From a virus (taxonomy: Duplodnaviria; Caudoviricetes): a stretch of DNA of 64,000 bases. The stretch lies in the IMG/VR virus record IMGVR_UViG_3300037424_000564, positions 128,001 through 192,000 of that record; one strand, given 5' to 3'. The translations under genes were made by a program, and so were the position numbers. Shown here one piece after another: positions 1 to 64,000 of this stretch. Position 1 is the stretch's first letter. Every line of letters begins with the position of its first letter. Below the pieces are notes generated by a model. The model ran no database searches and was not told the DNA's origin. It worked only from the letters and a program-made list of their open reading frames with translations.

Positions 1-493
1 CTTCTTGATCTTCTAGATACCATTTTAATCGTTCCATTGTATCCACAAAGTAATCATGGCCTACACGGATATCAAAACAGACAGCAAGAGCGTCTTTAAT
101 CTTTTCTTCGATCTTTCCTGCATTATCAGTTTTTTTCTGTAAAATTTCAACAGAATCAATGATAGCATTTTCTAATGCTCTATTTTTGAAGAATACTTCT
201 ACTTCATTAATGAGTAATTCTTCATCACGCACTAAGTCAACTGTTTTTAGTGAATCAATAAAAGACAACACACTGATAGTATCAATTTCTGAAATATCAG
301 TATCTGTATTGATTAGGAGTTTGATATCTGTAATAGAGGGTTGTTTTGTGTATCTCTCGTAATATTCCTTTATTTTTTTAAATACAATTTCATGCTCTCG
401 ATCAACTAAGTATCGTATATCCATATGAGGATATACGATAGCAAAGAAAGCTTCACTCTTAAATAAAGAGGAAAATAAATTTTCAATTAACAT
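1..493 (-). CDS. gp41: Replicative helicase gp41/DnaB-like, N-terminal part, truncated by window edge
   Basis: Manual translation from ATG at 493 (not in ORF track): MLIENLFSSLFKSEAFFAIVYPHMD...EVEVFFKNRALENAIIDSVEIL...IKDALAVCFDIRVAHDYF, resembling the T4-type gp41 N-terminus; open to the edge. Confidence 0.8.
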   Translation of the reverse strand, partial: MLIENLFSSLFKSEAFFAIVYPHMDIRYLVDREHEIVFKKIKEYYERYTKQPSITDIKLLINTDTDISEIDTISVLSFIDSLKTVDLVRDEELLINEVEVFFKNRALENAIIDSVEILQKKTDNAGKIEEKIKDALAVCFDIRVGHDYFVDTMERLKWYLEDQE

Positions 494-649
494 AGGCAAA
501 TCGTTTCTTATGCACTTGCGTCAATCTTTTGACTCAATTCATATTTTAGCTGTTTAATTTCTTCTTGTAATGTAGTAATTTCAATCAATACATTATAAGC
601 TTCGAGTTGACTTAATGCTTGATATTTAGAATGTTCTAGATTCAGACTT

Positions 650-1315
650 TCATTCATCTGAACCATCCATTAATTTATGTACAGCATGTACTGCACATTG
701 TTGATTATTAATCTTATCTTCAATATCAGAAGTAGCTTCGGTAATTTCAACAGCTTTGATTTTTGATTTGATAATAATTGAATCAATCATTTTGATAACA
801 TCATGACTATATTCAGATTGTGATGCAGTGATATCATTAAGTGAATCTTTAACTTCTTCATTTTCGAGAGTGAACTGTTGAGTTAATGCTTTGATAGCTG
901 AAAGAATCTTATGAAGAGCATCAGTTGCTTTGAATGGTTTTTCTTCAAGAAAATAACTATTGTACATATCAGCAAATTTACCAGCTTTTTTACCTTTGGT
1001 TACATAACTGATAGGAACTTCATTTGAAGGATAAGATACAACGATGCCGTGAGTGACCATCATGTAGTCTGCAAATTTTTCAAAGTTACCAGTGATATGA
1101 AGGCCATTGATAGAACTGGCGAGGGAATCATAAAATTTCTTGATTTTTTCTTCATCATTAGAAGCAAATACTTTAGAAACCTTTTCCATTCCTACTGGTT
1201 TGGATTCAAATCCAATTTTGATCATACGAGATAGTTGACCAATTTCTTGCTTAAGTTCATGATTTTCTACTTGTTTTAGAGCTAGTTCTTCGATTTTTTT
1301 CATTAGTTCGTTCAT
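650..1315 (-). CDS. Hypothetical coiled-coil protein
   Basis: 221-aa ORF, helical E/K/L-rich, no recognised motif. Confidence 0.6.
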   Translation of the reverse strand: MNELMKKIEELALKQVENHELKQEIGQLSRMIKIGFESKPVGMEKVSKVFASNDEEKIKKFYDSLASSINGLHITGNFEKFADYMMVTHGIVVSYPSNEVPISYVTKGKKAGKFADMYNSYFLEEKPFKATDALHKILSAIKALTQQFTLENEEVKDSLNDITASQSEYSHDVIKMIDSIIIKSKIKAVEITEATSDIEDKINNQQCAVHAVHKLMDGSDE

Positions 1316-1524
1316 AGGGATTCCTTAGATAAGTTAGTTTTATTGCATCGTTCATATAATTGACAGAATGCAGATAGGGTTATTTTAGGGGGATTGTTGT
1401 AGGTAATGTCCATATCTCTACGATTTCGTTCTACTATCGCAGGGCAATCGCAATTCGAGATATGGACATTAAACAGAATGCAGAATCTATCTTTCTTGTT
1501 TTCTAATGATAATTTCATTGTCAT
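1312..1524 (-). CDS. Small hypothetical protein
   Basis: 70-aa ORF overlapping both neighbours in operon-like fashion. Confidence 0.4.
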   Translation of the reverse strand: MTMKLSLENKKDRFCILFNVHISNCDCPAIVERNRRDMDITYNNPPKITLSAFCQLYERCNKTNLSKESL

Positions 1525-1891
1525 AATCTTGAAACCTATTTTTCATTCGGTCGAGTGTAACTTGAGGAACAATATGAATGGACCCAAAATCATCCATACA
1601 TCGGAGTACAGTTACAGTATAGCCCATAGTGTTTGCCATGTCAATTAATCCAGAAAAATGACTTACCTTCGTGTATACATTAGAAACCACAATATCAATA
1701 CCACTATTCATAGCTGATTTAATCGTATTATAGCACCAGTGGTGTGAAGGTGTTACCTTCTCTTGAGTCCATTCATAAATTCCGTCTCTCATATAATACA
1801 TATCAGTTTCAACAAAAAAGCACCCTAGCGACTTAGCATGAGTACTTTTGCCACTTCCCGGCAGACCACGAATAATTGTTAATTTTGGCAT
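1487..1891 (-). CDS. AAA_33 / polynucleotide-kinase-like P-loop NTPase
   Basis: N-terminal LTIIRGLPGSGKST Walker A, DIVVSN motif; SD-like GGGAG/AAGG upstream. Confidence 0.8.
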   Translation of the reverse strand: MPKLTIIRGLPGSGKSTHAKSLGCFFVETDMYYMRDGIYEWTQEKVTPSHHWCYNTIKSAMNSGIDIVVSNVYTKVSHFSGLIDMANTMGYTVTVLRCMDDFGSIHIVPQVTLDRMKNRFQDYDNEIIIRKQER

Positions 1892-1899
1892 TTACCTTA

Positions 1900-2236
1900 C
1901 TCCCAATTTTTTAATTTGATAGGAAGATACAGATTCACTGGCGAACTTATTAAGTAAGCCTCCACCATATCTTCAACCCTACTATCATCGGGGCATGACT
2001 TAGGCTGTCGCACTGCCCTTTTTAATGGGTAGTTACCCACTTCTCTTCATTAGGTTTAGTCCTAACTATTCGCCTACTAAAGCGACACGTCTCTTATTCT
2101 TGGCTACAGTGATGGTGGTTTTCTGTTCCACTCTATCCAACTATCAAGAAGGATTCACTATCCCAAGGTACATTTTTATGGATTCTCCCCACTTCTATCA
2201 TCGGTTGCGTTCCGACTAGCCAGTTACAATTGGCAT
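1900..2236 (-). ncRNA. Candidate structured non-coding RNA of about 330 nt
   Basis: Intergenic, more GC-rich than flanks, many hairpins on minus strand (TCGG/CCGA, TCGC/GCGA, TTAGG/CCTAA, GGGTA/TACCC) plus long-range complements (CCACCA 2118-2113 with TGGTGG 1967-1962). Confidence 0.55.
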
Positions 2237-2527
2237 CTATTTAATTTCGAATTTGGTTCCCATAACGGTCAGGTTGATAACAGAATCAACATTGAAAGAA
2301 CGGTAAGCATTTGCTTGTGCATCAAATACACGAACGATATCTTTAGGGCATTCAGTAGCTTCCCGCTTGCGATTTTCATCAGAAACCAGATGACAAGTGA
2401 CGCCAGTACGACCATTCAGCCTACGAAGTTCACCATTTTTCTTGGTGAAAAGAACCGAGAAAAAAGAACCATTGGTCATTCCAAGGACAGTTTTGACATC
2501 AGCGGCATTGAGAGTTTGAGTTTTCAT
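2237..2527 (-). CDS. WYL_2/DUF2693-like Sm/SH3 beta-barrel protein
   Basis: FSVLFTKKNGELRRLNGR...VRVFD...AYRSFNVDSV pattern; AAAGGAG SD and its own promoter. Confidence 0.65.
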   Translation of the reverse strand: MKTQTLNAADVKTVLGMTNGSFFSVLFTKKNGELRRLNGRTGVTCHLVSDENRKREATECPKDIVRVFDAQANAYRSFNVDSVINLTVMGTKFEIK

Positions 2528-2561
2528 GGTGTATCTCCTTTTGGTTGTTGGTTATGTACTA

Positions 2562-2590
2562 ACTATAAACTATCTTTTATTTCTTGTCTA
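2562..2590 (-). promoter_or_regulatory. Sigma70-type early promoter
   Basis: TAGACA-17 nt-TATAGT upstream of the WYL_2 gene. Confidence 0.75.
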
Positions 2591-2595
2591 TTTAA

Positions 2596-2778
2596 CTATT
2601 TGTTATAATCGAAAACAAAGATATCTGTTTTGTTTTCGTAAGGAACACCCAGTTGACGATAATGGTTACAGAGAAAAAGTGCCTGTTTCAGAGTATAGTT
2701 TTCAGTGAGATTGTTTTCTCCATCTGAGAAATAAAAAGGCTTCGATTTCATGCTGTTGTCAAGTTTGAGGATCGTCAT
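2596..2778 (-). CDS. Small hypothetical protein
   Basis: 60-aa ORF with AAGGAG SD and its own promoter. Confidence 0.55.
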   Translation of the reverse strand: MTILKLDNSMKSKPFYFSDGENNLTENYTLKQALFLCNHYRQLGVPYENKTDIFVFDYNK

Positions 2779-2804
2779 GAGTTATCTCCTTGGTTAGTTA
2801 TTCA

Positions 2805-2833
2805 AAGATAATCTATTCCGAATTATTTGTCAA
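2805..2833 (-). promoter_or_regulatory. Sigma70-type early promoter
   Basis: TTGACA-17 nt-TATCTT. Confidence 0.7.
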
Positions 2834-3075
2834 TTAAAAAGTTACTAAAACGAGAATAATTAAAAATACAGCAAAAAATATAAAGAACATTAGAACCTCC
2901 TATTATTTGACAATTAAAAATAACTATTACTTTTAAACTCCTTAAGTTAAAAATAAAATTAGTAAACCAATAATACCAACTAATGTGATCAGGTAATATT
3001 TCGAATTCTTTGTTTCCATTACCAAAATAATACCGACTACCTCAAGTATCGCAAAAAATAATCCAAGTAAGTTTT

Positions 3076-3393
3076 TCATATTTTCTCTCTTTCAGGTGGT
3101 TCTGGTAGATACATCCAATGGGTAACTTCATCAAGAATTGGTCCCCATGATGTATTTCCATTTTCAATATACATCATAAGAAAATCTTCTTCAATATCAT
3201 ATCCATCATACATTTCAAACTTTTCCCCATGTTTATTTCTGGTATAACCATAATTAGTTTCATATACCGATGATCCCTTACCGGGACTTATTTCTTCAAA
3301 AGTATGATCAAATTCAACAACCAATACTGAAACTCCATATTTTCCTTCAGGAATTTTTGGTAGTCTATCCTTTACTGAAATCCATTCATTCAT
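3076..3393 (-). CDS. DUF551 family protein
   Basis: N-terminal EWISVKDRLP and C-terminal VTHWMYLPEPP. Confidence 0.85.
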   Translation of the reverse strand: MNEWISVKDRLPKIPEGKYGVSVLVVEFDHTFEEISPGKGSSVYETNYGYTRNKHGEKFEMYDGYDIEEDFLMMYIENGNTSWGPILDEVTHWMYLPEPPEREKI

Positions 3394-3701
3394 TTTTTAT
3401 CCTTAAAGTTATACTGAATATCGTTGAGTCGAAAAAAGTATGGAACATCAATGATTGGATAAATTTCTCTATCCAGTAGATTTGAAAACACTATACGATC
3501 ACCTTTTCTTTTATTACAAGCAATACAGGTAACTACATAGTTTTCTTGATTATACTCATTCACTTCCATTGCATTCAAAGGAATTATGTGATCAAGACTT
3601 GGTTTGCCTTTGATTAGTCGCTTACAATATGCACAAACTCCATTTTGTGATTTATAGAGTTTTGCTCTCATGGCAATTCGAAAAGATCCTGATTCCCTCA
3701 T
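3390..3701 (-). CDS. Small HNH endonuclease
   Basis: CAYC...SLDHIIP...NYVVTCIACNKRKG. Confidence 0.9.
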   Translation of the reverse strand: MRESGSFRIAMRAKLYKSQNGVCAYCKRLIKGKPSLDHIIPLNAMEVNEYNQENYVVTCIACNKRKGDRIVFSNLLDREIYPIIDVPYFFRLNDIQYNFKDKK

Positions 3702-3721
3702 AACGTTCTCCTTATAAAATA

Positions 3722-3750
3722 AGGATACAATATAGAAATTAAATTGTCAA
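3722..3750 (-). promoter_or_regulatory. Sigma70-type early promoter
   Basis: TTGACA-17 nt-TATCCT upstream of the HNH gene. Confidence 0.65.
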
Positions 3751-3751
3751 T

Positions 3752-4099
3752 TTAATTATTCGAAGAGTTAGACCAAGCTACTACCATATTCTGAAATGAT
3801 TTGCCATCAGTCATTGTCGGAAGAGATATAGGAATTATTTGTTTTCTCAAAGCAAATGCCATTCCTAGATCAAATAAACTACCTTGGCTTTGCCCATCCC
3901 AAACAATATGAATAACATCAGCAGTTTCTATTGCTTTTCTATTATCAGAACAGATACGCAATCCAGTTGTATCATTTTGATTAGTATCTCTATGCGGCCA
4001 ATGAACATCATAACCTTCTGATTCTAATTGTTTAACGACATCAAATGTATCTTCTGGTGATTTTCCACGAACCGGACAAATTAAAAATGTTTTCTTCAT
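3752..4099 (-). CDS. Nucleoside 2-deoxyribosyltransferase-like protein
   Basis: FLICPVRG...DNRKAIETADVI...QGSLFDLGMAFAL matches the NDT-like fold pattern. Confidence 0.7.
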   Translation of the reverse strand: MKKTFLICPVRGKSPEDTFDVVKQLESEGYDVHWPHRDTNQNDTTGLRICSDNRKAIETADVIHIVWDGQSQGSLFDLGMAFALRKQIIPISLPTMTDGKSFQNMVVAWSNSSNN

Positions 4100-4305
4100 G
4101 ATAATTTAATTCCACAAAAAGGACAGAAATTAAAAGGCAAAAATGTATGTTCTTCATCTTCAATGTAAATTTCATCGATTGAAATTCCGTATTGATTTAC
4201 TTCAAACATATCAATTGTACCATTCCAATTATCTTTTTTGTACTTATAATCATATTTGTAAAATTCACAACCATCTGCATGTTTTGCTAGTTCTTCGTTT
4301 GTCAT
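4096..4305 (-). CDS. Small hypothetical protein with CxxC
   Basis: 69 aa, ends FNFCPFCG. Confidence 0.55.
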   Translation of the reverse strand: MTNEELAKHADGCEFYKYDYKYKKDNWNGTIDMFEVNQYGISIDEIYIEDEEHTFLPFNFCPFCGIKLS

Positions 4306-5285
4306 TTAAAGTCTCCTTTAGATGCGAACCATTCTTGGTTCAGTTTTACCAACATATCATTAATAGTATTATATTGTGGTTTATCTGGAAGTTCAGTTTC
4401 TGTTGCTACGGTATTGATATCATTTTCAATATCATCAGCCATTTCTGAAACTTCAGCTAATGAGTATTCACCATTGCGAATTTTCATTAGTAGTGGTTTG
4501 TCTACCAACGGAAAGATCAAATTTCCTGTTTCAAGAAGTTCTTTTCCTTCGAGTAGAAGTCTAATAAGATGCATTGCAAATTTGGTATCATAACCATATT
4601 CATCCACCATTTCTTTTCTACCAGAGAATTTTGATTTTCTGATTTCTAGTTGTTCTAATGCTTTTTCAATAGTAATATTTTTCTGAATATTAATATCTCC
4701 ACATTTCATATGGATACTATTAATAGGAAACTCAAAAATATGCTTGCCATCATCATTAAGAAAAAAACAAAGATCTGTAATATTTTCGGCTACATATGTT
4801 TTAGGTTGCAATTTACGGAGAATATTGATCGCTTCCTCAATATTGAACATATTATTTCGTTTAACAAACATGTTTTTCTTCTGACCAATAGCGTAACCAA
4901 TAAATCTATTCTTGAGTCCTTTATGTAAAAAATTGAATCTATTTTCAAGAAGTTGATCGCCATACCAGTTTTTATAGATAATATTTTCAGGTGTCACGAA
5001 CAATTGTTCAATGATATTTGGATTATTATCTAATGCTAGTTTCACGAATTTACGAACTTCATAAAATTTACGATCAATAGCATCAGAAGCATTCCTGCCA
5101 TTTTCAAGCTTTGATACTGTAGATAGATCTACTTCTTCGACTTTATCCAAACCAAAGAAATAATTAATAGGAGGAACAAAGATACCAGAATAATCTTCAT
5201 CAGATTCAGGACGATTCAACCCATAAAGATGTGAACCAACTTTAATTTCCAGAACTTTATTTTTTAATACGATTTGTTTAATCAT
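4302..5285 (-). CDS. RlaP/NrdC.11-like nucleotidyltransferase (Pol-beta superfamily)
   Basis: VGSHLYGLNRPESDEDYSGIF motif and YDTKFAMHLIRLL helix. Confidence 0.85.
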   Translation of the reverse strand: MIKQIVLKNKVLEIKVGSHLYGLNRPESDEDYSGIFVPPINYFFGLDKVEEVDLSTVSKLENGRNASDAIDRKFYEVRKFVKLALDNNPNIIEQLFVTPENIIYKNWYGDQLLENRFNFLHKGLKNRFIGYAIGQKKNMFVKRNNMFNIEEAINILRKLQPKTYVAENITDLCFFLNDDGKHIFEFPINSIHMKCGDINIQKNITIEKALEQLEIRKSKFSGRKEMVDEYGYDTKFAMHLIRLLLEGKELLETGNLIFPLVDKPLLMKIRNGEYSLAEVSEMADDIENDINTVATETELPDKPQYNTINDMLVKLNQEWFASKGDFK

Positions 5286-5598
5286 TGTTAGCTCCTAGTT
5301 CTAGACAAATATTCATATATGTCTTAATGGTTTCCATATCATGTTGACCCATAATAGTTCTGGTTGATTCTGCTAAAGATGGAATACATTTCACAGAAAA
5401 ACAAATACCATCTTTAGAAATCATATCAACAGAAATCAGCCCATCCATTTTTTCTTTAGCAGATTTCATCATAATTCCCTTTTTTATTGATTTGAGGTTA
5501 TTTGGTGCAGGACAACTACCACAATTACATCTAAAAAATTGAGTTGATTTATCAGTGAAGTATCCACATTCATAACATTCTGGTTTGATATTTCTCAT
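5278..5598 (-). CDS. Hypothetical protein with Cys-rich N-terminus
   Basis: 106-aa ORF, CYEC...CNCGSC. Confidence 0.55.
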   Translation of the reverse strand: MRNIKPECYECGYFTDKSTQFFRCNCGSCPAPNNLKSIKKGIMMKSAKEKMDGLISVDMISKDGICFSVKCIPSLAESTRTIMGQHDMETIKTYMNICLELGANND

Positions 5599-6401
5599 AA
5601 TGAATCCTTTAATTTATGTGATTCTTCATATTGATACCAAGCATTGAAAATTTTACTAACATCATTATCATAAAATCCTGATGAATTGATGCAATTAAAT
5701 TCTATAACTTTGAGTTCATCATCAACCAGAGCCAAATCCATACAAACACAAGGACTTGGCAACCATTTATCAGCAAACTTCTGGGCTTCTGCTAATACAT
5801 CAGGATCTGTTTCTCTTTTAGAGAATAAATTACCACGATACCGATACATACTTCCATCAATAACTTTATGATCAATTATAAAATATCGCCATTCTGCTTG
5901 GATTACTTTTGGTTCAGCAAGCACGATGATCATATCTTCTTCCATTTTATACGTACCAGAAGAACCACAAACCATTGCATCAGTCAACCATAACCAAAGT
6001 TCTTTGGATTCCATCACTGTGCCAGTAAAATGTTTCAAGTCTTTATCAGGTCTTACAAACCACAATTTATCATCTGGACTTGATTGTAGAAACTTTATAG
6101 CATCTTCGACTTGTAGGATATGTTCAGCATTCATCATATCATCACGATTTGATGCCGCAGTTTTGTAACTGAAATTGGTCATATCAAAGTGTAATCCTTT
6201 ATATCCTCTTTGATATGATATAGTAGTTAACGAAGTTGAACCATATGGAATATAATCTACTCCTACCAATTCTTCATTAGCAGTTATTTCATCACTGAAA
6301 GGAATAACACCAACATATAGATTTGGCTTATCCGCAATAGCATAGCTAATTTCGAGTAATGATTGTACATTAATTAGATTGTGCTGAATTAGAAACTTCA
6401 T
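5595..6401 (-). CDS. R2K-clade ATP-grasp protein
   Basis: WFVRP...KHFTG, EWRYFII, CMDLA, VIEFNCINSSGFY. Confidence 0.75.
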   Translation of the reverse strand: MKFLIQHNLINVQSLLEISYAIADKPNLYVGVIPFSDEITANEELVGVDYIPYGSTSLTTISYQRGYKGLHFDMTNFSYKTAASNRDDMMNAEHILQVEDAIKFLQSSPDDKLWFVRPDKDLKHFTGTVMESKELWLWLTDAMVCGSSGTYKMEEDMIIVLAEPKVIQAEWRYFIIDHKVIDGSMYRYRGNLFSKRETDPDVLAEAQKFADKWLPSPCVCMDLALVDDELKVIEFNCINSSGFYDNDVSKIFNAWYQYEESHKLKDSL

Positions 6402-6555
6402 AATGATTAACAGTTACTGTCGTAACTTGATTTTGATTTGGTTACATCTTTAATCAAATTAGCGACTAGTTTGCGAAATGCCGCATCACTTAAATTTGTT
6501 TTAATGACTGTTTCCAGAACTTCATAAAATTCATCAGTTGTAATTTTGCTCATTT

Positions 6556-7047
6556 TTAAACCTCCATCAATTTATCTAATTCAGCCCACATTTTTGCATG
6601 AATATCATTATTTTTATAAAGAGTTTCCTTAAAATACGCATATTCTTTTTTATACATTTTGTAGATATCTTTTCCTATACTTCTTCGCACATTGGAAATT
6701 CTATCAGCCAATTTTAAAGATATAGCATTTATATCATAAGCTAACTCTGGATATGTATTTCGATGACGCTCTGCTCTATTTTTCCCATGTTTATCTGTAA
6801 CAGCCCATACAATATCTGCGATTGTTCGGTTAAACATAAACCAAATATCTTTATAGGTATATTTTGTATCTTCAATAATATCATGCAAATATGCTGCAAT
6901 CAAAGTATTTTTATTAGTGATATTAAATTCAACTAATACATTATAAACATCATCTAAATGAGTCACATACGGCAATTCCCCATAAAGTAAGGTGTGCGCT
7001 TTGACTGCTAATTCTCTAGCTTTTGGTAACATGATATTCTCCTTCAC
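6556..7047 (-). CDS. HD-domain small alarmone hydrolase-like (SpoT/Mesh1 family)
   Basis: PYVTHL...AAYLHDIIEDT...KLADRISN; stand-alone 163 aa. Confidence 0.85.
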   Translation of the reverse strand: MKENIMLPKARELAVKAHTLLYGELPYVTHLDDVYNVLVEFNITNKNTLIAAYLHDIIEDTKYTYKDIWFMFNRTIADIVWAVTDKHGKNRAERHRNTYPELAYDINAISLKLADRISNVRRSIGKDIYKMYKKEYAYFKETLYKNNDIHAKMWAELDKLMEV

Positions 7048-7079
7048 TACAAATATGATACTCTATTTTCTTAATTATG

Positions 7080-7475
7080 TCAATTAAGAAATAACCATCC
7101 CCAATACATTAGAATCAAATGCATCGTATTATCTTGAGCAATATACACGAAAGCTGCAAATGAAGATTTAAGTTCATTTAGATTTGTATTTTTATCAGGT
7201 GTTTTATTGCAATATTCTTTTAAAGTTGAGTTACCTTTTAATTTTGATACCAGATTACCCAGACTATAATGATCAATAAAATAATGACTTAAAAATACAA
7301 GACAAAACCACTCTATATTCATTTCAGTGAATAAACACACAACCAGAGAATAAATAACACAATGAGTAGTACAAGCCAACCAACCACTCCAATCTCGTTT
7401 TGATTTATTTAACGCCATCCAATCATTCTGAAACAAATAATCACCGGCTAAATGTCCTAACAAAAGTGCAAACAT
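7080..7475 (-). CDS. DUF3307 family membrane protein
   Basis: GHLAGDYLFQNDWMA...SHYFIDH...QDNTMHL. Confidence 0.8.
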   Translation of the reverse strand: MFALLLGHLAGDYLFQNDWMALNKSKRDWSGWLACTTHCVIYSLVVCLFTEMNIEWFCLVFLSHYFIDHYSLGNLVSKLKGNSTLKEYCNKTPDKNTNLNELKSSFAAFVYIAQDNTMHLILMYWGWLFLN

Positions 7476-7510
7476 AATTTTATACCTTTATATGTAAATG
7501 GTTAAAATTG

Positions 7511-7960
7511 TTAAATCAACCCATTTCCTCTCATTTTCCAAATCATCCAAAGCAGATCTAAACACCATTCATTAGGAATAATATGTGAGTTCATTGCTAG
7601 AAATTCGATATCATCACAATCACACACAACTCGAATGAAATCAGCAACTGCTCCTGATCGACAAATACCGGCAGTGCAATGTACGATGATCAGTTCAATA
7701 TCAGTGGACAATCCTTTAATAAAGGAAATAATATTCATAGCATCATTTACATCCATAGCTTTAAAATCCATACAACTAACAAGTGTCATAGTTGTTTTAG
7801 GATGAATATCATCAAACCACACAGTAATAGCTTTATCTGTATCTTTAAAAATACGTTCATCATTTGTACTAAGAATACTAATTATTGCAGTCTTAGTAGA
7901 ATTTGTAATAATAGCTTCATTATGGATTGCTACAATTTTTGGAACTGCTTGAACTTTCAT
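7511..7960 (-). CDS. Protein-tyrosine-phosphatase-like (CX5R) protein
   Basis: VHCTAGICRSGAVA P-loop. Confidence 0.85.
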   Translation of the reverse strand: MKVQAVPKIVAIHNEAIITNSTKTAIISILSTNDERIFKDTDKAITVWFDDIHPKTTMTLVSCMDFKAMDVNDAMNIISFIKGLSTDIELIIVHCTAGICRSGAVADFIRVVCDCDDIEFLAMNSHIIPNEWCLDLLWMIWKMRGNGLI

Positions 7961-8028
7961 CAGTATTCTCCTTTATATAGTATAGGATATATGCTATATG
8001 GTATTTTTTAATTTTTTATGTAAAATAT

Positions 8029-8035
8029 CTAAATA
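8029..8035 (+). promoter_or_regulatory. Candidate T4-type late promoter
   Basis: CTAAATA about 27 nt upstream of the lone plus-strand gene at 8062. Confidence 0.45.
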
Positions 8036-8061
8036 ATAGAGTAGTTATTAACTTTTAATCC

Positions 8062-8529
8062 TTGGAGTATTATATGTCAGACTTAGATCAAATAAAAAAT
8101 GTTATAGGTGATTTGAAAACTGACGTTGCTGTTGTAAAAACCGAAGTCAAAGAAATGAAAAATAGTATTACTACAGCAGTAGAAAAAATATCAGATTCTA
8201 TGATCACCTTAGCATTAGTAACAGAAAAACTAAATAATAATTTAGATGAACATAAATATATAAATCATAAATTAGAAATAATTGAAACAGAACAAGAAGA
8301 ACAAAGAGATACACTGCTCAATCTTAAAAATAGTCATGATGTATGTAATGATCGTAGAAAAACTGATGAAGATCGTCGGGCAAATTCACCGTTAGCCAAA
8401 GCAAGAGTTAAAGTAGTAGAATGGTCATTTATATTTTTAGTCGCTTTGGCTATATTTACGATTTTTAATCATCTTCCTGATTTTTTTAAGTTTGCCGCAG
8501 ATTCCAACATTGGTATACAATTACCATAA
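8062..8529 (+). CDS. Coiled-coil protein with C-terminal transmembrane helix (holin-like candidate)
   Basis: Long heptad N-terminus, WSFIFLVALAIFTIF TM segment, late-type motif upstream. Confidence 0.55.
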   Translation: MEYYMSDLDQIKNVIGDLKTDVAVVKTEVKEMKNSITTAVEKISDSMITLALVTEKLNNNLDEHKYINHKLEIIETEQEEQRDTLLNLKNSHDVCNDRRKTDEDRRANSPLAKARVKVVEWSFIFLVALAIFTIFNHLPDFFKFAADSNIGIQLP

Positions 8530-8818
8530 CGGTACTTATGAAAAAAGCGTGGAGTAACTTCTGTACATGTTTTATGTCGTTAGTTTTATTGGTGTCATTA
8601 ATCTATATACCAATTCGTATGCATTACTCTGACTTTTTTGAATATACGTGCTCTTTGTTTAGTTTTGGGAATTTAAACTGTATAGATTTACTATTTTTAA
8701 TATACGCTATTTATATTTCAAAACAATTTTTAAACTTACATATATATTTTGAAAAACGTAACAGATTACATTTTATAAAAAAGTTTAATTTTAGAAATAA
8801 TCATTATCTTGTATAAGG

Positions 8819-9154
8819 TCAATCAATAAATTTATTGATTGGACCTATAGAGGCAGAACTTTCAGTCAAACTAAATCCGATATCCATTTCAAGTTCACCA
8901 TCCCAATTCCAAATATTAATATAAAAACCTCCAGACATACACCGATTACTTTCGTTGAAATTATCACTTTCTAGTATAGATCGAAATAATTCATTTAAAT
9001 GTTCTTTCATTTCATTAATATTTGGAACTCTGGGATTTAAAAATCCCCAACACCAATTAGATTCTGTCATAAATTTCAAAATTTCTTCATAATTAATGGC
9101 ATTTTCAGCAATACGAAAACATTCAATAAGACGGAGTTTCAGTGATTCAGTCAT
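8819..9154 (-). CDS. Hypothetical protein
   Basis: 111-aa ORF with AAGGAG SD. Confidence 0.6.
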   Translation of the reverse strand: MTESLKLRLIECFRIAENAINYEEILKFMTESNWCWGFLNPRVPNINEMKEHLNELFRSILESDNFNESNRCMSGGFYINIWNWDGELEMDIGFSLTESSASIGPINKFID

Positions 9155-9199
9155 TTTTGTGATCTCCTTGTTAGTTTATTAAGTTTATATTACGACAGC

Positions 9200-9661
9200 C
9201 TAGAAATTATAATCGTAAAATTTAATAGGGGCAGTTGATACATCGTACCGATTCCCATATATATCTTTCCATTGACCATTTTTGTGCATTCTAATTTCAC
9301 GAACAGTACCATTTTCATCAGAAGAGTAGGTATACTGCTGGTCATGATTATTAATGGTATTCCCTAGAAATCCACCAATGATAGTTTCCGGTTTCCAATC
9401 AGCAGAAAGTTCAGCATTCATACTGCGGATAGTGAATTTCTTAGCAGTATTTTTCTTGATAATTTCATTCGGATTGACATCAGTATAACCACATCGATTT
9501 GCAAACTTATATTTTTCTTGAGCATAAAGTTCAGAAACATCATATCCAGAACGTACCAGACAACCAATAGTACCGTACACTTGAATACCTTTATCAATCA
9601 GATCGAATCGATTTTCATTGGTTTCGATAATGCTTCCATGCTCGTCAATGTAGTAATTCAT
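9200..9661 (-). CDS. Conserved-looking phage hypothetical protein
   Basis: Likely start MNYYIDE at 9661 (AAAGGAG SD, promoter upstream); ends PIKFYDYNF. Confidence 0.7.
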   Translation of the reverse strand: MNYYIDEHGSIIETNENRFDLIDKGIQVYGTIGCLVRSGYDVSELYAQEKYKFANRCGYTDVNPNEIIKKNTAKKFTIRSMNAELSADWKPETIIGGFLGNTINNHDQQYTYSSDENGTVREIRMHKNGQWKDIYGNRYDVSTAPIKFYDYNF

Positions 9662-9704
9662 AGTAATCTCCTTTGGTTGAAGTTGTATGCTGTCCAGTGA
9701 TTTA

Positions 9705-9733
9705 AATATACAACAGGAAGATTTAATTGTCAA
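9705..9733 (-). promoter_or_regulatory. Sigma70-type early promoter, copy 1 of a duplicated block
   Basis: TTGACA-17 nt-TATATT; 29 nt (9697-9725) identical to 10074-10102. Confidence 0.8.
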
Positions 9734-10056
9734 TTAAAAGTTACGAGTATATTATAAATCCACGCAAGACCAAAACACATTCCAACAAATATAACTCTTG
9801 AGATTATATTTTTAAACACAACAGATGCTTTAAATTTTTGTTTTACTGGTTTAAACATCCAAATACTTCTGAATAAAAGAACACCCAAAACAAACATAAT
9901 ATCTAGTTTTACATTGGTAATTTGATACATAGTCATGTAATAAATTACCAGTATTACAGGTGCGACAATATAAACTTCAACAAAAATGGCGGTAATAAAA
10001 AGTGCAATACCCTTAACAAATTGTTCCCACTTATTTTCTTCGGTTTCCGTTTCCAT
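9730..10056 (-). CDS. Hypothetical membrane protein
   Basis: About three hydrophobic segments; AAAGGAG SD. Confidence 0.65.
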   Translation of the reverse strand: METETEENKWEQFVKGIALFITAIFVEVYIVAPVILVIYYMTMYQITNVKLDIMFVLGVLLFRSIWMFKPVKQKFKASVVFKNIISRVIFVGMCFGLAWIYNILVTFN

Positions 10057-10081
10057 TTTTTATCTCCTTTAATGTGATTTA

Positions 10082-10110
10082 AATATACAACAGGAAGATT
10101 TATTTGTCTA
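10082..10110 (-). promoter_or_regulatory. Sigma70-type early promoter, copy 2 of a duplicated block
   Basis: TAGACA-17 nt-TATATT. Confidence 0.8.
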
Positions 10111-10111
10111 T

Positions 10112-10522
10112 TTAATTATCTACTTTATTTTCAAAAAAAGCAATTGGATAAGGATCACCCAACAGTACTCTCATTGCATTCAATCCTTCACGGATAGGAT
10201 CTGATTGGAGATAATATTGAAGAGTGATACGTTCCCATACATCCATTTTTCTAGGGAATGTAAGAGTTACGTGACGTTTAGGTAACCCAGATTTAGAAGG
10301 ATGAATTTCTTCTTTTTCTGTATAATAACCAACATCATTCCCAAGTTTTTCTAGATTCTTTTTAAATTGTGTAAATTGTTCATCAGTATCGATATCAAGT
10401 TGTAATTGATATTCAGTAGGGAGTACTACTACCATATTTAATTCTTCTGCTACTACATATGGATCACGATTAATTCCATATATAAATTCTGCTTTATTTG
10501 CAAGTTCTTCCAATAAATCCAT
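10112..10522 (-). CDS. Hypothetical protein
   Basis: 136-aa ORF directly downstream of the PARP gene. Confidence 0.6.
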   Translation of the reverse strand: MDLLEELANKAEFIYGINRDPYVVAEELNMVVVLPTEYQLQLDIDTDEQFTQFKKNLEKLGNDVGYYTEKEEIHPSKSGLPKRHVTLTFPRKMDVWERITLQYYLQSDPIREGLNAMRVLLGDPYPIAFFENKVDN

Positions 10523-10525
10523 AAA

Positions 10526-11725
10526 TTAACCTTTCATTTGAATGAGATATTTAACAGTGGTTTGTGCTTCATTATAAACAATATATTCGTTATTACGAAG
10601 ATCAGCACCACCTTCCGCAAAGACAGAATCATACTGTCCTTTGTTTTTGAGTTTTGATTCATCCAGACTCGACATCCACGATTCATGACGTTTCAAATGA
10701 AATTTATTACCAACATGAACATCAAAAAGTGCCATATATGCCTCGTCAGCACCACCTTTAGCCCAATAAGAGCCTCTTGCAGACGTATAACCCCATGATT
10801 TCTGTGCTTTATCCGCAAAATAAGTTCCATAGCCAAACATCTTACCAGTAATAACTGCATTAGTAGGGCGAAGAACTAGACCAGTTTGAAGAATAGGCAA
10901 CCAGTTTTCATTTCGAGAACCATGAAAAAATAGATCAGTCGCTTTGTTTTTAGAGTTATTCACATAAGAATCAAACCGTTTCTTGGTATTTTTATTTTCA
11001 ATCATATAACCACGAACATAGTTTGAGCTAAGGTTAGCAAGCTTAGATTTAATTATTTTTTCTTCATCAGATTTGATATTGAAAATATTAATTCCCATAG
11101 CATCAAGAATGGTCAAGTTATCGTTTTTGTTTTCTTTAACAAGAACAGTTTGATTGACCTGTTGTGACATGGTATCAAGAAGATCCTGTTCTTTCGCTAC
11201 AGTTTCTTCAATGTTTCCATAAACAAAATCATCACTTTCTTCAAAAAGATGATCTGCAACTTTCTTCATTTTACGAGGAATAACAGTGAATAGTTCAATG
11301 AGAACTTTATTCATTTCACGATTCGATTTAACTTGCATCAAAGCATTCAGAAGATTCTGTGCTTCTTTGATTTGTTTTTCAGTTACAGTATCAGCGGTGA
11401 CATTGTAGTTATTTGCTACTTTATGTTTGGTGTATTGTTCTAGTTTACGAATCAGATTTGAAATATATGTGTCAGAGATATCAAGAAAACTAACTGCATC
11501 TTTTTTATCTTCAGTGACAAAAAGTTCAGTTACATCTTTATATCCTTTTTTAATTTTGGATGCATGGAGAGAACTCCACTTTGAAGAAGGATATGAAGCA
11601 GTTTGGCCTGATGTACCTACTCGACCAAATTCGATAGAAATAGTAGAACCATTATCTACCATATTATAAAATTTGTTGTTATTCTCTGGGGTAATCATGA
11701 GTAGTTTAGCTGTGCGAGTCGCCAT
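10526..11725 (-). CDS. WGR-domain poly(ADP-ribose) polymerase (WGR, helical regulatory region, PARP catalytic domain)
   Basis: NNNKFY...IEFGRVG (WGR); FHGS, GKMFGYGTYFA, YDSV, NNEYIVY (H-Y-E triad). Confidence 0.9.
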   Translation of the reverse strand: MATRTAKLLMITPENNNKFYNMVDNGSTISIEFGRVGTSGQTASYPSSKWSSLHASKIKKGYKDVTELFVTEDKKDAVSFLDISDTYISNLIRKLEQYTKHKVANNYNVTADTVTEKQIKEAQNLLNALMQVKSNREMNKVLIELFTVIPRKMKKVADHLFEESDDFVYGNIEETVAKEQDLLDTMSQQVNQTVLVKENKNDNLTILDAMGINIFNIKSDEEKIIKSKLANLSSNYVRGYMIENKNTKKRFDSYVNNSKNKATDLFFHGSRNENWLPILQTGLVLRPTNAVITGKMFGYGTYFADKAQKSWGYTSARGSYWAKGGADEAYMALFDVHVGNKFHLKRHESWMSSLDESKLKNKGQYDSVFAEGGADLRNNEYIVYNEAQTTVKYLIQMKG

Positions 11726-12032
11726 TTATTTTCTCCTTTGATATAATCTGATATTAAATCAAAAATATTTGTATGTCAATTATAATCTTCCATTTTATCC
11801 CAATCAAAAGGATCAGTATAACTTTCATAAAAATAATCAACTTCTGCTGTACGATCATTACGTTCAGTACTACACAGATCTTCATATTGATCATAAGAAA
11901 TACATTGGTTGGTTTATTTATGTCTATAATAACCTTCATCATAACTTTCAGATTTAGATCCAGTTCCATCAACAAATTCCCAATCAGTGATAGATCCCAA
12001 TTTAGAGTTGATAAATGCCATTTCTATTCTCC

Positions 12033-12350
12033 TTAAGGTTGGGTAGTAATACCGTTAAAAGTAACAACATAACAAGCAACTTCTTTGTCTGAATAATGAC
12101 CAACAACTTTAGCAATCCCAATATCTCCTTCAGAAACCCCTTCAGGAAATAATCTACCTTTTCCATATACCCAAGTCATATGCTTTCCATTTTTAAAGAA
12201 GAGTGCAGTATAGTTATGTTTAAATGCCCATACTCCTGTAACAAATCCGATATCTTCTTTAATATATCCTTTTGCAGTAGCTCTACGTCCAGATTCTACC
12301 GGACTTGCTCCATTTGCTCTGGTTGTGATGTGAAGAAGAGTTTTATTCAT
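12033..12350 (-). CDS. Hypothetical protein
   Basis: Likely start MNKTLL at 12350 (AAAGGA SD); promoter at 12376-12404. Confidence 0.55.
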   Translation of the reverse strand: MNKTLLHITTRANGASPVESGRRATAKGYIKEDIGFVTGVWAFKHNYTALFFKNGKHMTWVYGKGRLFPEGVSEGDIGIAKVVGHYSDKEVACYVVTFNGITTQP

Positions 12351-12375
12351 GATAGTTCCTTTCGATTGATAACTA

Positions 12376-12404
12376 ATATTACCATTAGTTATTTTATCTG
12401 TCAA
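12376..12404 (-). promoter_or_regulatory. Sigma70-type early promoter
   Basis: TTGACA-17 nt-TAATAT. Confidence 0.7.
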
Positions 12405-12560
12405 TTAAATTATCAATGTGTTGTTTGGCATTTTTTACATTACCTAAAAATTGATCAACCAACACATCGTTTTTAAATAGACGATACGCATTAGGCGAAA
12501 CAGTAAGAATAATATAATCTTTATATTTTATTGTTCTTGTTCTAAACATGGTGTATCTCC

Positions 12561-12866
12561 TTAAAGTTTAACAGATTCACCTGTGATGATGTTTACGACA
12601 ATCTCACCTTCACCGAAAACAGACCTCATTTCAAATAGTTCTTCTTCGGTGGGTTTATGCATCTTCATAAATTCTTTATATTCAAAAATAAAATTAGAGG
12701 TATCAATACCACGTTGTCGCTCACTGTTCATATATTGTTTAGTGGTGATCAACCCATCTGTTAAGAATTCTAATAACATATCCTGAAATGGCACATGATT
12801 ATTACTCTTCCAACGAACTACATTATCTCTATCAATTATGAATTTATCCGAGTATGTATGTTTCAT
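12561..12866 (-). CDS. Hypothetical phage protein
   Basis: Likely start MKHTYS with GGAGG SD. Confidence 0.65.
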   Translation of the reverse strand: MKHTYSDKFIIDRDNVVRWKSNNHVPFQDMLLEFLTDGLITTKQYMNSERQRGIDTSNFIFEYKEFMKMHKPTEEELFEMRSVFGEGEIVVNIITGESVKL

Positions 12867-12906
12867 TGTTATACCTCCGTTAGAGTTGTTTCTGCTCACT
12901 GAAACA

Positions 12907-12935
12907 ATATTAATTTATCACGAATTTATTGTCAA
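12907..12935 (-). promoter_or_regulatory. Sigma70-type early promoter
   Basis: TTGACA-17 nt-TAATAT. Confidence 0.7.
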
Positions 12936-12938
12936 TTA

Positions 12939-12971
12939 AAAAAGCCCATCTATAATTTAGATGGGCTTTTA
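12939..12971 (-). terminator. Intrinsic terminator after uvsX
   Basis: AAAAGCCCATCTA-TAATT-TAGATGGGCTTTT perfect stem with T/A tails. Confidence 0.9.
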
Positions 12972-12992
12972 TGTTTAATTATTTTAATTAAA

Positions 12993-14189
12993 TTATACTT
13001 CTTCTGTTTCCTCTTCATCATCGTCTAGATTGAGTTCATCTTTGACCGACATGTACTTGAATTTACTACGAAGAAAGTCACCTAACCACAGAGTAAGAAA
13101 TTCTTTCCAGAATTCATCAGTTAATTTTGATTTAGAAAATACTTCATCTTTCATGAAATCCACAGATACTTTTTTAGGATTCATTTTGAATGATTGTTTT
13201 TCTTTGGTAAATACACCTTCATCTAGACAGAATTGAAGCAATCCAGAATACATAGTCAAACCAGCTTCGAAGTCAATTGTGAATTTGACTTTTGTTTTTT
13301 CTTTAGCAGTTCTACATTTAGTAGTGGTAGAAGTAATCAAACCACCAGTAGTACTACCGTTACTAGCTTTCTCTTGTGCTTTGGTAAATTCATTGATGAT
13401 GGATGCATTGTATAAACTACCAGAACCACCACCAATTACTTTACCACCAAATCCACCAATTTGATCATATACGTGATTAATAGCAATGATAGGTACGTTT
13501 TTAATACCTGCTCTCATTGTGCAAGTTCTGAAGAAAGCTTTGAGTTTGGATGCTCTAGTCATATCTTTTGTTTCTGAACCAGATTGTGTATCGTCGATTT
13601 CTTTGTTGGTAGAAATATTACCAATAGAGTCAATTCCGATAATGACTTTATCTTCTGGACCAACTTCATCAAGAATATTCAATACAGAAGTCATTAGGGA
13701 TTCTACTGTGTCTACAGGGATATAAAGTAGTTTGTTAAGGTCGATGCCTCTTTGTTTCAAATCTTCTTTATTATTATTAGCCATTTCTGTATCATAAAGT
13801 ACAGCAAAGTATCCCATTGCTTGTGCGACTTTGATTGTTTCTAGCATTAGGAAAGTTTTACCACAAGAGTTAATACCAGCTAATTGCCAGATACGACCAG
13901 AAGGTAAACCACCATCATATCTAGATGAAATTTGAGCATTTAGAAGAACGTTGCCAGTTGAAATCCAATCTCGAATGGGATACTTATCAATTTCATCCTC
14001 TCCCATAAGTTGAGCATAATCAGAAGCAGATGAAGACATTAGACGTTCGCCAAAACTCATTTTCTTTTTCTTTTCTTGTGCTTCTTTATCGTTGTCCTTT
14101 AGAATTTTCTTTTCTTCTCTGCTTAATTTAATACCATTTTCTTGTTTGAATCTTAATTCCATTAGTTCTTTTTCAGTTACTTTTGCCAT
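12993..14189 (-). CDS. uvsX: UvsX RecA-like recombinase
   Basis: ISTGNVLLNAQIS, GLPSGRIWQLAGINSCGKT, IGIDSIG, DMTRASKLK, INHVY, GGSGSLYNAS. Confidence 0.93.
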   Translation of the reverse strand: MAKVTEKELMELRFKQENGIKLSREEKKILKDNDKEAQEKKKKMSFGERLMSSSASDYAQLMGEDEIDKYPIRDWISTGNVLLNAQISSRYDGGLPSGRIWQLAGINSCGKTFLMLETIKVAQAMGYFAVLYDTEMANNNKEDLKQRGIDLNKLLYIPVDTVESLMTSVLNILDEVGPEDKVIIGIDSIGNISTNKEIDDTQSGSETKDMTRASKLKAFFRTCTMRAGIKNVPIIAINHVYDQIGGFGGKVIGGGSGSLYNASIINEFTKAQEKASNGSTTGGLITSTTTKCRTAKEKTKVKFTIDFEAGLTMYSGLLQFCLDEGVFTKEKQSFKMNPKKVSVDFMKDEVFSKSKLTDEFWKEFLTLWLGDFLRSKFKYMSVKDELNLDDDEEETEEV

Positions 14190-14408
14190 TTAGTTCTCCT
14201 TAAAAAAGTTTTTGAATGTTTTATATACAGGGGATTCTTGAATCTTGAGACGTTTTCTAGCTCTTCTTATTAGATATTGTAAAAATCTAGGATCGCAACG
14301 CTCTAATCCTTCTCTAATAAGATTACCTGAAATATCTTCAAATAATAAAGAAATTGAACGTTCAGATTTTTTTGATTCAAATGCTAACTTCTTTATTATT
14401 TTATCCAT
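14190..14408 (-). CDS. Small hypothetical protein
   Basis: 72-aa ORF abutting uvsX. Confidence 0.55.
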   Translation of the reverse strand: MDKIIKKLAFESKKSERSISLLFEDISGNLIREGLERCDPRFLQYLIRRARKRLKIQESPVYKTFKNFFKEN

Positions 14409-14411
14409 ATA

Positions 14412-14882
14412 TTAATTCCAAGTTATTTTATGTTTTATGCTGTCACAATCTGAACAATATCCGTTTACATTAATCTCTGCTGTTTTGTATGTATAATTAC
14501 ATATATGACATTCTTTAATACCTTGATTTTCCATTTCAACATTTTTCATAATTTTATATGCATCATCGCCATATACAAATGTTTGATTAACTGAGTCGTA
14601 ATAGTTTTCATCTTTAATTATAATATCTAACTTATTTATATGATCCAGCATTATTATAGTATTCAATGCCGCTATTTGTGGGGAAATATTGATAGTAAAA
14701 CTTAAATTAAAACAAACATCTTCATGTACATATAACATAATGAAATCTTCTGTTTGTAGTATTAAATTCAAATCATTGTAAATTAAATTGGTAAAAAATT
14801 CAGATCCAAATACTGTTTTAATATCATTTTCTATATTTGATAATTTACTATATGCATCTTGAGTTTGTTCTAAACTACTCAT
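14412..14882 (-). CDS. Hypothetical protein with C-terminal CxxC pair
   Basis: 156 aa directly downstream of gp46. Confidence 0.6.
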   Translation of the reverse strand: MSSLEQTQDAYSKLSNIENDIKTVFGSEFFTNLIYNDLNLILQTEDFIMLYVHEDVCFNLSFTINISPQIAALNTIIMLDHINKLDIIIKDENYYDSVNQTFVYGDDAYKIMKNVEMENQGIKECHICNYTYKTAEINVNGYCSDCDSIKHKITWN

Positions 14883-16592
14883 TTATTCTATCTCCAATAT
14901 CTTAGAAAATCCTTTTTCCATTATAACGTTATATGTCTTGTCAAAATAGCCAGAATCAAGATCATTGTTGTGATTTATAGTTAATATACATTTATTCTGA
15001 TAATCTGTATGTTCTTTGAGAATATCAAATAAAGAAACTGTTCCGGTTGCATCAAGACCTGACATAACTTCATCAAAAATTAATAGATTAGTATTAGATT
15101 TTTTATTTTTATGCATTGCGAATTTTATAAAAGTAAATAGAATTGCAAGATCAATACGTTTTTTCTCACCTTCACTGAAATTATGATAACTATAATCTTC
15201 TTTGTGTCTTGTATTTATAACCTCATTAAAGTTGGAATCAAAGTTAAAAATAGTATTTGCATTGAATTTAGTTAGATATGTATTAAGTAGGCGATTAATA
15301 GATGGTAAATATTTATTAATAATGAGTGGTTTCATTCCATCATCAGAAAATAAACTTCGTAACACAAGAAGATGTTCTTTTTTATTACATAGCTTATTAT
15401 ATGTATCAGTAAGATCTATCTTTCTATTATTATACTCGTTAAATTTACTTTCGTCAATTGTAATTACTTTCTCTCTAATGATAGAAATTTGTGATTGTAA
15501 CTTATTAATTCTGTTTGTATTTTCGATAAGCCCATTATTGACAAAATTTTCATTATTTATAATTCTATTCGCCTTATCAATGGAATCAAGAATAGATTTC
15601 AAAATTAATTTATATTCATCTAACTCAACTTGATAATTCTCTAATAATACTTTATTTTGATTATTATTTTCGTCATTATTTAAATTTATTATATTAGGGC
15701 AACTACCGCAGGTATTCTTGAGGAATAATATCTTCTCTTCATGTACACCAATAGCTATTTCTAATTCAATTTTTTTGTTTTCGATTATATCTATTTTACT
15801 TTGGATATCAGTACGACTTTTGATAAGATTTGCTTTATCAATTTTCTTTTTATTAATTATTTCTATTCCAGTTTTAAATTTAATATTTTTATCTTGTAAT
15901 TCTTTAATTTCTTCTTGATATGATGAAATTAAAATGTCTGCTTCTAATTTTAATTTAGTTTGAAGATTTTTCATTTTTTCGAGATTAGCAAGTTCTTGTT
16001 CAATTAATAAATTAATATTATCAATATCTTTTTTTGTATCTCTAATTGTTTGGTCTGTTTGGTCTGTTTTAATTTTAAGATTCTTAGATATTGTAGTAAA
16101 TAATTCAATGTCAAATAAATTTTCAATAATTGATCTTTTTTCTGCTTTATCTAATGTCATAAACGATGCAGATTTAGTAAGACTTTTAAATATAACTTGA
16201 TTAGATAAATTCTCATTGAACCCAAGGATATCATCATCTAGAATTTGTTGATATCCTCGTTTGTTACTAGATACAGGAATTATCTCATTATTCTTATATA
16301 TTTTAAATGTATCTGGTTTTAGAGTACGAGATATAATATATTCATCATCTTGTTTCTTAAATTTAAGATGTACTTCCAAACCTTTTTTATTTTTAGAATT
16401 TATTAGTTGTTTAATTTTTATTTTTCTATACGGTTTGCCATATAACGCAAAATAGATAGCATCAATAATGGAACTTTTACCCATACCATTACTTGCTTGT
16501 ATTTTACAAACTCCCGTAGTAAAGTCAAAAGTAGTCATATTATTACCATATGATAATAAATTTTTCCATTTGACTGTTTTAAATTCTATCAT
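14883..16592 (-). CDS. gp46: gp46 recombination endonuclease subunit (SbcC/Rad50-like)
   Basis: WKNLLSYGN, SNGMGKSS Walker A, coiled coil with CGSC hook, FSEGEKKRIDLA signature, LLIFDE. Confidence 0.95.
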   Translation of the reverse strand: MIEFKTVKWKNLLSYGNNMTTFDFTTGVCKIQASNGMGKSSIIDAIYFALYGKPYRKIKIKQLINSKNKKGLEVHLKFKKQDDEYIISRTLKPDTFKIYKNNEIIPVSSNKRGYQQILDDDILGFNENLSNQVIFKSLTKSASFMTLDKAEKRSIIENLFDIELFTTISKNLKIKTDQTDQTIRDTKKDIDNINLLIEQELANLEKMKNLQTKLKLEADILISSYQEEIKELQDKNIKFKTGIEIINKKKIDKANLIKSRTDIQSKIDIIENKKIELEIAIGVHEEKILFLKNTCGSCPNIINLNNDENNNQNKVLLENYQVELDEYKLILKSILDSIDKANRIINNENFVNNGLIENTNRINKLQSQISIIREKVITIDESKFNEYNNRKIDLTDTYNKLCNKKEHLLVLRSLFSDDGMKPLIINKYLPSINRLLNTYLTKFNANTIFNFDSNFNEVINTRHKEDYSYHNFSEGEKKRIDLAILFTFIKFAMHKNKKSNTNLLIFDEVMSGLDATGTVSLFDILKEHTDYQNKCILTINHNNDLDSGYFDKTYNVIMEKGFSKILEIE

Positions 16593-17707
16593 TCATCCTC
16601 CATATTAAACGCTTCATCATTTGCGTTTTTATATTCTTCAATAGCACAATCAACCAATAATGTTTTATCTATTCCCGGCTCAAATGTCATACCTTGAATA
16701 CACGCTATTATCAATTCAAGAGTAGATTCTTCTTCTATAAATTTTTCATCAAATGAACTAGAATCAAAGTCTTCAACAACATCTTGAGTCTGAACAACGC
16801 TAATTTTATAATCATTACATGATATGGATGATATACTAGCTTGATATGTTTCGAGTGCTAAAGGATTATCACTTTTTTTAACATATATTCTGACATAGTT
16901 ATGTTTAGCTATATCTAGGGATTCTTCTTTTGATATAGGTTTTGATTCAGATAACCCATCAACTGTTAAATCACCGTTGTCATACCATATCTTTATAAAT
17001 TTGGGATTTGTGTTATTTTCAATAAATCTCTTTCCAAAATTATCATCTAATACATAGAAACCTTTCTGTGTATTAAAATCATTCCAAGTTAATTGATATG
17101 GTGTGCCTATCATAATAACATTATCACGCTGAAAATTTATATGATAGTGTCCAGAGAATACATATTTATATTCCTTAAATTTAGTATGAGAGTATCCAGT
17201 TTTCCCTGTGATACCTTTTATCATAGGGAAATCTTTTAATTCAAGATGACCTATCAAAATATCACATTTTTTAGGAAATACCTCTTTATTGGTATCTACG
17301 ATCCAAGGAACAAATCCTATAGTATATTTTTCTATAATCTTTACTTCTTGTTTGTCATAAACGATTATATTTCTATATTCTCTTGTAGTTTTTGTTAAAG
17401 AATTTTGTGATATTTTATCTTTATAATAGGTATCATGGTTGCCTACCAGCATATGCAAAAATACATCATTAGAATCAAACCAAGCAAAAAATCTATCTTT
17501 AATTTCATCTAATATAAGCCAATCAATTTTTTCTCTGGAATGAAAAAAGTCGCCAGAGAAAATAACATTTTTGATTTCATTTTGGATGATATAGGGAAAG
17601 AATTGTTGTTCGAAAAAATTCATTTGTTCTTCAAACATTGAAACTGAAAAATTTGATATTCCAAAATGTATATCCGACACTAAAGCTATTTTGGGATTAA
17701 AATCCAT
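16589..17707 (-). CDS. gp47: gp47 recombination endonuclease subunit (SbcD/Mre11-like)
   Basis: SDIHFG, GDFFH, VGNHD, GHLE, SGHYH, GTPYQLTWND; likely start MDFNPK. Confidence 0.95.
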   Translation of the reverse strand: MDFNPKIALVSDIHFGISNFSVSMFEEQMNFFEQQFFPYIIQNEIKNVIFSGDFFHSREKIDWLILDEIKDRFFAWFDSNDVFLHMLVGNHDTYYKDKISQNSLTKTTREYRNIIVYDKQEVKIIEKYTIGFVPWIVDTNKEVFPKKCDILIGHLELKDFPMIKGITGKTGYSHTKFKEYKYVFSGHYHINFQRDNVIMIGTPYQLTWNDFNTQKGFYVLDDNFGKRFIENNTNPKFIKIWYDNGDLTVDGLSESKPISKEESLDIAKHNYVRIYVKKSDNPLALETYQASISSISCNDYKISVVQTQDVVEDFDSSSFDEKFIEEESTLELIIACIQGMTFEPGIDKTLLVDCAIEEYKNANDEAFNMEDE

Positions 17708-18197
17708 CGTTTTGTTCCTGTTTACACTCTTCTGCTGCATCTTCATCATAAAGATTTATTTTATCTAATGAATACATACTCTGTTCATTAATAGTATCAA
17801 ATTTTATTTTGGATTGAGTATCTTCGTTGTTCCAGATTTGACGAAAGGAAAATTCAGTGATTTGAGTGAAATATGAAAAGGCATTATTAGATTTTTCAAC
17901 ATTAAAATTATGGGCATATTTGACACAGGTTAAAATAGCTTCAGATCGCATTTCATCGATATAAGTATATCCCCTCCATCTTGGTTTCAATGCATAATGA
18001 TTTACTATTTTCATAATACAAATAGCAATATATTCTGTCATTGGTGTCCATTCTGTTCTATTCTTATCTCTATCATTTTCTGAATTCTCTGCTATCCATG
18101 CGGCTACTGCCTCTGTAAACTCTTTGTTGTTTACATAATGTGGATTTTCTGTAGCTCTTTTTGATAATTTTCTTTTTGGTTTTACTTTATCGACCAT
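17697..18197 (-). CDS. gp55: gp55 late sigma factor
   Basis: HYVNNKEF...YTYIDEM...YAHNFNVEKSNNAFSYFTQI; gp55-gp47-gp46 synteny. Confidence 0.93.
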   Translation of the reverse strand: MVDKVKPKRKLSKRATENPHYVNNKEFTEAVAAWIAENSENDRDKNRTEWTPMTEYIAICIMKIVNHYALKPRWRGYTYIDEMRSEAILTCVKYAHNFNVEKSNNAFSYFTQITEFSFRQIWNNEDTQSKIKFDTINEQSMYSLDKINLYDEDAAEECKQEQNDGF

Positions 18198-18431
18198 TTA
18201 TTTCTCCTTCTTATTATCAAAATATTTTTTAATTACTGGAAAAATCAATTCATTGTAACATCTGTTACATAAATCAATCACATCTGTTCTTCCTGATATT
18301 GAATTAAGATCTGAGTCAACGTATCCGTTCATTATTCTACCTTGTGCCATATCTGTTAAATGACATTTATATTGGAATTTATTAACAGATCCTTCTTTCC
18401 CACAATGATCACAAAATTGTTTTGTTGCCAT
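18198..18431 (-). CDS. Small zinc-binding hypothetical protein
   Basis: CDHC...CNRC. Confidence 0.6.
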   Translation of the reverse strand: MATKQFCDHCGKEGSVNKFQYKCHLTDMAQGRIMNGYVDSDLNSISGRTDVIDLCNRCYNELIFPVIKKYFDNKKEK

Positions 18432-18439
18432 AAATAAAA

Positions 18440-18484
18440 ATCCCCTTTGTTAGTATATAGACATTATATACCAACAAAGGGGAT
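18440..18484. repeat. 20-bp inverted repeat overlapping a promoter and SD
   Basis: ATCCCCTTTGTTAGTATATA / TATATACCAACAAAGGGGAT, one mismatch, 5-nt loop. Confidence 0.85.
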
Positions 18485-18512
18485 AGAGTCAAATTTTAAT
18501 CAAACTACCAAT

Positions 18513-18812
18513 TCACGGTAGTTCTGGTTGCATTCCTTCAATAATAGTTTTTAAACTTTCAGAATCAAAACCTGCTTTTTTTAGATCCTCGATTAATTTT
18601 TCAGATGTTACTGTTAAAAAATATTCATCAACCTTTGTTTGAAGGTCAATTGTCCATTTAATATCTTCTGCAATGATTCTACAAATATCACATGTAGTTT
18701 CAATAACATTATCACCACAATTAAAACATCTACATGTAGCTAATACTTTATGGCAAATTTTACAGACTACTCGACCATGACCATTTAGTAATTTTTCATA
18801 ATTAATTTTCAT
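18513..18812 (-). CDS. Cys-rich hypothetical protein
   Basis: CKIC, CRCFNC, CDIC. Confidence 0.55.
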   Translation of the reverse strand: MKINYEKLLNGHGRVVCKICHKVLATCRCFNCGDNVIETTCDICRIIAEDIKWTIDLQTKVDEYFLTVTSEKLIEDLKKAGFDSESLKTIIEGMQPELP

Positions 18813-18814
18813 TT

Positions 18815-20446
18815 TTATTTCCTTTTCGTATATTTACGTTTTGCTGGTTTAGCAGGGTTGAAATTAAGACAACCATCTTCAGGAAGATATTTAAAGGCAT
18901 CTGGATCGCTACCACCAAGAACTTCACGAATTAGATCAGTAGTAGCATTTTCATATACTTCAATTTCTACTTTAGAAGGAGTCTCTTCTGTATTGTGAAC
19001 CAGAAAGAGATTTTGTTTTGCTCTGGTACAAGCAACATATTTGAGATTGATTTCCTGCACCTTCTCCCAATCCATTCTGGCCCATTTGTTTTCAGCAGAC
19101 TGCAACCAGAATACGTTGTTCCACTCACGACCTTTACTTTTATGAATGGTGGAAAGGATAACACAACCTTTCAGATCATCACCAAAGATATTGTCAATTT
19201 CCTCACAAACACTATCAATAGGAGTAGTGCATTTGGGGTTGATTTCCTGAACCCGTTTTATAATAACTTTGATACAAGCAACTTTATCTTCAATAGCAAT
19301 TGCCTGTGATTCTTTTTCTTTGATACGATATTTCGCGGATTCACGATCACGGTAAGTATCAAGACGATCAATCAAAACGCTAAAGTTTTTGCATTTGTAA
19401 CGGCGAACCAAAGTTTTGATAGAAGTTCCAATTTCACGACCTTCTACTTTAGCAGGAATCCCTTTGGCGATGAACTGGTATACCAGAGAGATAATAGGAC
19501 GAGTGAAGCGACAAAGAATAGCATCACCTTCTTTTGCAGTTTCTGTGATGTTGGTTTTAAGAACTTCTACTTTACCAACAGGAGAAGAGGGGTGAGCAAC
19601 AATATGTTTCACAAACTGGTTTGCGTAAGTAACGATGCTTGAAGGGCAACGATATGTAACAGTGAGAGGCATCTGAATAGCATCAACTGCGTTACCAATA
19701 AGGTCAAGAGCATCAGAATCAGCGCCAGTGAAACCGTAAATTGCTTGGTGGCGATCACCAACAGCAACCAGTCGCCCCCCTCGTTTAAGCATTAGAAGGG
19801 CAAGAGCGCGTCGAGAAGCATTAGTATCCTGTGCTTCATCAATAAGAACCCAATCATGTTCATATGCTTTAGCATGATGAATCAGGGGAGCAAGAATCAT
19901 ATCATCAAAATCAATAACATCAGTATCTTGTGCTACTGATTTAGTAAATACTTTTTTGGCGCGATTAAGGATAAGTTCATCGTTATCCATACAATCGATA
20001 TTAAAGTGTTCGATAAGATTATACCATGCAGTGTCTTCATTTGGCACAACAGCACCAATAGCTGCTTGTTTTGCATAAGAAACGAGATTCACAGTAACAG
20101 TTTCAAATTTACGATCTTCATATTCAGTGAACATAGAACGATAAATGTTACGACATTTAAAATTATCAACTTTAACATTACCAGCAACACGCCTCCAAAT
20201 ACCAAATCCAGCAGAGTGCATTGTTCCGATGTTTAGGCCAGTTTTATTGGGTGCTTTTGACTTGATTTCGTCGGCAATCTTCTTATTATAAGAACCAAAG
20301 AAGATATCACCTTCCATGAGTTTAAGAGCTTCAATCAGAGTAGTAGTTTTACCAGCACCAGCTACTGCTTCGAGAACGCAAGAACCTTTACCAGTAGTGA
20401 TCCAGTTGAAAAAGTTGCTCTGTTGCTCGGAAGGAATGAAAGTCAT
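18815..20446 (-). CDS. UvrD/Rep-like SF1 helicase
   Basis: AVAGAGKTT, DEAQD, VGDRHQAIYGFTGA, STIHKSKGREW, YVACTRAK. Confidence 0.93.
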   Translation of the reverse strand: MTFIPSEQQSNFFNWITTGKGSCVLEAVAGAGKTTTLIEALKLMEGDIFFGSYNKKIADEIKSKAPNKTGLNIGTMHSAGFGIWRRVAGNVKVDNFKCRNIYRSMFTEYEDRKFETVTVNLVSYAKQAAIGAVVPNEDTAWYNLIEHFNIDCMDNDELILNRAKKVFTKSVAQDTDVIDFDDMILAPLIHHAKAYEHDWVLIDEAQDTNASRRALALLMLKRGGRLVAVGDRHQAIYGFTGADSDALDLIGNAVDAIQMPLTVTYRCPSSIVTYANQFVKHIVAHPSSPVGKVEVLKTNITETAKEGDAILCRFTRPIISLVYQFIAKGIPAKVEGREIGTSIKTLVRRYKCKNFSVLIDRLDTYRDRESAKYRIKEKESQAIAIEDKVACIKVIIKRVQEINPKCTTPIDSVCEEIDNIFGDDLKGCVILSTIHKSKGREWNNVFWLQSAENKWARMDWEKVQEINLKYVACTRAKQNLFLVHNTEETPSKVEIEVYENATTDLIREVLGGSDPDAFKYLPEDGCLNFNPAKPAKRKYTKRK

Positions 20447-20476
20447 GGTTTGCTCCTTTGGGGTTGATGTAAGAAG

Positions 20477-20505
20477 ATCATACCCTTTATTGATTTAGTT
20501 GTCAA
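20477..20505 (-). promoter_or_regulatory. Sigma70-type early promoter
   Basis: TTGACA-17 nt-TATGAT upstream of the UvrD-like gene. Confidence 0.8.
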
Positions 20506-20527
20506 TTATTTTCTAAAATATAATAAT

Positions 20528-20800
20528 TTACATCATTTCATTAATTCTACTTTTATATTCCTTTTCACGAAGGTCGCAAATAAGTTTATATTTTGGATTT
20601 TTCTTCATATTTTTGAGTTGTTGAATTTCTTTATCAAGGTAAGATTGTATGGATTGAATTGTGTGCCATTGGCCGGGACCAGCATCCCCATATGCTGAAA
20701 TTTCACTACGATATTGTGATTCATTTTCAGCAAGAGCTTCCATACCATGCTGAATACTTTCTTCGAGTTCTTCCAGTTTAGTACGAAAAAAATCTAACAT
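20528..20800 (-). CDS. Hypothetical protein
   Basis: 90-aa ORF with AAGGAG SD. Confidence 0.6.
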   Translation of the reverse strand: MLDFFRTKLEELEESIQHGMEALAENESQYRSEISAYGDAGPGQWHTIQSIQSYLDKEIQQLKNMKKNPKYKLICDLREKEYKSRINEMM

Positions 20801-20853
20801 AATAATTCTCCTTGATTTTGAGATATATTATAATTAGATTTTTTATTTGTCAA

Positions 20854-22383
20854 TTAAATTTTGAATATTTCTTCTTTTACATCCCAATTCTCTTTATCGT
20901 AATATTTCTTTCTGACTATATAATGGTCAAGTGCATAATTTATAAACCTAGTTTTGGTTTCAGGTATAATAAAACTTGCATTATCAATGATATCGAAAAG
21001 TCTAGCACAATCCTTATCTTTATGTTTTCTCAAGGATCTACCTATAGATTGAAGAACTTTAATACGACTTTTGTATCCAGAAGCAAGAACCAAATTATTC
21101 AAATTTTTAACATTCCAACCAGCAGCTAAAGTTCCATAAGTAGCTAGAAGTATTACATTTGTGTTATTTTCTAAAAATGTTCTAACATCTTCTCTATCTT
21201 CTAATGGTGTATCACCATCTACATATAATACTTTTTCTGTTCCGAAATGATTTTCAAAATATTCTTTTAATAAATATCCATGTTTTGATTTTTTAGTAAA
21301 TAAAACTAATGTATTACCTTTTAAATTATCTACCAATTTCAGAATGAATTTATTTCGTTCTTCATTGCTATACATTAGATTATTTTGTATCTGATATCGT
21401 TCTGCTGGTTTCGTTGCCTCTTCAGTAGCATCATAAATTTTACGTTTAAATTCAGAACTATAATTTAATACAACTGAATATATTTTTAATTTAGCTATAT
21501 AATCATTTTCTTGGAGATATTTGTATGTTGCTATTTCCACGATTTTACCAAAAGCACCAACAATAGAATACCATTCTGCTGTGACTGATTCTGGATAAGT
21601 ACCTGAAAACCCATATCTATATTCTGCATTGACACAATATCTAGCTAATGATTGTATAGATCCTGCATCAGATGCTGCCTCATGCACTTCGTCACAAATA
21701 AGACAGTCAAAATCATTATATGGATTATCTTGTTTTACTTTTGGTGTTATTAATGATTGCCATGTTGCTATAATTATAGGGCTATCATAAAACTTTCTCT
21801 GTCCACCATAAATACGATGACAGTATTTTTCTGCATTAAATCCATAATCAATAAAATCTTTATACATTTGTTCTACCAATCCTGTTTTAGAACAAATCAA
21901 AATTACTTTCTTTTTCAAAAGCATCATGAATCTACATATAATATATATACATAAAGATTTACCACCAGCAGTACTAATAAGTGTATTCATATTTTTATAA
22001 CATAATGATTTATATATAGCTTCAAATTGATATGGTCTTACTGTAAGAGGTAGATTTAAAGATTCTATAAATCGTTGTAATTCTTTTCTATCAATTTTAT
22101 TAGATAGAGGATAATTACAATCAATACTATATCCACCTTTTTCTGCAAATTCATACACCTTATAAACTAATCCGATAGGAAGTTCATTTGTTGAAATTTT
22201 AAAGAATCTAATTTTCCCATCCCACATTTTAGCCTTGTATTTTGGGGAGAATCTATAATTAGTTGCAAAAGATGAAAAATAGTTATATAATTCTCTTGCA
22301 ATGAATTCTTCACATCGGATGGTGACTGTGGAATGATCTTTTTTTAAAATTGAAATTTGAGTTTTATTTAACATAGGAATCAC
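20854..22383 (-). CDS. uvsW: UvsW SF2 DNA helicase
   Basis: KYKAKMWDGKIRFF, VRPYQ, STAGGKS, CDEVH, GFSGT, QSIGRSLR. Confidence 0.95.
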   Translation of the reverse strand: MIPMLNKTQISILKKDHSTVTIRCEEFIARELYNYFSSFATNYRFSPKYKAKMWDGKIRFFKISTNELPIGLVYKVYEFAEKGGYSIDCNYPLSNKIDRKELQRFIESLNLPLTVRPYQFEAIYKSLCYKNMNTLISTAGGKSLCIYIICRFMMLLKKKVILICSKTGLVEQMYKDFIDYGFNAEKYCHRIYGGQRKFYDSPIIIATWQSLITPKVKQDNPYNDFDCLICDEVHEAASDAGSIQSLARYCVNAEYRYGFSGTYPESVTAEWYSIVGAFGKIVEIATYKYLQENDYIAKLKIYSVVLNYSSEFKRKIYDATEEATKPAERYQIQNNLMYSNEERNKFILKLVDNLKGNTLVLFTKKSKHGYLLKEYFENHFGTEKVLYVDGDTPLEDREDVRTFLENNTNVILLATYGTLAAGWNVKNLNNLVLASGYKSRIKVLQSIGRSLRKHKDKDCARLFDIIDNASFIIPETKTRFINYALDHYIVRKKYYDKENWDVKEEIFKI

Positions 22384-22396
22384 TTTTGAATTAAAT

Positions 22397-22425
22397 TTGA
22401 CAGATTAGAAATCTGATGTTATAAT
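22397..22425 (+). promoter_or_regulatory. Consensus sigma70 promoter for uvsY
   Basis: TTGACA-17 nt-TATAAT. Confidence 0.85.
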
Positions 22426-22501
22426 GAACCTTAGGTGCCGCTGGAGTGGATAGATATAAGGTAAATTAGCTAGTTGTATACTATTATTTAGGAGAGATAA
22501 A

Positions 22502-22936
22502 ATGAGTGAAACGGAGTTATCAAGGCAGGATAAAATTTATAAAAAGTTTAAGGAATTAAAAATTGAAGCAGAAAATGTTGTTAAGCTTGACACCTATAAG
22601 ATGTCAAATGCATTCAATAATAGTTCAGACATTGTTCGATGGATCACAAAAAAAACTGAATGGTCAAGAGTTTTGAGAGACTTAGAGGTTAAACGTAAAA
22701 AAGCATATAGAATAGCATATGAATATTATCAAACTGAATTTGCTTTGAAACTCACCACTAAGGATGAATATATTTTATTCATCGAGAGTGATGAGAATTA
22801 TGTAAATCATATGCAACTTTCATTGTTAGTAAAAGAAGTCATTCAATTTATTGATTCAACAATTGATGCATTGAAAACAAAAGGTTATGATATTAAAAAT
22901 TTAATTGAATGGAGGAAATTCACCAACGGGCAGTAA
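22502..22936 (+). CDS. uvsY: UvsY recombination mediator
   Basis: Helical 144 aa next to uvsW; C-terminal ALKTKGYDIKNLIEWRKFTNG. Confidence 0.85.
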   Translation: MSETELSRQDKIYKKFKELKIEAENVVKLDTYKMSNAFNNSSDIVRWITKKTEWSRVLRDLEVKRKKAYRIAYEYYQTEFALKLTTKDEYILFIESDENYVNHMQLSLLVKEVIQFIDSTIDALKTKGYDIKNLIEWRKFTNGQ

Positions 22937-23707
22937 CTAACTGTAATAAATTTCAATATTAGATAAGATATTGTGAATTTTTGATATCTTATCTGTATCT
23001 GAACTCAATCTATTTACTTTTAATTTACCTTGATTATTTATCATATACTGTTCCATATAATATTTTGAATATAATAAACCGCTTGTATGCATAAAATTTC
23101 TAGGTGATGAATATTTTGGAATTAAAAAATATTCAATATTAGCCAATTTATCAATTAAAAATTTAATATTATTAGAATCAATATAAGATTGATATTCTAT
23201 GAATGGGAAGATAACTGTATCATACAGACTTCCCATTAAATTTTTTATGGCATTGTCTTTTGCTACTTTAGAATTATTTTCGATTGATACTCCCATTGCT
23301 GAAGGCATATCTACTGGGTCAGTTGGATTATTGAGTTTCATATAATTAATTAAATTAAAAACTGATTCCGGTATAGCTCCTAAGAATCTAGCCTGTTCAG
23401 TAACCGTCATCGTAGTAGTAATATCAATAGACGAATCTACTTTATATTCAAATTTTTTAGCTTTAGATATAATAGCGTTTAAATCATTTAGATTTTTGAT
23501 TATTATATTATAATTTTCTGAAGTTAATAGATCAACAGCAAGCAATATATCAGATTTTATTAATGTTGATGTACGATATACAGTATCTAAAGTTTTTTTA
23601 TTTATATTATATTCATTTATTACTACTGACGTTATAATATTAGGATCATTACTAGTAATAGGAAATGATTTCATATCTTCTTTTAATTTGTCTAAAAATT
23701 CACTCAT
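22937..23707 (-). CDS. Hypothetical protein, last gene of the baseplate operon
   Basis: 256-aa ORF overlapping the gp5-like stop. Confidence 0.6.
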   Translation of the reverse strand: MSEFLDKLKEDMKSFPITSNDPNIITSVVINEYNINKKTLDTVYRTSTLIKSDILLAVDLLTSENYNIIIKNLNDLNAIISKAKKFEYKVDSSIDITTTMTVTEQARFLGAIPESVFNLINYMKLNNPTDPVDMPSAMGVSIENNSKVAKDNAIKNLMGSLYDTVIFPFIEYQSYIDSNNIKFLIDKLANIEYFLIPKYSSPRNFMHTSGLLYSKYYMEQYMINNQGKLKVNRLSSDTDKISKIHNILSNIEIYYS

Positions 23708-25353
23708 CCTATATTAACCTTTGGTGCTGATATTCTAACTAATGCAGTTGAAGAAATAGTTGCTGGTCCAGTACTATTGATAGTTGTTTGCCCACTACTA
23801 TTTATATTGACGTTTCCTGTGACTGTTATAGTTAAATTACCTTTAGTTGTATTATTATAATCACCAGATATAGTTTCTACGTGATTCCCATCAGTTTTAT
23901 CAGTTTTATCACCAGCAATGGATGTTGTATTATTTCCACCTATTTTTTCTATTTTATTTAATTTAATATCTTCTGTAGAAGATCCACCGATTAATGTATC
24001 AATATCACCACCTATATCGATGTTATCATTTCCAGAAATAGTTCTGAATTCACTTTTTCTTACTTCTATTTTTGAATCCCCAATTATAATTTCGACTTTA
24101 TCTTTTGAAGTTGTTACTTTCCATTCTCCGTCTGTAATTTCTTGTCTATCTTTAGTTATTTTTCTATGAACAGACCCATCATTTACCATTGCTTCATATG
24201 TTCCAGATGGATGTTGATTTATTTTACGTTTATTACCGGGAGTTTCATCTGTTATTTCGACAAATCCAGCTTTATTTTCTTTTACTACAATTTTCCCATA
24301 TTCTGCTTTTTCAGGAGTTGGTGCTGGTTCGTTAATTGGTGTAATAGATTTAGATGGTATTAAAGGTGGAGTAAATCCTAAAGTTTCACCAATAGAAGCA
24401 AAAGAAGCCATATCATTAAGTTGACTTGTTGAAGGAGTATTTGGAACACTTGGTTTTGGTGGCATTGCTGTTAATAAAGATTTAACAGAACCACGAATAG
24501 AACTAAGAGAAACAGTTTTAGCACTATTAAATATATTTGTCTTAGGAATCAAAGACGATAATGATGGTAGTGATGGTAATTTAGGTAATGTTAATTGTTT
24601 ATATTGACTAACTGCACTTTCAAACATAGAAAGTTTAGGTTTTAATATTACAGCATCTGGTGTCCCTTTTAAAGCATCTGGATTAGATGTTAATTTACCA
24701 GCTTTATTTGGAACATTTCCTTGAATATAATTTGAACAAGAAGATCTTCCTTTATCACGTTTAAAGAAATTATTTTTAATACCATTATCATTGGAATTAT
24801 TAATATTAAAAGATCCAATTGGATCTGTTAATTTACTTTTGAGTGAATTTAAAGCAGCAGTTTGATCATTTAATTGCTTTATATCTTCACCAGTATACTT
24901 TGTTATAGATGCGCCAACACTATCATTTATAGCACCAGCTATATCTAAAATTTGTGAATTAGCTACATCGGTTAATTCAACTGGTATTTCAGCGATAGTA
25001 TCAAACTTACTTTGTAAGTTTAAATTTATACTATTAGAAACATCTTGTACAAGACTTGCTCCAAATGTTGAAATAATATCAATATAACTACTTCTAGTAT
25101 CTAAATGGAATGATGACAATTCACCTACAGCATCATCTATAATAACTTGACCAGCTTCAGCGGATGGATTGCTTTGTTTTTTACGCAGAGTTGACATTTT
25201 TCTGGAAGTTCTAGAAGTAAGTTTAGCAGCTTTTCCACTATTTCTAGTGGTATACTCTCTAGATTTATTATCAGAATAATTAGCAAAAACTTCTAAACTT
25301 GACTTTTTTTTCTTAGCAGAATAGTTAATTATTTCATTTTCATATGTACTCAT
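23704..25353 (-). CDS. gp5-like baseplate needle, C-terminal beta-helix part
   Basis: EITDETPGNKRK...HPSGTYE..VNDG motif followed by 8-residue IxGD/N repeats. Confidence 0.75.
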   Translation of the reverse strand: MSTYENEIINYSAKKKKSSLEVFANYSDNKSREYTTRNSGKAAKLTSRTSRKMSTLRKKQSNPSAEAGQVIIDDAVGELSSFHLDTRSSYIDIISTFGASLVQDVSNSINLNLQSKFDTIAEIPVELTDVANSQILDIAGAINDSVGASITKYTGEDIKQLNDQTAALNSLKSKLTDPIGSFNINNSNDNGIKNNFFKRDKGRSSCSNYIQGNVPNKAGKLTSNPDALKGTPDAVILKPKLSMFESAVSQYKQLTLPKLPSLPSLSSLIPKTNIFNSAKTVSLSSIRGSVKSLLTAMPPKPSVPNTPSTSQLNDMASFASIGETLGFTPPLIPSKSITPINEPAPTPEKAEYGKIVVKENKAGFVEITDETPGNKRKINQHPSGTYEAMVNDGSVHRKITKDRQEITDGEWKVTTSKDKVEIIIGDSKIEVRKSEFRTISGNDNIDIGGDIDTLIGGSSTEDIKLNKIEKIGGNNTTSIAGDKTDKTDGNHVETISGDYNNTTKGNLTITVTGNVNINSSGQTTINSTGPATISSTALVRISAPKVNIG

Positions 25354-25362
25354 ATTATTTCC

Positions 25363-25659
25363 TTATCCTGATAAACCTCTTACCCATCCAATCCAACAAG
25401 GTGCCATGGGAGATTTTTGCATGAACATAATGTAAAGATAATCTCCTACATCAGGTATTTCACCTGAATTTTGTTTACTAGGAGCTATGTGATTGGCCCA
25501 AATAGAATTTTCAGGAACATCATTAGACATATCATGAATACCTAAAACTCTAACTCTAACACGTTCAAGAGCTTTAGGATCTTCATTACTTACAACAAGA
25601 CCAAAAAATAATCCACCTAGATCTATTTCATTATTTATATCGAATTCATACCCCAACAT
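25363..25659 (-). CDS. gp5 N-terminal OB-fold as a stand-alone gene
   Basis: FFGLVVSNEDPKALERVRVRVLGIH...WA...PDVGD...F...P..IG. Confidence 0.8.
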   Translation of the reverse strand: MLGYEFDINNEIDLGGLFFGLVVSNEDPKALERVRVRVLGIHDMSNDVPENSIWANHIAPSKQNSGEIPDVGDYLYIMFMQKSPMAPCWIGWVRGLSG

Positions 25660-25667
25660 ATATTATC

Positions 25668-26924
25668 TCACTTTTCCCATTTGATAATATCAGATTCAAA
25701 TTCCTTATATCCATCTGATACTAACGTTATATATTGTTTATAATCTTCATATAATGAAAATACATGTTTTATTTCACGAATAAGATACATGCCTTTAAAT
25801 AATTTATTATCAGTAACATCAGGATTGGAAGTATTTTTACCATCTTGTGATGGATATTCTAATAATGTCAACCATCCTGCTCTACGTGTAGTTTCACCTA
25901 AACATGATATATTTATTTTAAAAGCATCAGTAGTTAAAAAGGAATATTTATTATTCAAATGACCTTCTATAAAATCTTTTAAAGTTTGTGTATTATTACT
26001 TTCTGCTGTTTGAGGAAACAACGGAACAAAACTAGAAGATGTATATTTTGGTTCCAAGAAAGCTGTAGGTAATGGAAACTTATTAGCTAATCTAGTTTGT
26101 GTTGTTTTATTAATTCCAATATCTGTTATAGTAAATTTACTATTATTATAATCAAAAGCATATATATCAGTTTTAGGTAAACCATTATTTACCATTCGAA
26201 CTGTATCATAACAGCTTTCAATATTCATTTCCATTACTCTACCTTGATATCTAATATTGGTTGGATTAACTATAAAGGATTCATATTTACCTAAACTACC
26301 TTTTGTTAAATAGTCTAAAGATGTTACATTTACTTTATCTGTTTTAAAATCAGTCCAACATAAAAATCCACCATTTGATTCTTCATTTGTAGAAAATCCT
26401 AATAGATATTTAATGGAATGATATGGTGTCCATAATGGAGTGACGAAGTTTTCAAGTGATTGTTTTGTTTTTTCTACTAATCCTATTTCTGCACCACATT
26501 CTTTTAATAAATCAACTACAATTTCACTAGTGGTAACTTCTTTATCAACTTTTCCATATGGTTTAGATACAAGTCTAGTAAATGCATCAATTAACCAAGA
26601 TGAACAAAATCCTAATTGCAACGCATCATATGTATTATGAGGAAGAAAGATTGAACCTTCATTTGTATAAATTTTATATTTTAATGTCAGTTCATTTTCT
26701 TCAGAACCATCAACAGCAAAACTCAATATAATTTCGTCATTAGCAAAAATATTACCTATTTCTTGAAGACCTTCATAATCTCTTATGTTAATAACACCAA
26801 CAATACCCGGTTGTGTTATAGATTCATATATCTCAACAACAGTAATATTGGCTAGATTTATCTCATGTTCTTTTATTGTTACTTTACGTAACTTTAAAAT
26901 TTCAAATGTTTCGTTATTATCCAT
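25668..26924 (-). CDS. Baseplate hub protein (gp27-like)
   Basis: EIYESITQPGIVG..I.D, C-terminal GMYLIREIKHVF; position before gp5-OB. Confidence 0.7.
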   Translation of the reverse strand: MDNNETFEILKLRKVTIKEHEINLANITVVEIYESITQPGIVGVINIRDYEGLQEIGNIFANDEIILSFAVDGSEENELTLKYKIYTNEGSIFLPHNTYDALQLGFCSSWLIDAFTRLVSKPYGKVDKEVTTSEIVVDLLKECGAEIGLVEKTKQSLENFVTPLWTPYHSIKYLLGFSTNEESNGGFLCWTDFKTDKVNVTSLDYLTKGSLGKYESFIVNPTNIRYQGRVMEMNIESCYDTVRMVNNGLPKTDIYAFDYNNSKFTITDIGINKTTQTRLANKFPLPTAFLEPKYTSSSFVPLFPQTAESNNTQTLKDFIEGHLNNKYSFLTTDAFKINISCLGETTRRAGWLTLLEYPSQDGKNTSNPDVTDNKLFKGMYLIREIKHVFSLYEDYKQYITLVSDGYKEFESDIIKWEK

Positions 26925-27432
26925 TTAAGATTGCTTCCCTATATTTCCAAATAATATCTTTTACAGTTTGTTTTTTTGGTACAATTATATTACGTTTATC
27001 TTCATTCGTTGCATTAATTAATCTAGCATATGTATTGTATGAAAATTTATGTTCAGTATTATATATTCTATTTGTGACTTCTATTATTTGGCTTTGAGTT
27101 AAAGGCCAATCATTATATGGATCTTTAATATCATTAAAAATAGCAATAATCCACCATAAATTTACATCACCATATAAATCGTATGCTATTGTCTGCATAG
27201 TATCATTATCTTTTATTTCATAATTAATAATAACTTCAATATTATCTTTATAATTAAAAACAACATCAAACTTATCAAAAAGATTTTTAACTGTGGTTTT
27301 TATTGGTTGTTTATTTGTAAAAGTATATTTATCATCAATTGATATATTATTAACTTTATTTAAAGTATTTAAATATCCACTTAGATCATAATCAATATCT
27401 ACAAATTGATCAAAATATGAAAATTCAGCCAT
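26917..27432 (-). CDS. Baseplate wedge gp53-like protein
   Basis: YEIKDNDTMQTIAYDLYGDVNLWWIIAIFNDIKDPYNDWPL. Confidence 0.85.
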   Translation of the reverse strand: MAEFSYFDQFVDIDYDLSGYLNTLNKVNNISIDDKYTFTNKQPIKTTVKNLFDKFDVVFNYKDNIEVIINYEIKDNDTMQTIAYDLYGDVNLWWIIAIFNDIKDPYNDWPLTQSQIIEVTNRIYNTEHKFSYNTYARLINATNEDKRNIIVPKKQTVKDIIWKYREAILNG

Positions 27433-27436
27433 ATCT

Positions 27437-28171
27437 TTACTCCTCGTTAAGAATCCAATGTTTTTTGATATGTTGAAATGATAATGATAAATTTATTTGT
27501 ACTGGATTTTTATCATGGTATATAGCTGCACTTTCTTGTTCGGAAGTATATGAGACACTGCAATTAGTAAGTGCCATAAATTCATAACCTTCAATATCAT
27601 TAGATATACCTATACCATTTATACCGATAAATTTAATATCCCATAATGGAGGAAATTTTAATAATATACCAGTACTATTGTCATCATTAATAAGACTTGG
27701 CATAATATTTTTTTTAAAAGTTTTTGCTATCTTTACTATTGTATTTCCTTCATCTTGATCATATGGAACCAATTTAAAATTAAACGTTACTGACATAGGA
27801 TCTACATTTTGAAATATCAATATATCTGTTGGTAATGGTGCTACACCACCAACAGCTTTAGCTGAATTAATAATTTTACCACCATCAGCACCACTAAATC
27901 TTTCTGTTATATTAGAAACTAAAGCAGCACCCCAACTATTAGTACCTTGATAAATTGATTCTAAACCCCAAGTAGCATTTATATTTTCAGAAAAGTCTCC
28001 CGGCATATATAACGAAATATCAGGTATGCTATTTGGTTTCTTTTCTGCTTTAGCAGTTCCATTAAATGATTCTTTAGATGATGGTGTAGTATAATTATAT
28101 GATTGAAATAAAACAGATGGTATATTTTTATCATATTTTGTTGGATATCTATATGTTGCTTTATTTGCCAT
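27437..28171 (-). CDS. Baseplate tail-tube cap gp48-like protein
   Basis: LYMP..F, IFQNVDP...FNFKL.P, LLKFPP.W, LTNCSVSYT, INLSLSF. Confidence 0.75.
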   Translation of the reverse strand: MANKATYRYPTKYDKNIPSVLFQSYNYTTPSSKESFNGTAKAEKKPNSIPDISLYMPGDFSENINATWGLESIYQGTNSWGAALVSNITERFSGADGGKIINSAKAVGGVAPLPTDILIFQNVDPMSVTFNFKLVPYDQDEGNTIVKIAKTFKKNIMPSLINDDNSTGILLKFPPLWDIKFIGINGIGISNDIEGYEFMALTNCSVSYTSEQESAAIYHDKNPVQINLSLSFQHIKKHWILNEE

Positions 28172-30687
28172 TAATATGACCTCGCCAATCTACCAATATA
28201 TGATTGTGTATCACCAGTTACGATAATTGATGGAGGAATAACAGGACTACTACCTCCACCTGAACTAATACTTATATTATTTATCGCTTCTCTTGTTGTG
28301 TTAAATAATTTTTGTTGATTTCTCATATCAGTTATAGTTTCAGTATTTTTTAAAGTTGATCCTTCTGACACTTGATTTCGTCCATTTGTATTATTAATAA
28401 TATTATTAACGCCACCCTCATTAGTTAATCTAACAATAGGAGATTTCACTGTTGGTAGATTTCCAATGCTTGCAGGAGTAACGTTTGAAATAACCAAACC
28501 ACCGTCTGTTTTTGTTATATTTTCTTGATTGTTTATATTAGAACTATTGACTAATGACCCCATGCTAGGAACTGTTTGTGCTGATGAAGGAGCTGTATCT
28601 GTTTTCATTCTATTTAACGTATCAACACGATCTTTTTTGGCTACTGCTTTTTCTTTTTTGTCATCCCCGAAAAATTTATTGAATCCTTTACCTAATAATC
28701 CAACAGGGCTAAATTCAACCATTGCTGATAAACCTTTATATATTGTTTCAGGTTTAACTAGTCCTAATGATAGTGAAGATAAGGCACCAGCCGCAGTAGC
28801 CCCTGTTTTTTGTAATACTGATGCTTTTTCGCCTTTTTTAAGACCAGCTATTTGATCCGCATTTTTGAACCCCTTAAATCCACCGTGTATTGCCTGTCCA
28901 GCAGTTATAGCTAGTCCAATAGGACCAGCAAATTTAGCTAAACCACCTAGAAGAGGACCAGCTTTGCTAAGTAAACCAGCACCCTTAGATAGCAAACCAC
29001 CACCTGCTGCACTAGATAACAAACCACCACCTTTAGATAGTAAACCACCACCAGCTTTAGATACTTTAGTTAACAGTTTTCCTATTGTTGATGTTCCCTT
29101 TGGTCCTTTTGGTCCTTTTGAAGTAATTAAATCAGGGAAACCTCCATTTAATCCACCACGCATTTCATGCCAGTTAGTTATATATACTGGTGATCCTTCT
29201 CTACCAACAGCTTTAACTACAGTACTCAAACCGGGAATTTTTTTAATAAATTTATTTTTAGATAATGCACCAGTTAATTTACTGAATATAGATGATGATA
29301 TATTACTTAGAAATCCACTTTTCTCTGGTTGAGCTTCACCTTCAGTGCCTTCTTCTATTGTACCTTTACCTCCAAATAATGACCTAGCAGAAAGAATATT
29401 TTTAGGTTTAGATAATAAACTACCTCTAGCAACAGCATCTCTAGAATCTTCAAGAGCTTCTTCTGCGGTATGTTCTAATTTTTTTAAAGGTATTAATCTA
29501 TCAGCAATTAATTTTAATAATTGAGTAGTATTATCTTTAGCAGGAGTTACAGTTACTGTTTCTCCTTTATGAACTCTGAGATTATCTATTAATCCACCAG
29601 CACCAGATTCCTGTCCACCTTTAACACCAAATCGACCGCCTGTTTTAGCAGAGAAAGAAGACGATAAACCACCTGATCGTTTAAGTGATTTTATTAGTTT
29701 ACGCATTTCATCATTTGGTTCTGATGCTGCGAATGAAAGACCTTCGACACCTTTTTTTGATGTCGAAGCGGTGTGTCTTAATGATTTTCTGAAATTATAT
29801 ATTTCACTTTTTATGTTATTTTCTTTTTGCATTCTCTCATTTCTTTTTTGTGAAAGAGAAGTTGATAGCATCATTAATCCAGCAGAACCACCTAATAAAC
29901 CAGCCGCTTTTAATCCAAGAAGACCTGCTGATTTTAATTTTTCTTTACCTGATTCTTTTTTGAATTCGCCTGCTCTTTTTATAAGAGCATTTATTCCTTC
30001 AGGTATAGCCAACGGCAAACCACTACCCAAAGCAAGAGAAGCAGCTATAGCTGTTGCATTAACTCCTACTTTAGCATATTTTTTTACTTTACTAGTAACA
30101 ATTAATGTTTTTATTACATCAGATTCACCCTTAGCGAATGTACTGATTTCATTTAAAATAGCATTTGCTATAGTTATACTGTTTATTGTTGCCTTATGAA
30201 TCTTTACATCTTTTTTAATTTCTTCATTTATTTTACGTAATTCTTTGGATTTTTCGGTTATTTGAAGTTTAAGAGTATTTGAATTAGATATATCTAATTT
30301 AGATTTTCTTTTTTTACCCGCACCAATGTGTTTTAATTGTAATTTTAAATATGAAATATCATTTTCTAATAATTTTTTATTTACTTCTTTAATATATTTT
30401 TCTTTTTTATATTCTTTATTAGTAGTAACTTTTAATTCAGTAGAAAACTTTTTAAATTCGGTGAATGATTCATTAAGAGCCTTCTTTTGAGAATCGACAA
30501 AACTTTTTTTACCTATTAATTTTTGGCTTTCGTCAAAAGTATTTTTTAAATTAAGACTAACAAAAGACATGATTGAATATAACATAGTTCTTAACGATGT
30601 TACTTGCACCATATCATTTTTTCTTTGAATTTTAGCTTCAAAGATACGTAATGCTTGTTCGAATTTATCTAATGTTGTTTTTGCCAT
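28171..30687 (-). CDS. Tape-measure-like protein (gp29 position)
   Basis: 838 aa, G/A/L/K-rich with GGGLLSK repeats, between gp26/51 and gp48. Confidence 0.7.
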   Translation of the reverse strand: MAKTTLDKFEQALRIFEAKIQRKNDMVQVTSLRTMLYSIMSFVSLNLKNTFDESQKLIGKKSFVDSQKKALNESFTEFKKFSTELKVTTNKEYKKEKYIKEVNKKLLENDISYLKLQLKHIGAGKKRKSKLDISNSNTLKLQITEKSKELRKINEEIKKDVKIHKATINSITIANAILNEISTFAKGESDVIKTLIVTSKVKKYAKVGVNATAIAASLALGSGLPLAIPEGINALIKRAGEFKKESGKEKLKSAGLLGLKAAGLLGGSAGLMMLSTSLSQKRNERMQKENNIKSEIYNFRKSLRHTASTSKKGVEGLSFAASEPNDEMRKLIKSLKRSGGLSSSFSAKTGGRFGVKGGQESGAGGLIDNLRVHKGETVTVTPAKDNTTQLLKLIADRLIPLKKLEHTAEEALEDSRDAVARGSLLSKPKNILSARSLFGGKGTIEEGTEGEAQPEKSGFLSNISSSIFSKLTGALSKNKFIKKIPGLSTVVKAVGREGSPVYITNWHEMRGGLNGGFPDLITSKGPKGPKGTSTIGKLLTKVSKAGGGLLSKGGGLLSSAAGGGLLSKGAGLLSKAGPLLGGLAKFAGPIGLAITAGQAIHGGFKGFKNADQIAGLKKGEKASVLQKTGATAAGALSSLSLGLVKPETIYKGLSAMVEFSPVGLLGKGFNKFFGDDKKEKAVAKKDRVDTLNRMKTDTAPSSAQTVPSMGSLVNSSNINNQENITKTDGGLVISNVTPASIGNLPTVKSPIVRLTNEGGVNNIINNTNGRNQVSEGSTLKNTETITDMRNQQKLFNTTREAINNISISSGGGSSPVIPPSIIVTGDTQSYIGRLARSY

Positions 30688-30689
30688 AT

Positions 30690-30881
30690 TTATCTACCAA
30701 TAGTTGATTTAGCTGCTACTCTATCTTTTATATCTTTAATACACATCGCATGATATATTTCCAATTCAAAAGGATACATATCAAATATTTCAAATGTACT
30801 ATATCCACTTTCTTTTTTCATAGCATACATCATAGTATAAAGTTCAGATATAGATATATCAAAGATTATAAAACTAAAAAA
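30690..30881 (-). CDS. gp51-like frame, probably reached by -1 frameshift from gp26
   Basis: Manual translation FFSFIIFDISISELYTMMYAMKKESGYSTFEIFDMYPFELEIYHAMCIKDIKDRVAAKSTIGR*; no ATG at its 5' end; begins at a T_TTT_TTA heptamer. Confidence 0.6.
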   Translation of the reverse strand, partial: FFSFIIFDISISELYTMMYAMKKESGYSTFEIFDMYPFELEIYHAMCIKDIKDRVAAKSTIGR

Positions 30882-31582
30882 CTTAACAAATCACCAAAGT
30901 CAATTTTAATATCTTCTTTACATTTAATACACTTAATTGTTCTACTTAGAGATACATCTGAAATTTTAGAATTAAAACTTTTATAAATTTTTTCCATATC
31001 AAGAGGATCAAGAGGATCAAGGAATGTAATAACTTCATCTTCAGTAAATGAAGTATATGTTGTATCTTTATATGTAATACCTACTATTGAATTAATAATA
31101 TAATAGTAAGTATATTTTGCATCAGAAGATCCATACTTTTTCATTAAATCCATAGATTTATTATAAGAAAGATCGCCAAATGTAATAATTAAATCATTAT
31201 TTACAGGAACAGGTGACATATCAAATTTTTTAACCACTAGATTATCAGTAAGATTTACTTCATCCTGCAAAGACATATTACATTTAGGACATTTGTAGTT
31301 ATATTCAATCGTTTCACCTTTAGAAAGTTTTCTAATTTCAACACAAACTTTTTTGATATCTTGTTCTGATAATACATTAAATTTAGCTGTATCATCAACA
31401 CAATTTTTTAAAAACGAGATTATATATTTAATTTTATTTGCTTCTGCATCTTCTTCAGATTCTAATGCAAATAATAGTTCCTTTTCATCTTTAACTTTCC
31501 AACCTCGCGCACCGATTGCTTTACCTGATGGTAAATTGTTTTTAACAAAATTCACTTCTTCGTTCATTTTTGGTAGTGCCAT
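30866..31582 (-). CDS. gp26-like baseplate hub assembly protein
   Basis: MALPKM...LPSGK...R.WKVKDEK.LL.A, EIRKLSKGE, CPKC, CIKC. Confidence 0.8.
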   Translation of the reverse strand: MALPKMNEEVNFVKNNLPSGKAIGARGWKVKDEKELLFALESEEDAEANKIKYIISFLKNCVDDTAKFNVLSEQDIKKVCVEIRKLSKGETIEYNYKCPKCNMSLQDEVNLTDNLVVKKFDMSPVPVNNDLIITFGDLSYNKSMDLMKKYGSSDAKYTYYYIINSIVGITYKDTTYTSFTEDEVITFLDPLDPLDMEKIYKSFNSKISDVSLSRTIKCIKCKEDIKIDFGDLLSFLVL

Positions 31583-31595
31583 GATTTATCTCCTT

Positions 31596-32255
31596 TTATT
31601 TGTTCCATTCTTGTCTGGAATCTCTATTGCCATTTGTTGAAATATGATAGTTATCGCTGTTATCTAACGGAGTTATATTATGAAACATGTATTTAAATTT
31701 TACAGTTGTTTGAATTACTTCACCACCTCTAGAATAGTTATAAGTAATACCAGATACATCATATGGAAATACATTAACAAATCTATCACAATAATAAGCA
31801 TCACCATGATAGTTCAATGGAAATATTAAAAATTCTGATGGACTTGGCATATAATCTGCCATATAATTACGAACAACCCCATTCTCAGATACATTCACTG
31901 CTTCTGACATCCAAGAGAAAAAGAATCGTCTTAATAACAAGTCAGGAGTTTCATAGAATGTTATTGAAAGATCAGAGTCTGTTCTGCCTTTGAAGTAAAA
32001 TCTTTTTGCGCCATTTATTTCTAATTCAGATGGACTAATTGATATATTTGGTAATTCACAAGATGCTACTTGAAATTCTAACCATCCATTTTTTCTAAAC
32101 TGTGCTTTATTTTTTGGTGCATTGAGTAAACAAACAAATCTATTAGATAAAGGAATACCATGATTATCACCAATAGTAGAAATTTGTTTAAACTGTTCTA
32201 TATCAATAAAATTTAAATATGATTTTGGTTGAATTCCATCTAATGTATTTGGCAT
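31596..32255 (-). CDS. gp19/gp54-family tail tube protein, paralog 3
   Basis: SNRF, SCELP, LSITFYE, W, FP.DV...Y, TVKFKY. Confidence 0.7.
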   Translation of the reverse strand: MPNTLDGIQPKSYLNFIDIEQFKQISTIGDNHGIPLSNRFVCLLNAPKNKAQFRKNGWLEFQVASCELPNISISPSELEINGAKRFYFKGRTDSDLSITFYETPDLLLRRFFFSWMSEAVNVSENGVVRNYMADYMPSPSEFLIFPLNYHGDAYYCDRFVNVFPYDVSGITYNYSRGGEVIQTTVKFKYMFHNITPLDNSDNYHISTNGNRDSRQEWNK

Positions 32256-32272
32256 TTTAATTCCTATTTAAA

Positions 32273-32947
32273 TTATGTATACTTCTTATAAATGTTATGC
32301 ATTGTAAATTTGAAAGTTACAGTAAACTCTTCAACTGCATTTTCTGTGTCTTGTGATAACTCGATAGCTGATATAGTTTGGGGCCAAGCATTTGTTAATT
32401 CGATTGCATATACTTCATTTAATTGACTATCAAATTGGTGAATCGAAACATGCCCTTGCATCGCTAATAATGGAATAGATCCTTTATTTTCTTCCCAGTT
32501 ATATATTGCCACACGTTGCCAATTGTTAAACATAGATCTTAAATTAAAATCAGAATCATTAATGAATGTAATAGACACATCACCATAATTAACTTCATTT
32601 GTAGGTATAAATAATTTTTGTCCAGCACGTTCTAATAGATATTCTTTAATACTAATTTGTGGGAAATCTGCTTTTTTTGCAAATGCTGTTATTAATTTAT
32701 CTATATTTTGCCATTCTGCTTTTTTATATATATCATCTGGTGGAACAATGTTTACTTTAAAAAGATTTGGTCTTGCTAAATCTCTAATTAATTGCGATTT
32801 TAAATAATTAATATGAAAACTAGACGGGTCAATACCAGATTTTAAAGAACTAATATCTTTTGGATATTGATTAGACTCTAATCCCTGATTATTACCACTA
32901 AATTCAAATTTACGTGGAGTAATTGGTACTTTTGATGGTATTGCCAT
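32273..32947 (-). CDS. gp19-family tail tube protein, paralog 2
   Basis: LARPNLFKV, ADFP, YGDVSITFIND, AWPQTISAIELS, EEFTVTF. Confidence 0.85.
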   Translation of the reverse strand: MAIPSKVPITPRKFEFSGNNQGLESNQYPKDISSLKSGIDPSSFHINYLKSQLIRDLARPNLFKVNIVPPDDIYKKAEWQNIDKLITAFAKKADFPQISIKEYLLERAGQKLFIPTNEVNYGDVSITFINDSDFNLRSMFNNWQRVAIYNWEENKGSIPLLAMQGHVSIHQFDSQLNEVYAIELTNAWPQTISAIELSQDTENAVEEFTVTFKFTMHNIYKKYT

Positions 32948-32950
32948 TAT

Positions 32951-33493
32951 TTATTCCTCATACATATCTAGATTTTCAAAATAAGAATATGAAAAATCAA
33001 CTGTAAATTTTTCAATTTGGTCAGTATTAGTCATATCTAAATCAATAGCTGACATACTAATTGGGAATACGTCATAAAATTTATAGCTTGCTAACGATGA
33101 AACATCAGTTCTTCCTTTTTGATTTACGACTATTGTTGCCCCAAGCATATTAGCTGCATATGTTTTTTCGTTATTGTCTGCAACTCGTTGGCCACCAAAT
33201 TCCATCCATTTTTCAATTAAAGATTTACCAACAAAATCATAATCATTTAAAAATGTTATTGATAAGTTTTGTTTAGAATAATCTCCCGGTAATTTTAATT
33301 CCATACCATGAAACTTAATTGAGACTTCTCCTTGTGATCTACTAGGAATTGAAGCTGATTGTGCAGTCCAAGTAAAAATTTCTATTTTAGATGTATCTAT
33401 ACCTATAGTAGAAGGTATATAAACCTCTACTGTAAATCTATTAGGTCTAGCAAAATCTGAAAGTTGATTTTTAAAATCTTTAAGTTTAATCAT
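32951..33493 (-). CDS. gp19-family tail tube protein, paralog 1
   Basis: FARPNRFTV, SASIPS, LKLPGD, ITFLND, FPISMSAIDL, EKFTVDFSY. Confidence 0.88.
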   Translation of the reverse strand: MIKLKDFKNQLSDFARPNRFTVEVYIPSTIGIDTSKIEIFTWTAQSASIPSRSQGEVSIKFHGMELKLPGDYSKQNLSITFLNDYDFVGKSLIEKWMEFGGQRVADNNEKTYAANMLGATIVVNQKGRTDVSSLASYKFYDVFPISMSAIDLDMTNTDQIEKFTVDFSYSYFENLDMYEE

Positions 33494-33685
33494 TATTTCT
33501 TTTCATGATCAATTGAAATTATCTTATCGATGTTGATAAGACATTTATCTAAAATAATTACGTTATTATCAAAGTCAACAACTAAACCACTCAACATAGT
33601 TTTATTGTCTAAAAATACCTTTACAGGAATTTTTTTATATTGTGCATCATTTAAATATTCGTTATATGCCATTGTCTGTCTTCCT

Positions 33686-34132
33686 TTATTTTATTAGTAC
33701 AATTCCTGTGATACCAACAATACATGCTGAAACAAATCCTACCCCAAACCATGTAAATCGTGACGGTTTAGATTCTGTACATTTATTAAACCCATCTGAA
33801 CATTTATTATATTCCTCTTCAAACCTATCACCACGTACTTTATACACATCTTTATCTTTTTCTAGAAGTGATATTTTTTTGATATATTCATCAGATAGCA
33901 ATAAGTATTTATTATTTTGTTCGCTTAGGAGAAATATCTTCTTTTCATAAAATTTATTCTTCTCTAATGAAAAATAATATTCACTAGTTATTTTTCTAGC
34001 AGTATCTAATGTAATACCTGTAGTAATTGGCGTTTGATCTTCACTTTGTGCTGGAATCGCTTGTAGTGGTATCAGGGTTATTATTCCAATACAAATTAAT
34101 TTCTTCAAAAGTTTTATCTTTGAATTTATCAT
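33686..34132 (-). CDS. Envelope protein with signal-like N-terminus, coiled coil and C-terminal TM (spanin-like candidate)
   Basis: Hydrophobic N- and C-termini; overlaps upstream TM gene. Confidence 0.45.
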   Translation of the reverse strand: MINSKIKLLKKLICIGIITLIPLQAIPAQSEDQTPITTGITLDTARKITSEYYFSLEKNKFYEKKIFLLSEQNNKYLLLSDEYIKKISLLEKDKDVYKVRGDRFEEEYNKCSDGFNKCTESKPSRFTWFGVGFVSACIVGITGIVLIK

Positions 34133-34436
34133 AGGATGCCTCTTTTGTTGGTTTAGTTTTATCCAACTGTTTTATTTCATTATTAGTCTTTTTTATACTC
34201 TTATTTAGTACATCTATATCACGATCAATTTTTGGATACTCTGTTTTTTCTCGGTCTTCTACTTCCGCTAATGGTTTATTGATATCAATTTTAGTTTCTA
34301 TTGTACTATGACTTCGTTTTAATGCTTCTAATTCTGTTTTTGCTGATTGCATAGAATTCCACATGAATATAAATCCAAGAAGAAATAATATATAAACAAT
34401 AGTATTAGCTATTAGTACTTTTATTTTACTGTCCAT
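34041..34436 (-). CDS. N-terminal TM plus coiled coil (i-spanin-like candidate)
   Basis: VLIANTIVYILFLLGFIFMW then heptads. Confidence 0.45.
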   Translation of the reverse strand: MDSKIKVLIANTIVYILFLLGFIFMWNSMQSAKTELEALKRSHSTIETKIDINKPLAEVEDREKTEYPKIDRDIDVLNKSIKKTNNEIKQLDKTKPTKEASYDKFKDKTFEEINLYWNNNPDTTTSDSSTK

Positions 34437-34637
34437 AATTACTCCTTATTATTTTAGTTTAGGTACTTTTTTGATTATACCAGTTAGTTTAAAAAAATTA
34501 CCATCAATAGTTCGTAAATATAGTTCGCTATCATGATTAGATGGTTTTAATGCTTCTTTTATGCTATCCATGTCTTTTGCTTTTATTGAAACATCTATAA
34601 TAGTTTTTTGCATATAATTCCTTTCATACTTTTATAT

Positions 34638-34645
34638 TATTTATA
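34638..34645 (-). promoter_or_regulatory. T4-type late promoter TATAAATA
   Basis: Exact consensus right after a terminator, upstream of tail genes. Confidence 0.75.
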
Positions 34646-34647
34646 AT

Positions 34648-34679
34648 AAAAAAGAGACTGGAAATTCCAGTCTCTTTTT
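34648..34679 (-). terminator. Intrinsic terminator
   Basis: AAAAAGAGACTGGA-AAT-TCCAGTCTCTTTTT. Confidence 0.9.
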
Positions 34680-34699
34680 GATAAAGTATGTGATATAAT

Positions 34700-35407
34700 T
34701 TAATTCATATCAAATTCATGTTTCTTAAATACTTTTACTACTATTTGACTATATCCACTTACCATTTGAACTGTTGCATCAGGTAATAATTGTTTTATAT
34801 AAGAAGCCAATTCACCAGAAGTAAATCCCTTTTGATAACTACCTCTAGTACGATCAAGTATTTCTCCATTTTCTTTATTTAATACTAAAGCAGTTTTGGC
34901 ACCTAGCACGTCAGCCTTTGAACGGACACCAATGATAGCAACTCCTTCAGGCTTTAAATGTGACCAAATGTCTTTAACGATGTGATCCCTTATATCTTGT
35001 TCTACTACATTTAAAACAGCAGAATTTATAATATAATCGTACTGTTTATTTGGAAGTGAATTTAAACCACTATGAGTAATATCTACAGCTTTGTTATGTG
35101 GAAATGGTTCGTATGATTCTATATGAGCATCATATTCATCTCTAAGCATTGCAGATCCCATACCAAGACCAGCAGAATAATCCAATCCAATACCTTCTTT
35201 GTTTTCAGGAGGAAGAGAATTAAAAAATTTAGCATATGATGCAGTTGTATTAGAACGTTGTGTTGGATGACCAGCATCAGGGTTGAATTTGATACCTTCT
35301 TTTTTTCGGATAGCATCTACTTCTTCTGAAGTGAAACCTCCTTTATGATCATCAAAATAGCTATTATCATCTTCACTTAACAACATATATAATGCAAATT
35401 TACTCAT
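34700..35407 (-). CDS. Class I SAM-dependent methyltransferase
   Basis: GLDYSAGLG motif I, YEPF, YDYIINSAVLNVVE; likely start MSKFALY. Confidence 0.8.
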   Translation of the reverse strand: MSKFALYMLLSEDDNSYFDDHKGGFTSEEVDAIRKKEGIKFNPDAGHPTQRSNTTASYAKFFNSLPPENKEGIGLDYSAGLGMGSAMLRDEYDAHIESYEPFPHNKAVDITHSGLNSLPNKQYDYIINSAVLNVVEQDIRDHIVKDIWSHLKPEGVAIIGVRSKADVLGAKTALVLNKENGEILDRTRGSYQKGFTSGELASYIKQLLPDATVQMVSGYSQIVVKVFKKHEFDMN

Positions 35408-35409
35408 AA

Positions 35410-35769
35410 TTAATCCTTCTTCTGCCATGCATGGTTGCAGTTTTTACATTCATACATTTTTTGTTTAGGATATTCTAATACTTTTTTGTGTCCACACTTA
35501 GGACATTTCATATCAGATGATTGATATTTATCTTTGTCTAATTTCTCAAGTTCTAAAAATAATTCAAATTTAGATTCTTTCATAACTTTTTCTCTTGTAC
35601 GATTGATAAGCATTTGACGATAACGCATATTATCAGGTGTTATACCTTCTTTATCAAGTTCAGATGTTACTGAACGCCAAACACGCTCAACATCATCAAC
35701 AGATTTTTTAATACCTTTTGCTTTTGCTTGTAAAGATAAATCCTTCCAATAATCTTCTACTTTACTCAT
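35410..35769 (-). CDS. Hypothetical protein with C-terminal zinc ribbon
   Basis: CPKCGH...YECKNCNHAW. Confidence 0.65.
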   Translation of the reverse strand: MSKVEDYWKDLSLQAKAKGIKKSVDDVERVWRSVTSELDKEGITPDNMRYRQMLINRTREKVMKESKFELFLELEKLDKDKYQSSDMKCPKCGHKKVLEYPKQKMYECKNCNHAWQKKD

Positions 35770-35785
35770 ATTATACATCCTTATT

Positions 35786-36619
35786 TTATATTGTATTTAA
35801 AATTTGGTTCATGTCATCCCAAGATGGTATTTTTTTCATTGCAGATGGTAATAAATCTTCTCTATGCAATCTCTTTATAAAATTTTGAATAAAAATTTCA
35901 TAATCATTTTTATTCTTGAAATTTTTGAAATTTGCCATTAATGACGCTTTTTTCTGGAATAATTTCTCCCAAGTCAAATTATCAAATTCTTTTTCTGATA
36001 ATTCTCTTTTAACTTGCTTTATTGCATGTATTTGAGAATTAATTTCAAAATTAGTATGATTAACACTATTAAATTTTCCAATTATCCCTTTAATATTATT
36101 ATATTCATTTGCTTTACTAATTTTTTTAGAGATAAAAGAATTATGTGTTACGTCATCAATCCAATGTACTAGTTCATGATAAATAGTTGCTTTTATTGAA
36201 TGTGAAGTAAATTCATTAAAAAATCTAGGAGTTTGGACATTTAAAAATTTTTCAATTGAACTTTTATTAAATTTTTGATTTCGTAGAAATGTAAATGCAG
36301 GCATATTTAATGATATTTGTAATGTATTATTATTAGGTCTATAAAAACTTCCATTATCAAATATACCAACACGTATAGATACTGGTTTTATTTCAGATGC
36401 TTCTATGCTTGAATTGTTTTTCAATTCAGTAGAAGGAAATATAGCAAACTCATACCCATCACTAGAGTTAGTTTTTCTTAAAATATCATATATATAATCT
36501 TCATCAATTTCTTGCAAAGCTTTGATAAATTTATTCATATTTGATTTATTGTAAATATAATCAACATCATCATTTAAATCATATGTTTTTTCGATAATAT
36601 ATTGTTCAAATTTACTCAT
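35786..36619 (-). CDS. HExxH zinc-metallopeptidase-like protein with capsid-targeting-like N-terminus
   Basis: TIYHELVHWID...E; starts MSKFEQYIIE. Confidence 0.6.
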   Translation of the reverse strand: MSKFEQYIIEKTYDLNDDVDYIYNKSNMNKFIKALQEIDEDYIYDILRKTNSSDGYEFAIFPSTELKNNSSIEASEIKPVSIRVGIFDNGSFYRPNNNTLQISLNMPAFTFLRNQKFNKSSIEKFLNVQTPRFFNEFTSHSIKATIYHELVHWIDDVTHNSFISKKISKANEYNNIKGIIGKFNSVNHTNFEINSQIHAIKQVKRELSEKEFDNLTWEKLFQKKASLMANFKNFKNKNDYEIFIQNFIKRLHREDLLPSAMKKIPSWDDMNQILNTI

Positions 36620-36833
36620 GTATTTTTTCTACTTTATAATTATTAGATTTAAAATGATTAGAAACTAACCCTACATTTCTATTTAGTTTTTTTGCTAACT
36701 GAGAAAGCATATTTCTATGTGCAGATACTTCACTTGGAGCAGATGTATATAGAATATGATTCTCTTGATACCAATTATAAGTACCTTTATACTTATTTTG
36801 TGCTTCAGTTAAAAACTGTTCGAATTTAGTCAT
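36612..36833 (-). CDS. Small protein with capsid-targeting-like N-terminus
   Basis: Starts MTKFEQFLTE; TATAAATA upstream at 36853-36860. Confidence 0.65.
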   Translation of the reverse strand: MTKFEQFLTEAQNKYKGTYNWYQENHILYTSAPSEVSAHRNMLSQLAKKLNRNVGLVSNHFKSNNYKVEKIHE

Positions 36834-36852
36834 TATATTATTCCTTTATATT

Positions 36853-36864
36853 TATTTATAAATA
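36853..36864. promoter_or_regulatory. Overlapping bidirectional late promoters
   Basis: TATTTATAAATA contains TATAAATA on both strands; a third minus-strand copy at 36931-36938. Confidence 0.7.
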
Positions 36865-36940
36865 ATGAGTGAGATTTGATATTAGTAGTATCAAATCAAC
36901 AGTAGGGTGAACTGCTGTCCTCATTATATCTATTTATAGG

Positions 36941-37708
36941 GTGAATACAATGAATAATTTCTATAATTATATCTATCTTGATCCAAGAAAATCTGGCAAA
37001 TTTACATATGAAGGCTTAAATTTTAGTTTATTGTACGAACCATATTACGTTGGTAAAGGTTGCAGAAATAGATATATTGTGCATTTAATGAATCATTCGT
37101 TAAAATATAAAAATTTTAAAAATTCTATAATTAAAAAATTGCTTTCAAGTAATATAGATAAACAAACATTAAAAACTTTTATAATGAAATTAAATGTAAA
37201 TACATCAAATATAGATGCTAATATAAATGAAACATTATTAATAACTACTATAGGAAGACGGAATAATAATACTGGTAGTTTATCTAATTTATGTGATGGT
37301 GGAGATGGAGTAGTTGGTCATATTAGTAATAAAAAATATAAAAAATATGAAGAATTATATGGCATTGAAAAGTCAAATTTAATTAAAGAAAAGATAAAAT
37401 ATATTGGTATTGATAACGGATTTTATAATAAAACCCATTCAGAAAAACAAAAACAACTTTGGACAAATACTCGTAAAGGAAAATTAAATAATAAAGCTAA
37501 AAAGTATAAATTTATATCACCTAATAATGTTGAATATATTGTACACGGAGAATTAATTAAATTTATAAAAGAACATAATTTACCAAAAAGACAACTACTT
37601 TATCATATGGATAGATATTGTAATGTTGGAATAATAAAAGATTTTATGATAATACCAACAAGAGGGAATGCTAAAATATTAATTGGTTGGATTATAACAC
37701 TACAGTAA
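36941..37708 (+). mobile_element. Free-standing GIY-YIG (Seg-like) homing endonuclease with NUMOD3 motif
   Basis: YNYIYLDPRK...EPYYVGKG..R; NGFYNKTHSEKQK; opposite strand to neighbours, very AT-rich. Confidence 0.85.
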
Positions 37709-38203
37709 TGGAGCTACTTGAGTATTCCAAAAATTTAAACTTCCTATTTTTGATTTTGGAATATTATTTTTATTTACTATAATAGTCCAATGTAATGAGT
37801 GTTGTTTACTTTGTTCTACATCAAACCCATCATAATTATCATCTACAAATTGCCATTTATGATGATAAATAATTTTACCACTTTTTTGATGTGTTTTATT
37901 ATTTACCCACTCATCTATTATAGGTTCGGGGTTACTATTAAAGTCACTAGATTTTATAAAAGAAAATATACCAGTTTTCGGATTATACTTCACTACCACA
38001 TAGTCATAATTTTTAGGGAGAGCATTCTTTGCATTTTGAAGTGGACCAGATGGAAACTGATCTTCATATTGACGATGAACATAAACCTCACCACCGATAA
38101 CTTTACCAATTGGATATCCAGCACCGCCACGTTTTAATCCAAGCTTTTTTAGCTTAGAATCAATATCTACATCTTCATTTATATATTGTTTAAATGAATA
38201 TAT
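37700..38203 (-). CDS. Protein resembling a non-catalytic domain of phosphorothioation-associated methyltransferases; non-ATG start
   Basis: Frame of track ORF 37700..37999 is open up to 38212: YSFKQYINE...GKVIGGEVYVHRQY...FSFIKSSDF..PEP...IYHHKWQFV; AAGGA SD at 38217-38213. Confidence 0.6.
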   Translation of the reverse strand: MYSFKQYINEDVDIDSKLKKLGLKRGGAGYPIGKVIGGEVYVHRQYEDQFPSGPLQNAKNALPKNYDYVVVKYNPKTGIFSFIKSSDFNSNPEPIIDEWVNNKTHQKSGKIIYHHKWQFVDDNYDGFDVEQSKQHSLHWTIIVNKNNIPKSKIGSLNFWNTQVAPLL

Positions 38204-38215
38204 AATCGTATGTCC

Positions 38216-38857
38216 TTAACTGTAGTATTTCTTTTGAACTTCTTCATCAAATCCATAATCAATAATGACTGGTTTGCCCTTATAGATTCCCCAATTGGCT
38301 AATCTAGTGAAGTCTCCTGTCAAGAAACCAAAATTACCCACCATATCTATTACTTCGTTATAAATTTCAGATTCTCTAATTTCTTCTTGTTCTTCTTCAG
38401 GTACACCATATGTGAAATTTCTATTATAACGATTTCCATTATTTTCAACTTCCCATTGTTGTAACATTTTTCCAAAATTAACAAAATTCAAACCAGTAAG
38501 AGCTTTAAATTTAGAAGCAGTCAATTTATCTGCTTTCTCGAACTGAATCCATCTTGGAGGGTCATTATCATCATCATGATCAATTAAAGGAATTAAAACA
38601 CTCCCATGCATATTATGTAAGCCATAATCTGCTTCTTTTTCATTCTGTGCTAATCCTTTAGCATTTTTTGCTACTTTAAGAACAGTTTCTCTACCCTCAA
38701 AAGGAATAATAAAAGCAACTCTAGAAGAGCCAGTTCCTATTTTAGCTGCTCGTTCTAAAGCATAATCTAATTGCTTTTTAAAAGATCCTTTAAATGCTTC
38801 TTTATCCCAATCAGGAGGTAAAGGCATTTCATTTAAAAATTGTGTAAATGATTTCAT
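38216..38857 (-). CDS. Protein-kinase-like fold protein with capsid-targeting-like N-terminus
   Basis: IGTGSSRVAF Gly loop, VLKVAK, QNEKE, D...NWG, VIIDYG; starts MKSFTQFLNE. Confidence 0.8.
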   Translation of the reverse strand: MKSFTQFLNEMPLPPDWDKEAFKGSFKKQLDYALERAAKIGTGSSRVAFIIPFEGRETVLKVAKNAKGLAQNEKEADYGLHNMHGSVLIPLIDHDDDNDPPRWIQFEKADKLTASKFKALTGLNFVNFGKMLQQWEVENNGNRYNRNFTYGVPEEEQEEIRESEIYNEVIDMVGNFGFLTGDFTRLANWGIYKGKPVIIDYGFDEEVQKKYYS

Positions 38858-38893
38858 AAATTTCCTCATATATAGTTTACTTTATTTATTAAA

Positions 38894-38932
38894 AAATAAA
38901 AAGGCATATCGTTAAGACATGCCTTTTTATTT
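38894..38932 (-). terminator. Intrinsic terminator
   Basis: AATAAAAAGGCAT...ATGCCTTTTTATT. Confidence 0.8.
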
Positions 38933-38950
38933 TCTCTATTATTTTAATTA

Positions 38951-39256
38951 TTAAAGATATTTACTATATCCATGCATTTTTTCTTGTGAAATCATATTCT
39001 CTGTAAACAATTTTGTTTTTGAGTTTAAACCTACCATGATAAGTTCAATTAAATCATTATTATCGATAGAACTTATTATAGAATCAAACGATTTGTTTAA
39101 TAAAGTAACAAATTGTTTCATATCATTATTAGATTTTTGTAAATAATCTACATAGTTTTTATGTTCTTTGTTAATTGTCTCTAATGAGATTATATTATTT
39201 TTTAGATTTTTGATTTGTACTTCATAATCTTGAATAATTTTTTCTTCATCGCTCAT
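38951..39256 (-). CDS. Coiled-coil hypothetical protein
   Basis: 101 aa with heptad pattern. Confidence 0.55.
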   Translation of the reverse strand: MSDEEKIIQDYEVQIKNLKNNIISLETINKEHKNYVDYLQKSNNDMKQFVTLLNKSFDSIISSIDNNDLIELIMVGLNSKTKLFTENMISQEKMHGYSKYL

Positions 39257-39267
39257 AATTTTTCTCC

Positions 39268-40152
39268 TTATGCTACCACCTTTTCTACTGCAACAACTCT
39301 ACCATCTTGAACATGAGTTTCAATCCAACCAATTTCACTTGGTTCATATCCAGCAACTTCAGCATAACTGATTGCATATGTACCGGGATCGCTGTATAGC
39401 TTCAAGAAGCTACCTGAACAACCATACCATCGACTATCAGGTGGAATATAATCAGCATTTTGTTCTGTGAGAACATGATAATGTTGTTTAATACTAACAC
39501 CATCATCTGTTAAGAATAATTTATCTTCAATAGTAGGATCTACTACTATTAATTGGTGAGTATGACCACAACTCATGTAAATACAGTCACTAAATCCACT
39601 CTTGCACATTTTATTTTTCAGTGATGCTTTTTTATTAGCAAGTCTTTGGATATCATCTTTAGCATTACTGTTAATATTTCCGTATCCGTGAGTAAAGAAC
39701 ATTTTATGCATTAATTGATTTTTCTTATCAACAGCAGTAAACTTAAAGGCATATGTGCCATAAGGAACATCTAATTGATTAGCAATATATCTACCAAAGT
39801 CCATAGTGTTCAATAGTTTATACTCATGATTTCCGAATCCCCAACCAACAATCTTATCTCTAATTGGCATAAAATCTTTTACAACTGCATCTGCTTGTTG
39901 GATCGGTGTCATTAGATTATCTTTAATATCTAATGAACAACTTGCATATCGTTTATCATTAGGTAGAATAGCTTCAATCGAATCTCCTTTATTGACCAAG
40001 AAATAATCTTTTCTAGATGCTACTTTGTTGATCATTTCTTTGATGCTATCTCTAGCACAATTCGCACTTCCATAATGATAATCTGAACTATCGATTAATA
40101 CATAATCTCTCGGCATTACTTTTTTAATTAATTCCATTAATTTTCCTCTCAA
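39268..40152 (-). CDS. Calcineurin-like metallophosphoesterase
   Basis: DYHYG, GDSIE, GNHE, FTHG, GHTH. Confidence 0.85.
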   Translation of the reverse strand: MRGKLMELIKKVMPRDYVLIDSSDYHYGSANCARDSIKEMINKVASRKDYFLVNKGDSIEAILPNDKRYASCSLDIKDNLMTPIQQADAVVKDFMPIRDKIVGWGFGNHEYKLLNTMDFGRYIANQLDVPYGTYAFKFTAVDKKNQLMHKMFFTHGYGNINSNAKDDIQRLANKKASLKNKMCKSGFSDCIYMSCGHTHQLIVVDPTIEDKLFLTDDGVSIKQHYHVLTEQNADYIPPDSRWYGCSGSFLKLYSDPGTYAISYAEVAGYEPSEIGWIETHVQDGRVVAVEKVVA

Positions 40153-40160
40153 TATTTAAA

Positions 40161-40415
40161 TTACCAAACAAATTCTACAGAACCTTCCATACAATTTATA
40201 CATTTTGTTACGCTAGTTCTTTCTATTAATGGTCTTCCACATCTAATACATCGATTATTTTCTTTTCTTTTTTTGCGTACTCGTATTGCTTGTATTCTGT
40301 CATTTTCTTGACATATGGGACATCGATACGCATATTGTGATTTTTCTCTACCACATCTAACACATAGATTTAATAATTTACGTTTGATGGTTAATTCACT
40401 TTGGGTAGTTTTCAT
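40161..40415 (-). CDS. Small multi-CxxC zinc-finger protein
   Basis: CVRC, CPIC, CIRC, CINC. Confidence 0.75.
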   Translation of the reverse strand: MKTTQSELTIKRKLLNLCVRCGREKSQYAYRCPICQENDRIQAIRVRKKRKENNRCIRCGRPLIERTSVTKCINCMEGSVEFVW

Positions 40416-40449
40416 CTTATTCCTATTATATTTTATATAATGAATATTA

Positions 40450-41172
40450 TCAACTTTTAATATTTGATCTTTTATTCATGAATAAATTTCTATTTCTGAT
40501 AGTGAGTTCGCCTTCATTTTGAATATGATTTGGAGTGTCATAATGATATTGATGAATTGCCTTAACTCCATCATCATTCACCTTTTTAATTCCAGCTTTA
40601 TTTATATCAAGTAAAAATGCATCATCATCATACGCACAACCACTAGCAAAATCTTCATCGAAACCACCAAACTTATCTAAAGATAATTTAGATATTGCTG
40701 CACAAAAATGATAGTATTTTGGTCTATATATGGAATGGTTATACCAACCATCATCACCACCAAAAGTTACTGCTCTATTTTTAAAACTAACCTGATTTAA
40801 TTTAGTGGTAGAGTTTTGTGAATACACAGCAAAGGCATGATAATTATCACGTACATTTTCTTGAACATATTTAACAATATCATCACAATGATAACACTCT
40901 GCATTTTGTATGATAATCAAGTCACCAGAGCATAGTTTGAATCCTATATTAAAAGCCATACAAGGATTGATCCACCATTTTTTCTTTTGAGTTATATTGA
41001 CATGGATAATAGGTAATTCGGGGAATTCTTCAATAATAGGAGTAGCACTATCGCTACTCCCATCATCAACAATAATAATTTCATATGGAATAGTATAATT
41101 AGAAATAGAAGTTAATGTATTTCTTAGTTGACTACTTCGATTGAAGTAAGTCATACATATTGATACTTTCAT
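40450..41172 (-). CDS. GT2-family glycosyltransferase
   Basis: YFNR, EIIIVDDGSSD, FNIG, GGFDEDF..G...DD. Confidence 0.9.
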   Translation of the reverse strand: MKVSICMTYFNRSSQLRNTLTSISNYTIPYEIIIVDDGSSDSATPIIEEFPELPIIHVNITQKKKWWINPCMAFNIGFKLCSGDLIIIQNAECYHCDDIVKYVQENVRDNYHAFAVYSQNSTTKLNQVSFKNRAVTFGGDDGWYNHSIYRPKYYHFCAAISKLSLDKFGGFDEDFASGCAYDDDAFLLDINKAGIKKVNDDGVKAIHQYHYDTPNHIQNEGELTIRNRNLFMNKRSNIKS

Positions 41173-41180
41173 AGTTTACC

Positions 41181-42245
41181 TCAAATAAAATTTGTATGTT
41201 TTGCATCTTTTTTGATGCAATAATTGATGAATTCATTTTTCTTTTCAAACATACAAGGAAGTCTACAAGATTTCCTTGGATTATGATTAGCCATGAAGTT
41301 TTTTGTTTCTGGTGAAAACCACATATCTTCAAATGTTTGTTCTTTGAGATTACCAACATAACCAAGATCATTGTATGCAAGAGTACAACAAGTATATACG
41401 TTAAGATCTGCGCCAATATAAGGTACTAGTGATTTCATGGGGCAGAAGTCATAATTTTGAGTGCCTTCAAATAGATCACCGATTCGATCATTAAATAAAT
41501 TAAAGACAGTGAAGTTTTGATCATTTAGATCTTCAACTGTTTTTAATGTTTCTTGTTTAGCTTCATCAAACCATCCATCGTAATATTTAATTCCAGTATC
41601 AGTGAATGCGGCAGATATTCTAAAGTTATCAACTCCCAATTCTTTGAAAAATTTGGCTGATTGATATACTTCAGTCCAGTTATCTTTAGTAATAACGAAA
41701 CCAATTCCGAACACCATATCTTTAGATTTCTGATCAACTAGAGATTTGACATTGTTTATCATTTTGTGATATTGTTCTTCTTTTACATTTCTAGTTTTAG
41801 CGTATGTAGTTGGAGAGAAGCAATCTACTGAAACTCTAACCCATGAAGCATTAGTTAAAGAATTTATAATACTTTCGTTCCAATTTACTCCATTTGATAC
41901 AAGGCCAAGATCCATCCCACTAACTAAAGTAAGATCAAAAGCACGATCAATATCTTTATGTACAGTTGGTTCACCACCACCAGTAAACTGAATAGCTTTA
42001 ACGCCACAAGTATTCAAACTTGAAATAATATCTAATAATTTCCCTGTTTCCATTTGATCACCACCACCAAAATTTTGTGATGATGAATATCCATGCATAC
42101 GATATGCACAAAAAGAACAATTTTGATTACATCTGTTAGTTGGAACTAAATGTACTTGTAACGGAATTACATGATGCTTCATTTTCATTTGGCTAATTGT
42201 ATTCCCATGATGTACAATTTTATATGGGCTATATTCTTCGTTCAT
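41181..42245 (-). CDS. Radical SAM protein with SPASM-like C-terminus
   Basis: CNQNCSFC, FTGGGEPT, CPM...IGADLNVYTCC...GNL...C..C. Confidence 0.93.
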   Translation of the reverse strand: MNEEYSPYKIVHHGNTISQMKMKHHVIPLQVHLVPTNRCNQNCSFCAYRMHGYSSSQNFGGGDQMETGKLLDIISSLNTCGVKAIQFTGGGEPTVHKDIDRAFDLTLVSGMDLGLVSNGVNWNESIINSLTNASWVRVSVDCFSPTTYAKTRNVKEEQYHKMINNVKSLVDQKSKDMVFGIGFVITKDNWTEVYQSAKFFKELGVDNFRISAAFTDTGIKYYDGWFDEAKQETLKTVEDLNDQNFTVFNLFNDRIGDLFEGTQNYDFCPMKSLVPYIGADLNVYTCCTLAYNDLGYVGNLKEQTFEDMWFSPETKNFMANHNPRKSCRLPCMFEKKNEFINYCIKKDAKHTNFI

Positions 42246-42814
42246 TCTTTCTCCTTACATTCAAATATAAAAAATCTTCCTTCTTTGTTAATAATTTTTA
42301 CAGATTTAAAATAACTAGATAATATTTTGTACCACCAATCAACATTTTCTTTAATTGGGTGTAATTCTATTCCACACTGAACATCACTATGATTAGCTAT
42401 CCCAAATAGACATCTTTTTGATAATTTCAAACACGCAATAATAAAATCATCAATCTCATTATATTGTATATGTTCCATAACGTCAAAACAATATAAACAA
42501 TCATATACAATATTATCATCTGCATACTCAACTACGCCAATATTTTTATGTGGTAGTTTTGAAAGATATTTATCACAGCAAACTTTGCTAATTTCAATAC
42601 CAAAAACATTTAAATTTTTATTTAAAAAATACGTAAGAGCATTACCTGAACCACAACCAGCATCTAATATAGAATTATGGTCGCCTGCTAATATAAATTC
42701 TTCTATAAATTCATATTTATTTGGAGTAGGTGGATTATAGTTAGGGTTATTTTTATATACTAAATTATAAATTTCGCTATTTTTCATTTTATAATCATTC
42801 CAATTCCACCCCAA
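42242..42814 (-). CDS. Class I SAM-dependent methyltransferase
   Basis: ILDAGCGSG, GIEIS, CFDVMEHI. Confidence 0.9.
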   Translation of the reverse strand: MGWNWNDYKMKNSEIYNLVYKNNPNYNPPTPNKYEFIEEFILAGDHNSILDAGCGSGNALTYFLNKNLNVFGIEISKVCCDKYLSKLPHKNIGVVEYADDNIVYDCLYCFDVMEHIQYNEIDDFIIACLKLSKRCLFGIANHSDVQCGIELHPIKENVDWWYKILSSYFKSVKIINKEGRFFIFECKEKE

Positions 42815-43326
42815 GTAGCACCTGAAATAAATTCTTCATATTTATAATCATGTTTAACTGAATTCCAAGTATTAGAAACAAAACAATTTTGAATCCTATG
42901 TTCATGTGTATCTACGATATCATGAAAGAAAATCATACCACCATCTTTTACCAAATTGATGTAATTTTCAAAGTCTCGTTTAGCTCCCAATTCAGTATGA
43001 TCACCATCAATGAAGAGGAAGTCTACTTGTTCATTTTTGAAAAAATCTTGTACATTTTTTATAACATTTTCTGAGGTAGAATTACCAATAAAGAACTTAT
43101 GTTCACAGTTATTTTCAACTTCAGTTGTATCAAAAATTTTACTGATATCAATAGTTCCTAATTTTGAACAAATCTTAGAAAAAGCAATTGTGGTTCCACC
43201 AGTATAACAACCAATTTCTAATCCTACTGCTCCTTCTGGAATTCTATTAAGAACTTCTTTAAATTCGCTTTCGATTTGTTGAATTTTATACTGTTTACAT
43301 TTTTGCCATAAATCATCTGTTTTCAT
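42784..43326 (-). CDS. Methyltransf_24-like methyltransferase
   Basis: LEIGCYTGGT, GNS, DFLFIDGDH, GGMIFFHD. Confidence 0.9.
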   Translation of the reverse strand: MKTDDLWQKCKQYKIQQIESEFKEVLNRIPEGAVGLEIGCYTGGTTIAFSKICSKLGTIDISKIFDTTEVENNCEHKFFIGNSTSENVIKNVQDFFKNEQVDFLFIDGDHTELGAKRDFENYINLVKDGGMIFFHDIVDTHEHRIQNCFVSNTWNSVKHDYKYEEFISGATWGGIGMIIK

Positions 43327-44116
43327 ATTTCATACTTTCTTTCCATTTATTAAATTTTTTATTGATTTCGTTTAGTGAAGGTGATAAATATCCTGTTGAA
43401 TAATTTCCATGTGAACAGAAATATGAAGGTTCGTATCCCATCATATCAGCAATATGACTGAAATCTCGTTCAAAAAAATATCTATCGGAATATTCATTTA
43501 TGTTCGTTGTGAAAAATGAATCATCTACATTACTTATAAATCTTTTGAGTATGTGATTTTTGAGTATGAAGAAAGTATTAATATAATAATATTCCATGAC
43601 TGGATATTTTAATATATCATCTGATATAAATCTACGCATTGAAGACATTTTGCCGATATCGTTGCCGATATTAGTACATGTTAAGAAAGGTGCATAAGAT
43701 CCTACTTTTTCATCTGCTAGACTTTCTTTTATTAAAGTACCATCAAATAGTAATTTAAACATATGTTGACGTAATTGATCATTATTTGATGTAATGCCTT
43801 TTGTGTGACAGAAATAGCATCTATCAAAATTCATATCAGATTCTTTATATAGTTCTAATGCAGCAATAAATGAGGATGCATCAGAATCTATCATCATTTC
43901 TGGTGTAACTCTTCTGGTTTTAATTTTGAGATTACCTTTAGATTTACGAATGAATTCTTCTGTTTCAGGGATTGAATTTGATTGGATTCCGATGAATACT
44001 GTTTGTCCAGTTTCTTTTCGACTTAAGTATTCTAGAATTTCTTTGAGGACATATCTTTTTTTGATGCTTGGTAGATAACAAGCTAATAATATACAATTAT
44101 TCATTATTTCATCCAT
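43313..44116 (-). CDS. Hypothetical glycan-related protein
   Basis: FCHTKG and FFER motifs seen in polysaccharide-synthesis proteins; lies inside the GT cluster. Confidence 0.45.
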   Translation of the reverse strand: MDEIMNNCILLACYLPSIKKRYVLKEILEYLSRKETGQTVFIGIQSNSIPETEEFIRKSKGNLKIKTRRVTPEMMIDSDASSFIAALELYKESDMNFDRCYFCHTKGITSNNDQLRQHMFKLLFDGTLIKESLADEKVGSYAPFLTCTNIGNDIGKMSSMRRFISDDILKYPVMEYYYINTFFILKNHILKRFISNVDDSFFTTNINEYSDRYFFERDFSHIADMMGYEPSYFCSHGNYSTGYLSPSLNEINKKFNKWKESMKYENR

Positions 44117-44940
44117 CTATATTTAAAATCTTTAGCAGTAGATGATTTTAAATATGTAAACTTGACATCAGATTTGTATTTTTCAATATTTTCCATTAAT
44201 TTAGGAACATTTTTTTCGCGGAAAGAATCTTTGAAATCTCTATATTCCTTTTCATTAACTTCTTCCATTCCATCAGAAGCTTTAAATCCCGGTTGAGTTG
44301 TGTCAATAATAGCCGCTTTACCAGCAGGAAGATGGAAGAAAGCATCTTCGTCTTCCATATATGCGTTATGCTTGCCTCTGACAGCTAATCTGATATAATA
44401 GTCAGCATCCTCTTCCCCATAAGTTTGATAACTATTTTCATTAAAATATCCAATCAAATTCTCTATATAATCAGATATTAAAACACAAGCACCACCTATA
44501 TTTCCACCTTTAACTCTCATGTTAATATCGTTGTCAGAAAAATTAATAGGATAAGATACTGGTTCGACATTATACCCAATTGTACCAAACTTTGGATATT
44601 TTTGTAGGAAAAGCACCATATCATCTAACCATCCAACTTTTTGTGCAACCATATCATTATCAAGTTTTAAGAAATATTTTGCGTTTGGTTCTTTTGTCCA
44701 TGCAGCATTAGCACCTTTGGCAACACCAACATTTTTAGGATTTAGACAAAGATTGTCAATTAGATTTGATTCTTTGAGGGATTTGAGATATTCAGCAGAA
44801 CCATCAGTAGATCCTTGATCTATGACAGTAATTTTGAAAGGATATTTCCCTTTTGTTTGATGGATAGCTTCAATGCATTGTTTGGTATAATTTAATCTAT
44901 TAAATGATAAAATACCAATATTCACGAATTCTTTTTTCAT
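44104..44940 (-). CDS. GT2-family glycosyltransferase
   Basis: LSFNR, VIDQGSTDGS, NVGVAKGAN, LDND, YGEEDADY. Confidence 0.9.
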   Translation of the reverse strand: MKKEFVNIGILSFNRLNYTKQCIEAIHQTKGKYPFKITVIDQGSTDGSAEYLKSLKESNLIDNLCLNPKNVGVAKGANAAWTKEPNAKYFLKLDNDMVAQKVGWLDDMVLFLQKYPKFGTIGYNVEPVSYPINFSDNDINMRVKGGNIGGACVLISDYIENLIGYFNENSYQTYGEEDADYYIRLAVRGKHNAYMEDEDAFFHLPAGKAAIIDTTQPGFKASDGMEEVNEKEYRDFKDSFREKNVPKLMENIEKYKSDVKFTYLKSSTAKDFKYRWMK

Positions 44941-44953
44941 TAATTGATTCCTT

Positions 44954-45217
44954 TTACGCAGATTCCCATGGTTCTGCTAATAGTAATGATGATGCGTGTA
45001 TCCACATTCCTTCAGATTTGTTGTTAATATAACACGATGGATTATCACAAATCATAAAATAATTTGATGTTGCTATAATCTTTTCAGATTTTGCCATTAA
45101 TCCAAGATTACACATTGGGCATTTATATATAAAATCTTCGTGCATTTTTTGTTTTCTTTCAAGGAGTAAATTCATATAAGTAAATATCAACATTATGACG
45201 TTGTGATATTTTTTCAA
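44954..45217 (-). CDS. Small zinc-ribbon hypothetical protein
   Basis: CPMC...CDNPSC; likely starts at MHEDF. Confidence 0.45.
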   Translation of the reverse strand: MKKYHNVIMLIFTYMNLLLERKQKMHEDFIYKCPMCNLGLMAKSEKIIATSNYFMICDNPSCYINNKSEGMWIHASSLLLAEPWESA

Positions 45218-45656
45218 TTATCCCATATACAGTAGACCAGTCACCATTAGCTAGACCGCATCCAACTAGATAAGGCATTCCAATTTTATTTCCTTTTTCG
45301 GGGAAATCAGTAATAAGAAATTTAATATTGATAATGCAATCATTAAGTCCTCGTTCAAAAGCAGCATAATCGGTATACACTACATTTGGATCAGCCCCGT
45401 AGTAAAATTGACCATACATATTAAAAATATATTTTTCTAAATTATTGTTTAACATGTGAGTATCTAATGCAAAGCTATAAGATCCCAATTTACATTTAGG
45501 TGTTCTTACATCTTTAATAAAAGATTCATATGCTCTTGGGTAAATTTTTCTAATTTGTCCAGCAATACCACTACCAAATCCACCGTGACAATTACTTTGA
45601 TGGATTATATATCTACAATCAGATATTAATAAATTTCCTTGTATATGATGAATCAT
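45159..45656 (-). CDS. Macro domain protein (ADP-ribose processing)
   Basis: IQGNLL, IHQSNC.G.FGSGIA.QI...YP, NMYGQ, MP..GCGLANGDW. Confidence 0.9.
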   Translation of the reverse strand: MIHHIQGNLLISDCRYIIHQSNCHGGFGSGIAGQIRKIYPRAYESFIKDVRTPKCKLGSYSFALDTHMLNNNLEKYIFNMYGQFYYGADPNVVYTDYAAFERGLNDCIINIKFLITDFPEKGNKIGMPYLVGCGLANGDWSTVYGIIEKISQRHNVDIYLYEFTP

Positions 45657-45658
45657 AT

Positions 45659-46099
45659 TTAATCCTTATAGTTATTTTTCTTATAAACTTTACGCATACG
45701 ATATTCAAAATATCGACCATATCTACCAAGGATAACTGCCATTTGTTCAGGAGTTAATTCTTTCATTTGGGTAATACCTGACATATAATACATTCGAAGA
45801 CCTTCTAAACCAGTTCTGAATTTAGGCTTTCGTAGTAAATTATATGTCAATCTCATTCGTTCTTTTTTCCTACCAACTGTATTAGTTTTCTTCATTACAT
45901 CCATAATATTTTCGTAAAGTTCGATTCTATGCGGTTTGGCTATCCAGTGCATATTAAGTCCTAGAATGGAATCTGGTCTTATATCTATTATAAAAATTAA
46001 AGGAGTTTTGTCATAGACAGGTAATGTACCTTCTCCTATAGCTTTATATCTGAAACTATATACTTTATTATAATCAATTTTCATTTTCCATCTTTTCAA
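45659..46099 (-). CDS. gp2-like DNA end protector, short paralog
   Basis: YSFRY...TLPVYDKTPLIF...LGLNMHW. Confidence 0.7.
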   Translation of the reverse strand: MKRWKMKIDYNKVYSFRYKAIGEGTLPVYDKTPLIFIIDIRPDSILGLNMHWIAKPHRIELYENIMDVMKKTNTVGRKKERMRLTYNLLRKPKFRTGLEGLRMYYMSGITQMKELTPEQMAVILGRYGRYFEYRMRKVYKKNNYKD

Positions 46100-46268
46100 T
46101 TAATTGAATTATCACTTCTTTATTGAATCCATCTTCTTCTTTTGCTTGATACAGCAGATTAAGAATAGCATCCTTCTCGGAAGGACCAAACCCAGAAATA
46201 TTAGGAATCTTATCAACAAATGCGATATATTCGTTGTCTTCAAAATCGTAAGCTACTTTTACTCGCAT
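46074..46268 (-). CDS. HicB-like small protein
   Basis: YDFEDNEYIAFVDKIPNISGFGPSEKDAILNL; CTAAATA upstream at 46280-46286. Confidence 0.65.
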   Translation of the reverse strand: MRVKVAYDFEDNEYIAFVDKIPNISGFGPSEKDAILNLLYQAKEEDGFNKEVIIQLIEKMENEN

Positions 46269-46405
46269 AATACCTCAATTATTTAGATGATGTTAAAACA
46301 GAAAAGATAACATCTTTTCTGTTTCTATAACAAAAATACTATTATAATAGTATTAATATTTAATAAGTGTACAACTCATATAAAATACTATTATACCGGC
46401 ATTAA

Positions 46406-46663
46406 TCATTTAAAAAAATCTTTACTTTGAGTAAATTTGATAACTTGTTTTGCGGATACTGATACAGCTTCGCCAGTTTTAGGATTTCGTGCCATACGAG
46501 CAGGTTTATTTTTAACAACAAAAGAACCTAGACCGGCAATACGTAATCGTTCACCTGACTCAATCCTATCAACAATTCCTTGAATTACACTCTCAACAAC
46601 TTCCTTGCCTAATTTTTTAGTTAGGTTATACTCAGTTGCTACTCTTTCAATTACTTCTTTCAT
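46406..46663 (-). CDS. HU-family DNA-binding protein
   Basis: IAGLGSF...PARMARNPKTGE..V.AK..IKF. Confidence 0.95.
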   Translation of the reverse strand: MKEVIERVATEYNLTKKLGKEVVESVIQGIVDRIESGERLRIAGLGSFVVKNKPARMARNPKTGEAVSVSAKQVIKFTQSKDFFK

Positions 46664-46684
46664 TATAGTTCTCCTTTTGGTTTC

Positions 46685-46933
46685 TTATTTATCCATATTT
46701 ACAGTAAAACATCTATCTTCAATATCCCTGATGATTTTTCTCAAACTTTCTTTGTTTGTCTCAATATCACATGCATTTAAATTATGATATCCTTCAAACA
46801 TAAAATCAAATCCTTTTCTCACATGATAATCAAAAATTATAGTTGCATCACTATCAAACGTGACATTAAAAATGAAGGCATAGCAAGTATATTCTTCGAT
46901 TATGTGTTTTATTTTGAATAAGTAGTCTAGCAT
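46685..46933 (-). CDS. Hypothetical protein
   Basis: 82 aa downstream of promoter 46957-46985 (TTGACA-17 nt-TATATT). Confidence 0.5.
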   Translation of the reverse strand: MLDYLFKIKHIIEEYTCYAFIFNVTFDSDATIIFDYHVRKGFDFMFEGYHNLNACDIETNKESLRKIIRDIEDRCFTVNMDK

Positions 46934-47208
46934 AAAAATTCCTTATGGTTAATGACAATATAACATAATATGATATTAATGTCAATTAAACTCAATATTA
47001 TTTTTATATTTCATATCACGGAAGTCGCCTCTTTTTTCCTTGCGCCCTTCAGCATCTTTCATAATGCGATTGGCAGGGATGGCACTACGCCCACGAACTG
47101 TTTTAAATAGGGCATTTGTGTCAATTTTTTTAGGTGAAGATTTCTTACTCATTATGATTACCTTTCGTTTATATTATTTTATATCCTAGTTTAAATAAAA
47201 TGTCAAAT

Positions 47209-47238
47209 AAAAAAGGACTAGATTTCTCTAGTCCTTTT
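47209..47238 (-). terminator. Intrinsic terminator after major capsid gene
   Basis: AAAAGGACTAGA-TTTC-TCTAGTCCTTTT. Confidence 0.92.
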
Positions 47239-47267
47239 CTTTTAACTTTTTATCTATTTAACTTAAA

Positions 47268-48701
47268 TTACCAAGATTGACCAAAGTTATAACCACCACC
47301 GAAAGAAGAACCAGTGAAGTCAACAAGGAATTTACGATAGTAGTTTTGAACTCCGTACATATTTCCGGCGATTGCATCTCTAGTCATGAAACCAATTTTT
47401 GGTTGGAAAGTAACTGGATCAACAACTTTTTGCATTTGTAGAGGAACATATGGGCAGTAGATGATACCTGAGTCATAAGTATTGCTACCTTTGTAACCAA
47501 GAGTTACATAATCAGTAAATGCAAATGTATCCATGTAAACAGTGAAACGACCGTCTAGAGTACCAACTTTAGCTACACCTAGAACTGGTTTAACTTGACC
47601 GGGAACAGAAGCATACATGAAACCTTGAAGAGTTTCAAGAGCCGCAACGACATTAGATGAAGCAACAATGAAGTTAGCAGAACCACGGCGAGTTGAAAGA
47701 GCAATTTGGTTTGCTTCACGAAGAAGACGATTGTATAGGGTACGGATTTTCTCTGCTTCCCAACGACCATCAGGAGTAGTACCAGTAGCTGAATAAGTTA
47801 CTAGACCAGCACCACCATAAGACCAAGTAGGAGTTACAGTAGCTTTAGCATTCATAAGGTCAATAAGTTCACGGTCAAGTTCAGCACCGATCTCATATTC
47901 CATGATGTTGATTAGTTCTTTCTCAGCATCAAGTCCATGAATGTTTTTTAAATCTTGTGCCATTTCTAGGGTGTATTCAGCTTTCAAACGACGAGTTTGA
48001 GCTTCTACACTAGCACGTTCAATTTTTAGGTTGAGGTTTTTGATATTAGCGCCAGCAGTTTCACCAGCAGCAGTGGTCCAAGTAGTAGCACCAGCATTAC
48101 CAGCATATCCTTTGAAGATTAGGTTGAAACCTGCTTCATTTTGGAATCCAGCAACAGTAGAAGTAGCTGAGAAACCAGTACCAGTTACAACACCACCAGC
48201 AGTTACCGCAGTAATAGCATCAGCACCTGAACTAAAAGATACTAGAGTACGACCAGCTTCTGAATACTTAACAGTACCAGATACACCGTTTGCAACAATA
48301 ATTGAAGAAACAGTAGGGAATGCAGTAAGATCAGCTAGGATAAGTCCAACGTCAGTGAATACAGCACCACCAGTAGTCAAGCCACGGTTGAATGCACCAC
48401 GATCAGTAGGAGTTTGACCAGTACCATCGCCATATACATAACGTAGAGCGTATGCGTAACCAGTAGGTTGTTTAAGAGCTTGAACGCCAACTAGTTCATT
48501 AGCTAGAAGGTTAGGGAAAATACGACGAACGGCTGGAACGAGAATAGGGGTATATTGAGCGATATCAGATGCAACACTGCTCTCATTCATGCTTACTTCT
48601 TGGTTTTCAAGAAGTTGAGCCATAACTTCTTTGGCTTGTACTAAAGGAGCCTTGTCGCTCTCAATTAATTCTGCCCATTTTTCTACGAGAATATTACTCA
48701 T
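47268..48701 (-). CDS. gp23: Major capsid protein gp23
   Basis: EKWA, VRRIFPNL.ANELVGVQ, EAQTRRLKAEYTLEMAQDLKNIHGLDAE, GIIYCPYVPL, FQPKIGFMTR. Confidence 0.97.
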   Translation of the reverse strand: MSNILVEKWAELIESDKAPLVQAKEVMAQLLENQEVSMNESSVASDIAQYTPILVPAVRRIFPNLLANELVGVQALKQPTGYAYALRYVYGDGTGQTPTDRGAFNRGLTTGGAVFTDVGLILADLTAFPTVSSIIVANGVSGTVKYSEAGRTLVSFSSGADAITAVTAGGVVTGTGFSATSTVAGFQNEAGFNLIFKGYAGNAGATTWTTAAGETAGANIKNLNLKIERASVEAQTRRLKAEYTLEMAQDLKNIHGLDAEKELINIMEYEIGAELDRELIDLMNAKATVTPTWSYGGAGLVTYSATGTTPDGRWEAEKIRTLYNRLLREANQIALSTRRGSANFIVASSNVVAALETLQGFMYASVPGQVKPVLGVAKVGTLDGRFTVYMDTFAFTDYVTLGYKGSNTYDSGIIYCPYVPLQMQKVVDPVTFQPKIGFMTRDAIAGNMYGVQNYYRKFLVDFTGSSFGGGYNFGQSW

Positions 48702-48723
48702 TTATTTTGTCTCCTTTATAAAT

Positions 48724-49407
48724 TTATTTTAATTGTGAAAGATACTGTTTCATGGTATCTGTATGTTTTTTATCTTCAACGATTACAGTTTCTTTTTTTT
48801 CTTCAAGCTTTTCTTCAAGCTTTTCTACAGTAGTTTGAATTTTGGTAACAAAAATATCTAGTTTTGATTCAAACAATTCTTCGTCAAAATCAACAGTTTT
48901 TGCCATTTCAACAAGTTTTTCACGTTCTACATCAGTTGCAAGTTTTTCACATGCTTCAGAAATCATAGCTGCTTTTTTTACTAGTTGAGTTTCTTTACGA
49001 GATTCAATAAGTTTATTTACCAAAGTAGTGTTTTCTGTTTTCAATTCTTCAATTTCATCTTCTGAACTAATTGACTCGTCATTTAGAGAAATATTGAAAG
49101 CTTCTACCATTTGTTGAAAGTTACGAAGTACTTTTTCTGCTAGTTTAACTTTAGCGAAATCTTCAACTACTTGCTCATTTTCTTTGATGTACTCTTTGCA
49201 GAAATAATCAATATAGCTATCAACTTGTTCTACTAGATCTTCTTTGAACTCAGTAATTTCAGTGCGATTTGATTCTTCTAATTCCTTTTCCTTACTCTTG
49301 ATTGCTTCATTAATAGCTGATTCAAATAAAGTAGACATTTGAAGTTTTACTTCATCAGTAAGTAGTTCAGACTCAATAGATTCAAATAATTCTTTGAGTT
49401 GTTCCAT
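48724..49407 (-). CDS. gp22: Prohead scaffolding protein gp22
   Basis: Acidic coiled coil, LVEQVDSYIDY...YIKEN; position between gp21 and gp23. Confidence 0.9.
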   Translation of the reverse strand: MEQLKELFESIESELLTDEVKLQMSTLFESAINEAIKSKEKELEESNRTEITEFKEDLVEQVDSYIDYFCKEYIKENEQVVEDFAKVKLAEKVLRNFQQMVEAFNISLNDESISSEDEIEELKTENTTLVNKLIESRKETQLVKKAAMISEACEKLATDVEREKLVEMAKTVDFDEELFESKLDIFVTKIQTTVEKLEEKLEEKKETVIVEDKKHTDTMKQYLSQLK

Positions 49408-49524
49408 AGTTTATCCTTTCTTGTGAATTAATAATTATCTGATATTATTTAGTAACTTACATCAGTTATGCCATTCACAACAAATATAAGTAATTGAATT
49501 AACTAAACAATATCTAAATATTTG

Positions 49525-50208
49525 TTATTTAATCTTTGCATTAATTTTTTCTAGATTATCTTTAAATAGTTTTAGAAATGCAGCCTGTCGATCTTCAATA
49601 GAAAATTTATTCTCTATTACAATAGTATCAATATCTTTTTTTGTTTTTTCTATATCTTGTTCTGATAAAATACCATCGACCATAACCCATTCTTTGCCTT
49701 CAGTAATACCATCAACCCAACAACCGGGACCAGAAGGATCTGAAACAATATCAACACAAATAAGACGATAATCTTGTTGAACAACGCCATTCTTTAAAGA
49801 ACCAACACCACGACTTGAAACTCCTAATTTGACACCACTTTCCATTAAAGATTTAGCAATCTTTCCACAAGGAGTATCTAGGATCTGTGCCTTGCCAATA
49901 GCAGTATTACCATTCATTGATAATTCTTTGATTAAATGTGAAACTCTATCAAGATTAATCTCTGAAGATGGAGGATGACCCAATTCTCCTAATGCACGAT
50001 TCTCTTTAATTTTCGTATTAATATGTGCAGCTACTTCTTTCTCAATAATAGCTCTAGGATAAATACGTTTATTCCCATTCATAACTTCTGACTGTAAAAA
50101 TGGTCCTTTGATGTAAAAGTTTTTAACTTTAGCCATTCCTTCTTGGACTTCGATGATTTCAGACTCCATAAGAGCTAAATCAATTTCTTCAATAATAAGT
50201 TCTGCCAT
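49525..50208 (-). CDS. gp21: Prohead protease gp21
   Basis: IKGPFLQSE..NGNKRIYP, ALGELGHP, LGVSSRGVGSL, DIVSDPS. Confidence 0.96.
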   Translation of the reverse strand: MAELIIEEIDLALMESEIIEVQEGMAKVKNFYIKGPFLQSEVMNGNKRIYPRAIIEKEVAAHINTKIKENRALGELGHPPSSEINLDRVSHLIKELSMNGNTAIGKAQILDTPCGKIAKSLMESGVKLGVSSRGVGSLKNGVVQQDYRLICVDIVSDPSGPGCWVDGITEGKEWVMVDGILSEQDIEKTKKDIDTIVIENKFSIEDRQAAFLKLFKDNLEKINAKIK

Positions 50209-50210
50209 AA

Positions 50211-50375
50211 TTATTCTTCCTTATTAAATGCATTCTTTTGTAAAAAATCATTAAAACCAGATAAATAATTCTTCATCTTAGTTTCAAATTCACCACTAAT
50301 TGCTTTTTCAAATTCTTTGTAATCTTTTTTAGCGGCTGCTGTGATAGAACTTTCAATTGTATTTTCGTTTGTCAT
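50211..50375 (-). CDS. Small prohead core protein (gp67/gp68 position)
   Basis: Manual 54-aa ORF MTNENTIESSITAAAKKDYKEFEK..., AGGAG SD, CTAAATA at 50395-50401. Confidence 0.6.
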   Translation of the reverse strand: MTNENTIESSITAAAKKDYKEFEKAISGEFETKMKNYLSGFNDFLQKNAFNKEE

Positions 50376-50397
50376 TTTTATTTCTCCTTACTTCTAT

Positions 50398-51099
50398 TTA
50401 GTAAATAATTGTATCTTTATTTGCCATATCTAATGATAATGTTATTTTTTTCATATATGCTTCTTTTCTGTAATACAAAGAATATCTATATGTGTTAGTA
50501 CGCATAACTAATTGTGTTGCTTCCTGTATAGTTATTTCATGCTCATTGTTATTTATATCTTTAATTTTAATTAAAAATGTAATATTACCACCACCTGCTC
50601 CACCAGATATAATAGGTGTAGACAACATGGTATCAATATTTTTTTGTAATGTAGAAGTATATTCTTCACTACATTCAACTGTATATCCAAATCCAGTATC
50701 AAATCCTAATGACATATACTCGTTATATTTAATATCAGAAATTGTATTAAGCTCATTAATATTATTGATATAAAACTCATATATCATTCTTTTTTTATTC
50801 CATGCTGACCAAAAATATCTCTTCATTTCTAGAGCTAGTAGTTGTGCTTCTTGAATTGTAAGTGGATGACTAATATTATCTTTATCTCTAACTGATACCA
50901 TTGTTTGATCATTACCACCAGCCCCTCCTAATTCTTCAGGAGTATTTAAGAAAATATTAAGTCCATCTTCCATCATTTCATAATCAGCTTTGTCACATTG
51001 CATAATAAATCCTGATTGTGTAGAATACCCATTAGAAATAATGGTTTTGTAATATCTATTTGATATTTCTGTTGCTTTTGTTAATATTTTATCATTCAT
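50398..51099 (-). CDS. Protein with two tandem DUF4376-like repeats
   Basis: Internal duplication GGAGG...V.D.DN..H.LTIQEA in both halves. Confidence 0.6.
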   Translation of the reverse strand: MNDKILTKATEISNRYYKTIISNGYSTQSGFIMQCDKADYEMMEDGLNIFLNTPEELGGAGGNDQTMVSVRDKDNISHPLTIQEAQLLALEMKRYFWSAWNKKRMIYEFYINNINELNTISDIKYNEYMSLGFDTGFGYTVECSEEYTSTLQKNIDTMLSTPIISGGAGGGNITFLIKIKDINNNEHEITIQEATQLVMRTNTYRYSLYYRKEAYMKKITLSLDMANKDTIIY

Positions 51100-51108
51100 A
51101 TTTTATCC

Positions 51109-52854
51109 TTAGAAATTAATTGCTTTTGGTATATTAATTAACGGTACTGTTGGTTTAATTCTAACAGCTACTTCTATCATTCCACCTAATGTACTTAGAT
51201 CAGGTGGCACCCCTGTCATACCTGCTGTATAAGATGTTATAGCAATAGAAGATATTATAATTTTTTGTGCTGATTGTAATATATCGGTGTATATGTTGGG
51301 TATCTGTAACTGATTGTAATTATTATAATAACCATATGCATTATTATGATATTCACCACCACTAGTCATAATTGTTAAATAAATTTCTCCTTTGATAATG
51401 TTATATGATAATATTTCATTAAATGTCACTATATCATTAAATGCATCAAATGGCGTATGTCCTGCATATGTTAATTTTTTTAGAAACATGTCAGATAAAA
51501 TTGTTATTGTATTACCATTGTTTACAACATATGGTGCTTTAGTGGTAGGATCTACTAAATGAGAATCAATTATAATACATTGACTTCTATCTATCATAAA
51601 ATAGTCGTTATTCCATCCCCAGAGTTGACCATTACAAGATTGGATAGCACCAGAATCCTCGGAATTCAAATTAAAAAAATGATAAGGAAATATAGGAGTA
51701 TTATTATTACTATCGAGTAGTTCATTAAATGGTGTATTTAATGTATAAGATTCAAATAAATTACTGTTAGCATCAACACAATTAATATATTTATTTGTAG
51801 TGCTTTCTATGAGTAAGTCATCAGTTGTATAGTAAGTGAATCTACAATTATTATATTCAGTGTTTGTATATAAATTAATAACATCTGTTAAAATACAATT
51901 AGTAAATATAACACCATCAGCAACGTTAATACGACATAGAGTTGAATTTAACACAATTGTCATAGGAGCTAAATAGAATGGATCACCGTTATGTAATTGA
52001 TTTACGTTGGTTATTAACCAACGTAGACCTACATAATCATAAACAAACCTACCTACTCCAAAACCATCATCATGAAAATCCAAATCAATATTCTTAAATG
52101 TTGCATTTATTAATATCGATGAATAATCCTCATATGTAATGCAATCATATTGAGGATAGTCGGTTAGTGTTTGTTGAATAGTCAAATTATGCATATTAAA
52201 ATTTGTGAATGGTTCTGATAACAGAGTATTAACACCATTTGCATTTGTAAACTTTTCCCCAAGATATCCACTTTGACAATATATAATAGCATTTCCTGAT
52301 AGAATAGAATTACCACTAAGCTCTACACTCTTGATTTGAGAAGGAACAGATTCGCTACCATTAAGTAGAATATAATATTCCATCAAATCTGATTCTGCTG
52401 CCAATGCATTAAAGGCATCATACATTTCAATAGAATCTTCCCATTCGAAATATATATAATCAGTACCTGTAGTTATGTATGGTACACCATCAGGAAAATT
52501 TATAATATCAGAATCTAAAAACAAAAATGAATAATCAGAAAAGTCTAGTTTTGTTTTTTGTGTATTACCGCCACATATAACAATTGGGGTACTAGCATTC
52601 ATTTCATCAGCGTCAAATATGATATTATCAGTTAATGTATGAGTACCTTCATCTAGGTAAAGTTTATATTTACCAGCAGAAACAGCTTCATTTAATGTTA
52701 GATAATCTCCGCTACCAGTAGGACTAATTAAAACAAATCCATTAGGTGCATTGCCAGAAGGTAGAGCATCAATAAGGTCAGTAAAATCTTGTTGAGTTGG
52801 TTTATCGCCAGTTTCGAATTTAGTTTTTAAGTATTCTTTTATTTCAGTTGCCAT
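51109..52854 (-). CDS. Virion fibre-like protein
   Basis: N-terminal LKTKFETGDKPTQQDFTDLID module, beta-rich body. Confidence 0.6.
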   Translation of the reverse strand: MATEIKEYLKTKFETGDKPTQQDFTDLIDALPSGNAPNGFVLISPTGSGDYLTLNEAVSAGKYKLYLDEGTHTLTDNIIFDADEMNASTPIVICGGNTQKTKLDFSDYSFLFLDSDIINFPDGVPYITTGTDYIYFEWEDSIEMYDAFNALAAESDLMEYYILLNGSESVPSQIKSVELSGNSILSGNAIIYCQSGYLGEKFTNANGVNTLLSEPFTNFNMHNLTIQQTLTDYPQYDCITYEDYSSILINATFKNIDLDFHDDGFGVGRFVYDYVGLRWLITNVNQLHNGDPFYLAPMTIVLNSTLCRINVADGVIFTNCILTDVINLYTNTEYNNCRFTYYTTDDLLIESTTNKYINCVDANSNLFESYTLNTPFNELLDSNNNTPIFPYHFFNLNSEDSGAIQSCNGQLWGWNNDYFMIDRSQCIIIDSHLVDPTTKAPYVVNNGNTITILSDMFLKKLTYAGHTPFDAFNDIVTFNEILSYNIIKGEIYLTIMTSGGEYHNNAYGYYNNYNQLQIPNIYTDILQSAQKIIISSIAITSYTAGMTGVPPDLSTLGGMIEVAVRIKPTVPLINIPKAINF

Positions 52855-52873
52855 TTATATATCCTTTATATTA

Positions 52874-54637
52874 TTAAACATAGAAGTCAGGTGATTTTTG
52901 TTTTGTACCAATTCCAGTAGATTGATAATGGATATCAGTGTAATGTAAAAACACACTACCAGTCCCACCAACAATATCATATGAACTCAAATAACATCTA
53001 ACTAATATAACAGAATCTGGTTCTATTAATGAGTTATTGATTTGTGATGCAGATGGAGAATTAGAAGAAAGTTGAACTTCTGCAATCATATGTCTATATT
53101 GACCAGAAGCACCAATAGATGCTAATTGTGTTACACTTGTATTTATAGGATTAATAAAAGTTTCTTGTTGATGTCCTTTTGCTGCGGTAACATTAAATCC
53201 CCAAGTAACAGATCCACTAGTGACACCAGAAGTAGTATGACTCCAATGGGTGTGAATAAATAGATCAGTTCCTTTCACATAATCATGTGGTATATGATAA
53301 TTGAACCATATTTCTTTATTAAGGGAAAATTCATATTGACTTATGTTACCATTATAAATTGACCATAGAGGATTATTCAACCCACTTCCTCTTACTGTAG
53401 ATATTCCAATTATATCTTGCCACGGATATGTAGGAGTTATTAAATCAACTTTAATACCAGCAGTAGCACTTTTAGAAAGTAGTGGAGTTCCTGAATGTAT
53501 ATTATTATATTCGGATTGATTTACATGATAGAATTCTCCTGCACTTGTAGGCAAACCACCTTGTAAATTTGTCAAAAGATTATGATCAACTATATTAGTG
53601 TTTAGAGAAATACCAGCACCAAAATTGCTTACATCTATTATTTTAACTTTAGTTGGATCGGATAGATCAGTAACACCTTGTTGCATAATAATTTTAGCTC
53701 TTAGAATTGATCCTTCCAATGATTGTAAATTTTCAATTCCGATATCTTGATTTTCAGTATCAGATGATGCGATTGCGTCAGATAAAGAGCCATATACATT
53801 ATGCCCATATATAACATCAACTACATCAGAACTAGGAAAGTAATATATATACTGAATTGAAAATTTATTACTAGGAACTGCTGTTAATATTCCATCGACA
53901 TCGTAAAAATTTGGTTGAAGTTGATTGAATTCTGTAGTTAAGTATTGATTGGATAAATGGTAATTATAAGAATTTATTGCAGTAGCAGGATTACTATATA
54001 TAATATTAGGAGATAAAGGTTGTTCACTAAAATTAGATGAATATCTAAATGATATACCAGCACTACGATTAAGAGTTAACGTAGAATCATAAGCAGTAAA
54101 TGAATTACCTTGCTTATTCAAAGACCCCATAGTATCTAAAAAATCTATCAGAGTATTACCTAGATATAAAGCTGGTGATGAATATTGTCCTACCCCTGCA
54201 ATTGTAGTATGGTCAAATGTCCAAGCTCTACCTAAAATTGCAATAGTTCTTTTTTCAAGTGCGGTGAAATTCTCAGAAAAAATAAAAGTAGCAGATCCAA
54301 TTCCAGATCTTTGAATGCCTACCCAAGGTCTTGTATTAATTGTTATATTAGGATCAACATTTTGAGCATTCCAAGACAGAACTTCCACTATAGGATTATT
54401 AAAATCAGAAAGATCTACATATAAGGATTTACCTTCAGCGATATCAATAGTTGTGTTGTCGGGATTTATAGTAATCATACCACCACTTAATACACCAGTA
54501 GTCAATCCCAATCTTCCCTCGTCACCTGATACAACATCAGATCCAAATAATCCATTATCCAACCAAGTAGCATAATCTTCGCTTGTTATTTTATAACCTG
54601 TAACAAATTTAGATTTTAGTTCTTCTCTTATTCCCAT
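52874..54637 (-). CDS. Virion fibre-like protein
   Basis: N-terminal LKSKFVTGYKITSEDYATWLD module; C-terminal HIPHDY..GTDLFIHTHW domain. Confidence 0.6.
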   Translation of the reverse strand: MGIREELKSKFVTGYKITSEDYATWLDNGLFGSDVVSGDEGRLGLTTGVLSGGMITINPDNTTIDIAEGKSLYVDLSDFNNPIVEVLSWNAQNVDPNITINTRPWVGIQRSGIGSATFIFSENFTALEKRTIAILGRAWTFDHTTIAGVGQYSSPALYLGNTLIDFLDTMGSLNKQGNSFTAYDSTLTLNRSAGISFRYSSNFSEQPLSPNIIYSNPATAINSYNYHLSNQYLTTEFNQLQPNFYDVDGILTAVPSNKFSIQYIYYFPSSDVVDVIYGHNVYGSLSDAIASSDTENQDIGIENLQSLEGSILRAKIIMQQGVTDLSDPTKVKIIDVSNFGAGISLNTNIVDHNLLTNLQGGLPTSAGEFYHVNQSEYNNIHSGTPLLSKSATAGIKVDLITPTYPWQDIIGISTVRGSGLNNPLWSIYNGNISQYEFSLNKEIWFNYHIPHDYVKGTDLFIHTHWSHTTSGVTSGSVTWGFNVTAAKGHQQETFINPINTSVTQLASIGASGQYRHMIAEVQLSSNSPSASQINNSLIEPDSVILVRCYLSSYDIVGGTGSVFLHYTDIHYQSTGIGTKQKSPDFYV

Positions 54638-54650
54638 AATTTACCTCTTT

Positions 54651-56099
<1,449 letters not shown>

Positions 56100-56151
56100 A
56101 GTTCAATCCGTTTATAAAGTTTATAATGCAGTATTATTTATACGAAATAAA

Positions 56152-56180
56152 TTGACAACTAAAGCAGAATTACTTATAAT
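56152..56180 (+). promoter_or_regulatory. Consensus sigma70 promoter
   Basis: TTGACA-17 nt-TATAAT. Confidence 0.85.
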
Positions 56181-56197
56181 ATTTCAAAGGAGAAATA

Positions 56198-56569
56198 ATG
56201 AATAATATTATATTTTTAGATATAGATGTATTTTATATGTTTTGGTTAGAATTACAGAAACATCCTACTTTTTTTCTTTTTGGTGGTACTATTATTTATT
56301 TGTGTGGATTTTGGATAGAACTGTCATGTCGGACTATTTCCACTAAATGGATTGGAAATAAACTACATGATACCACCCGAGATTTGGAACCTACAGATGT
56401 ATGGATTGCTGTTATATGGCCATTACGTATGTTTATTTATTGCCTTCAAACAATTCTTTATGGGATAAACATGGGAGTTATTCTTCCTTTGGCTCTTTTG
56501 ATTGGTATAAAATATCAAAAAACAAAAATATATAAAAAGATTGATAAAATATGTTTCGCACGTTTTTAA
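56198..56569 (+). CDS. Hypothetical membrane protein
   Basis: Hydrophobic segments; AAAGGAG SD. Confidence 0.6.
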   Translation: MNNIIFLDIDVFYMFWLELQKHPTFFLFGGTIIYLCGFWIELSCRTISTKWIGNKLHDTTRDLEPTDVWIAVIWPLRMFIYCLQTILYGINMGVILPLALLIGIKYQKTKIYKKIDKICFARF

Positions 56570-56570
56570 A

Positions 56571-56599
56571 TTGACAATTAAATCAATATCTAGTATATT
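56571..56599 (+). promoter_or_regulatory. Sigma70-type early promoter
   Basis: TTGACA-17 nt-TATATT. Confidence 0.8.
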
Positions 56600-56627
56600 G
56601 AATTCAACATCAACCAAGGAGATTATC

Positions 56628-56954
56628 ATGCGAGGACGTAAAGTTGACACTGTGAAGCAGGAAAAATTCGACACCATTTTCATCAACTCCGTTGATCGTA
56701 CTCAATTTGAAGACGAAGCACAACGAGAAGGTATTTCCAAAAAAACTGCAACTGTTTACTGGTACAAACTCTGCAAAGCTAATGGCAGACTTGTAAACGA
56801 AAAACGTGGCCGCAAGCCTGTCATCAAAACAGATCTTGGCCATAAGATGGCGACCATCGAATCTTTCGTTAATTCCGAAATTGAAAAAGCAAAAAATGCC
56901 AAGAAATCAACTCTCGTTCTTTGTCAGATTCTTAATCTTATTGTTGGTGAATAA
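56628..56954 (+). CDS. Basic hypothetical protein with AT-hook-like RGRK motifs
   Basis: Start MRGRK with AAGGAG SD; second KRGRKP motif. Confidence 0.65.
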   Translation: MRGRKVDTVKQEKFDTIFINSVDRTQFEDEAQREGISKKTATVYWYKLCKANGRLVNEKRGRKPVIKTDLGHKMATIESFVNSEIEKAKNAKKSTLVLCQILNLIVGE

Positions 56955-57284
56955 TTATGTATCCTACTAGTTTCAATTTGGCTTGTTGTCATTACTTCTT
57001 GTACCAAAGATTTTTTTGGAACAGCTATATGCATTAATAAGCGTTCTGCTGATGTAACTACATTAATCGTGTTCACTATTAGAATGACATTTAATGTACT
57101 TGCAATTATCTATCTATGCACAACCAACTAAGGAGGAATAATCATGATTTTCAAAAGAATGTGGAGAAAAACGAAACGTAAAGGATACCTACGTGTCAAA
57201 TCAACTCATTATGTTGGATGGTTTCTTTTTGGAATTATTCCACTTTACATTAAAACAATTAAAGTTGAATATTACAGATAATAA

Positions 57285-57313
57285 TAGACAAATAATTAAT
57301 ATCATATTATGAT
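57285..57313 (+). promoter_or_regulatory. Sigma70-type early promoter
   Basis: TAGACA-17 nt-TATGAT. Confidence 0.75.
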
Positions 57314-57338
57314 TAGATCAACGAATAGGAGATACCAC

Positions 57339-58547
57339 ATGTTTATAGCAAATCACCCCAAATTATATATAGTCGGAGGTTGTGTCAGAGACATGATCAT
57401 GGGTCGAGAGGCTTCTGATGTGGATTATTGTTTCTCCGGTTCTGAATCAGAATTGATGAAATTGTTTCCTAAAGCATATCAGGTTGGTATTTCTTTTCCT
57501 GTGTTCATGGTAAATGGATGTGAAGTTGCATTGACTCGTACTGAAGAATCTAATGGAGATTCCTATGGTGACTTTATTGTTACTAATGTTGGGGTTTCTA
57601 TTGAAGAAGATTTGAATCGTCGTGACTTCACAATGAATCAAATAGCAATTAACACAATGACTCAAGAAGTGATTGATCCTACTGGCGGCAAGAATGATAT
57701 TACTGGTATGATCATTCGTACAACTAATACTAAAGCATTTGAAGAAGATCCTGTTCGTATTTTGAGAGCAATTCGATTTGCAACTACCATGGGATTTGCA
57801 ATTGAAACTGAAACATTCCAAATGATGAAAGAAAATGTTCATCGTTTGGAATTCATCACCAAAGAACGTATTGTGTTGGAATTGGAAAAAATGTGGAAAG
57901 GTGCTAATGTGCCTTCTGTATTTTTTACAATTTTGAGCGAGATTGGTGGATTGAAATTCATTTCTCCTGTGTTTGAAGCAATGGAAAATGTTCCTGCTGG
58001 ACCTTTCAAATACCATGGGGATGATACAGTATTTGATCACACAATGAATGTCATCAATCGAATCAAACAACATAACGGAACGTTCAGTGCATTCATTGCT
58101 GGATTGACTCATGATTTTGGAAAGACTGTGACTCCTGCACATGTATTGCCGGGACATCATGGCCATGAGTTTAATGGGTTGGAATTGGCTAAAGAATTTA
58201 TAACAAATAATCGTTTTGATTCTTACACAAATGAGTTGATCTTGGTTGCTATGAGAAATCATATGCTGGTTCGTGTTTTCAATGAAATGAGAACTATCAC
58301 CAAAGTCAAATTTGTTAAATCTATTCCTAAGCATATGGTGGAAGATTTCAAAGTGATTGTCTTTTCTGATCATGAAAGGTCACAGGAAACTAAAAATTTT
58401 ATTAGTTTCGTTTTTGCAACTGTCAATTCTTTTAGAATGACCAAAGAAGATATCGAACGTGTTAAAAATACAAAAGATAAAAAAGAAGTAGCTATCAGAA
58501 TCATCACTAAACATTTGGCTTCTAAAATTAAGGAGATTGAAGAATGA
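57339..58547 (+). CDS. cca: Class II CCA-adding tRNA nucleotidyltransferase with HD domain
   Basis: YIVGGCVRD, DVDY, DLNRRDFTMN, FEEDPVRILRAIRF, HT...HDFGK; start MFIANH after AGGAG. Confidence 0.93.
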   Translation: MFIANHPKLYIVGGCVRDMIMGREASDVDYCFSGSESELMKLFPKAYQVGISFPVFMVNGCEVALTRTEESNGDSYGDFIVTNVGVSIEEDLNRRDFTMNQIAINTMTQEVIDPTGGKNDITGMIIRTTNTKAFEEDPVRILRAIRFATTMGFAIETETFQMMKENVHRLEFITKERIVLELEKMWKGANVPSVFFTILSEIGGLKFISPVFEAMENVPAGPFKYHGDDTVFDHTMNVINRIKQHNGTFSAFIAGLTHDFGKTVTPAHVLPGHHGHEFNGLELAKEFITNNRFDSYTNELILVAMRNHMLVRVFNEMRTITKVKFVKSIPKHMVEDFKVIVFSDHERSQETKNFISFVFATVNSFRMTKEDIERVKNTKDKKEVAIRIITKHLASKIKEIEE

Positions 58548-58745
58548 TTAATACTGAATCGAAATCATCAAAGTAATTAGAATTATGGATCAAATTACAA
58601 ATACACAATATCGTAATAATAATATATATTTATTATGAGCATCCAGCTTTCGAAAAAGATGAAAAATTAAGACGCAGGGGTCAACGTAAATTTAGAGGAA
58701 GAAATTGGGATTGATTAACAATTACCTTATATTAAGGAATAACTA

Positions 58746-59699
58746 ATGAAAGTATTATATTGTGGTTCATTTGCTCCATTACATAAGGGTCATGAATATG
58801 TTTACAATGCTATTGTTAACAAATTTGGCAAAGAAAATGTATTCTTAGGAATTGGAAAAAATGAAAAAAAGAATACTGATATTGCCCAAATTCTTTATTC
58901 TATTTGTCCGATTACTTCAAATGTAATCGTGTATGAGGGTCTTACTTCTAATATAGTAAAAAAGCATAACTTTGATTATCTTGTTAGAGGTATTAGATGT
59001 TCAGAAGATATGACAGAAGAATCAAAATTAGCATACTGGAATAAAGAATTGTGCGGAGTTGATACTTTGTTTATAGTTACTTCTCCTGAACTTTCTATGA
59101 TATCATCATCCGCACTAAATCTACTAGATGCTTATGATTTTGGGGATGATATCACGAAATTTATCAACAGTGATGTGTATTATAGATATAAAGCAAAGAA
59201 ATCATCATTTGATGTAGTATTCGGTAAATGTTGTTCAGGTAAATCAACCCATATTAAAACGCATTATCAAAATAAAAATATCATTGAAATAGATAAAGTA
59301 TTTTGGAATTATATTAACACTTCTAAACAATTCAAAGATGTTATGGGTACTACATTGAAAACTTTATTTTATAATAAAAATAAAATTGCATTCAATGAAC
59401 ATATGCAAGTTGTGATGTCATATTTTGATTGGGCGGAATTAGAAGAGCAAATTGATTTTATCAAACAGATAAACAATAAAGATACTATTGTTGATTTTCC
59501 CGCAATTGGTTGTTATTGGGATTATATTCCAGTTAAAGTTAGAGCAAGAATGAATTTGATCAAAGTTTACACTAAAGAAGAAAATAGGGCAGTATTTGCC
59601 GGTAATAGAAATGCAAATACTGCCCTAATTGAATGTTCTGATTTAATGTATCAAGATCCTCCATATCACGATCAAGAATTTGAAATAATGAAAGAATAA
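58746..59699 (+). CDS. CoaD/PPAT-like adenylyltransferase fused to a P-loop kinase (CoaE-like)
   Basis: GSFAPLHKGH, LVRGIR, ISSS in N-half; FGKCCSGKST, EID, VDFP in C-half. Confidence 0.75.
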   Translation: MKVLYCGSFAPLHKGHEYVYNAIVNKFGKENVFLGIGKNEKKNTDIAQILYSICPITSNVIVYEGLTSNIVKKHNFDYLVRGIRCSEDMTEESKLAYWNKELCGVDTLFIVTSPELSMISSSALNLLDAYDFGDDITKFINSDVYYRYKAKKSSFDVVFGKCCSGKSTHIKTHYQNKNIIEIDKVFWNYINTSKQFKDVMGTTLKTLFYNKNKIAFNEHMQVVMSYFDWAELEEQIDFIKQINNKDTIVDFPAIGCYWDYIPVKVRARMNLIKVYTKEENRAVFAGNRNANTALIECSDLMYQDPPYHDQEFEIMKE

Positions 59700-59703
59700 T
59701 ATT

Positions 59704-59925
59704 ATGACGATATCTGAATTTTTCGACCCAAGTAAACAATCACATATTACAGCATTTGAATGTTTAATGAATTCTGGTACATGGCCTGTAAATTTTTTAC
59801 CTAATGATATTTGTTTTTCACCAACTTGGCCATATGACGTTACTCAAAAAATGGTAATCTTTTTAATTAAAGAAAATAAAACATTGAAAGAAAAAGTAAG
59901 AATACTTAAGAAATATTATTACTAG
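59704..59925 (+). CDS. Small hypothetical protein
   Basis: 73-aa ORF directly after the CoaD fusion. Confidence 0.55.
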   Translation: MTISEFFDPSKQSHITAFECLMNSGTWPVNFLPNDICFSPTWPYDVTQKMVIFLIKENKTLKEKVRILKKYYY

Positions 59926-60526
59926 CAAACGTGGCAGGTAAATCAAAAACTTCAATTTTATCATTTGGGGCGACTACTTGTTTATCAATAATCATTCTCA
60001 TATTAAAAAGAACAATCATAACTGTATCACTCCATCCAAACGGATGATCTACTGACAAATAATCAATTCCTTTTAACACTAGAAAGTTCCTAAACGCATT
60101 TGTTTGGGAACTTTTTATTGCTTCATAGTTCACCATCATATTAATGAAATTACTAGCTGGAACTTCACCTTTGTCCTTGTACCTAGAAAGAGCCTGAAGT
60201 ATTTCTTTTCTCTTATTTTTTATAATATAATCATCGACAAATTCCAAGATATCAGCTAAAGGAATGGATGCATCATTTGCATCCATTCCTTTTTTGATTG
60301 TTACCATATAAAGCTTGCGACTACCTTTAGAATATTTCTGTGCTGTTTGATAATGAGTTATTAAATAAAGGCCGGGGCCATACTCGAATCTACCTTTTTT
60401 CTGAATTTTGGTTTCATCATAAGCATCATCTAAATTTCCACCATGCCAAAGACTCATTGTATTTTGAGTAGTAGATGGAGATATAATCTTTTTAGCTTCT
60501 GTTATAAATTGTTTGAATGGTTTCAT
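59906..60526 (-). CDS. ADP-ribosyltransferase-like protein with capsid-targeting-like N-terminus
   Basis: LWHGG...YGPGLYL...TAQKYS...GIDY; starts MKPFKQFITE. Confidence 0.6.
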   Translation of the reverse strand: MKPFKQFITEAKKIISPSTTQNTMSLWHGGNLDDAYDETKIQKKGRFEYGPGLYLITHYQTAQKYSKGSRKLYMVTIKKGMDANDASIPLADILEFVDDYIIKNKRKEILQALSRYKDKGEVPASNFINMMVNYEAIKSSQTNAFRNFLVLKGIDYLSVDHPFGWSDTVMIVLFNMRMIIDKQVVAPNDKIEVFDLPATFASNNIS

Positions 60527-62310
60527 AATCTTCTCAGTTTACCTTTTTCAAAAATTAATTTAGATTTACCATCAGTAATAATATCGCCTTCTTCTAAAGA
60601 TTCAAGAATATCTTTACTTAATCCAGATTCTTGAGCTTTTTGTCTAAATCTACTTTCAGATGCTGGTGTTTCTGGAACTGGTGCTTCTGCTCCCGGTTGA
60701 GGTGCTTGTGCGCCTCCTGCTCCCGGTACTTCTTGAAAATCAGGGGGAACTTCACCACCAGCAGCAGGACCACCCCCCATTGGGGCATTGCCAAGAGCGT
60801 CAGCTTCTCCACCACCAAGATCTCCAACAGAACTCCAATATTCAGCAATTTCAACAACTTCTTCATCAGACATTCTTAGAATTTTCTCTTGAATATATTT
60901 TGGTGAAAGAATTCTAGCTTCAGCAGTTGCCAATCCCATAGCATTATTTGCACCATTGACTTTAACATCAATGATTTGTGCTTTTTTAAGCATTGAAATT
61001 TCATTAGAAGATGCGTAAACAAATTTAATTTTCTCTTGAATATCTTTCCAATCGTCTAATGACATTACTTGTCTAGCAATCAAATCTTTTTTAAGTAAGT
61101 CTACAAATAAGTTATTAAATTTTCTTCTTAATTTCTGAATATATTTGAAGAATTTCATTTCATCACGTTCGATATCAATAGTAGGATTGATACTGATTTT
61201 GCTTTCAGCATTTCTTCTACTTTTAGGTACACATAACGAACTATATACTTTATTTACAAAATAATCAACATCTTCGAATGAAGAGAAACTAGTATTGCTC
61301 ATATTCAAAGGTTCTACTCTAGTTCCTTTGCCTTGCGAATTAATAGGAAACCAAAAATCTTCAAGTATAGAAATAGATTTTGCTGCATTATCAACAGTAC
61401 CATTTTCAGTATTGTAAACTTTTTTCTGACGATACTTTGAAATTAAACTTTTCATATACTCTTCAGCTTTAGTTTTTGGTAGATTCCCGGTATCAATATA
61501 GAAAGCACGTTTCTCTGTTGACTTTGTTAATCTATGAATGATAAGAGTATCTTCAAGTAAATAAAGTTGATTGATAGATTTCATTGCTTTTTGAATTGGA
61601 CTGTAGTAATAGTTTTTATCAGGTGAATAAATGCCTGAGTTAATACTAGCAATCTGCTCATCAAAGTAAGTTATTTCAGGGTTTTCTAAATCTTTCATTG
61701 GATTATAAGATGAATGTTTATCAATATACCATCTAACAGTACCATCATGTTCATTTTTATATTTTTGAATATTAAAAGGTGGAAGAAGAATTAATTTCTG
61801 AATACCATCTTTTGGTTTTCTATTATTGTACACAACTTCAAAGTTCAATGTAGAATCTACATACCATTGACGAAAAAGTTCTTCGCCTTTTTCATTAAAA
61901 TCTAATAGATAAATTATCTTGTCAAATGAATCATAAATTCTAGATTTAATATTTTCAGTTAATTCAATATCATCTAGGTTAAGAGTAATAGCAGGATCAA
62001 TTTCATCAAACACAATAGCTTCAGAAGTAATTTCAATTAATGCTTCATCAACTTCTGGAAGTAAAGATGATTCCCTCCATCTACGAATAAAATCACCATG
62101 ATTAATAGGTTGAGCATTACCACCCAAAGCAAAAGAGTTACTATAATTATTAAATGGATCATAAGTAACGTATGGTGTTTCTAATTCTGTTTCTTTTGAA
62201 ATTTGTGAGAAATTTTTATGGCGATCTTGCATTGCTTCTTTTTCAGAATAGAAAGGACGATTCAATTGTTCAGTAAGATCTCCCCATGCTTCTGTAATAT
62301 TTTTAAACAT
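60523..62310 (-). CDS. gp20: Portal protein gp20
   Basis: PEVDEAL.EI..EAIV, FRQWYVD, INQLYLLED.LIIHRL...EKRAFYIDTGNLPKTKAEEYM, ILEDFWFP. Confidence 0.97.
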   Translation of the reverse strand: MFKNITEAWGDLTEQLNRPFYSEKEAMQDRHKNFSQISKETELETPYVTYDPFNNYSNSFALGGNAQPINHGDFIRRWRESSLLPEVDEALIEITSEAIVFDEIDPAITLNLDDIELTENIKSRIYDSFDKIIYLLDFNEKGEELFRQWYVDSTLNFEVVYNNRKPKDGIQKLILLPPFNIQKYKNEHDGTVRWYIDKHSSYNPMKDLENPEITYFDEQIASINSGIYSPDKNYYYSPIQKAMKSINQLYLLEDTLIIHRLTKSTEKRAFYIDTGNLPKTKAEEYMKSLISKYRQKKVYNTENGTVDNAAKSISILEDFWFPINSQGKGTRVEPLNMSNTSFSSFEDVDYFVNKVYSSLCVPKSRRNAESKISINPTIDIERDEMKFFKYIQKLRRKFNNLFVDLLKKDLIARQVMSLDDWKDIQEKIKFVYASSNEISMLKKAQIIDVKVNGANNAMGLATAEARILSPKYIQEKILRMSDEEVVEIAEYWSSVGDLGGGEADALGNAPMGGGPAAGGEVPPDFQEVPGAGGAQAPQPGAEAPVPETPASESRFRQKAQESGLSKDILESLEEGDIITDGKSKLIFEKGKLRRL

Positions 62311-62384
62311 ATATTATTCCTTTACTGTATTTGTAAATCTAATTTTTAATTAGTTCAATAAATCTTGTGTTTCGTTATATTTAT

Positions 62385-62945
62385 TTATGGTCGCATTCTT
62401 TTGCCTTTTTGTACTATATGTCGTTTCCTTGGTTTCATAGCTTGACTTCTCTCAAGAAATCTAGCTTTATAAAGAACTTCTGTATACCTAATTGTTTCCC
62501 ATACACCAACAACTTTAACATTAGTACAATTTGATATTCTGTATCTTCTAATTCCAGCCAATGAAAAACTCAATGATGGATTATTTTTTATAGTTTTATA
62601 CCAGAGTCTAAAGAGACTTTCATTTATACTTCTCTTCTTCATTTCATTTATAACTTCAACAAATTTTGGGCGTAATGCGCCGGGTATCCAATGTAGATTG
62701 ATTCCTAATGCAGACAGACCACCAATATCTAAAAATATTACTTGTGGATATTGATCGTATATATGAATCTTTTGTAAATCAATTGGAGTATATCGAAAAT
62801 AATATATCTTACTATATTCAAATCTACCTGTGTATTTATTGAAAGTAGCATTGGCTAGATTTTTTGGTTGTTGATTAGGTGGTAAACTTCCACCCAATTG
62901 TTTATCTGGCGGTGTAGTATTTTCGTCTCTGAAAAATTCTGACAT
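62385..62945 (-). CDS. gp2 DNA end protector
   Basis: YYFRY...IYDQYPQVI...LGINLHWIP..LR..F; adjacent to gp4. Confidence 0.8.
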   Translation of the reverse strand: MSEFFRDENTTPPDKQLGGSLPPNQQPKNLANATFNKYTGRFEYSKIYYFRYTPIDLQKIHIYDQYPQVIFLDIGGLSALGINLHWIPGALRPKFVEVINEMKKRSINESLFRLWYKTIKNNPSLSFSLAGIRRYRISNCTNVKVVGVWETIRYTEVLYKARFLERSQAMKPRKRHIVQKGKRMRP

Positions 62946-62980
62946 TTAATTTTCTTTCACGTTATATACCATTATTTTCT

Positions 62981-63451
62981 TTATAGAAAAAATGGGCAAT
63001 CTTTTTCTGTTAATATCAAAAATTCAACATCTATACCTGCTTGTTTTTTTTCTGCTATAATTTGTCTAGTTGTATCCCATTTTGCTTGATTTATTATATA
63101 TGTTTTAACTTGTTTAAAATAATTTTTAGTTTTACGTTTAGGTACTTTAGGAACATCAACTTGACTTTGTGGTTTGATTTCAACCCAGAATTCTTTTGTT
63201 TTGCCTGATGCTGTTATAGCCTTAAATGTGAAATCCATAAAATATCTATGGTATTTTCCATCATCAGGTCGTATATATTTAATTATAGTAGATTCACTTG
63301 TCCATTCAATAATATTTGTATTCTTGTCAAGATATTGAGATATAAATTTAATCTCCCAACCGCTTCTAGCAGTAATTGGACGAGTTCCTGTATATTTCTC
63401 AGGATTCTTTAAATGAGGATACATATCATTTATTTGGTAATAGTGACTCAT
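62981..63451 (-). CDS. gp4: gp4 head completion nuclease
   Basis: KNPEKY.G...I.ARSGWE, EWTSE, PDDGKYHRYFMDF, VEIKP, NQAKW, LTEKD. Confidence 0.92.
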   Translation of the reverse strand: MSHYYQINDMYPHLKNPEKYTGTRPITARSGWEIKFISQYLDKNTNIIEWTSESTIIKYIRPDDGKYHRYFMDFTFKAITASGKTKEFWVEIKPQSQVDVPKVPKRKTKNYFKQVKTYIINQAKWDTTRQIIAEKKQAGIDVEFLILTEKDCPFFL

Positions 63452-64000
63452 TATTTTTTCTCTTTTGTTTTTCCTGAAGGCATGTAATTACCAATTACTT
63501 TAACTACTTTGAATGCTTGTTTAGTTAAAAATACAGTTTGAGTTGGTTCATTAGGATGTATAATAGCTAGACCGGGATCTATTAATACATCATATCCCAA
63601 ATCTCTTATTTGTTTATTCCATTTATTAGGATTAGGACTAGGACTATTTGAACCTTTACCACCAGCTAGAATATAAGTAAACCAAAAGAAAATTCCACCG
63701 GGATATTTTTTACGAATTGCTTCTTTTGTACCTTTGGTGTATATAAATTCTGTGTCGATTTCTTCAGATTTAGATGATTTGCTTAATTCTTTTTTTAAAT
63801 AATCAATAAAGAGTTTAAAAAAGTTTTTTGTATTTTCTATCGCAACTTGTTTATCAGATCTTTTATACTGTTTCAAACTTTTACCAAAAGTTTCATTCCA
63901 TGCGTTATCAAACAGTAGTTGAAACGTATCATAAACATAATGTCCTTCACTATATTTTAGAATAGGCTTTATTTCCTGCATGAAATATTCAGCAATAAAA
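63451..64000 (-). CDS. Hypothetical, possibly ART-like, protein; open at window edge
   Basis: Frame extends upstream of the ATG at 63981 as FIAEYF; C-terminal LGYDVLIDPG..IIHPNEPTQTVF. Confidence 0.5.
   Translation of the reverse strand, partial: FIAEYFMQEIKPILKYSEGHYVYDTFQLLFDNAWNETFGKSLKQYKRSDKQVAIENTKNFFKLFIDYLKKELSKSSKSEEIDTEFIYTKGTKEAIRKKYPGGIFFWFTYILAGGKGSNSPSPNPNKWNKQIRDLGYDVLIDPGLAIIHPNEPTQTVFLTKQAFKVVKVIGNYMPSGKTKEKK

Follow-up and report, generated by a model that had tools for sequence, protein, structure and literature searches.

A PARP-type gene with WGR, helical and ADP-ribosyltransferase domains in a T4-like phage: predicted activity and genomic setting

PARP-type enzymes are the kind used by animal cells to flag broken DNA. 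In human PARP1, PARP2 and PARP3, a WGR domain, a helical domain (HD) and an ADP-ribosyltransferase (ART) catalytic domain follow one another (4dqy, 7s6h, 6x0l, 7aeo, 6f5b, 2eoc). Two bacterial orthologs, Herpetosiphon aurantiacus HaPARP and Clostridioides difficile CD160 CdPARP, have this architecture in its minimal form and carry out DNA-dependent auto-PARylation in vitro (PMC5966428; 2026 bioRxiv preprint). Phages are known to encode NAD-using ADP-ribosyltransferases in the form of T4 Alt, ModA and ModB, which are R-S-E clade mono-ARTs without WGR or helical domain. Phage PARPs were also reported in 2014, 2021 and 2022, and genes already annotated as PARP are found in Cellulophaga phage phi4:1 (gp031), Klebsiella phage vB_KpM_FBKp34 (gp111, the annotation of which names all three domains) and Xanthomonas phage XacN1.

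Here, we describe one more member of this family, P0001, encoded by a 205-kb T4-like phage and located in a 64,000-nucleotide stretch of its genome (the window; Table 1). P0001 shares the domain order of the human enzymes and the minimal architecture and size class of HaPARP and CdPARP (PMC5966428), and belongs to the H-Y-E clade, unlike the T4 enzymes. It is an intact PARP-type gene of known kind, with predicted activity. The kind is not novel, since phage PARPs have been reported before and abound in environmental phages. Members occur widely in large environmental phages, and no other family of the prokaryotic world is a closer counterpart of the eukaryotic DNA-damage PARPs. What is added here is context: a predicted promoter of the gene's own, a placement across the family among DNA-metabolism genes in two unrelated replication types, an eraser or small partner maintained in relatives, often with a ligase, and NAD salvage in the same genome. 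This context may help to clarify the function of a minimal WGR-PARP under viral control.

Table 1. Positions in the window of the PARP gene, its domains, and the neighbouring genes and signals
Feature	Position	Strand	Basis or remark
PARP gene P0001, 399 aa	10526..11725	-	ORF, Pfam, PHROG 23333, AF2 model
Compact WGR domain, ~residues 1-70	11516..11725	-	Pfam WGR, profile, model
Helical (regulatory, HD-like) domain, ~residues 81-210, six helices	11096..11485	-	Structural alignment, phmmer
ART catalytic domain, ~residues 211-399	10529..11095	-	Pfam, phmmer, homolog alignment
Shine-Dalgarno AAGGAG	11733..11738	-	7 nt before PARP ATG, read from sequence
Predicted sigma-70-type promoter TTGACA-N17-TAATAT	11751..11779	-	26 nt before PARP ATG
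Palindromic terminator-like hairpin	12940..12970	.	13 pairs, 5 G-C pairs, T-rich tail
uvsX	12993-14189	-	Just upstream of PARP
gp46-like gene	14883-16592	-	Upstream of PARP
gp47-like gene	16589-17749	-	Upstream of PARP
136-aa ORF	10112..10522	-	3 bp past PARP stop
Macrodomain, phrog_335, DarG/Poa1p-like	45159..45656	-	phrog_335 E 2.1e-38

Domain architecture and catalytic residues

The reading frame is uninterrupted over exactly the span in Table 1. The Pfam PARP catalytic domain (PF00644) covers residues 242-398 (E 1.8e-25, 90.1 bits, with a cut-off of 26.7 bits) and PHROG 23333, the group formed by phage PARPs, matches at E 1.9e-64. An AF2 model of the protein (pLDDT 86.5, pTM 0.82) finds as its top structural matches DNA-break-bound PARP1/PARP2 WGR-HD-ART fragments (4dqy, 7s6h, 6x0l, 7aeo). 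The human PARP1 fragment 4dqy_C aligns with Z 25.2 over 356 residues at rmsd 3.7, covering model residues 1-399, while PARP1/2/3 catalytic fragments give Z 23-24. Sequence identity to the human PARPs is ~22-26% and, unlike these, P0001 lacks zinc fingers, a BRCT domain and any extension at its N terminus.

The first-pass annotation had proposed a phage-encoded, three-domain PARP of the DNA-break-activated type with an intact H-Y-E triad, and the Pfam, profile and structural evidence agree on a PARP1-3-type WGR, helical and ART protein. It had also described the helical domain as reduced, which does not hold: this domain is of full length, model residues 81-399 pairing with PARP1 662-1007 (VIA structural alignment) and six helices spanning residues 86-209 in the AF2 model. 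Since Pfam PARP_reg gave no match at E≤1, the call is based on structure and on phmmer, whose alignment to the PARP1 catalytic fragment begins at residue 113. Among bacterial PARPs, the helical domain is often missed by PARP_reg and appears in models (PMC5966428).

The short part of the protein is instead the WGR domain, of ~70 residues with a Phe compared with ~110 residues and a Trp in human PARPs. Pfam WGR scores 22.0 bits, exactly at its cut-off, over residues 14-46. A profile built on the N-terminal region (A3) matches the WGR domains of PARP2 (6f5b/9zq9, E 0.0016) and PARP3 (2eoc, E 0.008), the aligned parts including NNNKYY and GRVG, and in the structural alignment to 4dqy_C model residue 1 pairs with PARP1 residue 543. 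The motif itself reads F33-G34-R35. Most relatives have Y-G-R, and bacterial sequences commonly carry Y or F as the first residue (PMC5966428). N17, K18, Y20, G34, R35, W50, K57, K60, G61 and Y62 are invariant across homologs in this region. Because the Trp is replaced by Phe and the domain is without the C-terminal part seen in PARP1/2, DNA-end recognition could differ.

In the ART domain, the quoted motifs are all present, as FFHGSR (H268), GYGTYFAD (Y302) and NNEYIVY (E380). In the phmmer alignment to 1efy/1a26, these residues pair with PARP1 H862, Y896 and E988, S270, K309, S310 and Y313 are equivalent to S864, K903, S904 and Y907, and the donor-loop region is free of gaps. H268, Y302 and E380 are invariant in 37/37 homologs (46-75% identity). 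The position of PARP1 Y986 is occupied by an invariant Asn (N378), and the loop preceding the catalytic Glu is ~30 residues shorter than that of PARP1 in the phmmer alignment, so that polymer formation is uncertain. The triad alone cannot decide between mono- and poly-ADP-ribosylation, since PARP3 carries it and is nevertheless treated as a mono-ADP-ribosyltransferase (PMC5725667; 2026 bioRxiv preprint).

Transcription signals, neighbouring genes and family distribution

The gene is preceded by a Shine-Dalgarno sequence and a predicted sigma-70-type promoter (Table 1). In the 205-kb genome, the coding strand holds 5 exact copies of TTGACA-N17-TAATAT and the opposite strand 0, compared with an expected 0.1, and AATTGACA is common to 4 of these copies. 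Shine-Dalgarno-like motifs stand ahead of 57% of genes of at least 100 aa, over a background of 4%.

The earlier description of the gene as lying just downstream of the uvsX-gp46/47 block is right as to position and strand. However, the promoter and a terminator-like hairpin intervene, the latter sitting between uvsX and the small promoter-bearing genes ahead of PARP, and the small ORFs directly upstream of PARP have no family match. The order gp47, gp46, uvsX, PARP is found in this phage and in locus L006, and only 1-2 of 80 relatives share the arrangement with this phage. We therefore rejected this linkage as a functional clue.

On the other side, the 136-aa ORF is probably co-transcribed with PARP. 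It has no Pfam match and no PHROG match, and its relatives number 1,059 representatives at E≤1e-3. Its model is confident (pLDDT 93.6); the best PDB match reaches only Z 4.8. It is missing from 80/80 related PARP loci and thus is not a conserved PARP partner. The idea that it is an ADP-ribose-related partner was discarded on these two grounds, the low Z score and its absence from the related loci. Matches between this ORF and AEP polymerases were at noise level only.

The first-pass annotation considered PARPs rare in phages. This is true of cultured phages (16 of 50,697 records), but not of environmental ones, given at least 224 IMG/VR contigs with relatives of P0001, 4,395 matching database proteins, and the prior literature. 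The products of phi4:1, FBKp34 and XacN1 are full-length homologs, with 34%, 27% and 25% identity over 98-100% of the protein. In a FastTree tree with a midpoint root only, P0001 falls among viral sequences, adjacent to a clade of Bacteroidota chromosomal proteins; HaPARP and CdPARP come from other clades. Our literature search found no paper assaying a phage PARP or any member of the Bacteroidota/viral clade that holds P0001.

Across the family, PARP is set among DNA-metabolism genes, in two unrelated types of replication module. In a neighbouring viral clade, the order is DnaB, DnaG, PD-(D/E)XK nuclease, PolIII-alpha, ERCC4 nuclease, DNA ligase, Macro, PARP. In phi4:1, PARP is directly followed by a small partner gene and a DNA ligase, neither of which is near P0001. 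In FBKp34, a macrodomain gene lies 2.4 kb upstream of PARP, whereas P0001 has no nearby macrodomain gene and instead follows uvsX, within a module of T4-like type.

Macrodomains, the small partner and NAD salvage

A TARG1-like macrodomain gene is found ~10 bp upstream of PARP, on the same strand, in 36/80 related viral loci and in at least 6 flanking contexts; a DNA ligase often precedes the pair in the neighbouring clade. The cassette macrodomain matches 4j5r with E 5e-25 and retains the catalytic Lys and Asp, and the PARPs of such cassettes (L048, L031 and L057 are examples) are 40-44% identical to P0001. The adjacency falls in essentially one clade of the FastTree tree, which argues for a single origin and not for repeated independent linkage; this macro-PARP clade and that of P0001 share one unresolved node.

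No macrodomain gene is adjacent to PARP in this phage. The only macrodomain match in its genome, by the searches used, lies 34 kb away and is of another subtype. It scores 17.7 bits with Pfam Macro, below the cut-off, and matches the DarG macrodomains 5m3i and 5m31 with E 1e-6 and 1e-5. It has a Gln at the catalytic-Lys position (TARG1 K84 / DarG K80) and an Ala at that of TARG1 D125, and is 35-36% identical to the PARP-adjacent macrodomains of loci L024 and L077. Its gene starts 3 bp after that of a gp2-like DNA end protector. It is a candidate ADP-ribose reader or eraser, with a putative link to PARP.

We also considered whether a macrodomain is an obligatory partner of PARP and rejected this. 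Among PARP phages without an adjacent macrodomain gene, a phrog_335-type macrodomain is encoded elsewhere in only 4/18; the closest relative (100% complete) has no macrodomain of this family; among cultured phages, phrog_335 is found in 2,639 records and PARP in 16, and almost none of the former has PARP; and the adjacency has one origin. A single-protein search of viral contigs with the macrodomain of this phage found no relatives.

A different partner is seen in Bacteroidota, where a conserved gene of ~100-150 aa lies directly downstream of PARP in 46/80 bacterial loci, as it does in 11 viral loci and in phi4:1. This gene lacks annotation, and has no match in the present genome at E≤1. Complete PAR metabolism in the sense of Perina et al. 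2014 pairs a writer with an eraser, such as PARG, an ARH3-like protein or an active macrodomain hydrolase. Searches of this genome for PARG (PF10021), ARH (PF03747) and NADAR (PF08719) found no match. PARG PF05028 found none either, nor did it in any control genome, and is thus given no weight. Alt/VIP2-type ART (PF03496) has no match anywhere in the genome, making PARP the only ART detected.

The phage encodes NadV (460 aa), an NMNAT-Nudix protein (346 aa) and an NAD-dependent ligase. NadV is found in 11/17 near-complete PARP phages, compared with a published 22-33%. Given that these genomes are related to one another, the co-occurrence is no more than suggestive.

A DNA-end-activated enzyme and alternative readings

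The reading we prefer, to which we give a probability of roughly 60%, is that P0001 is an active, DNA-end-activated ADP-ribosyltransferase of the PARP1-3/bacterial type, early-transcribed and acting on phage DNA intermediates. By analogy with the solved PARP1/2 complexes and the two bacterial orthologs, the WGR domain would bind a DNA nick or end, the block of the NAD site by the helical domain would then be released, and the enzyme would ADP-ribosylate itself and nearby acceptors. The predicted promoter suggests early transcription by the host RNA polymerase. The gene neighbourhoods of the family point to replication, recombination and end-joining intermediates as the likely site of action, and to something other than a general modifier of host proteins. 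NadV and NMNAT-Nudix would remake NAD from the nicotinamide released by the reaction. Some observations stand against this reading: neither an eraser nor a small partner lies next to PARP, the searches found no PARG, ARH or NADAR, and the sole macrodomain is without the TARG1/DarG catalytic lysine; the WGR and ART domains differ from those of PARP1 in the ways noted above; the biochemically tested bacterial PARPs belong to clades other than that of P0001; and the uvsX adjacency is seen in only 1-2 relatives, the macrodomain adjacency being of single origin.

A possible but unlikely alternative is that P0001 serves host takeover. Early in infection, it would ADP-ribosylate host targets (RNA polymerase, translation factors or defence proteins, for example) in the manner of T4 Alt, ModA and ModB, though possibly with chains, and its DNA sensing would be incidental. 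Such a role was proposed for jumbo-phage PARPs by Iyer et al. (PMC7824862) and would suit an early sigma-70-type promoter amid a run of small promoter-bearing genes, in a genome where PARP is the sole ART detected. However, the strong conservation of the WGR and helical domains (with G34, R35, K57, K60 and others invariant) would be unexpected were DNA sensing and autoinhibition dispensable, and what surrounds PARP across the family is replication, repair and ligase genes rather than genes for heads or packaging.

We also asked whether phage WGR-PARPs might modify DNA ends rather than proteins, a reading we hold to be doubtful. ADP-ribose would here be placed on the terminal phosphates of phage nicks and ends, marking them or shielding them from host nucleases and premature ligation; a TARG1/DarG-like macrodomain would later strip the cap and the phage ligase seal the break. 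The analogy is with PARP3, of the same architecture, which mono-ADP-ribosylates 5' and 3' terminal phosphates to give phosphatase-resistant ends, a modification reversed by TARG1 (PMC5725667; PMC5861426); PARP2, like PARP3, ADP-ribosylates terminal phosphates in vitro. The recurrent ligase, TARG1-like Macro, PARP order of the neighbouring clade and the position of this phage's macrodomain gene next to that of the end protector are consistent with the idea. Were it true, NadV and NMNAT-Nudix would recycle nicotinamide and ADP-ribose in an end-capping cycle, and viruses would possess a self-contained, NAD-driven control of DNA ends, a plausible precursor of PARP signalling in eukaryotes. We infer this from analogy only, and against it this phage has neither macrodomain nor ligase gene adjacent to PARP, its macrodomain is without the catalytic lysine, the macrodomain family occurs nearly always without PARP in cultured phages, and the linkage in relatives is of single origin.

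Besides possible PARylation of host proteins or DNA ends and possible protection of replication intermediates, the first-pass annotation had suggested that NAD+ might be consumed so as to pre-empt NAD-dependent defences. Either the lowered NAD or the ADP-ribose products would blunt these. Activated PARPs are strong NAD consumers, which favours such a role. It would also fit the central place of NAD and ADP-ribose in phage-host conflict (PMC9503650). The phage nevertheless invests in NadV, NMNAT-Nudix and an NAD-dependent ligase, and so appears to need NAD, and the autoinhibitory helical domain that it has kept would limit free-running NAD turnover. A NAD-draining role is thus disfavoured and, in our view, very improbable. 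Least credible of all is a catalytically inert DNA-end binder or decoy, in which the fold was kept and the activity lost, since all NAD-site residues are invariant across the 37 homologs, down to 46% identity, which is not expected without catalysis.

An intact PARP with WGR, helical and catalytic domains

A real and intact phage PARP is encoded at 10526-11725 on the minus strand, where the ORF listing and the translation both give a single open frame of 399 aa, as the first-pass annotation had read it. Pfam places the PARP catalytic domain at residues 242-398 (E 1.8e-25) and the WGR domain at residues 14-46 (22.0 bits, exactly at the Pfam cut-off), and the entire protein matches phrog_23333 in PHROGs (E 1.9e-64). 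A phmmer search of PDB sequences aligned residues 113-398 to the catalytic fragment of PARP1 at an E value near 2e-14; PARP1 H862, Y896 and E988 are there paired with HGS, the tyrosine of YFAD and NEYIVY, respectively. The H-Y-E triad, initially described as intact, is thus aligned and also invariant: H268, S270, Y302, K309, S310, Y313 and E380 are the same in all sequences of a 37-homolog alignment (46-75% identity). Two differences from PARP1 were observed: N378 occupies the position of Y986, and in the phmmer alignment the loop preceding the catalytic Glu has lost about 30 residues. Both leave it uncertain that the product would be a polymer rather than single ADP-ribose units.

An AlphaFold2 model was built on the 37-homolog alignment (pLDDT 86.5, pTM 0.82). 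Its top Foldseek matches in the PDB are WGR-HD-ART fragments of PARP1 and PARP2 on DNA breaks (7s6h, 4dqy, 6x0l and 7aeo; E 1e-16 to 1e-17). VIA-align overlays the whole model (1-399) on PARP1 543-1007 (4dqy_C; Z 25.2, 356 residues, rmsd 3.7), and residues 81-399 on PARP1 662-1007 in dozens of catalytic fragments (Z 23-24). Because of these overlays, the helical domain, which had been called reduced, is to be regarded as full length, with six helices in the model (residues 86-209); the short part is instead the WGR, of about 70 residues. The Pfam PARP_reg model misses the helical domain of the phage protein, as it does that of bacterial PARPs (García-Saura et al., PMC5966428). The PDB sequences best matched by a profile of 22 N-termini are the WGRs of PARP2 (E 0.0016) and PARP3 (E 0.008), the aligned positions including NNNKYY and GRVG. 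The W of the WGR motif is Phe in this protein and Tyr in most relatives, and such non-W first residues (F/Y) are common in bacterial PARPs (García-Saura et al., PMC5966428).

Distribution of related PARPs

This PARP adds one more member to a kind already noted several times. Perina et al. (2014, PMC4245714) listed PARP genes of Aeromonas phage Aeh1 and Cellulophaga phage phi4:1 with the triad conserved, Iyer et al. (2021, 2022; PMC7824862, PMC9503650) described jumbo phages with PARP-type enzymes, which they ranked with the commonest ART families of viruses, and GenBank already annotates PARP in Cellulophaga, Klebsiella and Xanthomonas phages, the FBKp34 record naming all three domains. The value lies in the family-level context, which is open to tests, the gene itself not being unusual. 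Our literature search found no published assay of a phage PARP.

Among cultured phages, PARP is present in 16 of 50,697 records (best identity 38%), while metagenome-derived proteins give 4,395 matches at E<=1e-5 (best identity 76%), many on 100-500 kb contigs. At least 224 IMG/VR contigs carry a related PARP, as counted with only two peptide patterns. In cellular genomes, 151 species representatives have PARP, nearly all of them Bacteroidota (Saprospiraceae, Cytophagales, Spirosomataceae), including isolates with the gene on megabase-scale contigs (Fibrisoma limi, Spirosoma soli and oryzae, Flexithrix dorotheae and Flavilitoribacter nigricans; 40-49% identity). In the phylogeny against bacterial PARPs proposed by the first-pass annotation (FastTree; midpoint root for drawing only), a Bacteroidota clade (70 rows) stands apart from a viral clade (87 rows), and the phage PARP falls within the latter, paired with that of contig L006 (support 100).

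Some apparently cellular contigs are probably viral. L161 (JBBACR010000001.1), a 425,361-bp contig filed under a 'Candidatus Pacearchaeota archaeon' MAG, equals jumbo-phage contig L056 (IMGVR_UViG_3300035208_004923) in length, and the PARPs of the two are identical; a phage genome was thus probably binned with archaeal contigs. Several PARP-bearing contigs of 'Ruminococcus', 'Treponema' and 'Bacteroidales' MAGs, most with the Macro-PARP pair described below, are also phage-like. Just 3' of the chromosomal PARP of Spirosoma soli lies a gene for a pPIWI_RE_Z domain protein (L158:7574-8035; Pfam E 7e-19), homologs of which are near PARP in six other Bacteroidota loci; some bacterial PARPs may thus belong to defence islands.

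Gene order and promoter in the phage genome

The record, bases 128001-192000 of which form the window, is 205,056 bp long and complete according to CheckV. Along the minus strand, PARP is preceded by two helicases, a gp55-like late sigma factor, gp47-like and gp46-like genes, a 156-aa ORF, uvsX, a hairpin and two or three small ORFs. The gene order thus bears out the position downstream of uvsX-gp46/47, with the hairpin and the small ORFs in between. PARP is followed on the same strand by a 136-aa ORF, more small genes, an HD phosphohydrolase and an RlaP-like nucleotidyltransferase.

Features of the phage genome (window positions unless marked genome)
Feature	Position	Strand	Remarks
RlaP-like nucleotidyltransferase	4302-5285	-	phrog_388
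136-aa ORF	10112-10522	-	starts 3 bp past PARP stop
Promoter-like site TTGACA-N17-TAATAT	11751-11779	-	ends 26 nt 5' of PARP ATG
Promoter-class copies, AATTGACA-N17-TAATAT	11751-11779, 12376-12404, 12907-12935, 20825-20853	-	intergenic, just upstream of small genes
Possibly broken small gene	11791-12020	-	
Palindromic terminator-like hairpin	12940-12970		between uvsX and small ORFs preceding PARP
Macrodomain	45159-45656	-	phrog_335, E 2e-38
gp2-like DNA end protector and macrodomain, pair	45159-46099	-	gp2-like: phrog_429, E 5e-20
NAD-dependent DNA ligase	genome 270-1944		outside window; two tblastn pieces near record end; may be split or cut
NadV/NAMPT, 460 aa	genome 102288-103670		outside window
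NMNAT-Nudix fusion (NadM type), 346 aa	genome 108292-109332		outside window

A Shine-Dalgarno sequence, AAGGAG, lies 7 nt 5' of the PARP ATG. Across the 205-kb genome, the coding strand has five exact copies of TTGACA-N17-TAATAT and the opposite strand has none, against an expectation of 0.1; AATTGACA is common to four of the five, and a 1.2-kb stretch near PARP contains three. We infer from these sites that PARP would be transcribed early and from its own promoter, rather than by read-through from uvsX. Just upstream of PARP, a strong AAGGAG precedes an ORF of 35 codons closed by TAA, after which about 40 acidic, coding-looking codons without a start continue in frame; a nonsense change may have split a small gene here. 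The suppressor tRNA of the phage reads UAG, not UAA. The RlaP-like gene is within 10 kb of PARP in 16 of 80 viral loci, the window included, and the gene directly upstream of PARP in phi4:1 is that of a tRNA nucleotidyltransferase/poly(A) polymerase (L166:3750-4484).

The family of the 136-aa ORF has 1,059 representatives at E<=1e-3 and matches nothing in Pfam or PHROGs. Invariant positions include D43 and D45 (LQIDID), S76, S78/G79 (PSKSG), H84 and D108/R111/E112. The model (pLDDT 93.6) is ferredoxin-like, its best PDB match having Z 4.8. In their order, the motifs resemble those of AEP primase-polymerases, LigD polymerase domains matching at noise level only.

Conserved neighbours and predicted role

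Adjacency to uvsX, gp46 and gp47 was found in only 1-2 of 80 viral loci. By de novo neighbour clustering, a macrodomain gene of about 145 aa instead lies some 10 bp upstream of PARP on the same strand in 36 of the 80. The main PARP-adjacent subtype is clearly homologous to TARG1/OARD1 (4j5r, E 5e-25), its catalytic Lys and Asp being retained. At least six distinct flanking contexts contain the pair, which maps to one clade on the PARP tree (44 rows, 2 changes), indicating one origin and retention over long divergence. In several contexts a DNA ligase directly precedes the macrodomain gene (NAD-dependent in 16 loci), with ERCC4 nuclease, PolIII-alpha, PD-(D/E)XK nuclease, DnaG and DnaB farther upstream; an ATP-dependent ligase is within 10 kb of PARP in 21 loci. 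On Bacteroidota chromosomes, a small partner of about 100 aa (TTTLEVK...GY[IV]AFQ...NG.FR.Y; examples L095:6861-7160, L098:7254-8198, L166:5654-6118) follows PARP in 46 of 80 loci; it is near PARP in 11 viral loci, and in phi4:1 it comes directly after PARP and is followed by a DNA ligase. It matches no Pfam family, the only hint being a faint winged-helix match (E 0.09), and longer forms, of about 314 aa, include a second WGR (Pfam 26.6 bits).

Neither gene adjoins PARP in this phage, and a match search of its genome found no small partner. Its macrodomain begins 3 bp after the gp2-like gene and is DarG/Poa1p-like, its closest PDB structures being the DarG macrodomains 5m3i and 5m31 (PMC5179494). 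Gln replaces the catalytic Lys (DarG K80, TARG1 K84) and Ala stands at the TARG1 D125 position, making hydrolase activity uncertain. Macrodomains of this subtype, 35-36% identical, adjoin PARP in contigs L024 and L077; a pattern search with the phage macrodomain found no relatives. We did not count it as an established PARP partner, because 2,639 cultured phage records contain the family and, of 18 PARP phages lacking an adjacent macrodomain, only 4 have one elsewhere. Searches of the phage genome for PARG, ARH, NADAR and Alt-type ART found none, the PARG search with PF05028 carrying no weight because it was equally silent in every control genome.

The family neighbourhoods, with two unrelated types of replication module, suggest that PARP works at intermediates of DNA replication, recombination and ligation. 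The WGR would bind a DNA end, the helical-domain block would be released and the enzyme would automodify, by analogy with PARP1/2 complexes and with HaPARP and CdPARP, bacterial proteins of the same architecture that show DNA-dependent auto-PARylation in vitro (PMC5966428) and were also used in a 2026 preprint. A DNA-independent modifier of host proteins is less likely, because the WGR and helical domains are conserved. The most interesting variant, capping of DNA ends by PARP, is a long shot; its precedent is PARP3, which modifies terminal phosphates, TARG1 reversing the modification, and which has the triad yet is treated as a mono-ADP-ribosyltransferase (PMC5725667; preprint). Draining of NAD is unlikely, because the phage has salvage genes and an NAD-dependent ligase. 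NadV-family genes are present in 11 of 17 near-complete PARP phages, related genomes for whose kinship the figure is uncorrected, the published share among medium-sized and jumbo phages being 22-33%; the co-occurrence with PARP is suggestive.

Follow-up and report, generated by a model that had tools for sequence, protein, structure and literature searches.

A T4-type N-terminal tag on otherwise unrelated proteins points to a probable injected enzyme kit in a distant relative of T4

Why should neighbouring phage genes that encode otherwise unrelated proteins start with the same ten residues? The question is raised by positions 34700-38857 of a 64,000-nucleotide stretch of viral DNA (hereafter the window; positions 128,001 to 192,000 of IMG/VR record IMGVR_UViG_3300037424_000564), part of the 205-kb genome of a T4-like phage that is a distant relative of T4. 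An earlier note on the window had described a common N-terminal decapeptide on consecutive genes of this block and likened it to the capsid-targeting sequence (CTS) of the T4 internal proteins (IPs). Reading the sequences directly, we found that the decapeptide is real and that the genes bearing it all lie on the minus strand. It is probably this phage's T4-type CTS, in which case at least 12 proteins would be loaded into the head, cleaved, and ejected together with the DNA. Because so many proteins carry a T4-type tag, the phage probably injects an enzyme kit with its DNA; that the tagged proteins are packaged, cleaved, and ejected, act as enzymes, and have targets in the host is inferred here from sequence.

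The shared leader and the block that carries it

The earlier note had proposed scanning the whole genome for starts of this kind. That scan returned 12 tagged genes (M-x-x-F-x-Q-[FY]-[LI]-x-E, or a 12-residue variant), five of them in 34700-38857 and one at 60526, where the recurrence that the note had reported, MKPFKQFITE, could again be read directly. Twelve otherwise unrelated proteins of one phage thus have in common a short, propeptide-like N-terminal leader. With F at residue 4, the pattern F..[FY][LI].E matched N-termini ten times in the genome, against 0.019 expected, and its true internal matches occurred at the chance rate (3, against 3.4 expected). F4, [FY]7, [LI]8, and E10 are invariant; M1 is conserved as well, and conservation falls to background level beyond residue 10. 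The note had also taken an FIAE at the window edge for a further tag. We rejected it because it lies inside a 376-aa open reading frame (...DDVESFIAEYFMQEIK) rather than at an N-terminus; the 3' part of this frame occupies 63451..64000 on the minus strand, the frame continues past the window, and its real start, MLQFKLFFEARK..., is only tag-like.

Just upstream of the block's first gene lies a 20-bp hairpin followed by a U-run (38891..38935, minus strand; -23.3 kcal/mol, z -8.2), probably a terminator that defines where the block begins; AATAAATA comes after it. The first gene encodes a kinase-like tagged protein of 213 aa (38219..38857, minus strand), with the leader MKSFTQFLNE (38828-38857) followed by a conserved domain that begins MPLPPDWDK; a GAGG Shine-Dalgarno sequence favours the ATG at 38857 over that at 38869. 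The next tagged gene has an ATA start (37700..38203, minus strand; 167 aa, (M)YSFKQYINE) and encodes a phrog_16075 domain. In a relative, the orthologous protein has 272 aa, an ATG start, the leader MISFKDFINE, and a C-terminal GNAT domain (Pfam match, 22.0 bits vs a cut-off of 20.7). The two are 54% identical over residues 1-169, to which the similarity is limited, and the GNAT domain is missing from the 38203 gene, which is probably a decaying copy of a GNAT-bearing gene. Given its ATA start and truncation, not all tagged copies need be functional. The place where the GNAT part would be is occupied by a plus-strand gene resembling GIY-YIG homing endonucleases (36941..37708; LEM-3_GIY-YIG, 35.7 bits), which the syntenic block of the relative L024 lacks and which is outside the tag system.

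Downstream, four tightly coupled minus-strand genes follow. The first encodes a small basic tagged protein of 73 aa (36612..36833; leader MTKFEQFLTE; mature form 7.4 kDa, pI 9.7), the L024 orthologue of which starts MTKFEQYLEE. The second encodes a tagged HExxH protein of 277 aa (35786..36619), in which the leader MSKFEQYIIE precedes a domain beginning KTYDL. Third is a zinc-ribbon protein (35410..35769), its zinc-ribbon matches being below cut-off, and last a tagged class I SAM methyltransferase of 235 aa (34700..35407) with a 12-residue leader, MSKFALYMLLSE. The N-terminus of the zinc-ribbon protein, MSKVEDYWKD, resembles the tag; we did not count it as tagged because neither it nor its orthologue, MSTVSDYWKS, contains an [LI]-x-E site.

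Head-assembly context and alternative explanations

If the leader is a CTS, the tagged genes would be expressed late, along with the head proteins. A T4-type late-promoter box, TATAAATA (36853..36860, minus strand), lies 20 nt upstream of the ATG at 36833 and heads the run from that gene through the HExxH and zinc-ribbon genes to the methyltransferase gene; further coding-strand copies occur at 36931-36938 and 34638-34645. The earlier note had placed late promoters in the block; across the whole window the box is not enriched (19 found vs 19.8 expected). Genome-wide, 18 of the 40 coding-strand copies are intergenic, non-coding DNA making up 8.3% of the genome. Of the 12 tagged genes, a single one has an exact box close upstream. 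The tagged ART-like gene begins before the portal gene has ended, and two tagged genes lie directly 3' of a gene that we read by eye as gp24-like. Judged by position and promoter boxes, the context of the tagged genes is head-linked and may be late.

The genome also encodes the expected machinery. A gp21-like prohead protease (49525..50208, minus strand; phrog_207, 2.9e-65), presumably the enzyme that removes the tag, is 39% identical to T4 gp21, with H78 and S131 aligning with H85 and S140 of T4. Its neighbours are a gp22-like scaffold of 227 residues (48724..49407, minus strand; phrog_237, 2e-27) containing 17 [LI]-x-E motifs and a gp23-like major capsid protein (47268..48701, minus strand), about 35% identical to that of any cultured phage, with LVE, LIE, and LLE in its N-terminal piece; the T4 gp23 cleavage site LTE/A (slash, site of cleavage) aligns with MNE/S. 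A gp20-like gene is also present. In T4, ipII and ipIII start MKTYQEFIAE/A and ipI starts MKTFKEF...ITE/A, and mutagenesis of IPIII assigned residues 4 and 7 to targeting and residues 8 and 10 to processing and cleavage (PMC9026906). All four positions are kept here and gp21-, gp22-, and gp23-like proteins are encoded, so the proposed match to the T4 CTS held. By analogy, the prohead's gp22-type scaffolding core would be where aromatic residues 4 and 7 dock the proteins; the gp21-type protease would then cut after Glu10 of [LI]-x-E, and mature proteins, predicted to span 7-32 kDa after loss of the leader, would be freed inside the head and leave it with the DNA at infection.

The leaders could instead be real prohead-protease propeptides on proteins that serve as assembly or scaffold-core parts, or act on DNA within the head, rather than on the host. 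The T4 CTS does target proteins to the scaffold core, of which gp67, gp68, and gp22 are purely morphogenetic (PMC9026906), and the small basic tagged proteins (pI 9.5-9.7) could merely neutralise DNA. We nonetheless regard this explanation as unlikely: it is hard to see what kinase-, methyltransferase-, and ART-type domains would do in assembly, such domains are the usual content of polypeptides for which injection is predicted (PMC5512222), and the ejection of T4 IPs, Alt, and CTS fusions (PMC9026906) speaks against a role in assembly only. That the peptide addresses other machinery, as a membrane or secretion signal, a degradation tag, or the recognition site of a modifying enzyme, strikes us as quite improbable. 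A radical-SAM gene a few kb away, within the window, would suit a modifying enzyme, but the peptide is too little hydrophobic for a signal peptide, mirrors the T4 CTS position by position with a gp21-type site always at its end, and accompanies gp21/gp22-type head genes in the lineages checked.

The codons of the tag differ at synonymous sites (TTT/TTC, TTA/CTA/ATT/ATA, CAA/CAG), so its conservation is at the protein level. A nucleic-acid feature, such as a common translation-initiation region or a cassette-swapping recombination joint with no function for the peptide itself, is scarcely credible: although the IP loci of T-even phages are described as recombination-prone and polymorphic (Repoila 1994, as cited by PMC9026906) and block order differs between the studied phage and L024, as would fit a recombination joint, third-codon-position identity within the tag is not above that at positions 1 and 2, and distant lineages retain the amino-acid pattern with different sequences. 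Any recombination at the tag would then follow from the tag, not give rise to it.

The predicted cargo

With the decapeptide read as a T4-type CTS, the cargo would take in a minimal enzyme of the protein-kinase-like type together with its paralogue. A SAM methyltransferase of class I, a protein of the DUF3990/ART-PolyVal type, an HExxH protein that may be zincin-like, and small basic proteins would also belong to it, as would the product of the decayed GNAT-bearing gene. The enzyme labels given earlier fared unequally: the kinase-like label is strong, the methyltransferase label good, and the ART-like label moderate, whereas "peptidase" has only a motif and weak fold neighbours behind it.

The kinase-like protein has at least 359 homologues, metagenomic and other, almost none of them annotated. 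G41, G43, K61, E75, D182, N188, D200, and G202 are invariant in 67 sequences, and a Gly-rich loop, ATP-anchoring Lys, helix-C Glu, catalytic Asp...Asn, and metal-binding Asp-x-Gly are all present. An AF2 model (pLDDT 89.7; residues 1-3 and 5-10 below 50) had PRPK/Bud32, MPS1, CK2, and APH as its top Foldseek matches; the 50 PDB matches listed are kinase-fold proteins, 44 of them at E<=1e-3, with probability 0.99-1.00 and TM 0.26-0.47. A bilobal kinase-like fold of minimal, Bud32/PRPK-like size is strongly supported. In 112 of 115 homologues, the last three residues of the leader fit [LI]-x-E and the conserved domain starts immediately afterwards. Some relatives are parts of open reading frames of about 1800 residues. 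Fused forms retain [LI]-x-E at the domain junction.

The HExxH family is larger, with at least 666 representative clusters, again almost none annotated. E10, H148, E149, H152, and E192 are invariant in 70 sequences and HExxHW is kept in 147 of 150 homologues; Glu stands directly before the conserved domain in the leaders of 74 of 75. In this family and the kinase-like one, the conserved Glu at this place might partly reflect the domain itself. In the AF2 model, leader residues 1-9 are among the lowest-confidence part, below pLDDT 50; the leaders being mostly the lowest-confidence part of both models, we counted this toward the tag reading. The nearest Atlas folds belong mostly to zincin families, at a TM of only 0.31-0.42, and searches with Foldseek, VIA, Pfam, and PDB sequences gave no significant match. 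A zincin-like (candidate gluzincin-like) metallopeptidase is only suggested.

For the 34700..35407 product, assignment as a class I SAM methyltransferase is supported. It matches Methyltransf_23 by a thin margin (27.6 bits vs a cut-off of 27), has the glycine-rich SAM motif LDYSAGLG, and reaches an Atlas score of 0.97, with its ten best family-bearing matches forming one family/clan of viral class I methyltransferase clusters. An orthologue in a relative is 70% identical, with the leader MSKISKFDLFLYE and a Methyltransf_23 score of 27.4 bits.

The tagged protein of 206 aa at 59906..60526 (minus strand), which starts MKPFKQFITE, is matched from residue 1 by phrog_2667, annotated "internal head protein", and by eye its 157 homologues have the same kinds of leader. 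At E<=0.01, 43 of 60 family members match DUF3990 and 17 of 60 match ART-PolyVal; the protein itself, tested against PF13151 / PF18760, scores 15.2 bits, below the Pfam cut-off of 31.2. H28 and Y54, candidates for the first two residues of an H-Y-[EDQ] catalytic triad, are invariant in the family, and its placement as a DUF3990/ART-PolyVal relative is moderately supported.

Other phages and comparison with known systems

Similar leaders occur elsewhere. Six consecutive genes of Alishewanella phage Slicko01, a kinase-like gene among them, start MKIxxLYESxLxE; in L024, seven genes of the syntenic block are tagged; IMG/VR relatives use MRAxEFIxE; and the HExxH gene of a KVP40-like Vibrio phage starts MITFNEHLVE. 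In these sequences leader type follows phage lineage, not cargo. The main text of the XacN1 virion study makes no mention of the homologue ORF170. More tentatively, it seems quite possible that T4-type phages of many lineages, environmental and cultured, load and inject free-standing enzymes by means of short, lineage-specific, cleavable N-terminal tags. The enzymes concerned are the minimal protein kinase, the zincin-like peptidase, ART-like proteins, methyltransferases, and GNATs.

If this is true, one could read the "injected proteome" from an uncultured phage's sequence, and early takeover of the host would have a new form in a protein kinase delivered by the virion of a bacterial virus. 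Should the tags function as they do in T4, a regular expression plus a gp21 homologue would predict which proteins are delivered with the DNA, a prediction that reaches large uncharacterised families such as the kinase-like and HExxH proteins. The tagged proteins would be definite candidates for enzymes that take over the host in the first minute or counter its defences. T4-style protein-delivery vectors would gain natural variants of the tag, and the domains typical of a "polyvalent protein" would be tied to a defined packaging signal.

The concept is already known from the T4 CTS and from polyvalent proteins; the cargo is much wider than T4's, and no new principle is involved. The CTS of the T4 internal proteins was reportedly described by Mullaney and Black in 1996. 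Like the N-terminal propeptides of 10-19 residues on IPI, IPII, and IPIII (PMC3012670, PMC9026906), the leader has aromatic residues at 4 and 7, [LI] at 8, and Glu at 10 (MKTYQEFIAE in T4, MKPFKQFITE here); it, too, is the only thing its unrelated cargo proteins have in common, comes in longer variants (as in T4 IPI), and shares a genome with a gp21-type protease and a gp22-type scaffold. However, T4 has three such genes and this phage at least 12, and the T4 IPs are small and non-enzymatic, whereas several predicted cargoes here are enzyme-like. T4 Alt, an ADP-ribosyltransferase, is an enzyme in the head that gp21 processes and that is delivered with the DNA, and an ART-superfamily cargo is predicted here too; Alt is a member of the R-S-E Alt/VIP2 clade, whereas the protein here is a probable H-Y-type DUF3990/ART-PolyVal relative with a canonical tag. 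Alt itself is not known to carry a consensus CTS.

The ejection proteins of the giant phages phiKZ and SPN3US reportedly have long, dissimilar propeptides, without a short common N-terminal tag. They resemble the present set in that many head-internal proteins are trimmed by a gp21-related prohead protease at x-E sites (PMC5694885, PMC7411985). Polyvalent proteins of phages and conjugative elements, which are predicted to be packaged in virions and injected early, have a matching repertoire of zincin-like metallopeptidase, ART-PolyVal, truncated Ser/Thr/Tyr-type kinase, GNAT, and methyltransferase domains (Iyer et al. 2017, PMC5512222). There, however, the domains form one giant polypeptide and are fused to MuF, portal, or other structural domains, whereas the proteins proposed here are separate and small, each with its own putative cleavable tag for CTS targeting.

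Distribution of the N-terminal tag

Direct reading of the block at 34700-38857 (- strand) found every N-terminus that the earlier note had listed: MKSFTQFLNE at 38857 (kinase-like gene), YSFKQYINE after an ATA codon at 38203, MTKFEQFLTE at 36833, MSKFEQYIIE at 36619 (HExxH gene) and the 12-residue variant MSKFALYMLLSE at 35407 (methyltransferase, or MTase, gene), together with MKPFKQFITE at 60526 (-), which heads the separate ART-like gene. When we scanned the whole genome for such starts (M-x-x-F-x-Q-[FY]-[LI]-x-E, hereafter the tag), six further tagged genes came to light beyond the window (genome 13921, 13420, 24013, 196576, 196926 and 197772). The shared tag of the earlier note is thus confirmed, but two details had to be corrected. 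At the window edge, FIAE is internal to a 376-residue ORF, and the zinc-ribbon gene within the block (MSKVEDYWKD) is not tagged, as [LI]-x-E is missing from both the gene and its orthologue. A 45-aa ORF at genome 27750 fits a loose pattern, yet was also rejected.

The motif F-x-x-[FY]-[LI]-x-E, with F at residue 4, heads 10 ORFs against 0.019 expected from the amino-acid frequencies of the phage genome itself; elsewhere within proteins it was found 3 times, with 3.4 expected on the same basis. Residues 1, 4, 7, 8 and 10 of the tag are invariant or nearly so, and from residue 11 conservation is at background. The tag codons vary at synonymous sites, and selection therefore acts on the peptide, not the DNA.

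Tags are also possible on MLQFKLFFE... (376 aa), MNFKETLALLQE, MDFNKTLSLIME and MDFNKVLEKMRMNE. The 376-aa ORF (1451-2581 of L002, a stretch of the same genome; window 63451 onward) lies directly upstream of the gp4-like gene, begins MLQFKLFFEARK... and carries another tag-like stretch, MKTLEPYLDE, at residue 23. It matched no family and could be a further protein of the head interior, with a long propeptide. The other three end in [LI]-x-E and may represent a second class of leader (456-1192 of the stretch L001, genome 12456-13192, and genome ~100644). Both MNFKETLALLQE and MDFNKTLSLIME come after tagged genes downstream of a gene that is gp24-like by eye, and MDFNKVLEKMRMNE has the T4-type late-promoter box TATAAATA 33 nt upstream. 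Directly before the tagged gene at 24013 is a gene (L001 12025-12657, genome 24025-24657) with two TATAAATA boxes 42-48 nt upstream; its 210-aa product has a long stretch rich in Asp and Glu as well as a basic tail, and looks like a prohead-core or internal protein.

Head genes and expression signals

The phage, represented by a single contig of 205,056 bp (G+C 30.5%) of which the window is bases 128001-192000, is a T4-like myophage. Among the genes of the window are those for the major capsid protein (gp23-like; phrog_138, 2.5e-105), the head maturation protease (gp21-like; phrog_207, 2.9e-65), the scaffold (gp22-like), the portal (gp20-like) and the tail tube, as well as for gp2- and gp4-like proteins. 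By capsid protein, the nearest cultured phages are Vibrio and Campylobacter T4-likes, at only ~35% identity, and at the DNA level the block matched no cultured phage. In a crude ORF set the - strand holds 307 of 339 genes.

The gp21-like protease is 39% identical to T4 gp21, with H78 and S131, which we take to be the catalytic pair, aligned to T4 H85 and S140. There are 17 [LI]-x-E motifs in the 227-residue scaffold, ~6x the 1.3 per 100 residues that rough L+I and E frequencies would predict. Three lie within the first 32 residues of the capsid protein and none in the following 230, and in an alignment of capsid proteins the T4 gp23 cleavage site LTE|A falls opposite MNE|S. Given this motif distribution and the alignment at the gp23 site, specificity of the gp21 type seems to be kept in this phage.

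A 59-aa protein (33493-33672, -) adjoins the tail-tube gene, and its orthologue in L024, a 128-kb relative, has a weak match to Pfam Hfq (Sm-like). The adjacent genes at 51109-52854 and 52874-54637 (-) encode 581- and 587-aa proteins with similar N-termini (MATEIKEYLKTKFETGDKPTQQDF and MGIREELKSKFVTGYKITSEDY), possibly paralogous fibre or decoration proteins; the first has no match in phrogs.

Upstream of the kinase-like gene, folding showed a strong hairpin of 20 bp (-23.3 kcal/mol, z -8.2), a U-run and then AATAAATA; a consensus terminator scan of the block found none. The genes from 36833 through the MTase overlap or abut. An exact TATAAATA lies 20 nt upstream of the 36833 start, and genome-wide 18 of 40 coding-strand copies are intergenic against 8.3% of the genome that is non-coding, but the box is not enriched across the window. 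The intergenic copies, mostly 20-60 nt upstream of a start codon, are placed in a way that fits T4-type late promoters. Several of them stand upstream of GIY-YIG-like genes (genome 11006 and 68803, - strand), an arrangement shared with the T4 seg genes. Read by eye only, the ORF at 17697-18197 may encode a gp55-like protein; Pfam gave no match.

The tagged proteins

The mature tagged proteins are predicted to be 7-32 kDa. For two of them the enzyme labels of the earlier note were upheld. The kinase-like protein (38219-38857) was modelled by AF2 at pLDDT 89.7, and all 50 matches listed by Foldseek against PDB have the kinase fold, PRPK/Bud32, MPS1, CK2 and APH among them. Of these matches, 44 reach E<=1e-3; probabilities are 0.99-1.00 and TM goes up to 0.47. 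The kinase-like family keeps the Gly loop, Lys, Glu, Asp...Asn and Asp-x-Gly invariant, and a paralogue is found at genome 197772. The MTase (34700-35407) matches Methyltransf_23 just over the cut-off and has an Atlas score of 0.97, with class I families in agreement. Its orthologue is 70% identical; the pattern method found no relatives in IMG/VR. The lack of a DPPY-type motif makes a typical N6/N4 DNA methylase improbable.

The other two labels are less secure. The ART-like protein (59906-60526) itself scores under the ART-PolyVal threshold, but 43 of 60 family members match DUF3990 and 17 of 60 match ART-PolyVal, and H28 and Y54 are invariant. Its profile had no match among PDB sequences, nor did tblastn find it in cultured phages. 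Another tagged protein, that at genome 13921, gives a weak alignment with the ART-like family (hhalign 52%). The HExxH protein keeps H148, E149, H152 and E192 invariant, and the closest folds in the Atlas belong to zincin families, MPTase-PolyVal/ArdC among them, at TM of only 0.31-0.42. However, Foldseek against PDB gave zero matches at E<=0.001, the best Z in a wide VIA-align search was 5.6 and covered the helical C-terminus only, Pfam on 70 family members gave no consistent match, and a profile search of PDB returned only S100 hits, by chance. We consider it probably a zincin-like peptidase.

The 38203 gene (37700-38203, -) looks like a decaying copy. It has an ATA start where its L024 orthologue has ATG, and it ends at residue 167, where the GNAT domain of the orthologue starts; the place of that domain is taken by a GIY-YIG homing-endonuclease-like gene (36941-37708, +). 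L024 has an intact 272-aa orthologue and no endonuclease. IMG/VR relatives of the 38203 protein were found in unrelated, untagged, larger proteins and are uninformative on the tag.

Leaders in other phages and likeness to known systems

The kinase-like protein has at least 359 homologues, nearly all metagenomic. Among those with a recognisable PLPxDW anchor, Glu stands right before the domain in 112 of 115, and P3 of the leader end is L in 91 and I in 19. Leaders are mostly 9-10 residues, of the classes MxxFxQ[FY][IL]xE, MK[LIV]xx[IL][IL]xE and MRAxEFIxE, and where another domain is fused in front, the junction is still marked by [LI]-x-E. A profile search for the HExxH protein found at least 666 representative clusters; Glu precedes the KT[FY] anchor in 74 of 75 homologues that have it, and one leader starts MKTYQEF, as in T4. 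By eye, the ART-like family has the same leader classes. In the AF2 models, leader residues 1-3 and 5-10 of the kinase-like protein and 1-9 of the HExxH protein have pLDDT <50.

The leader class goes with the phage, not the cargo. L024 has a syntenic block and seven tagged genes, including ATG-started orthologues of block genes. In Alishewanella phage Slicko01 (L018 443-4609) six successive genes begin MKIxxLYESxLxE, the last being kinase-like. All six are annotated 'hypothetical', and three, which may be ART-like, have [YF]H[SA]T soon after the leader. IMG/VR relatives carry MRAxEFIxE, XacN1 carries MKQVRLSQFLSE|APLP, the HExxH gene of a KVP40-like Vibrio phage starts MITFNEHLVE, and in Microcystis phage Mel-JY01 MIKLKSLLQE genes adjoin an HExxH copy. 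In the main text of the paper on the virion proteome of XacN1, its kinase-like homologue, ORF170, goes unmentioned.

Motif, context and comparative evidence together support the earlier reading of the tag as a capsid targeting sequence (CTS), with the tagged proteins as putatively packaged, cleaved, ejected and enzymatically active. Titles and abstracts of 21 papers with the phrase 'capsid targeting sequence' describe no such tags on enzymes of distant T4-like phages. In the T4 record, ipII and ipIII begin MKTYQEFIAE|A and ipI begins MKTFKEFTSTTTPVSTITE|A. The four constrained tag positions are identical to those of IPIII, in which, according to a review of work by the Black laboratory, residues 4 and 7 carry capsid targeting and residues 8 and 10 processing (PMC9026906). 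The 12-residue variants MSKFALYMLLSE and MRFNNFKKFLRE retain F4 and an aromatic residue 7 and, like IPI, shift the cut site outward. That T-even phages carry diverse proteins with only the CTS in common is established (PMC9026906).

The injection of 'polyvalent proteins' by phages is a prediction of Iyer et al. (2017); these proteins combine zincin-like peptidases, ART-PolyVal domains, GNATs, methyltransferases and a truncated Ser/Thr/Tyr-type kinase (PMC5512222). ORFs of ~1800 residues contain the kinase-like domain in some relatives (L013 5950 onward and L014, both IMG/VR contigs); one such ORF starts MTYDEFLVF, and the ORFs are possibly cargo of the polyvalent or polyprotein kind. The tagged set presents the same repertoire as the polyvalent proteins, but as separate proteins, and is a richer, new instance of a known mechanism.

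Follow-up and report, generated by a model that had tools for sequence, protein, structure and literature searches.

Does a phage encode the last two enzymes of CoA synthesis as a single polypeptide? The question is raised by an open reading frame on the + strand of the window (the whole 64,000-nucleotide stretch analysed here), which belongs to a 205-kb T4-like phage. The frame starts with ATG, is preceded by a ribosome-binding site, and encodes 317 amino acids, its stop codon being included in the coordinates of Table 1. From the letters alone, a preliminary description had proposed a PPAT/CoaD-type N-half, a P-loop kinase with a CoaE-like layout as the C-half, and a two-step CoA synthase as the product. 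We divided the protein after residue 151 and examined each half by profile, structure, and hhalign comparison. The AF2 model of the full-length protein had a pLDDT of 85.5 and a pTM of 0.81.

Table 1. Coordinates of the fusion gene, its domains and motifs, and nearby signals (positions in the window)
Feature	Residues	Position	Strand	Basis
Whole gene, PPAT-like/DPCK-like fusion	1-317	58746..59699	+	ORF listing; full-length homologues; AF2 model
N-terminal domain, CoaD-like HIGH-type nucleotidyltransferase	1-151	58746..59198	+	Profile, structure, and hhalign matches
HKGH, (H/T)xGH nucleotide-binding signature	13-16	58782..58793	+	His16 = PPAT His18 by alignment with E. coli CoaD
VRGIR	80-84	58983..58997	+	Arg81/Arg84 = PPAT Arg88/Arg91; invariant in the 8 closest homologues
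ISSS	119-122	59100..59111	+	= PPAT Ile127-Ser130, contacting ATP phosphates
C-terminal domain, divergent P-loop kinase	152-317	59199..59696	+	AF2 model, structure searches, hhalign
Walker A/P-loop GKCCSGKS	160-167	59223..59246	+	Lys166 = CoaE Lys15; G160, G165, and K166 invariant in 60 members
Asp183, directly after beta2	183	59292..59294	+	= CoaE Asp33; at least 90% conserved in 60 members
Arg281...Arg288, helix after beta4, candidate lid arginines	281-288	59586..59609	+	CoaE Arg140/Arg144 region, register uncertain
AAGGA ribosome-binding site (Shine-Dalgarno)		58734..58738	+	7 nt before the ATG; sequence read directly
Sigma-70 consensus TTGACA-17-TATAAT, candidate early promoter		56152..56180	+	Consensus scan, 12/12 matches

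The N-terminal nucleotidyltransferase domain

Residues 3-151 aligned colinearly, end to end, with positions 2-154 of the 155 in TIGR01510. The score of 72.8 bits fell short of that model's equivalog cut-off (103.3), and the superfamily model PF01467 was passed at 35.3 bits (cut-off, 21). A PDB sequence search retrieved PPATs at E 1.7e-11, and Foldseek returned a PPAT at 5e-9, with PPATs filling all of the top 48 rows. The best structural match in VIA was the PPAT 4nah (Z 16.2, rmsd 2.6, 147 residues, 27% identity), whereas NadR/NMNAT structures reached a Z of 11.8 at best, more than 4 units lower. With hhalign, the N-half matched E. coli CoaD at 99.6% with a score of 142, compared with 50 for NadR and 41 for NadD.

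All of the PPAT/CoaD-type motifs named in the preliminary description are present, among them GSFAPLHKGH (residues 7-16), LVRGIR (residues 79-84), and E92...N99..L102. In PPAT, the residues that hydrogen bond to Ppant or ATP are Thr10, His18, Lys42, Arg88, Arg91, and Ser128-130 in E. coli/H. pylori numbering (PMC12784347); in our alignment, they correspond to Ser8, His16, Lys42, Arg81, Arg84, and Ser120-122 of the fusion protein. PPAT Pro8 is replaced by Cys6, at a position that varies across the fusion family, and Asn125-Leu126 stand where PPAT has Lys/Arg133-Glu134. Every one of the 52 full-length fused members matched TIGR01510, with a best E of 2e-33 and NMNAT models at ∼1e-7. This consistency, with the invariant Walker A Gly and Lys residues of 60 homologues, shows that the motifs did not arise by chance. 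Judged by its sequence and model, the N-half is a PPAT/CoaD-lineage adenylyltransferase that has kept the catalytic residues.

Some features of this half suit a different substrate. The HxGH and SSxxIR variants in the family are seen more typically in NMNAT/NadD than in PPAT, and neither half scores high enough for the curated CoaD and CoaE models, as might be expected if the same chemistry were applied to another small molecule, such as an NAD/ADP-ribose-related or other adenylated cofactor, in a NadR-like or undescribed salvage or detoxification route. NadR has the same architecture, a nucleotidyltransferase joined to a P-loop kinase, and according to a published survey, NadV and NadM may accompany NadR in phages (PMC9503650). 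We nevertheless rejected membership in the NadR family itself, because phages have a separate, well-annotated NadR family and because hhalign and structure favor CoaD/CoaE. By tblastn, 770 phage records contain true NadR homologues, ∼45% identical to the E. coli protein, and a search with the fusion protein retrieved 0 of these records. NadR structures aligned only to residues 1-150 (Z 11.8 and 8.2 against 16.2 for PPAT). A NadR-like enzyme was one of the outcomes that the preliminary description had set against its own proposal; in silico, this alternative fares much worse by hhalign, by VIA, and in the comparison with the 770-record family. Another small-molecule substrate for the fusion appears unlikely.

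The divergent C-terminal kinase domain

The second half is invisible to standard annotation. Pfam, NCBIfam, PHROGs, and PDB sequence and profile searches gave no meaningful match, the best PDB profile matches being OKP1 and 14-3-3 at E ∼0.1. Even with permissive E-values, PF01121 and TIGR00152 matched neither the fusion protein nor a single one of 60 family members, and the only Pfam matches on the kinase side of the family were weak ones to AAA_33, AAA_18, and SKI.

Structure was more informative. Modeled alone by AF2 (pLDDT 87.2), the C-half comprises a core sheet, four helices inserted between beta2 and beta3, and, after beta4, a lid helix. Dephospho-CoA kinases (DPCKs) ranked first in three structure searches. 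They took 12 of the top 15 rows in Foldseek against the PDB and ranks 1-7 in the wide VIA search (Z 10.5-9.3 over 147-159 residues), led by mouse CoA synthase (DPCK domain, 2f6r, Z 10.5), with a margin of only 1-2 Z units over other small-molecule kinases. In the ESM Atlas, searched with an independent model of the C-half, PF01121 clusters made up 9 of 10 rows (TM 0.68-0.75). BFVD matches were mixed. In hhalign local mode, CoaE scored 87%, GntK 34%, the NadR kinase 13% (12.8%), and Adk 0.7%; the CoaE profile was shallow in this comparison, as every homologue retrieved with E. coli CoaE was enterobacterial and at least 83% identical. Fold and profile alignment thus bear out the P-loop kinase with CoaE-like layout that had been predicted for this half, and we conclude from sequence and model that the C-half has a DPCK-like fold, albeit a very divergent one.

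Key catalytic positions can be traced through this divergence. Lys166 and Asp183 align with Lys15 and Asp33 of E. coli CoaE, equivalent to Lys14 and Asp32 of the M. tuberculosis enzyme, which are catalytic, Asp32 being the catalytic Asp (PMC3019153). At the lid, where Arg140 of CoaE is strictly conserved, hhalign placed Arg288 with E. coli CoaE Arg144 and Phe284 with Arg140 at low confidence; among fusion-family members, R281 is at least 90% conserved, and the close subfamily keeps R288 without exception.

Extreme divergence could also mean that one of the two halves is catalytically inactive and has a regulatory or ligand-binding function, such as that of a CoA or nucleotide sensor attached to a single active enzyme. 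The cysteines in the Walker A sequence are unusual, and the C-terminal motif IEC.D..Y.DPP..D is specific to the family and absent from CoaE. Against this, the Walker A Gly and Lys residues, Asp183, and Arg281 are invariant or nearly so in 60 members, and all key PPAT residues are conserved. The 60 aligned members share only 20-50% identity, yet the catalytic positions are held; their conservation in both halves indicates purifying selection there. We therefore regard a dead half as highly unlikely.

Family, gene context, and proposed function

An exhaustive profile search delineated a fusion family of ∼66 clusters at 50% identity, unannotated, in which most members are the same fusion. Full-length homologues have 306-323 amino acids and 41-47% identity to the fusion protein. 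The contexts that we read were phage-like, and cultured-phage records contained no family member. Four proteins in the set (P0027, P0053, P0055, and P0061) are stand-alone C-domains; a related-locus search for P0027 and P0053 found nothing.

Neighboring genes bear on what the substrate might be. Across 10 family loci, the only recurrent neighbor was a NADAR gene, within 1.5 kb in 4; apart from NADAR, no defense-related neighbor was conserved. Tpt1, RtcB, and Nudix genes lie in some homologue loci. Both observations favor the other-substrate reading, NADAR in particular hinting at ADP-ribose/NAD chemistry rather than CoA. In the phage that carries the fusion, no NADAR gene was found, and NadV and an NMNAT-Nudix protein are encoded by the same genome, which leaves NAD salvage to genes other than the fusion.

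The gene directly upstream of the fusion (57309-58547) encodes a CCA-adding enzyme that has an HD domain, and RtcB and Tpt1 genes are found in two homologue loci. These neighbors would fit RNA-end repair or modification, in which the kinase would phosphorylate and the nucleotidyltransferase adenylylate an RNA or tRNA end alongside the CCA-adding enzyme. The CCA-enzyme neighbor is, however, conserved in 0 of 9 other family loci; polynucleotide kinases rank low (4jt2 at Foldseek rank 46; 3zvl at Z 6.9 against 10.5 for DPCK), and the N-half is a compact small-molecule PPAT fold with no RNA-binding addition. We set this reading aside as weak and consider it very improbable.

The late structural genes are interrupted by a + strand island (56.2-59.9 kb), which contains the fusion gene and within which GC skew reverses. 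The island is headed by the perfect sigma-70 match, which may be an early promoter; we treat it as a lead only, the total count of promoter-like sites in the region being no higher than in shuffled controls.

Other phages offer pairings of the same two activities. In phage L023, a CoaD-like domain is joined to a kinase assigned to CoaE by Pfam, and in phage L018, a canonical CoaE directly follows an HD-CoaD gene. We count these in favor of a CoA function as apparent cases of independent convergence on the CoaD + CoaE pairing. A complete 519-kb phage (G003) has an HD-CoaD fusion but no CoaE at all, showing that a CoaD-like gene in a phage is not always accompanied by a kinase. Looking for a complementary distribution, in which canonical CoaE would occur alongside unfused CoaD-like genes and be missing where the kinase fusion is present, we found CoaE in only 2 of 10 phage records with a CoaD-like gene not fused to a kinase, most of these records being fragments. 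Near the CoaD-like genes of phages and CPR, a DUF3307 membrane protein is a recurring neighbor. The “coaD” of Microcystis phage MaAM05 was not counted as a phage CoaD, as it lies among rplA, rplK, nusG, and secE and looks bacterial.

On balance, we lean slightly toward the fusion being a bifunctional, two-step CoA synthase. The domain matches behind this proposal stood (CoaD by hhalign for the N-half; DPCKs first by structure for the C-half), and the scores against the curated CoaD and CoaE models ran against it. Transcription would probably be early, from the + strand island. In the first step, the PPAT-like domain would combine ATP with host 4′-phosphopantetheine to form dephospho-CoA; in the second, the DPCK-like domain would phosphorylate the 3′-OH of the adenosine ribose to yield CoA, with Asp183 as the general base and Lys166 and a lid arginine holding the ATP phosphates. 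Genes for earlier steps of the CoA pathway are absent from the phage, which would, therefore, draw on the host phosphopantetheine pool, and we infer that CoA might thereby be raised or maintained during infection to the benefit of the phage. Speaking against the proposal, ACP, PPTase, and CoaB genes and any obvious CoA-consuming pathway were not found in the phage.

By analogy with the NAD reconstitution pathways, the fusion might go further and form the core of a phage pathway that reconstitutes CoA or takes over its supply. A feedback-insensitive CoA synthase could override host control or counter an undescribed CoA-depleting defense, working from the 4′-phosphopantetheine pool or from an imported precursor that DUF3307 might supply; alternatively, the product could be a non-CoA adenylated and 3′-phosphorylated metabolite linked to NADAR/ADP-ribose. 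The preliminary description, too, had suggested that the enzyme might rebuild a cofactor depleted by host defense. Our analysis gave no support for an anti-defense role, and the literature that we searched contained no report of CoA depletion being used in this way; we judge this extension to be improbable.

If the two-step CoA synthase is borne out, phages would carry a single-chain CoA synthase built independently of animal COASY, with a kinase half so divergent that standard annotation libraries all miss the fusion’s second domain. CoA would then join NAD+ and dNTPs among the few central cofactors that phages manipulate directly, and ∼66 unannotated protein clusters would gain a name. The protein would also be a compact two-step enzyme for studying the transfer of an intermediate between sites and any loss of CoA feedback inhibition of PPAT. 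Concrete leads on partners are offered by the repeated links to an uncharacterised HD phosphohydrolase, DUF3307, and NADAR.

Comparison with known CoaD, CoaE, and fused enzymes

The N-half matches bacterial CoaD/PPAT (1B6T/1QJC, 4NAH, and 5O06) in size and fold and conserves the (H/T)xGH, K42, RGxR, E99/N106, and ISSS positions. It differs in having His rather than Thr at the first motif position and in being fused to a kinase. The C-half shares with CoaE/DPCK (1JJV, 1VHT, 4TTP, 1UF9, and 2IF2) the P-loop core, the helical acceptor domain, the lid, the P-loop Lys, and the Asp after beta2. At ∼12% identity, it is ∼40 residues shorter and lacks the C-terminal helix, and the P-loop cysteines and the IEC.D..Y.DPP..D motif set it apart from CoaE. 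It also lacks the “HP” and “PLLxE” motifs, which we take from the Pfam consensus to be characteristic of CoaE.

NadR and the phage protein have in common a HIGH-type nucleotidyltransferase followed by a P-loop kinase, but in the phage protein, each half lies far nearer to its CoaD or CoaE counterpart than to NadR.

Bacteria usually keep CoaD and CoaE separate, as the preliminary description had stated. This holds as a rule, with the qualification that rare prokaryotic or metagenomic canonical fusions exist, three with the order CoaD-kinase (P0260, P0261, and P0266) and two with the order CoaE-CoaD (P0262 and P0263). These proteins and the jumbo-phage L023 ORF combine the final two CoA enzymes in a single chain, as here, and both domain orders occur; unlike in the phage family, their kinase half is recognized by PF01121. 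None of them was among the 66 family matches of the exhaustive profile search. Aligned by hhalign with the CoaE domains (PF01121) of P0262/P0263, the phage C-half scored 95%. In the literature, we found no paper on phage CoaD-CoaE fusions.

Eukaryotic COASY has the same order as the phage protein, PPAT N-terminal and DPCK C-terminal, and the same two-step chemistry as is proposed here. The PPAT of COASY is of the eukaryotic/archaeal type, whereas that of the phage protein is of the bacterial CoaD type, and a mitochondrial anchor and regulatory N terminus are both absent from the phage enzyme. With its bacterial CoaD-type N-half, the resemblance to COASY is one of analogy by independent fusion rather than of membership. 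CoaD-CoaE fusions are thus already known from COASY and from rare metagenomic forms, and the phage family is a further variant.

Two-domain fusion gene and its family

An ORF listing bore out the preliminary description's plus-strand gene for a CoaD-kinase fusion: it starts with ATG, 7 nt downstream of an AAGGA read from the sequence, and encodes a 317-aa protein that contains every motif named there. The virus record spans 205,056 bp, of which the window covers positions 128001–192000, and the GC content of the window is ∼30%. The gene lies in a small plus-strand island (∼56.2–59.9 kb) that is flanked by minus-strand structural genes and in which the GC skew reverses. Promoter-like sites occur there, one at the head of the island, and because their total is no higher than in shuffled controls, early expression of the fusion is something that we infer.

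A word-indexed search returned seven relatives only, all fusions of 306–323 aa with 41–47% identity. An exhaustive search of 1.84 billion representatives with a C-half profile gave 66 clusters, about 50 of them 300–340 aa long with the kinase at approximately residues 150–320; stand-alone C-domains starting at β1 were few (proteins P0027, P0053, P0055, and P0061). In a 60-member alignment, G160, G165, and K166 are invariant, and conservation reaches 90% or more at R147, D183, G255, R281, D299, Y302, P305, and D309. TIGR01510, the equivalog model for CoaD (phosphopantetheine adenylyltransferase, PPAT), matched 52 of 52 fusions (best E value 2e-33), with far weaker matches to NMNAT models. The fusion was absent from the cultured-phage records searched. 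The gene contexts of nine homologues resemble phage DNA, and one locus is syntenic with the window, its fusion gene also lying beside a T4-type portal gene. Fusions of a PPAT-like domain with a domain like dephospho-CoA kinase (DPCK, CoaE) form a real, conserved, and phage-specific family.

The gene directly 5′ of the fusion encodes a CCA-adding tRNA nucleotidyltransferase that is full length and includes an HD domain (PF01743, PF12627, and PF01966; phrog_2244 at 3e-86); as a neighbor, it is not conserved across the other family loci. The window also encodes a 482-aa protein, probably of a fiber or whisker, in which long collagen triple-helix repeats of the form (GDK)n (PF01391, 6e-36) are accompanied by a nonrepetitive C-terminal domain. 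A 206-aa ORF adjoins the portal gene; its N terminus, MKPFKQFITEAKK, is similar to the capsid-targeting sequence of T4 internal proteins. The ORF weakly matches ART-PolyVal (PF18760, E value 0.039), DUF3990, and the PHROG "internal head protein"; its product is a candidate for an ADP-ribosyltransferase-like protein packaged in the head.

Features of the window and of related loci (L, loci compared; G000, whole record of the window phage; G011, a relative)
Feature	Location	Strand	Remark
Fusion gene	window 58746-59699	+	317 aa
Walker A, GKCCSGKS	window 59223-59246		residues 160-167
CCA-adding enzyme	window 57309-58547	+	
Collagen-repeat protein	window 54651-56099	-	482 aa
206-aa ORF	window 59906-60526	-	
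T4-type portal gene	window 60523-62310	-	PF07230, E 1e-108
TTGACA-17-TATAAT	window 56152-56180		perfect match; head of island; consensus scan
Promoter-like site	window 56571-56599		11/12 match; in island; consensus scan
NadV-type nicotinamide phosphoribosyltransferase	G000:102423-103169	-	460-aa frame; E 5e-58; outside window
NMNAT-Nudix (NadM-type) protein	G000:108322-109308	-	346 aa; outside window
NADAR genes near fusion	L002:1573-2130; L005:2085-2618; L007:415-924; L015:4826-5485		
DUF3307 protein	window 7107-7478	-	same phage, 51 kb from fusion
DUF3307 protein	L002:5427-5828		1.3 kb downstream of fusion
DUF3307 protein	G011:137187-137498		in 211-kb relative
DUF3307 protein	L016:5636-5998		abuts solo CoaD-like gene
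DUF3307 protein	L025/L026:3712-4104; L027:2560-2976		2-3 kb upstream of solo CoaD-like genes
HD-CoaD fusions	L018:5392-5985; L024; L028; L029		HD N-terminal
CoaD-HD fusions	L021:6460-7140; L036:2986-4149 (huge phage LR756500.1)		HD C-terminal

Assignment of the two halves

The N-half belongs to the PPAT/CoaD lineage. Residues 3–151 align with positions 2–154 of the 155 in TIGR01510 at 72.8 bits, below the cut-off of 103.3 bits, and the Pfam CTP_transf_like threshold is passed. Searched by sequence against solved structures, the N-half retrieved 35 PPATs (best E value 1.7e-11). An AlphaFold2 model of the fusion built from eight homologues (pLDDT 85.5, pTM 0.81) returned only PPATs in the top Foldseek rows, and an exhaustive structural scan placed PPAT 4nah first (Z 16.2, rmsd 2.6, 147 residues), followed by NadR/NMNAT from Z 11.8 downward. 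With hhalign, the family profile scored 142 (99.6%) against E. coli CoaD vs. 50 against NadR and 41 against NadD. A structural and mutational study assigned phosphopantetheine and ATP binding to Thr10, His18, Lys42, Leu/Met74, Arg88, Arg91, and Ser128–130 (PMC12784347); aligned to E. coli CoaD, these positions are Ser8, His16, Lys42, Thr67, Arg81, Arg84, and Ser120–122 in the fusion. The N-half differs from canonical PPATs in having His instead of Thr at the first motif position and Cys6 in place of Pro8, and the family consensus SSxxIR is closer to NMNAT than to canonical PPAT.

We identify the C-half as a DPCK-like kinase of divergent sequence, although residues 152–317 were recognized by none of the sequence libraries searched. 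Modeled separately (pLDDT 87.2), it has a P-loop core, a four-helix insertion between β2 and β3, and a lid helix after β4. The CoaE-like layout proposed from the sequence held up in both structure and profile comparisons. DPCKs filled 12 of the 15 top Foldseek rows against the PDB (best 4ttp, 4e-5) and ranks 1–7 of a Foldseek-independent scan (Z 10.5 down to 9.3), led by the DPCK domain of mouse CoA synthase (2f6r, Z 10.5) and 1uf9 (Z 10.4) and followed by gluconate kinase (8.6) and adenylate kinase (8.5). In the ESM Atlas, which compared a model of its own with a library of predicted structures, 9 of 10 rows were PF01121 CoaE clusters (TM 0.68–0.75). In hhalign, E. coli CoaE (87%) ranked above GntK (34%), the NadR kinase (13%), and Adk (0.7%), and the family profile matched the kinase domains of two metagenomic CoaE-CoaD fusions (P0262 and P0263), which carry PF01121, at 95%. 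Since the lead over other kinases is modest and the BFVD matches are mixed, the DPCK specificity call is a matter of several weak rankings that agree, with no single strong result.

Lys166 and Asp183 align with Lys15 and Asp33 of E. coli CoaE, whose equivalents in M. tuberculosis CoaE were assigned by mutagenesis to ATP binding and as the catalytic base (PMC3019153). Arg281 and Arg288 lie where lid residues Arg140 and Arg144 are expected, in an uncertain register. The Walker A motif carries conserved cysteines (family consensus GKSC.GKS, alignment A3), and the IEC motif of the family holds a further invariant one (Cys297). Such cysteines, unusual among P-loop kinases, may point to thiol or redox chemistry.

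Related gene arrangements and NAD salvage

IMG/VR loci retrieved with the N-half showed three further arrangements of the CoaD-like domain. In some, it is fused, in either order, to an HD-type phosphohydrolase with the motifs R.YHN..H, HD..Y, and KNE..S; this HD domain had no Pfam, NCBIfam, or PDB sequence match, and the ESM Atlas grouped it with "metal-dependent HD superfamily phosphohydrolases" (score 0.95). On a 375-kb contig (L023), the CoaD-like domain is joined by a kinase that Pfam calls CoaE (E value 1.2e-5) and NCBIfam calls DPCK (1e-6) and that aligns with E. coli CoaE at 93%. At L018, the HD-CoaD gene ends within an overlapping ORF for a canonical CoaE, and canonical CoaD/CoaE fusions, rare among metagenomic proteins, occur in both orders. 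From these cases, CoaD-like domains became paired with CoaE-type kinases several times, as expected if the domains act on consecutive steps. A coaD annotated in "Microcystis phage MaAM05" (MW495066.1, 32367–40834) lies among rplA, rplK, nusG, secE, and tRNA-Trp; the stretch resembles a bacterial chromosome rather than phage DNA, and this coaD was not counted as a phage gene.

The only recurrent neighbor of the fusion is NADAR (PF08719), which lies no farther than 1.5 kb away at 4 of the 10 family loci and at one of them (L005) overlaps the fusion stop codon; it is absent from the window phage's own genome. Another gene that is repeatedly found in the vicinity of CoaD-like genes in phages encodes a small DUF3307 membrane protein, which, speculatively, may be a precursor transporter.

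According to a survey (PMC9503650), phages also encode NadR, which combines a HIGH nucleotidyltransferase with a P-loop kinase, at times alongside NadV and NadM. A tblastn search with E. coli NadR hit 770 phage records, such as Enterococcus phages (45% identity, E value 1e-98). These true NadR homologues make up a family of their own that is abundant in phages and to which the fusion is unrelated beyond the superfamily level, and we rejected a NadR identity. The window phage encodes a complete NAD salvage pair, NadV and NMNAT-Nudix. With NadR homologues distinct and this pair present, NAD salvage is covered, and the fusion gene is therefore something else.

Predicted function

We predict, with slightly better than even confidence, that the fusion is a single-chain CoA synthase using host phosphopantetheine. 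The main rival, in which identical chemistry is performed on another acceptor, we regard as unlikely. CoaB, ACP, and PPTase genes were not found in the window phage genome, and the benefit of extra CoA is therefore not evident from it. Because a literature search found no paper linking CoA with phage defense, the anti-defense role raised in the preliminary description is one that we can only infer. The fusion has analogues in eukaryotic COASY and in the rare prokaryotic CoaD/CoaE fusions; what stands out in the phage protein is a kinase half that all annotation libraries missed.
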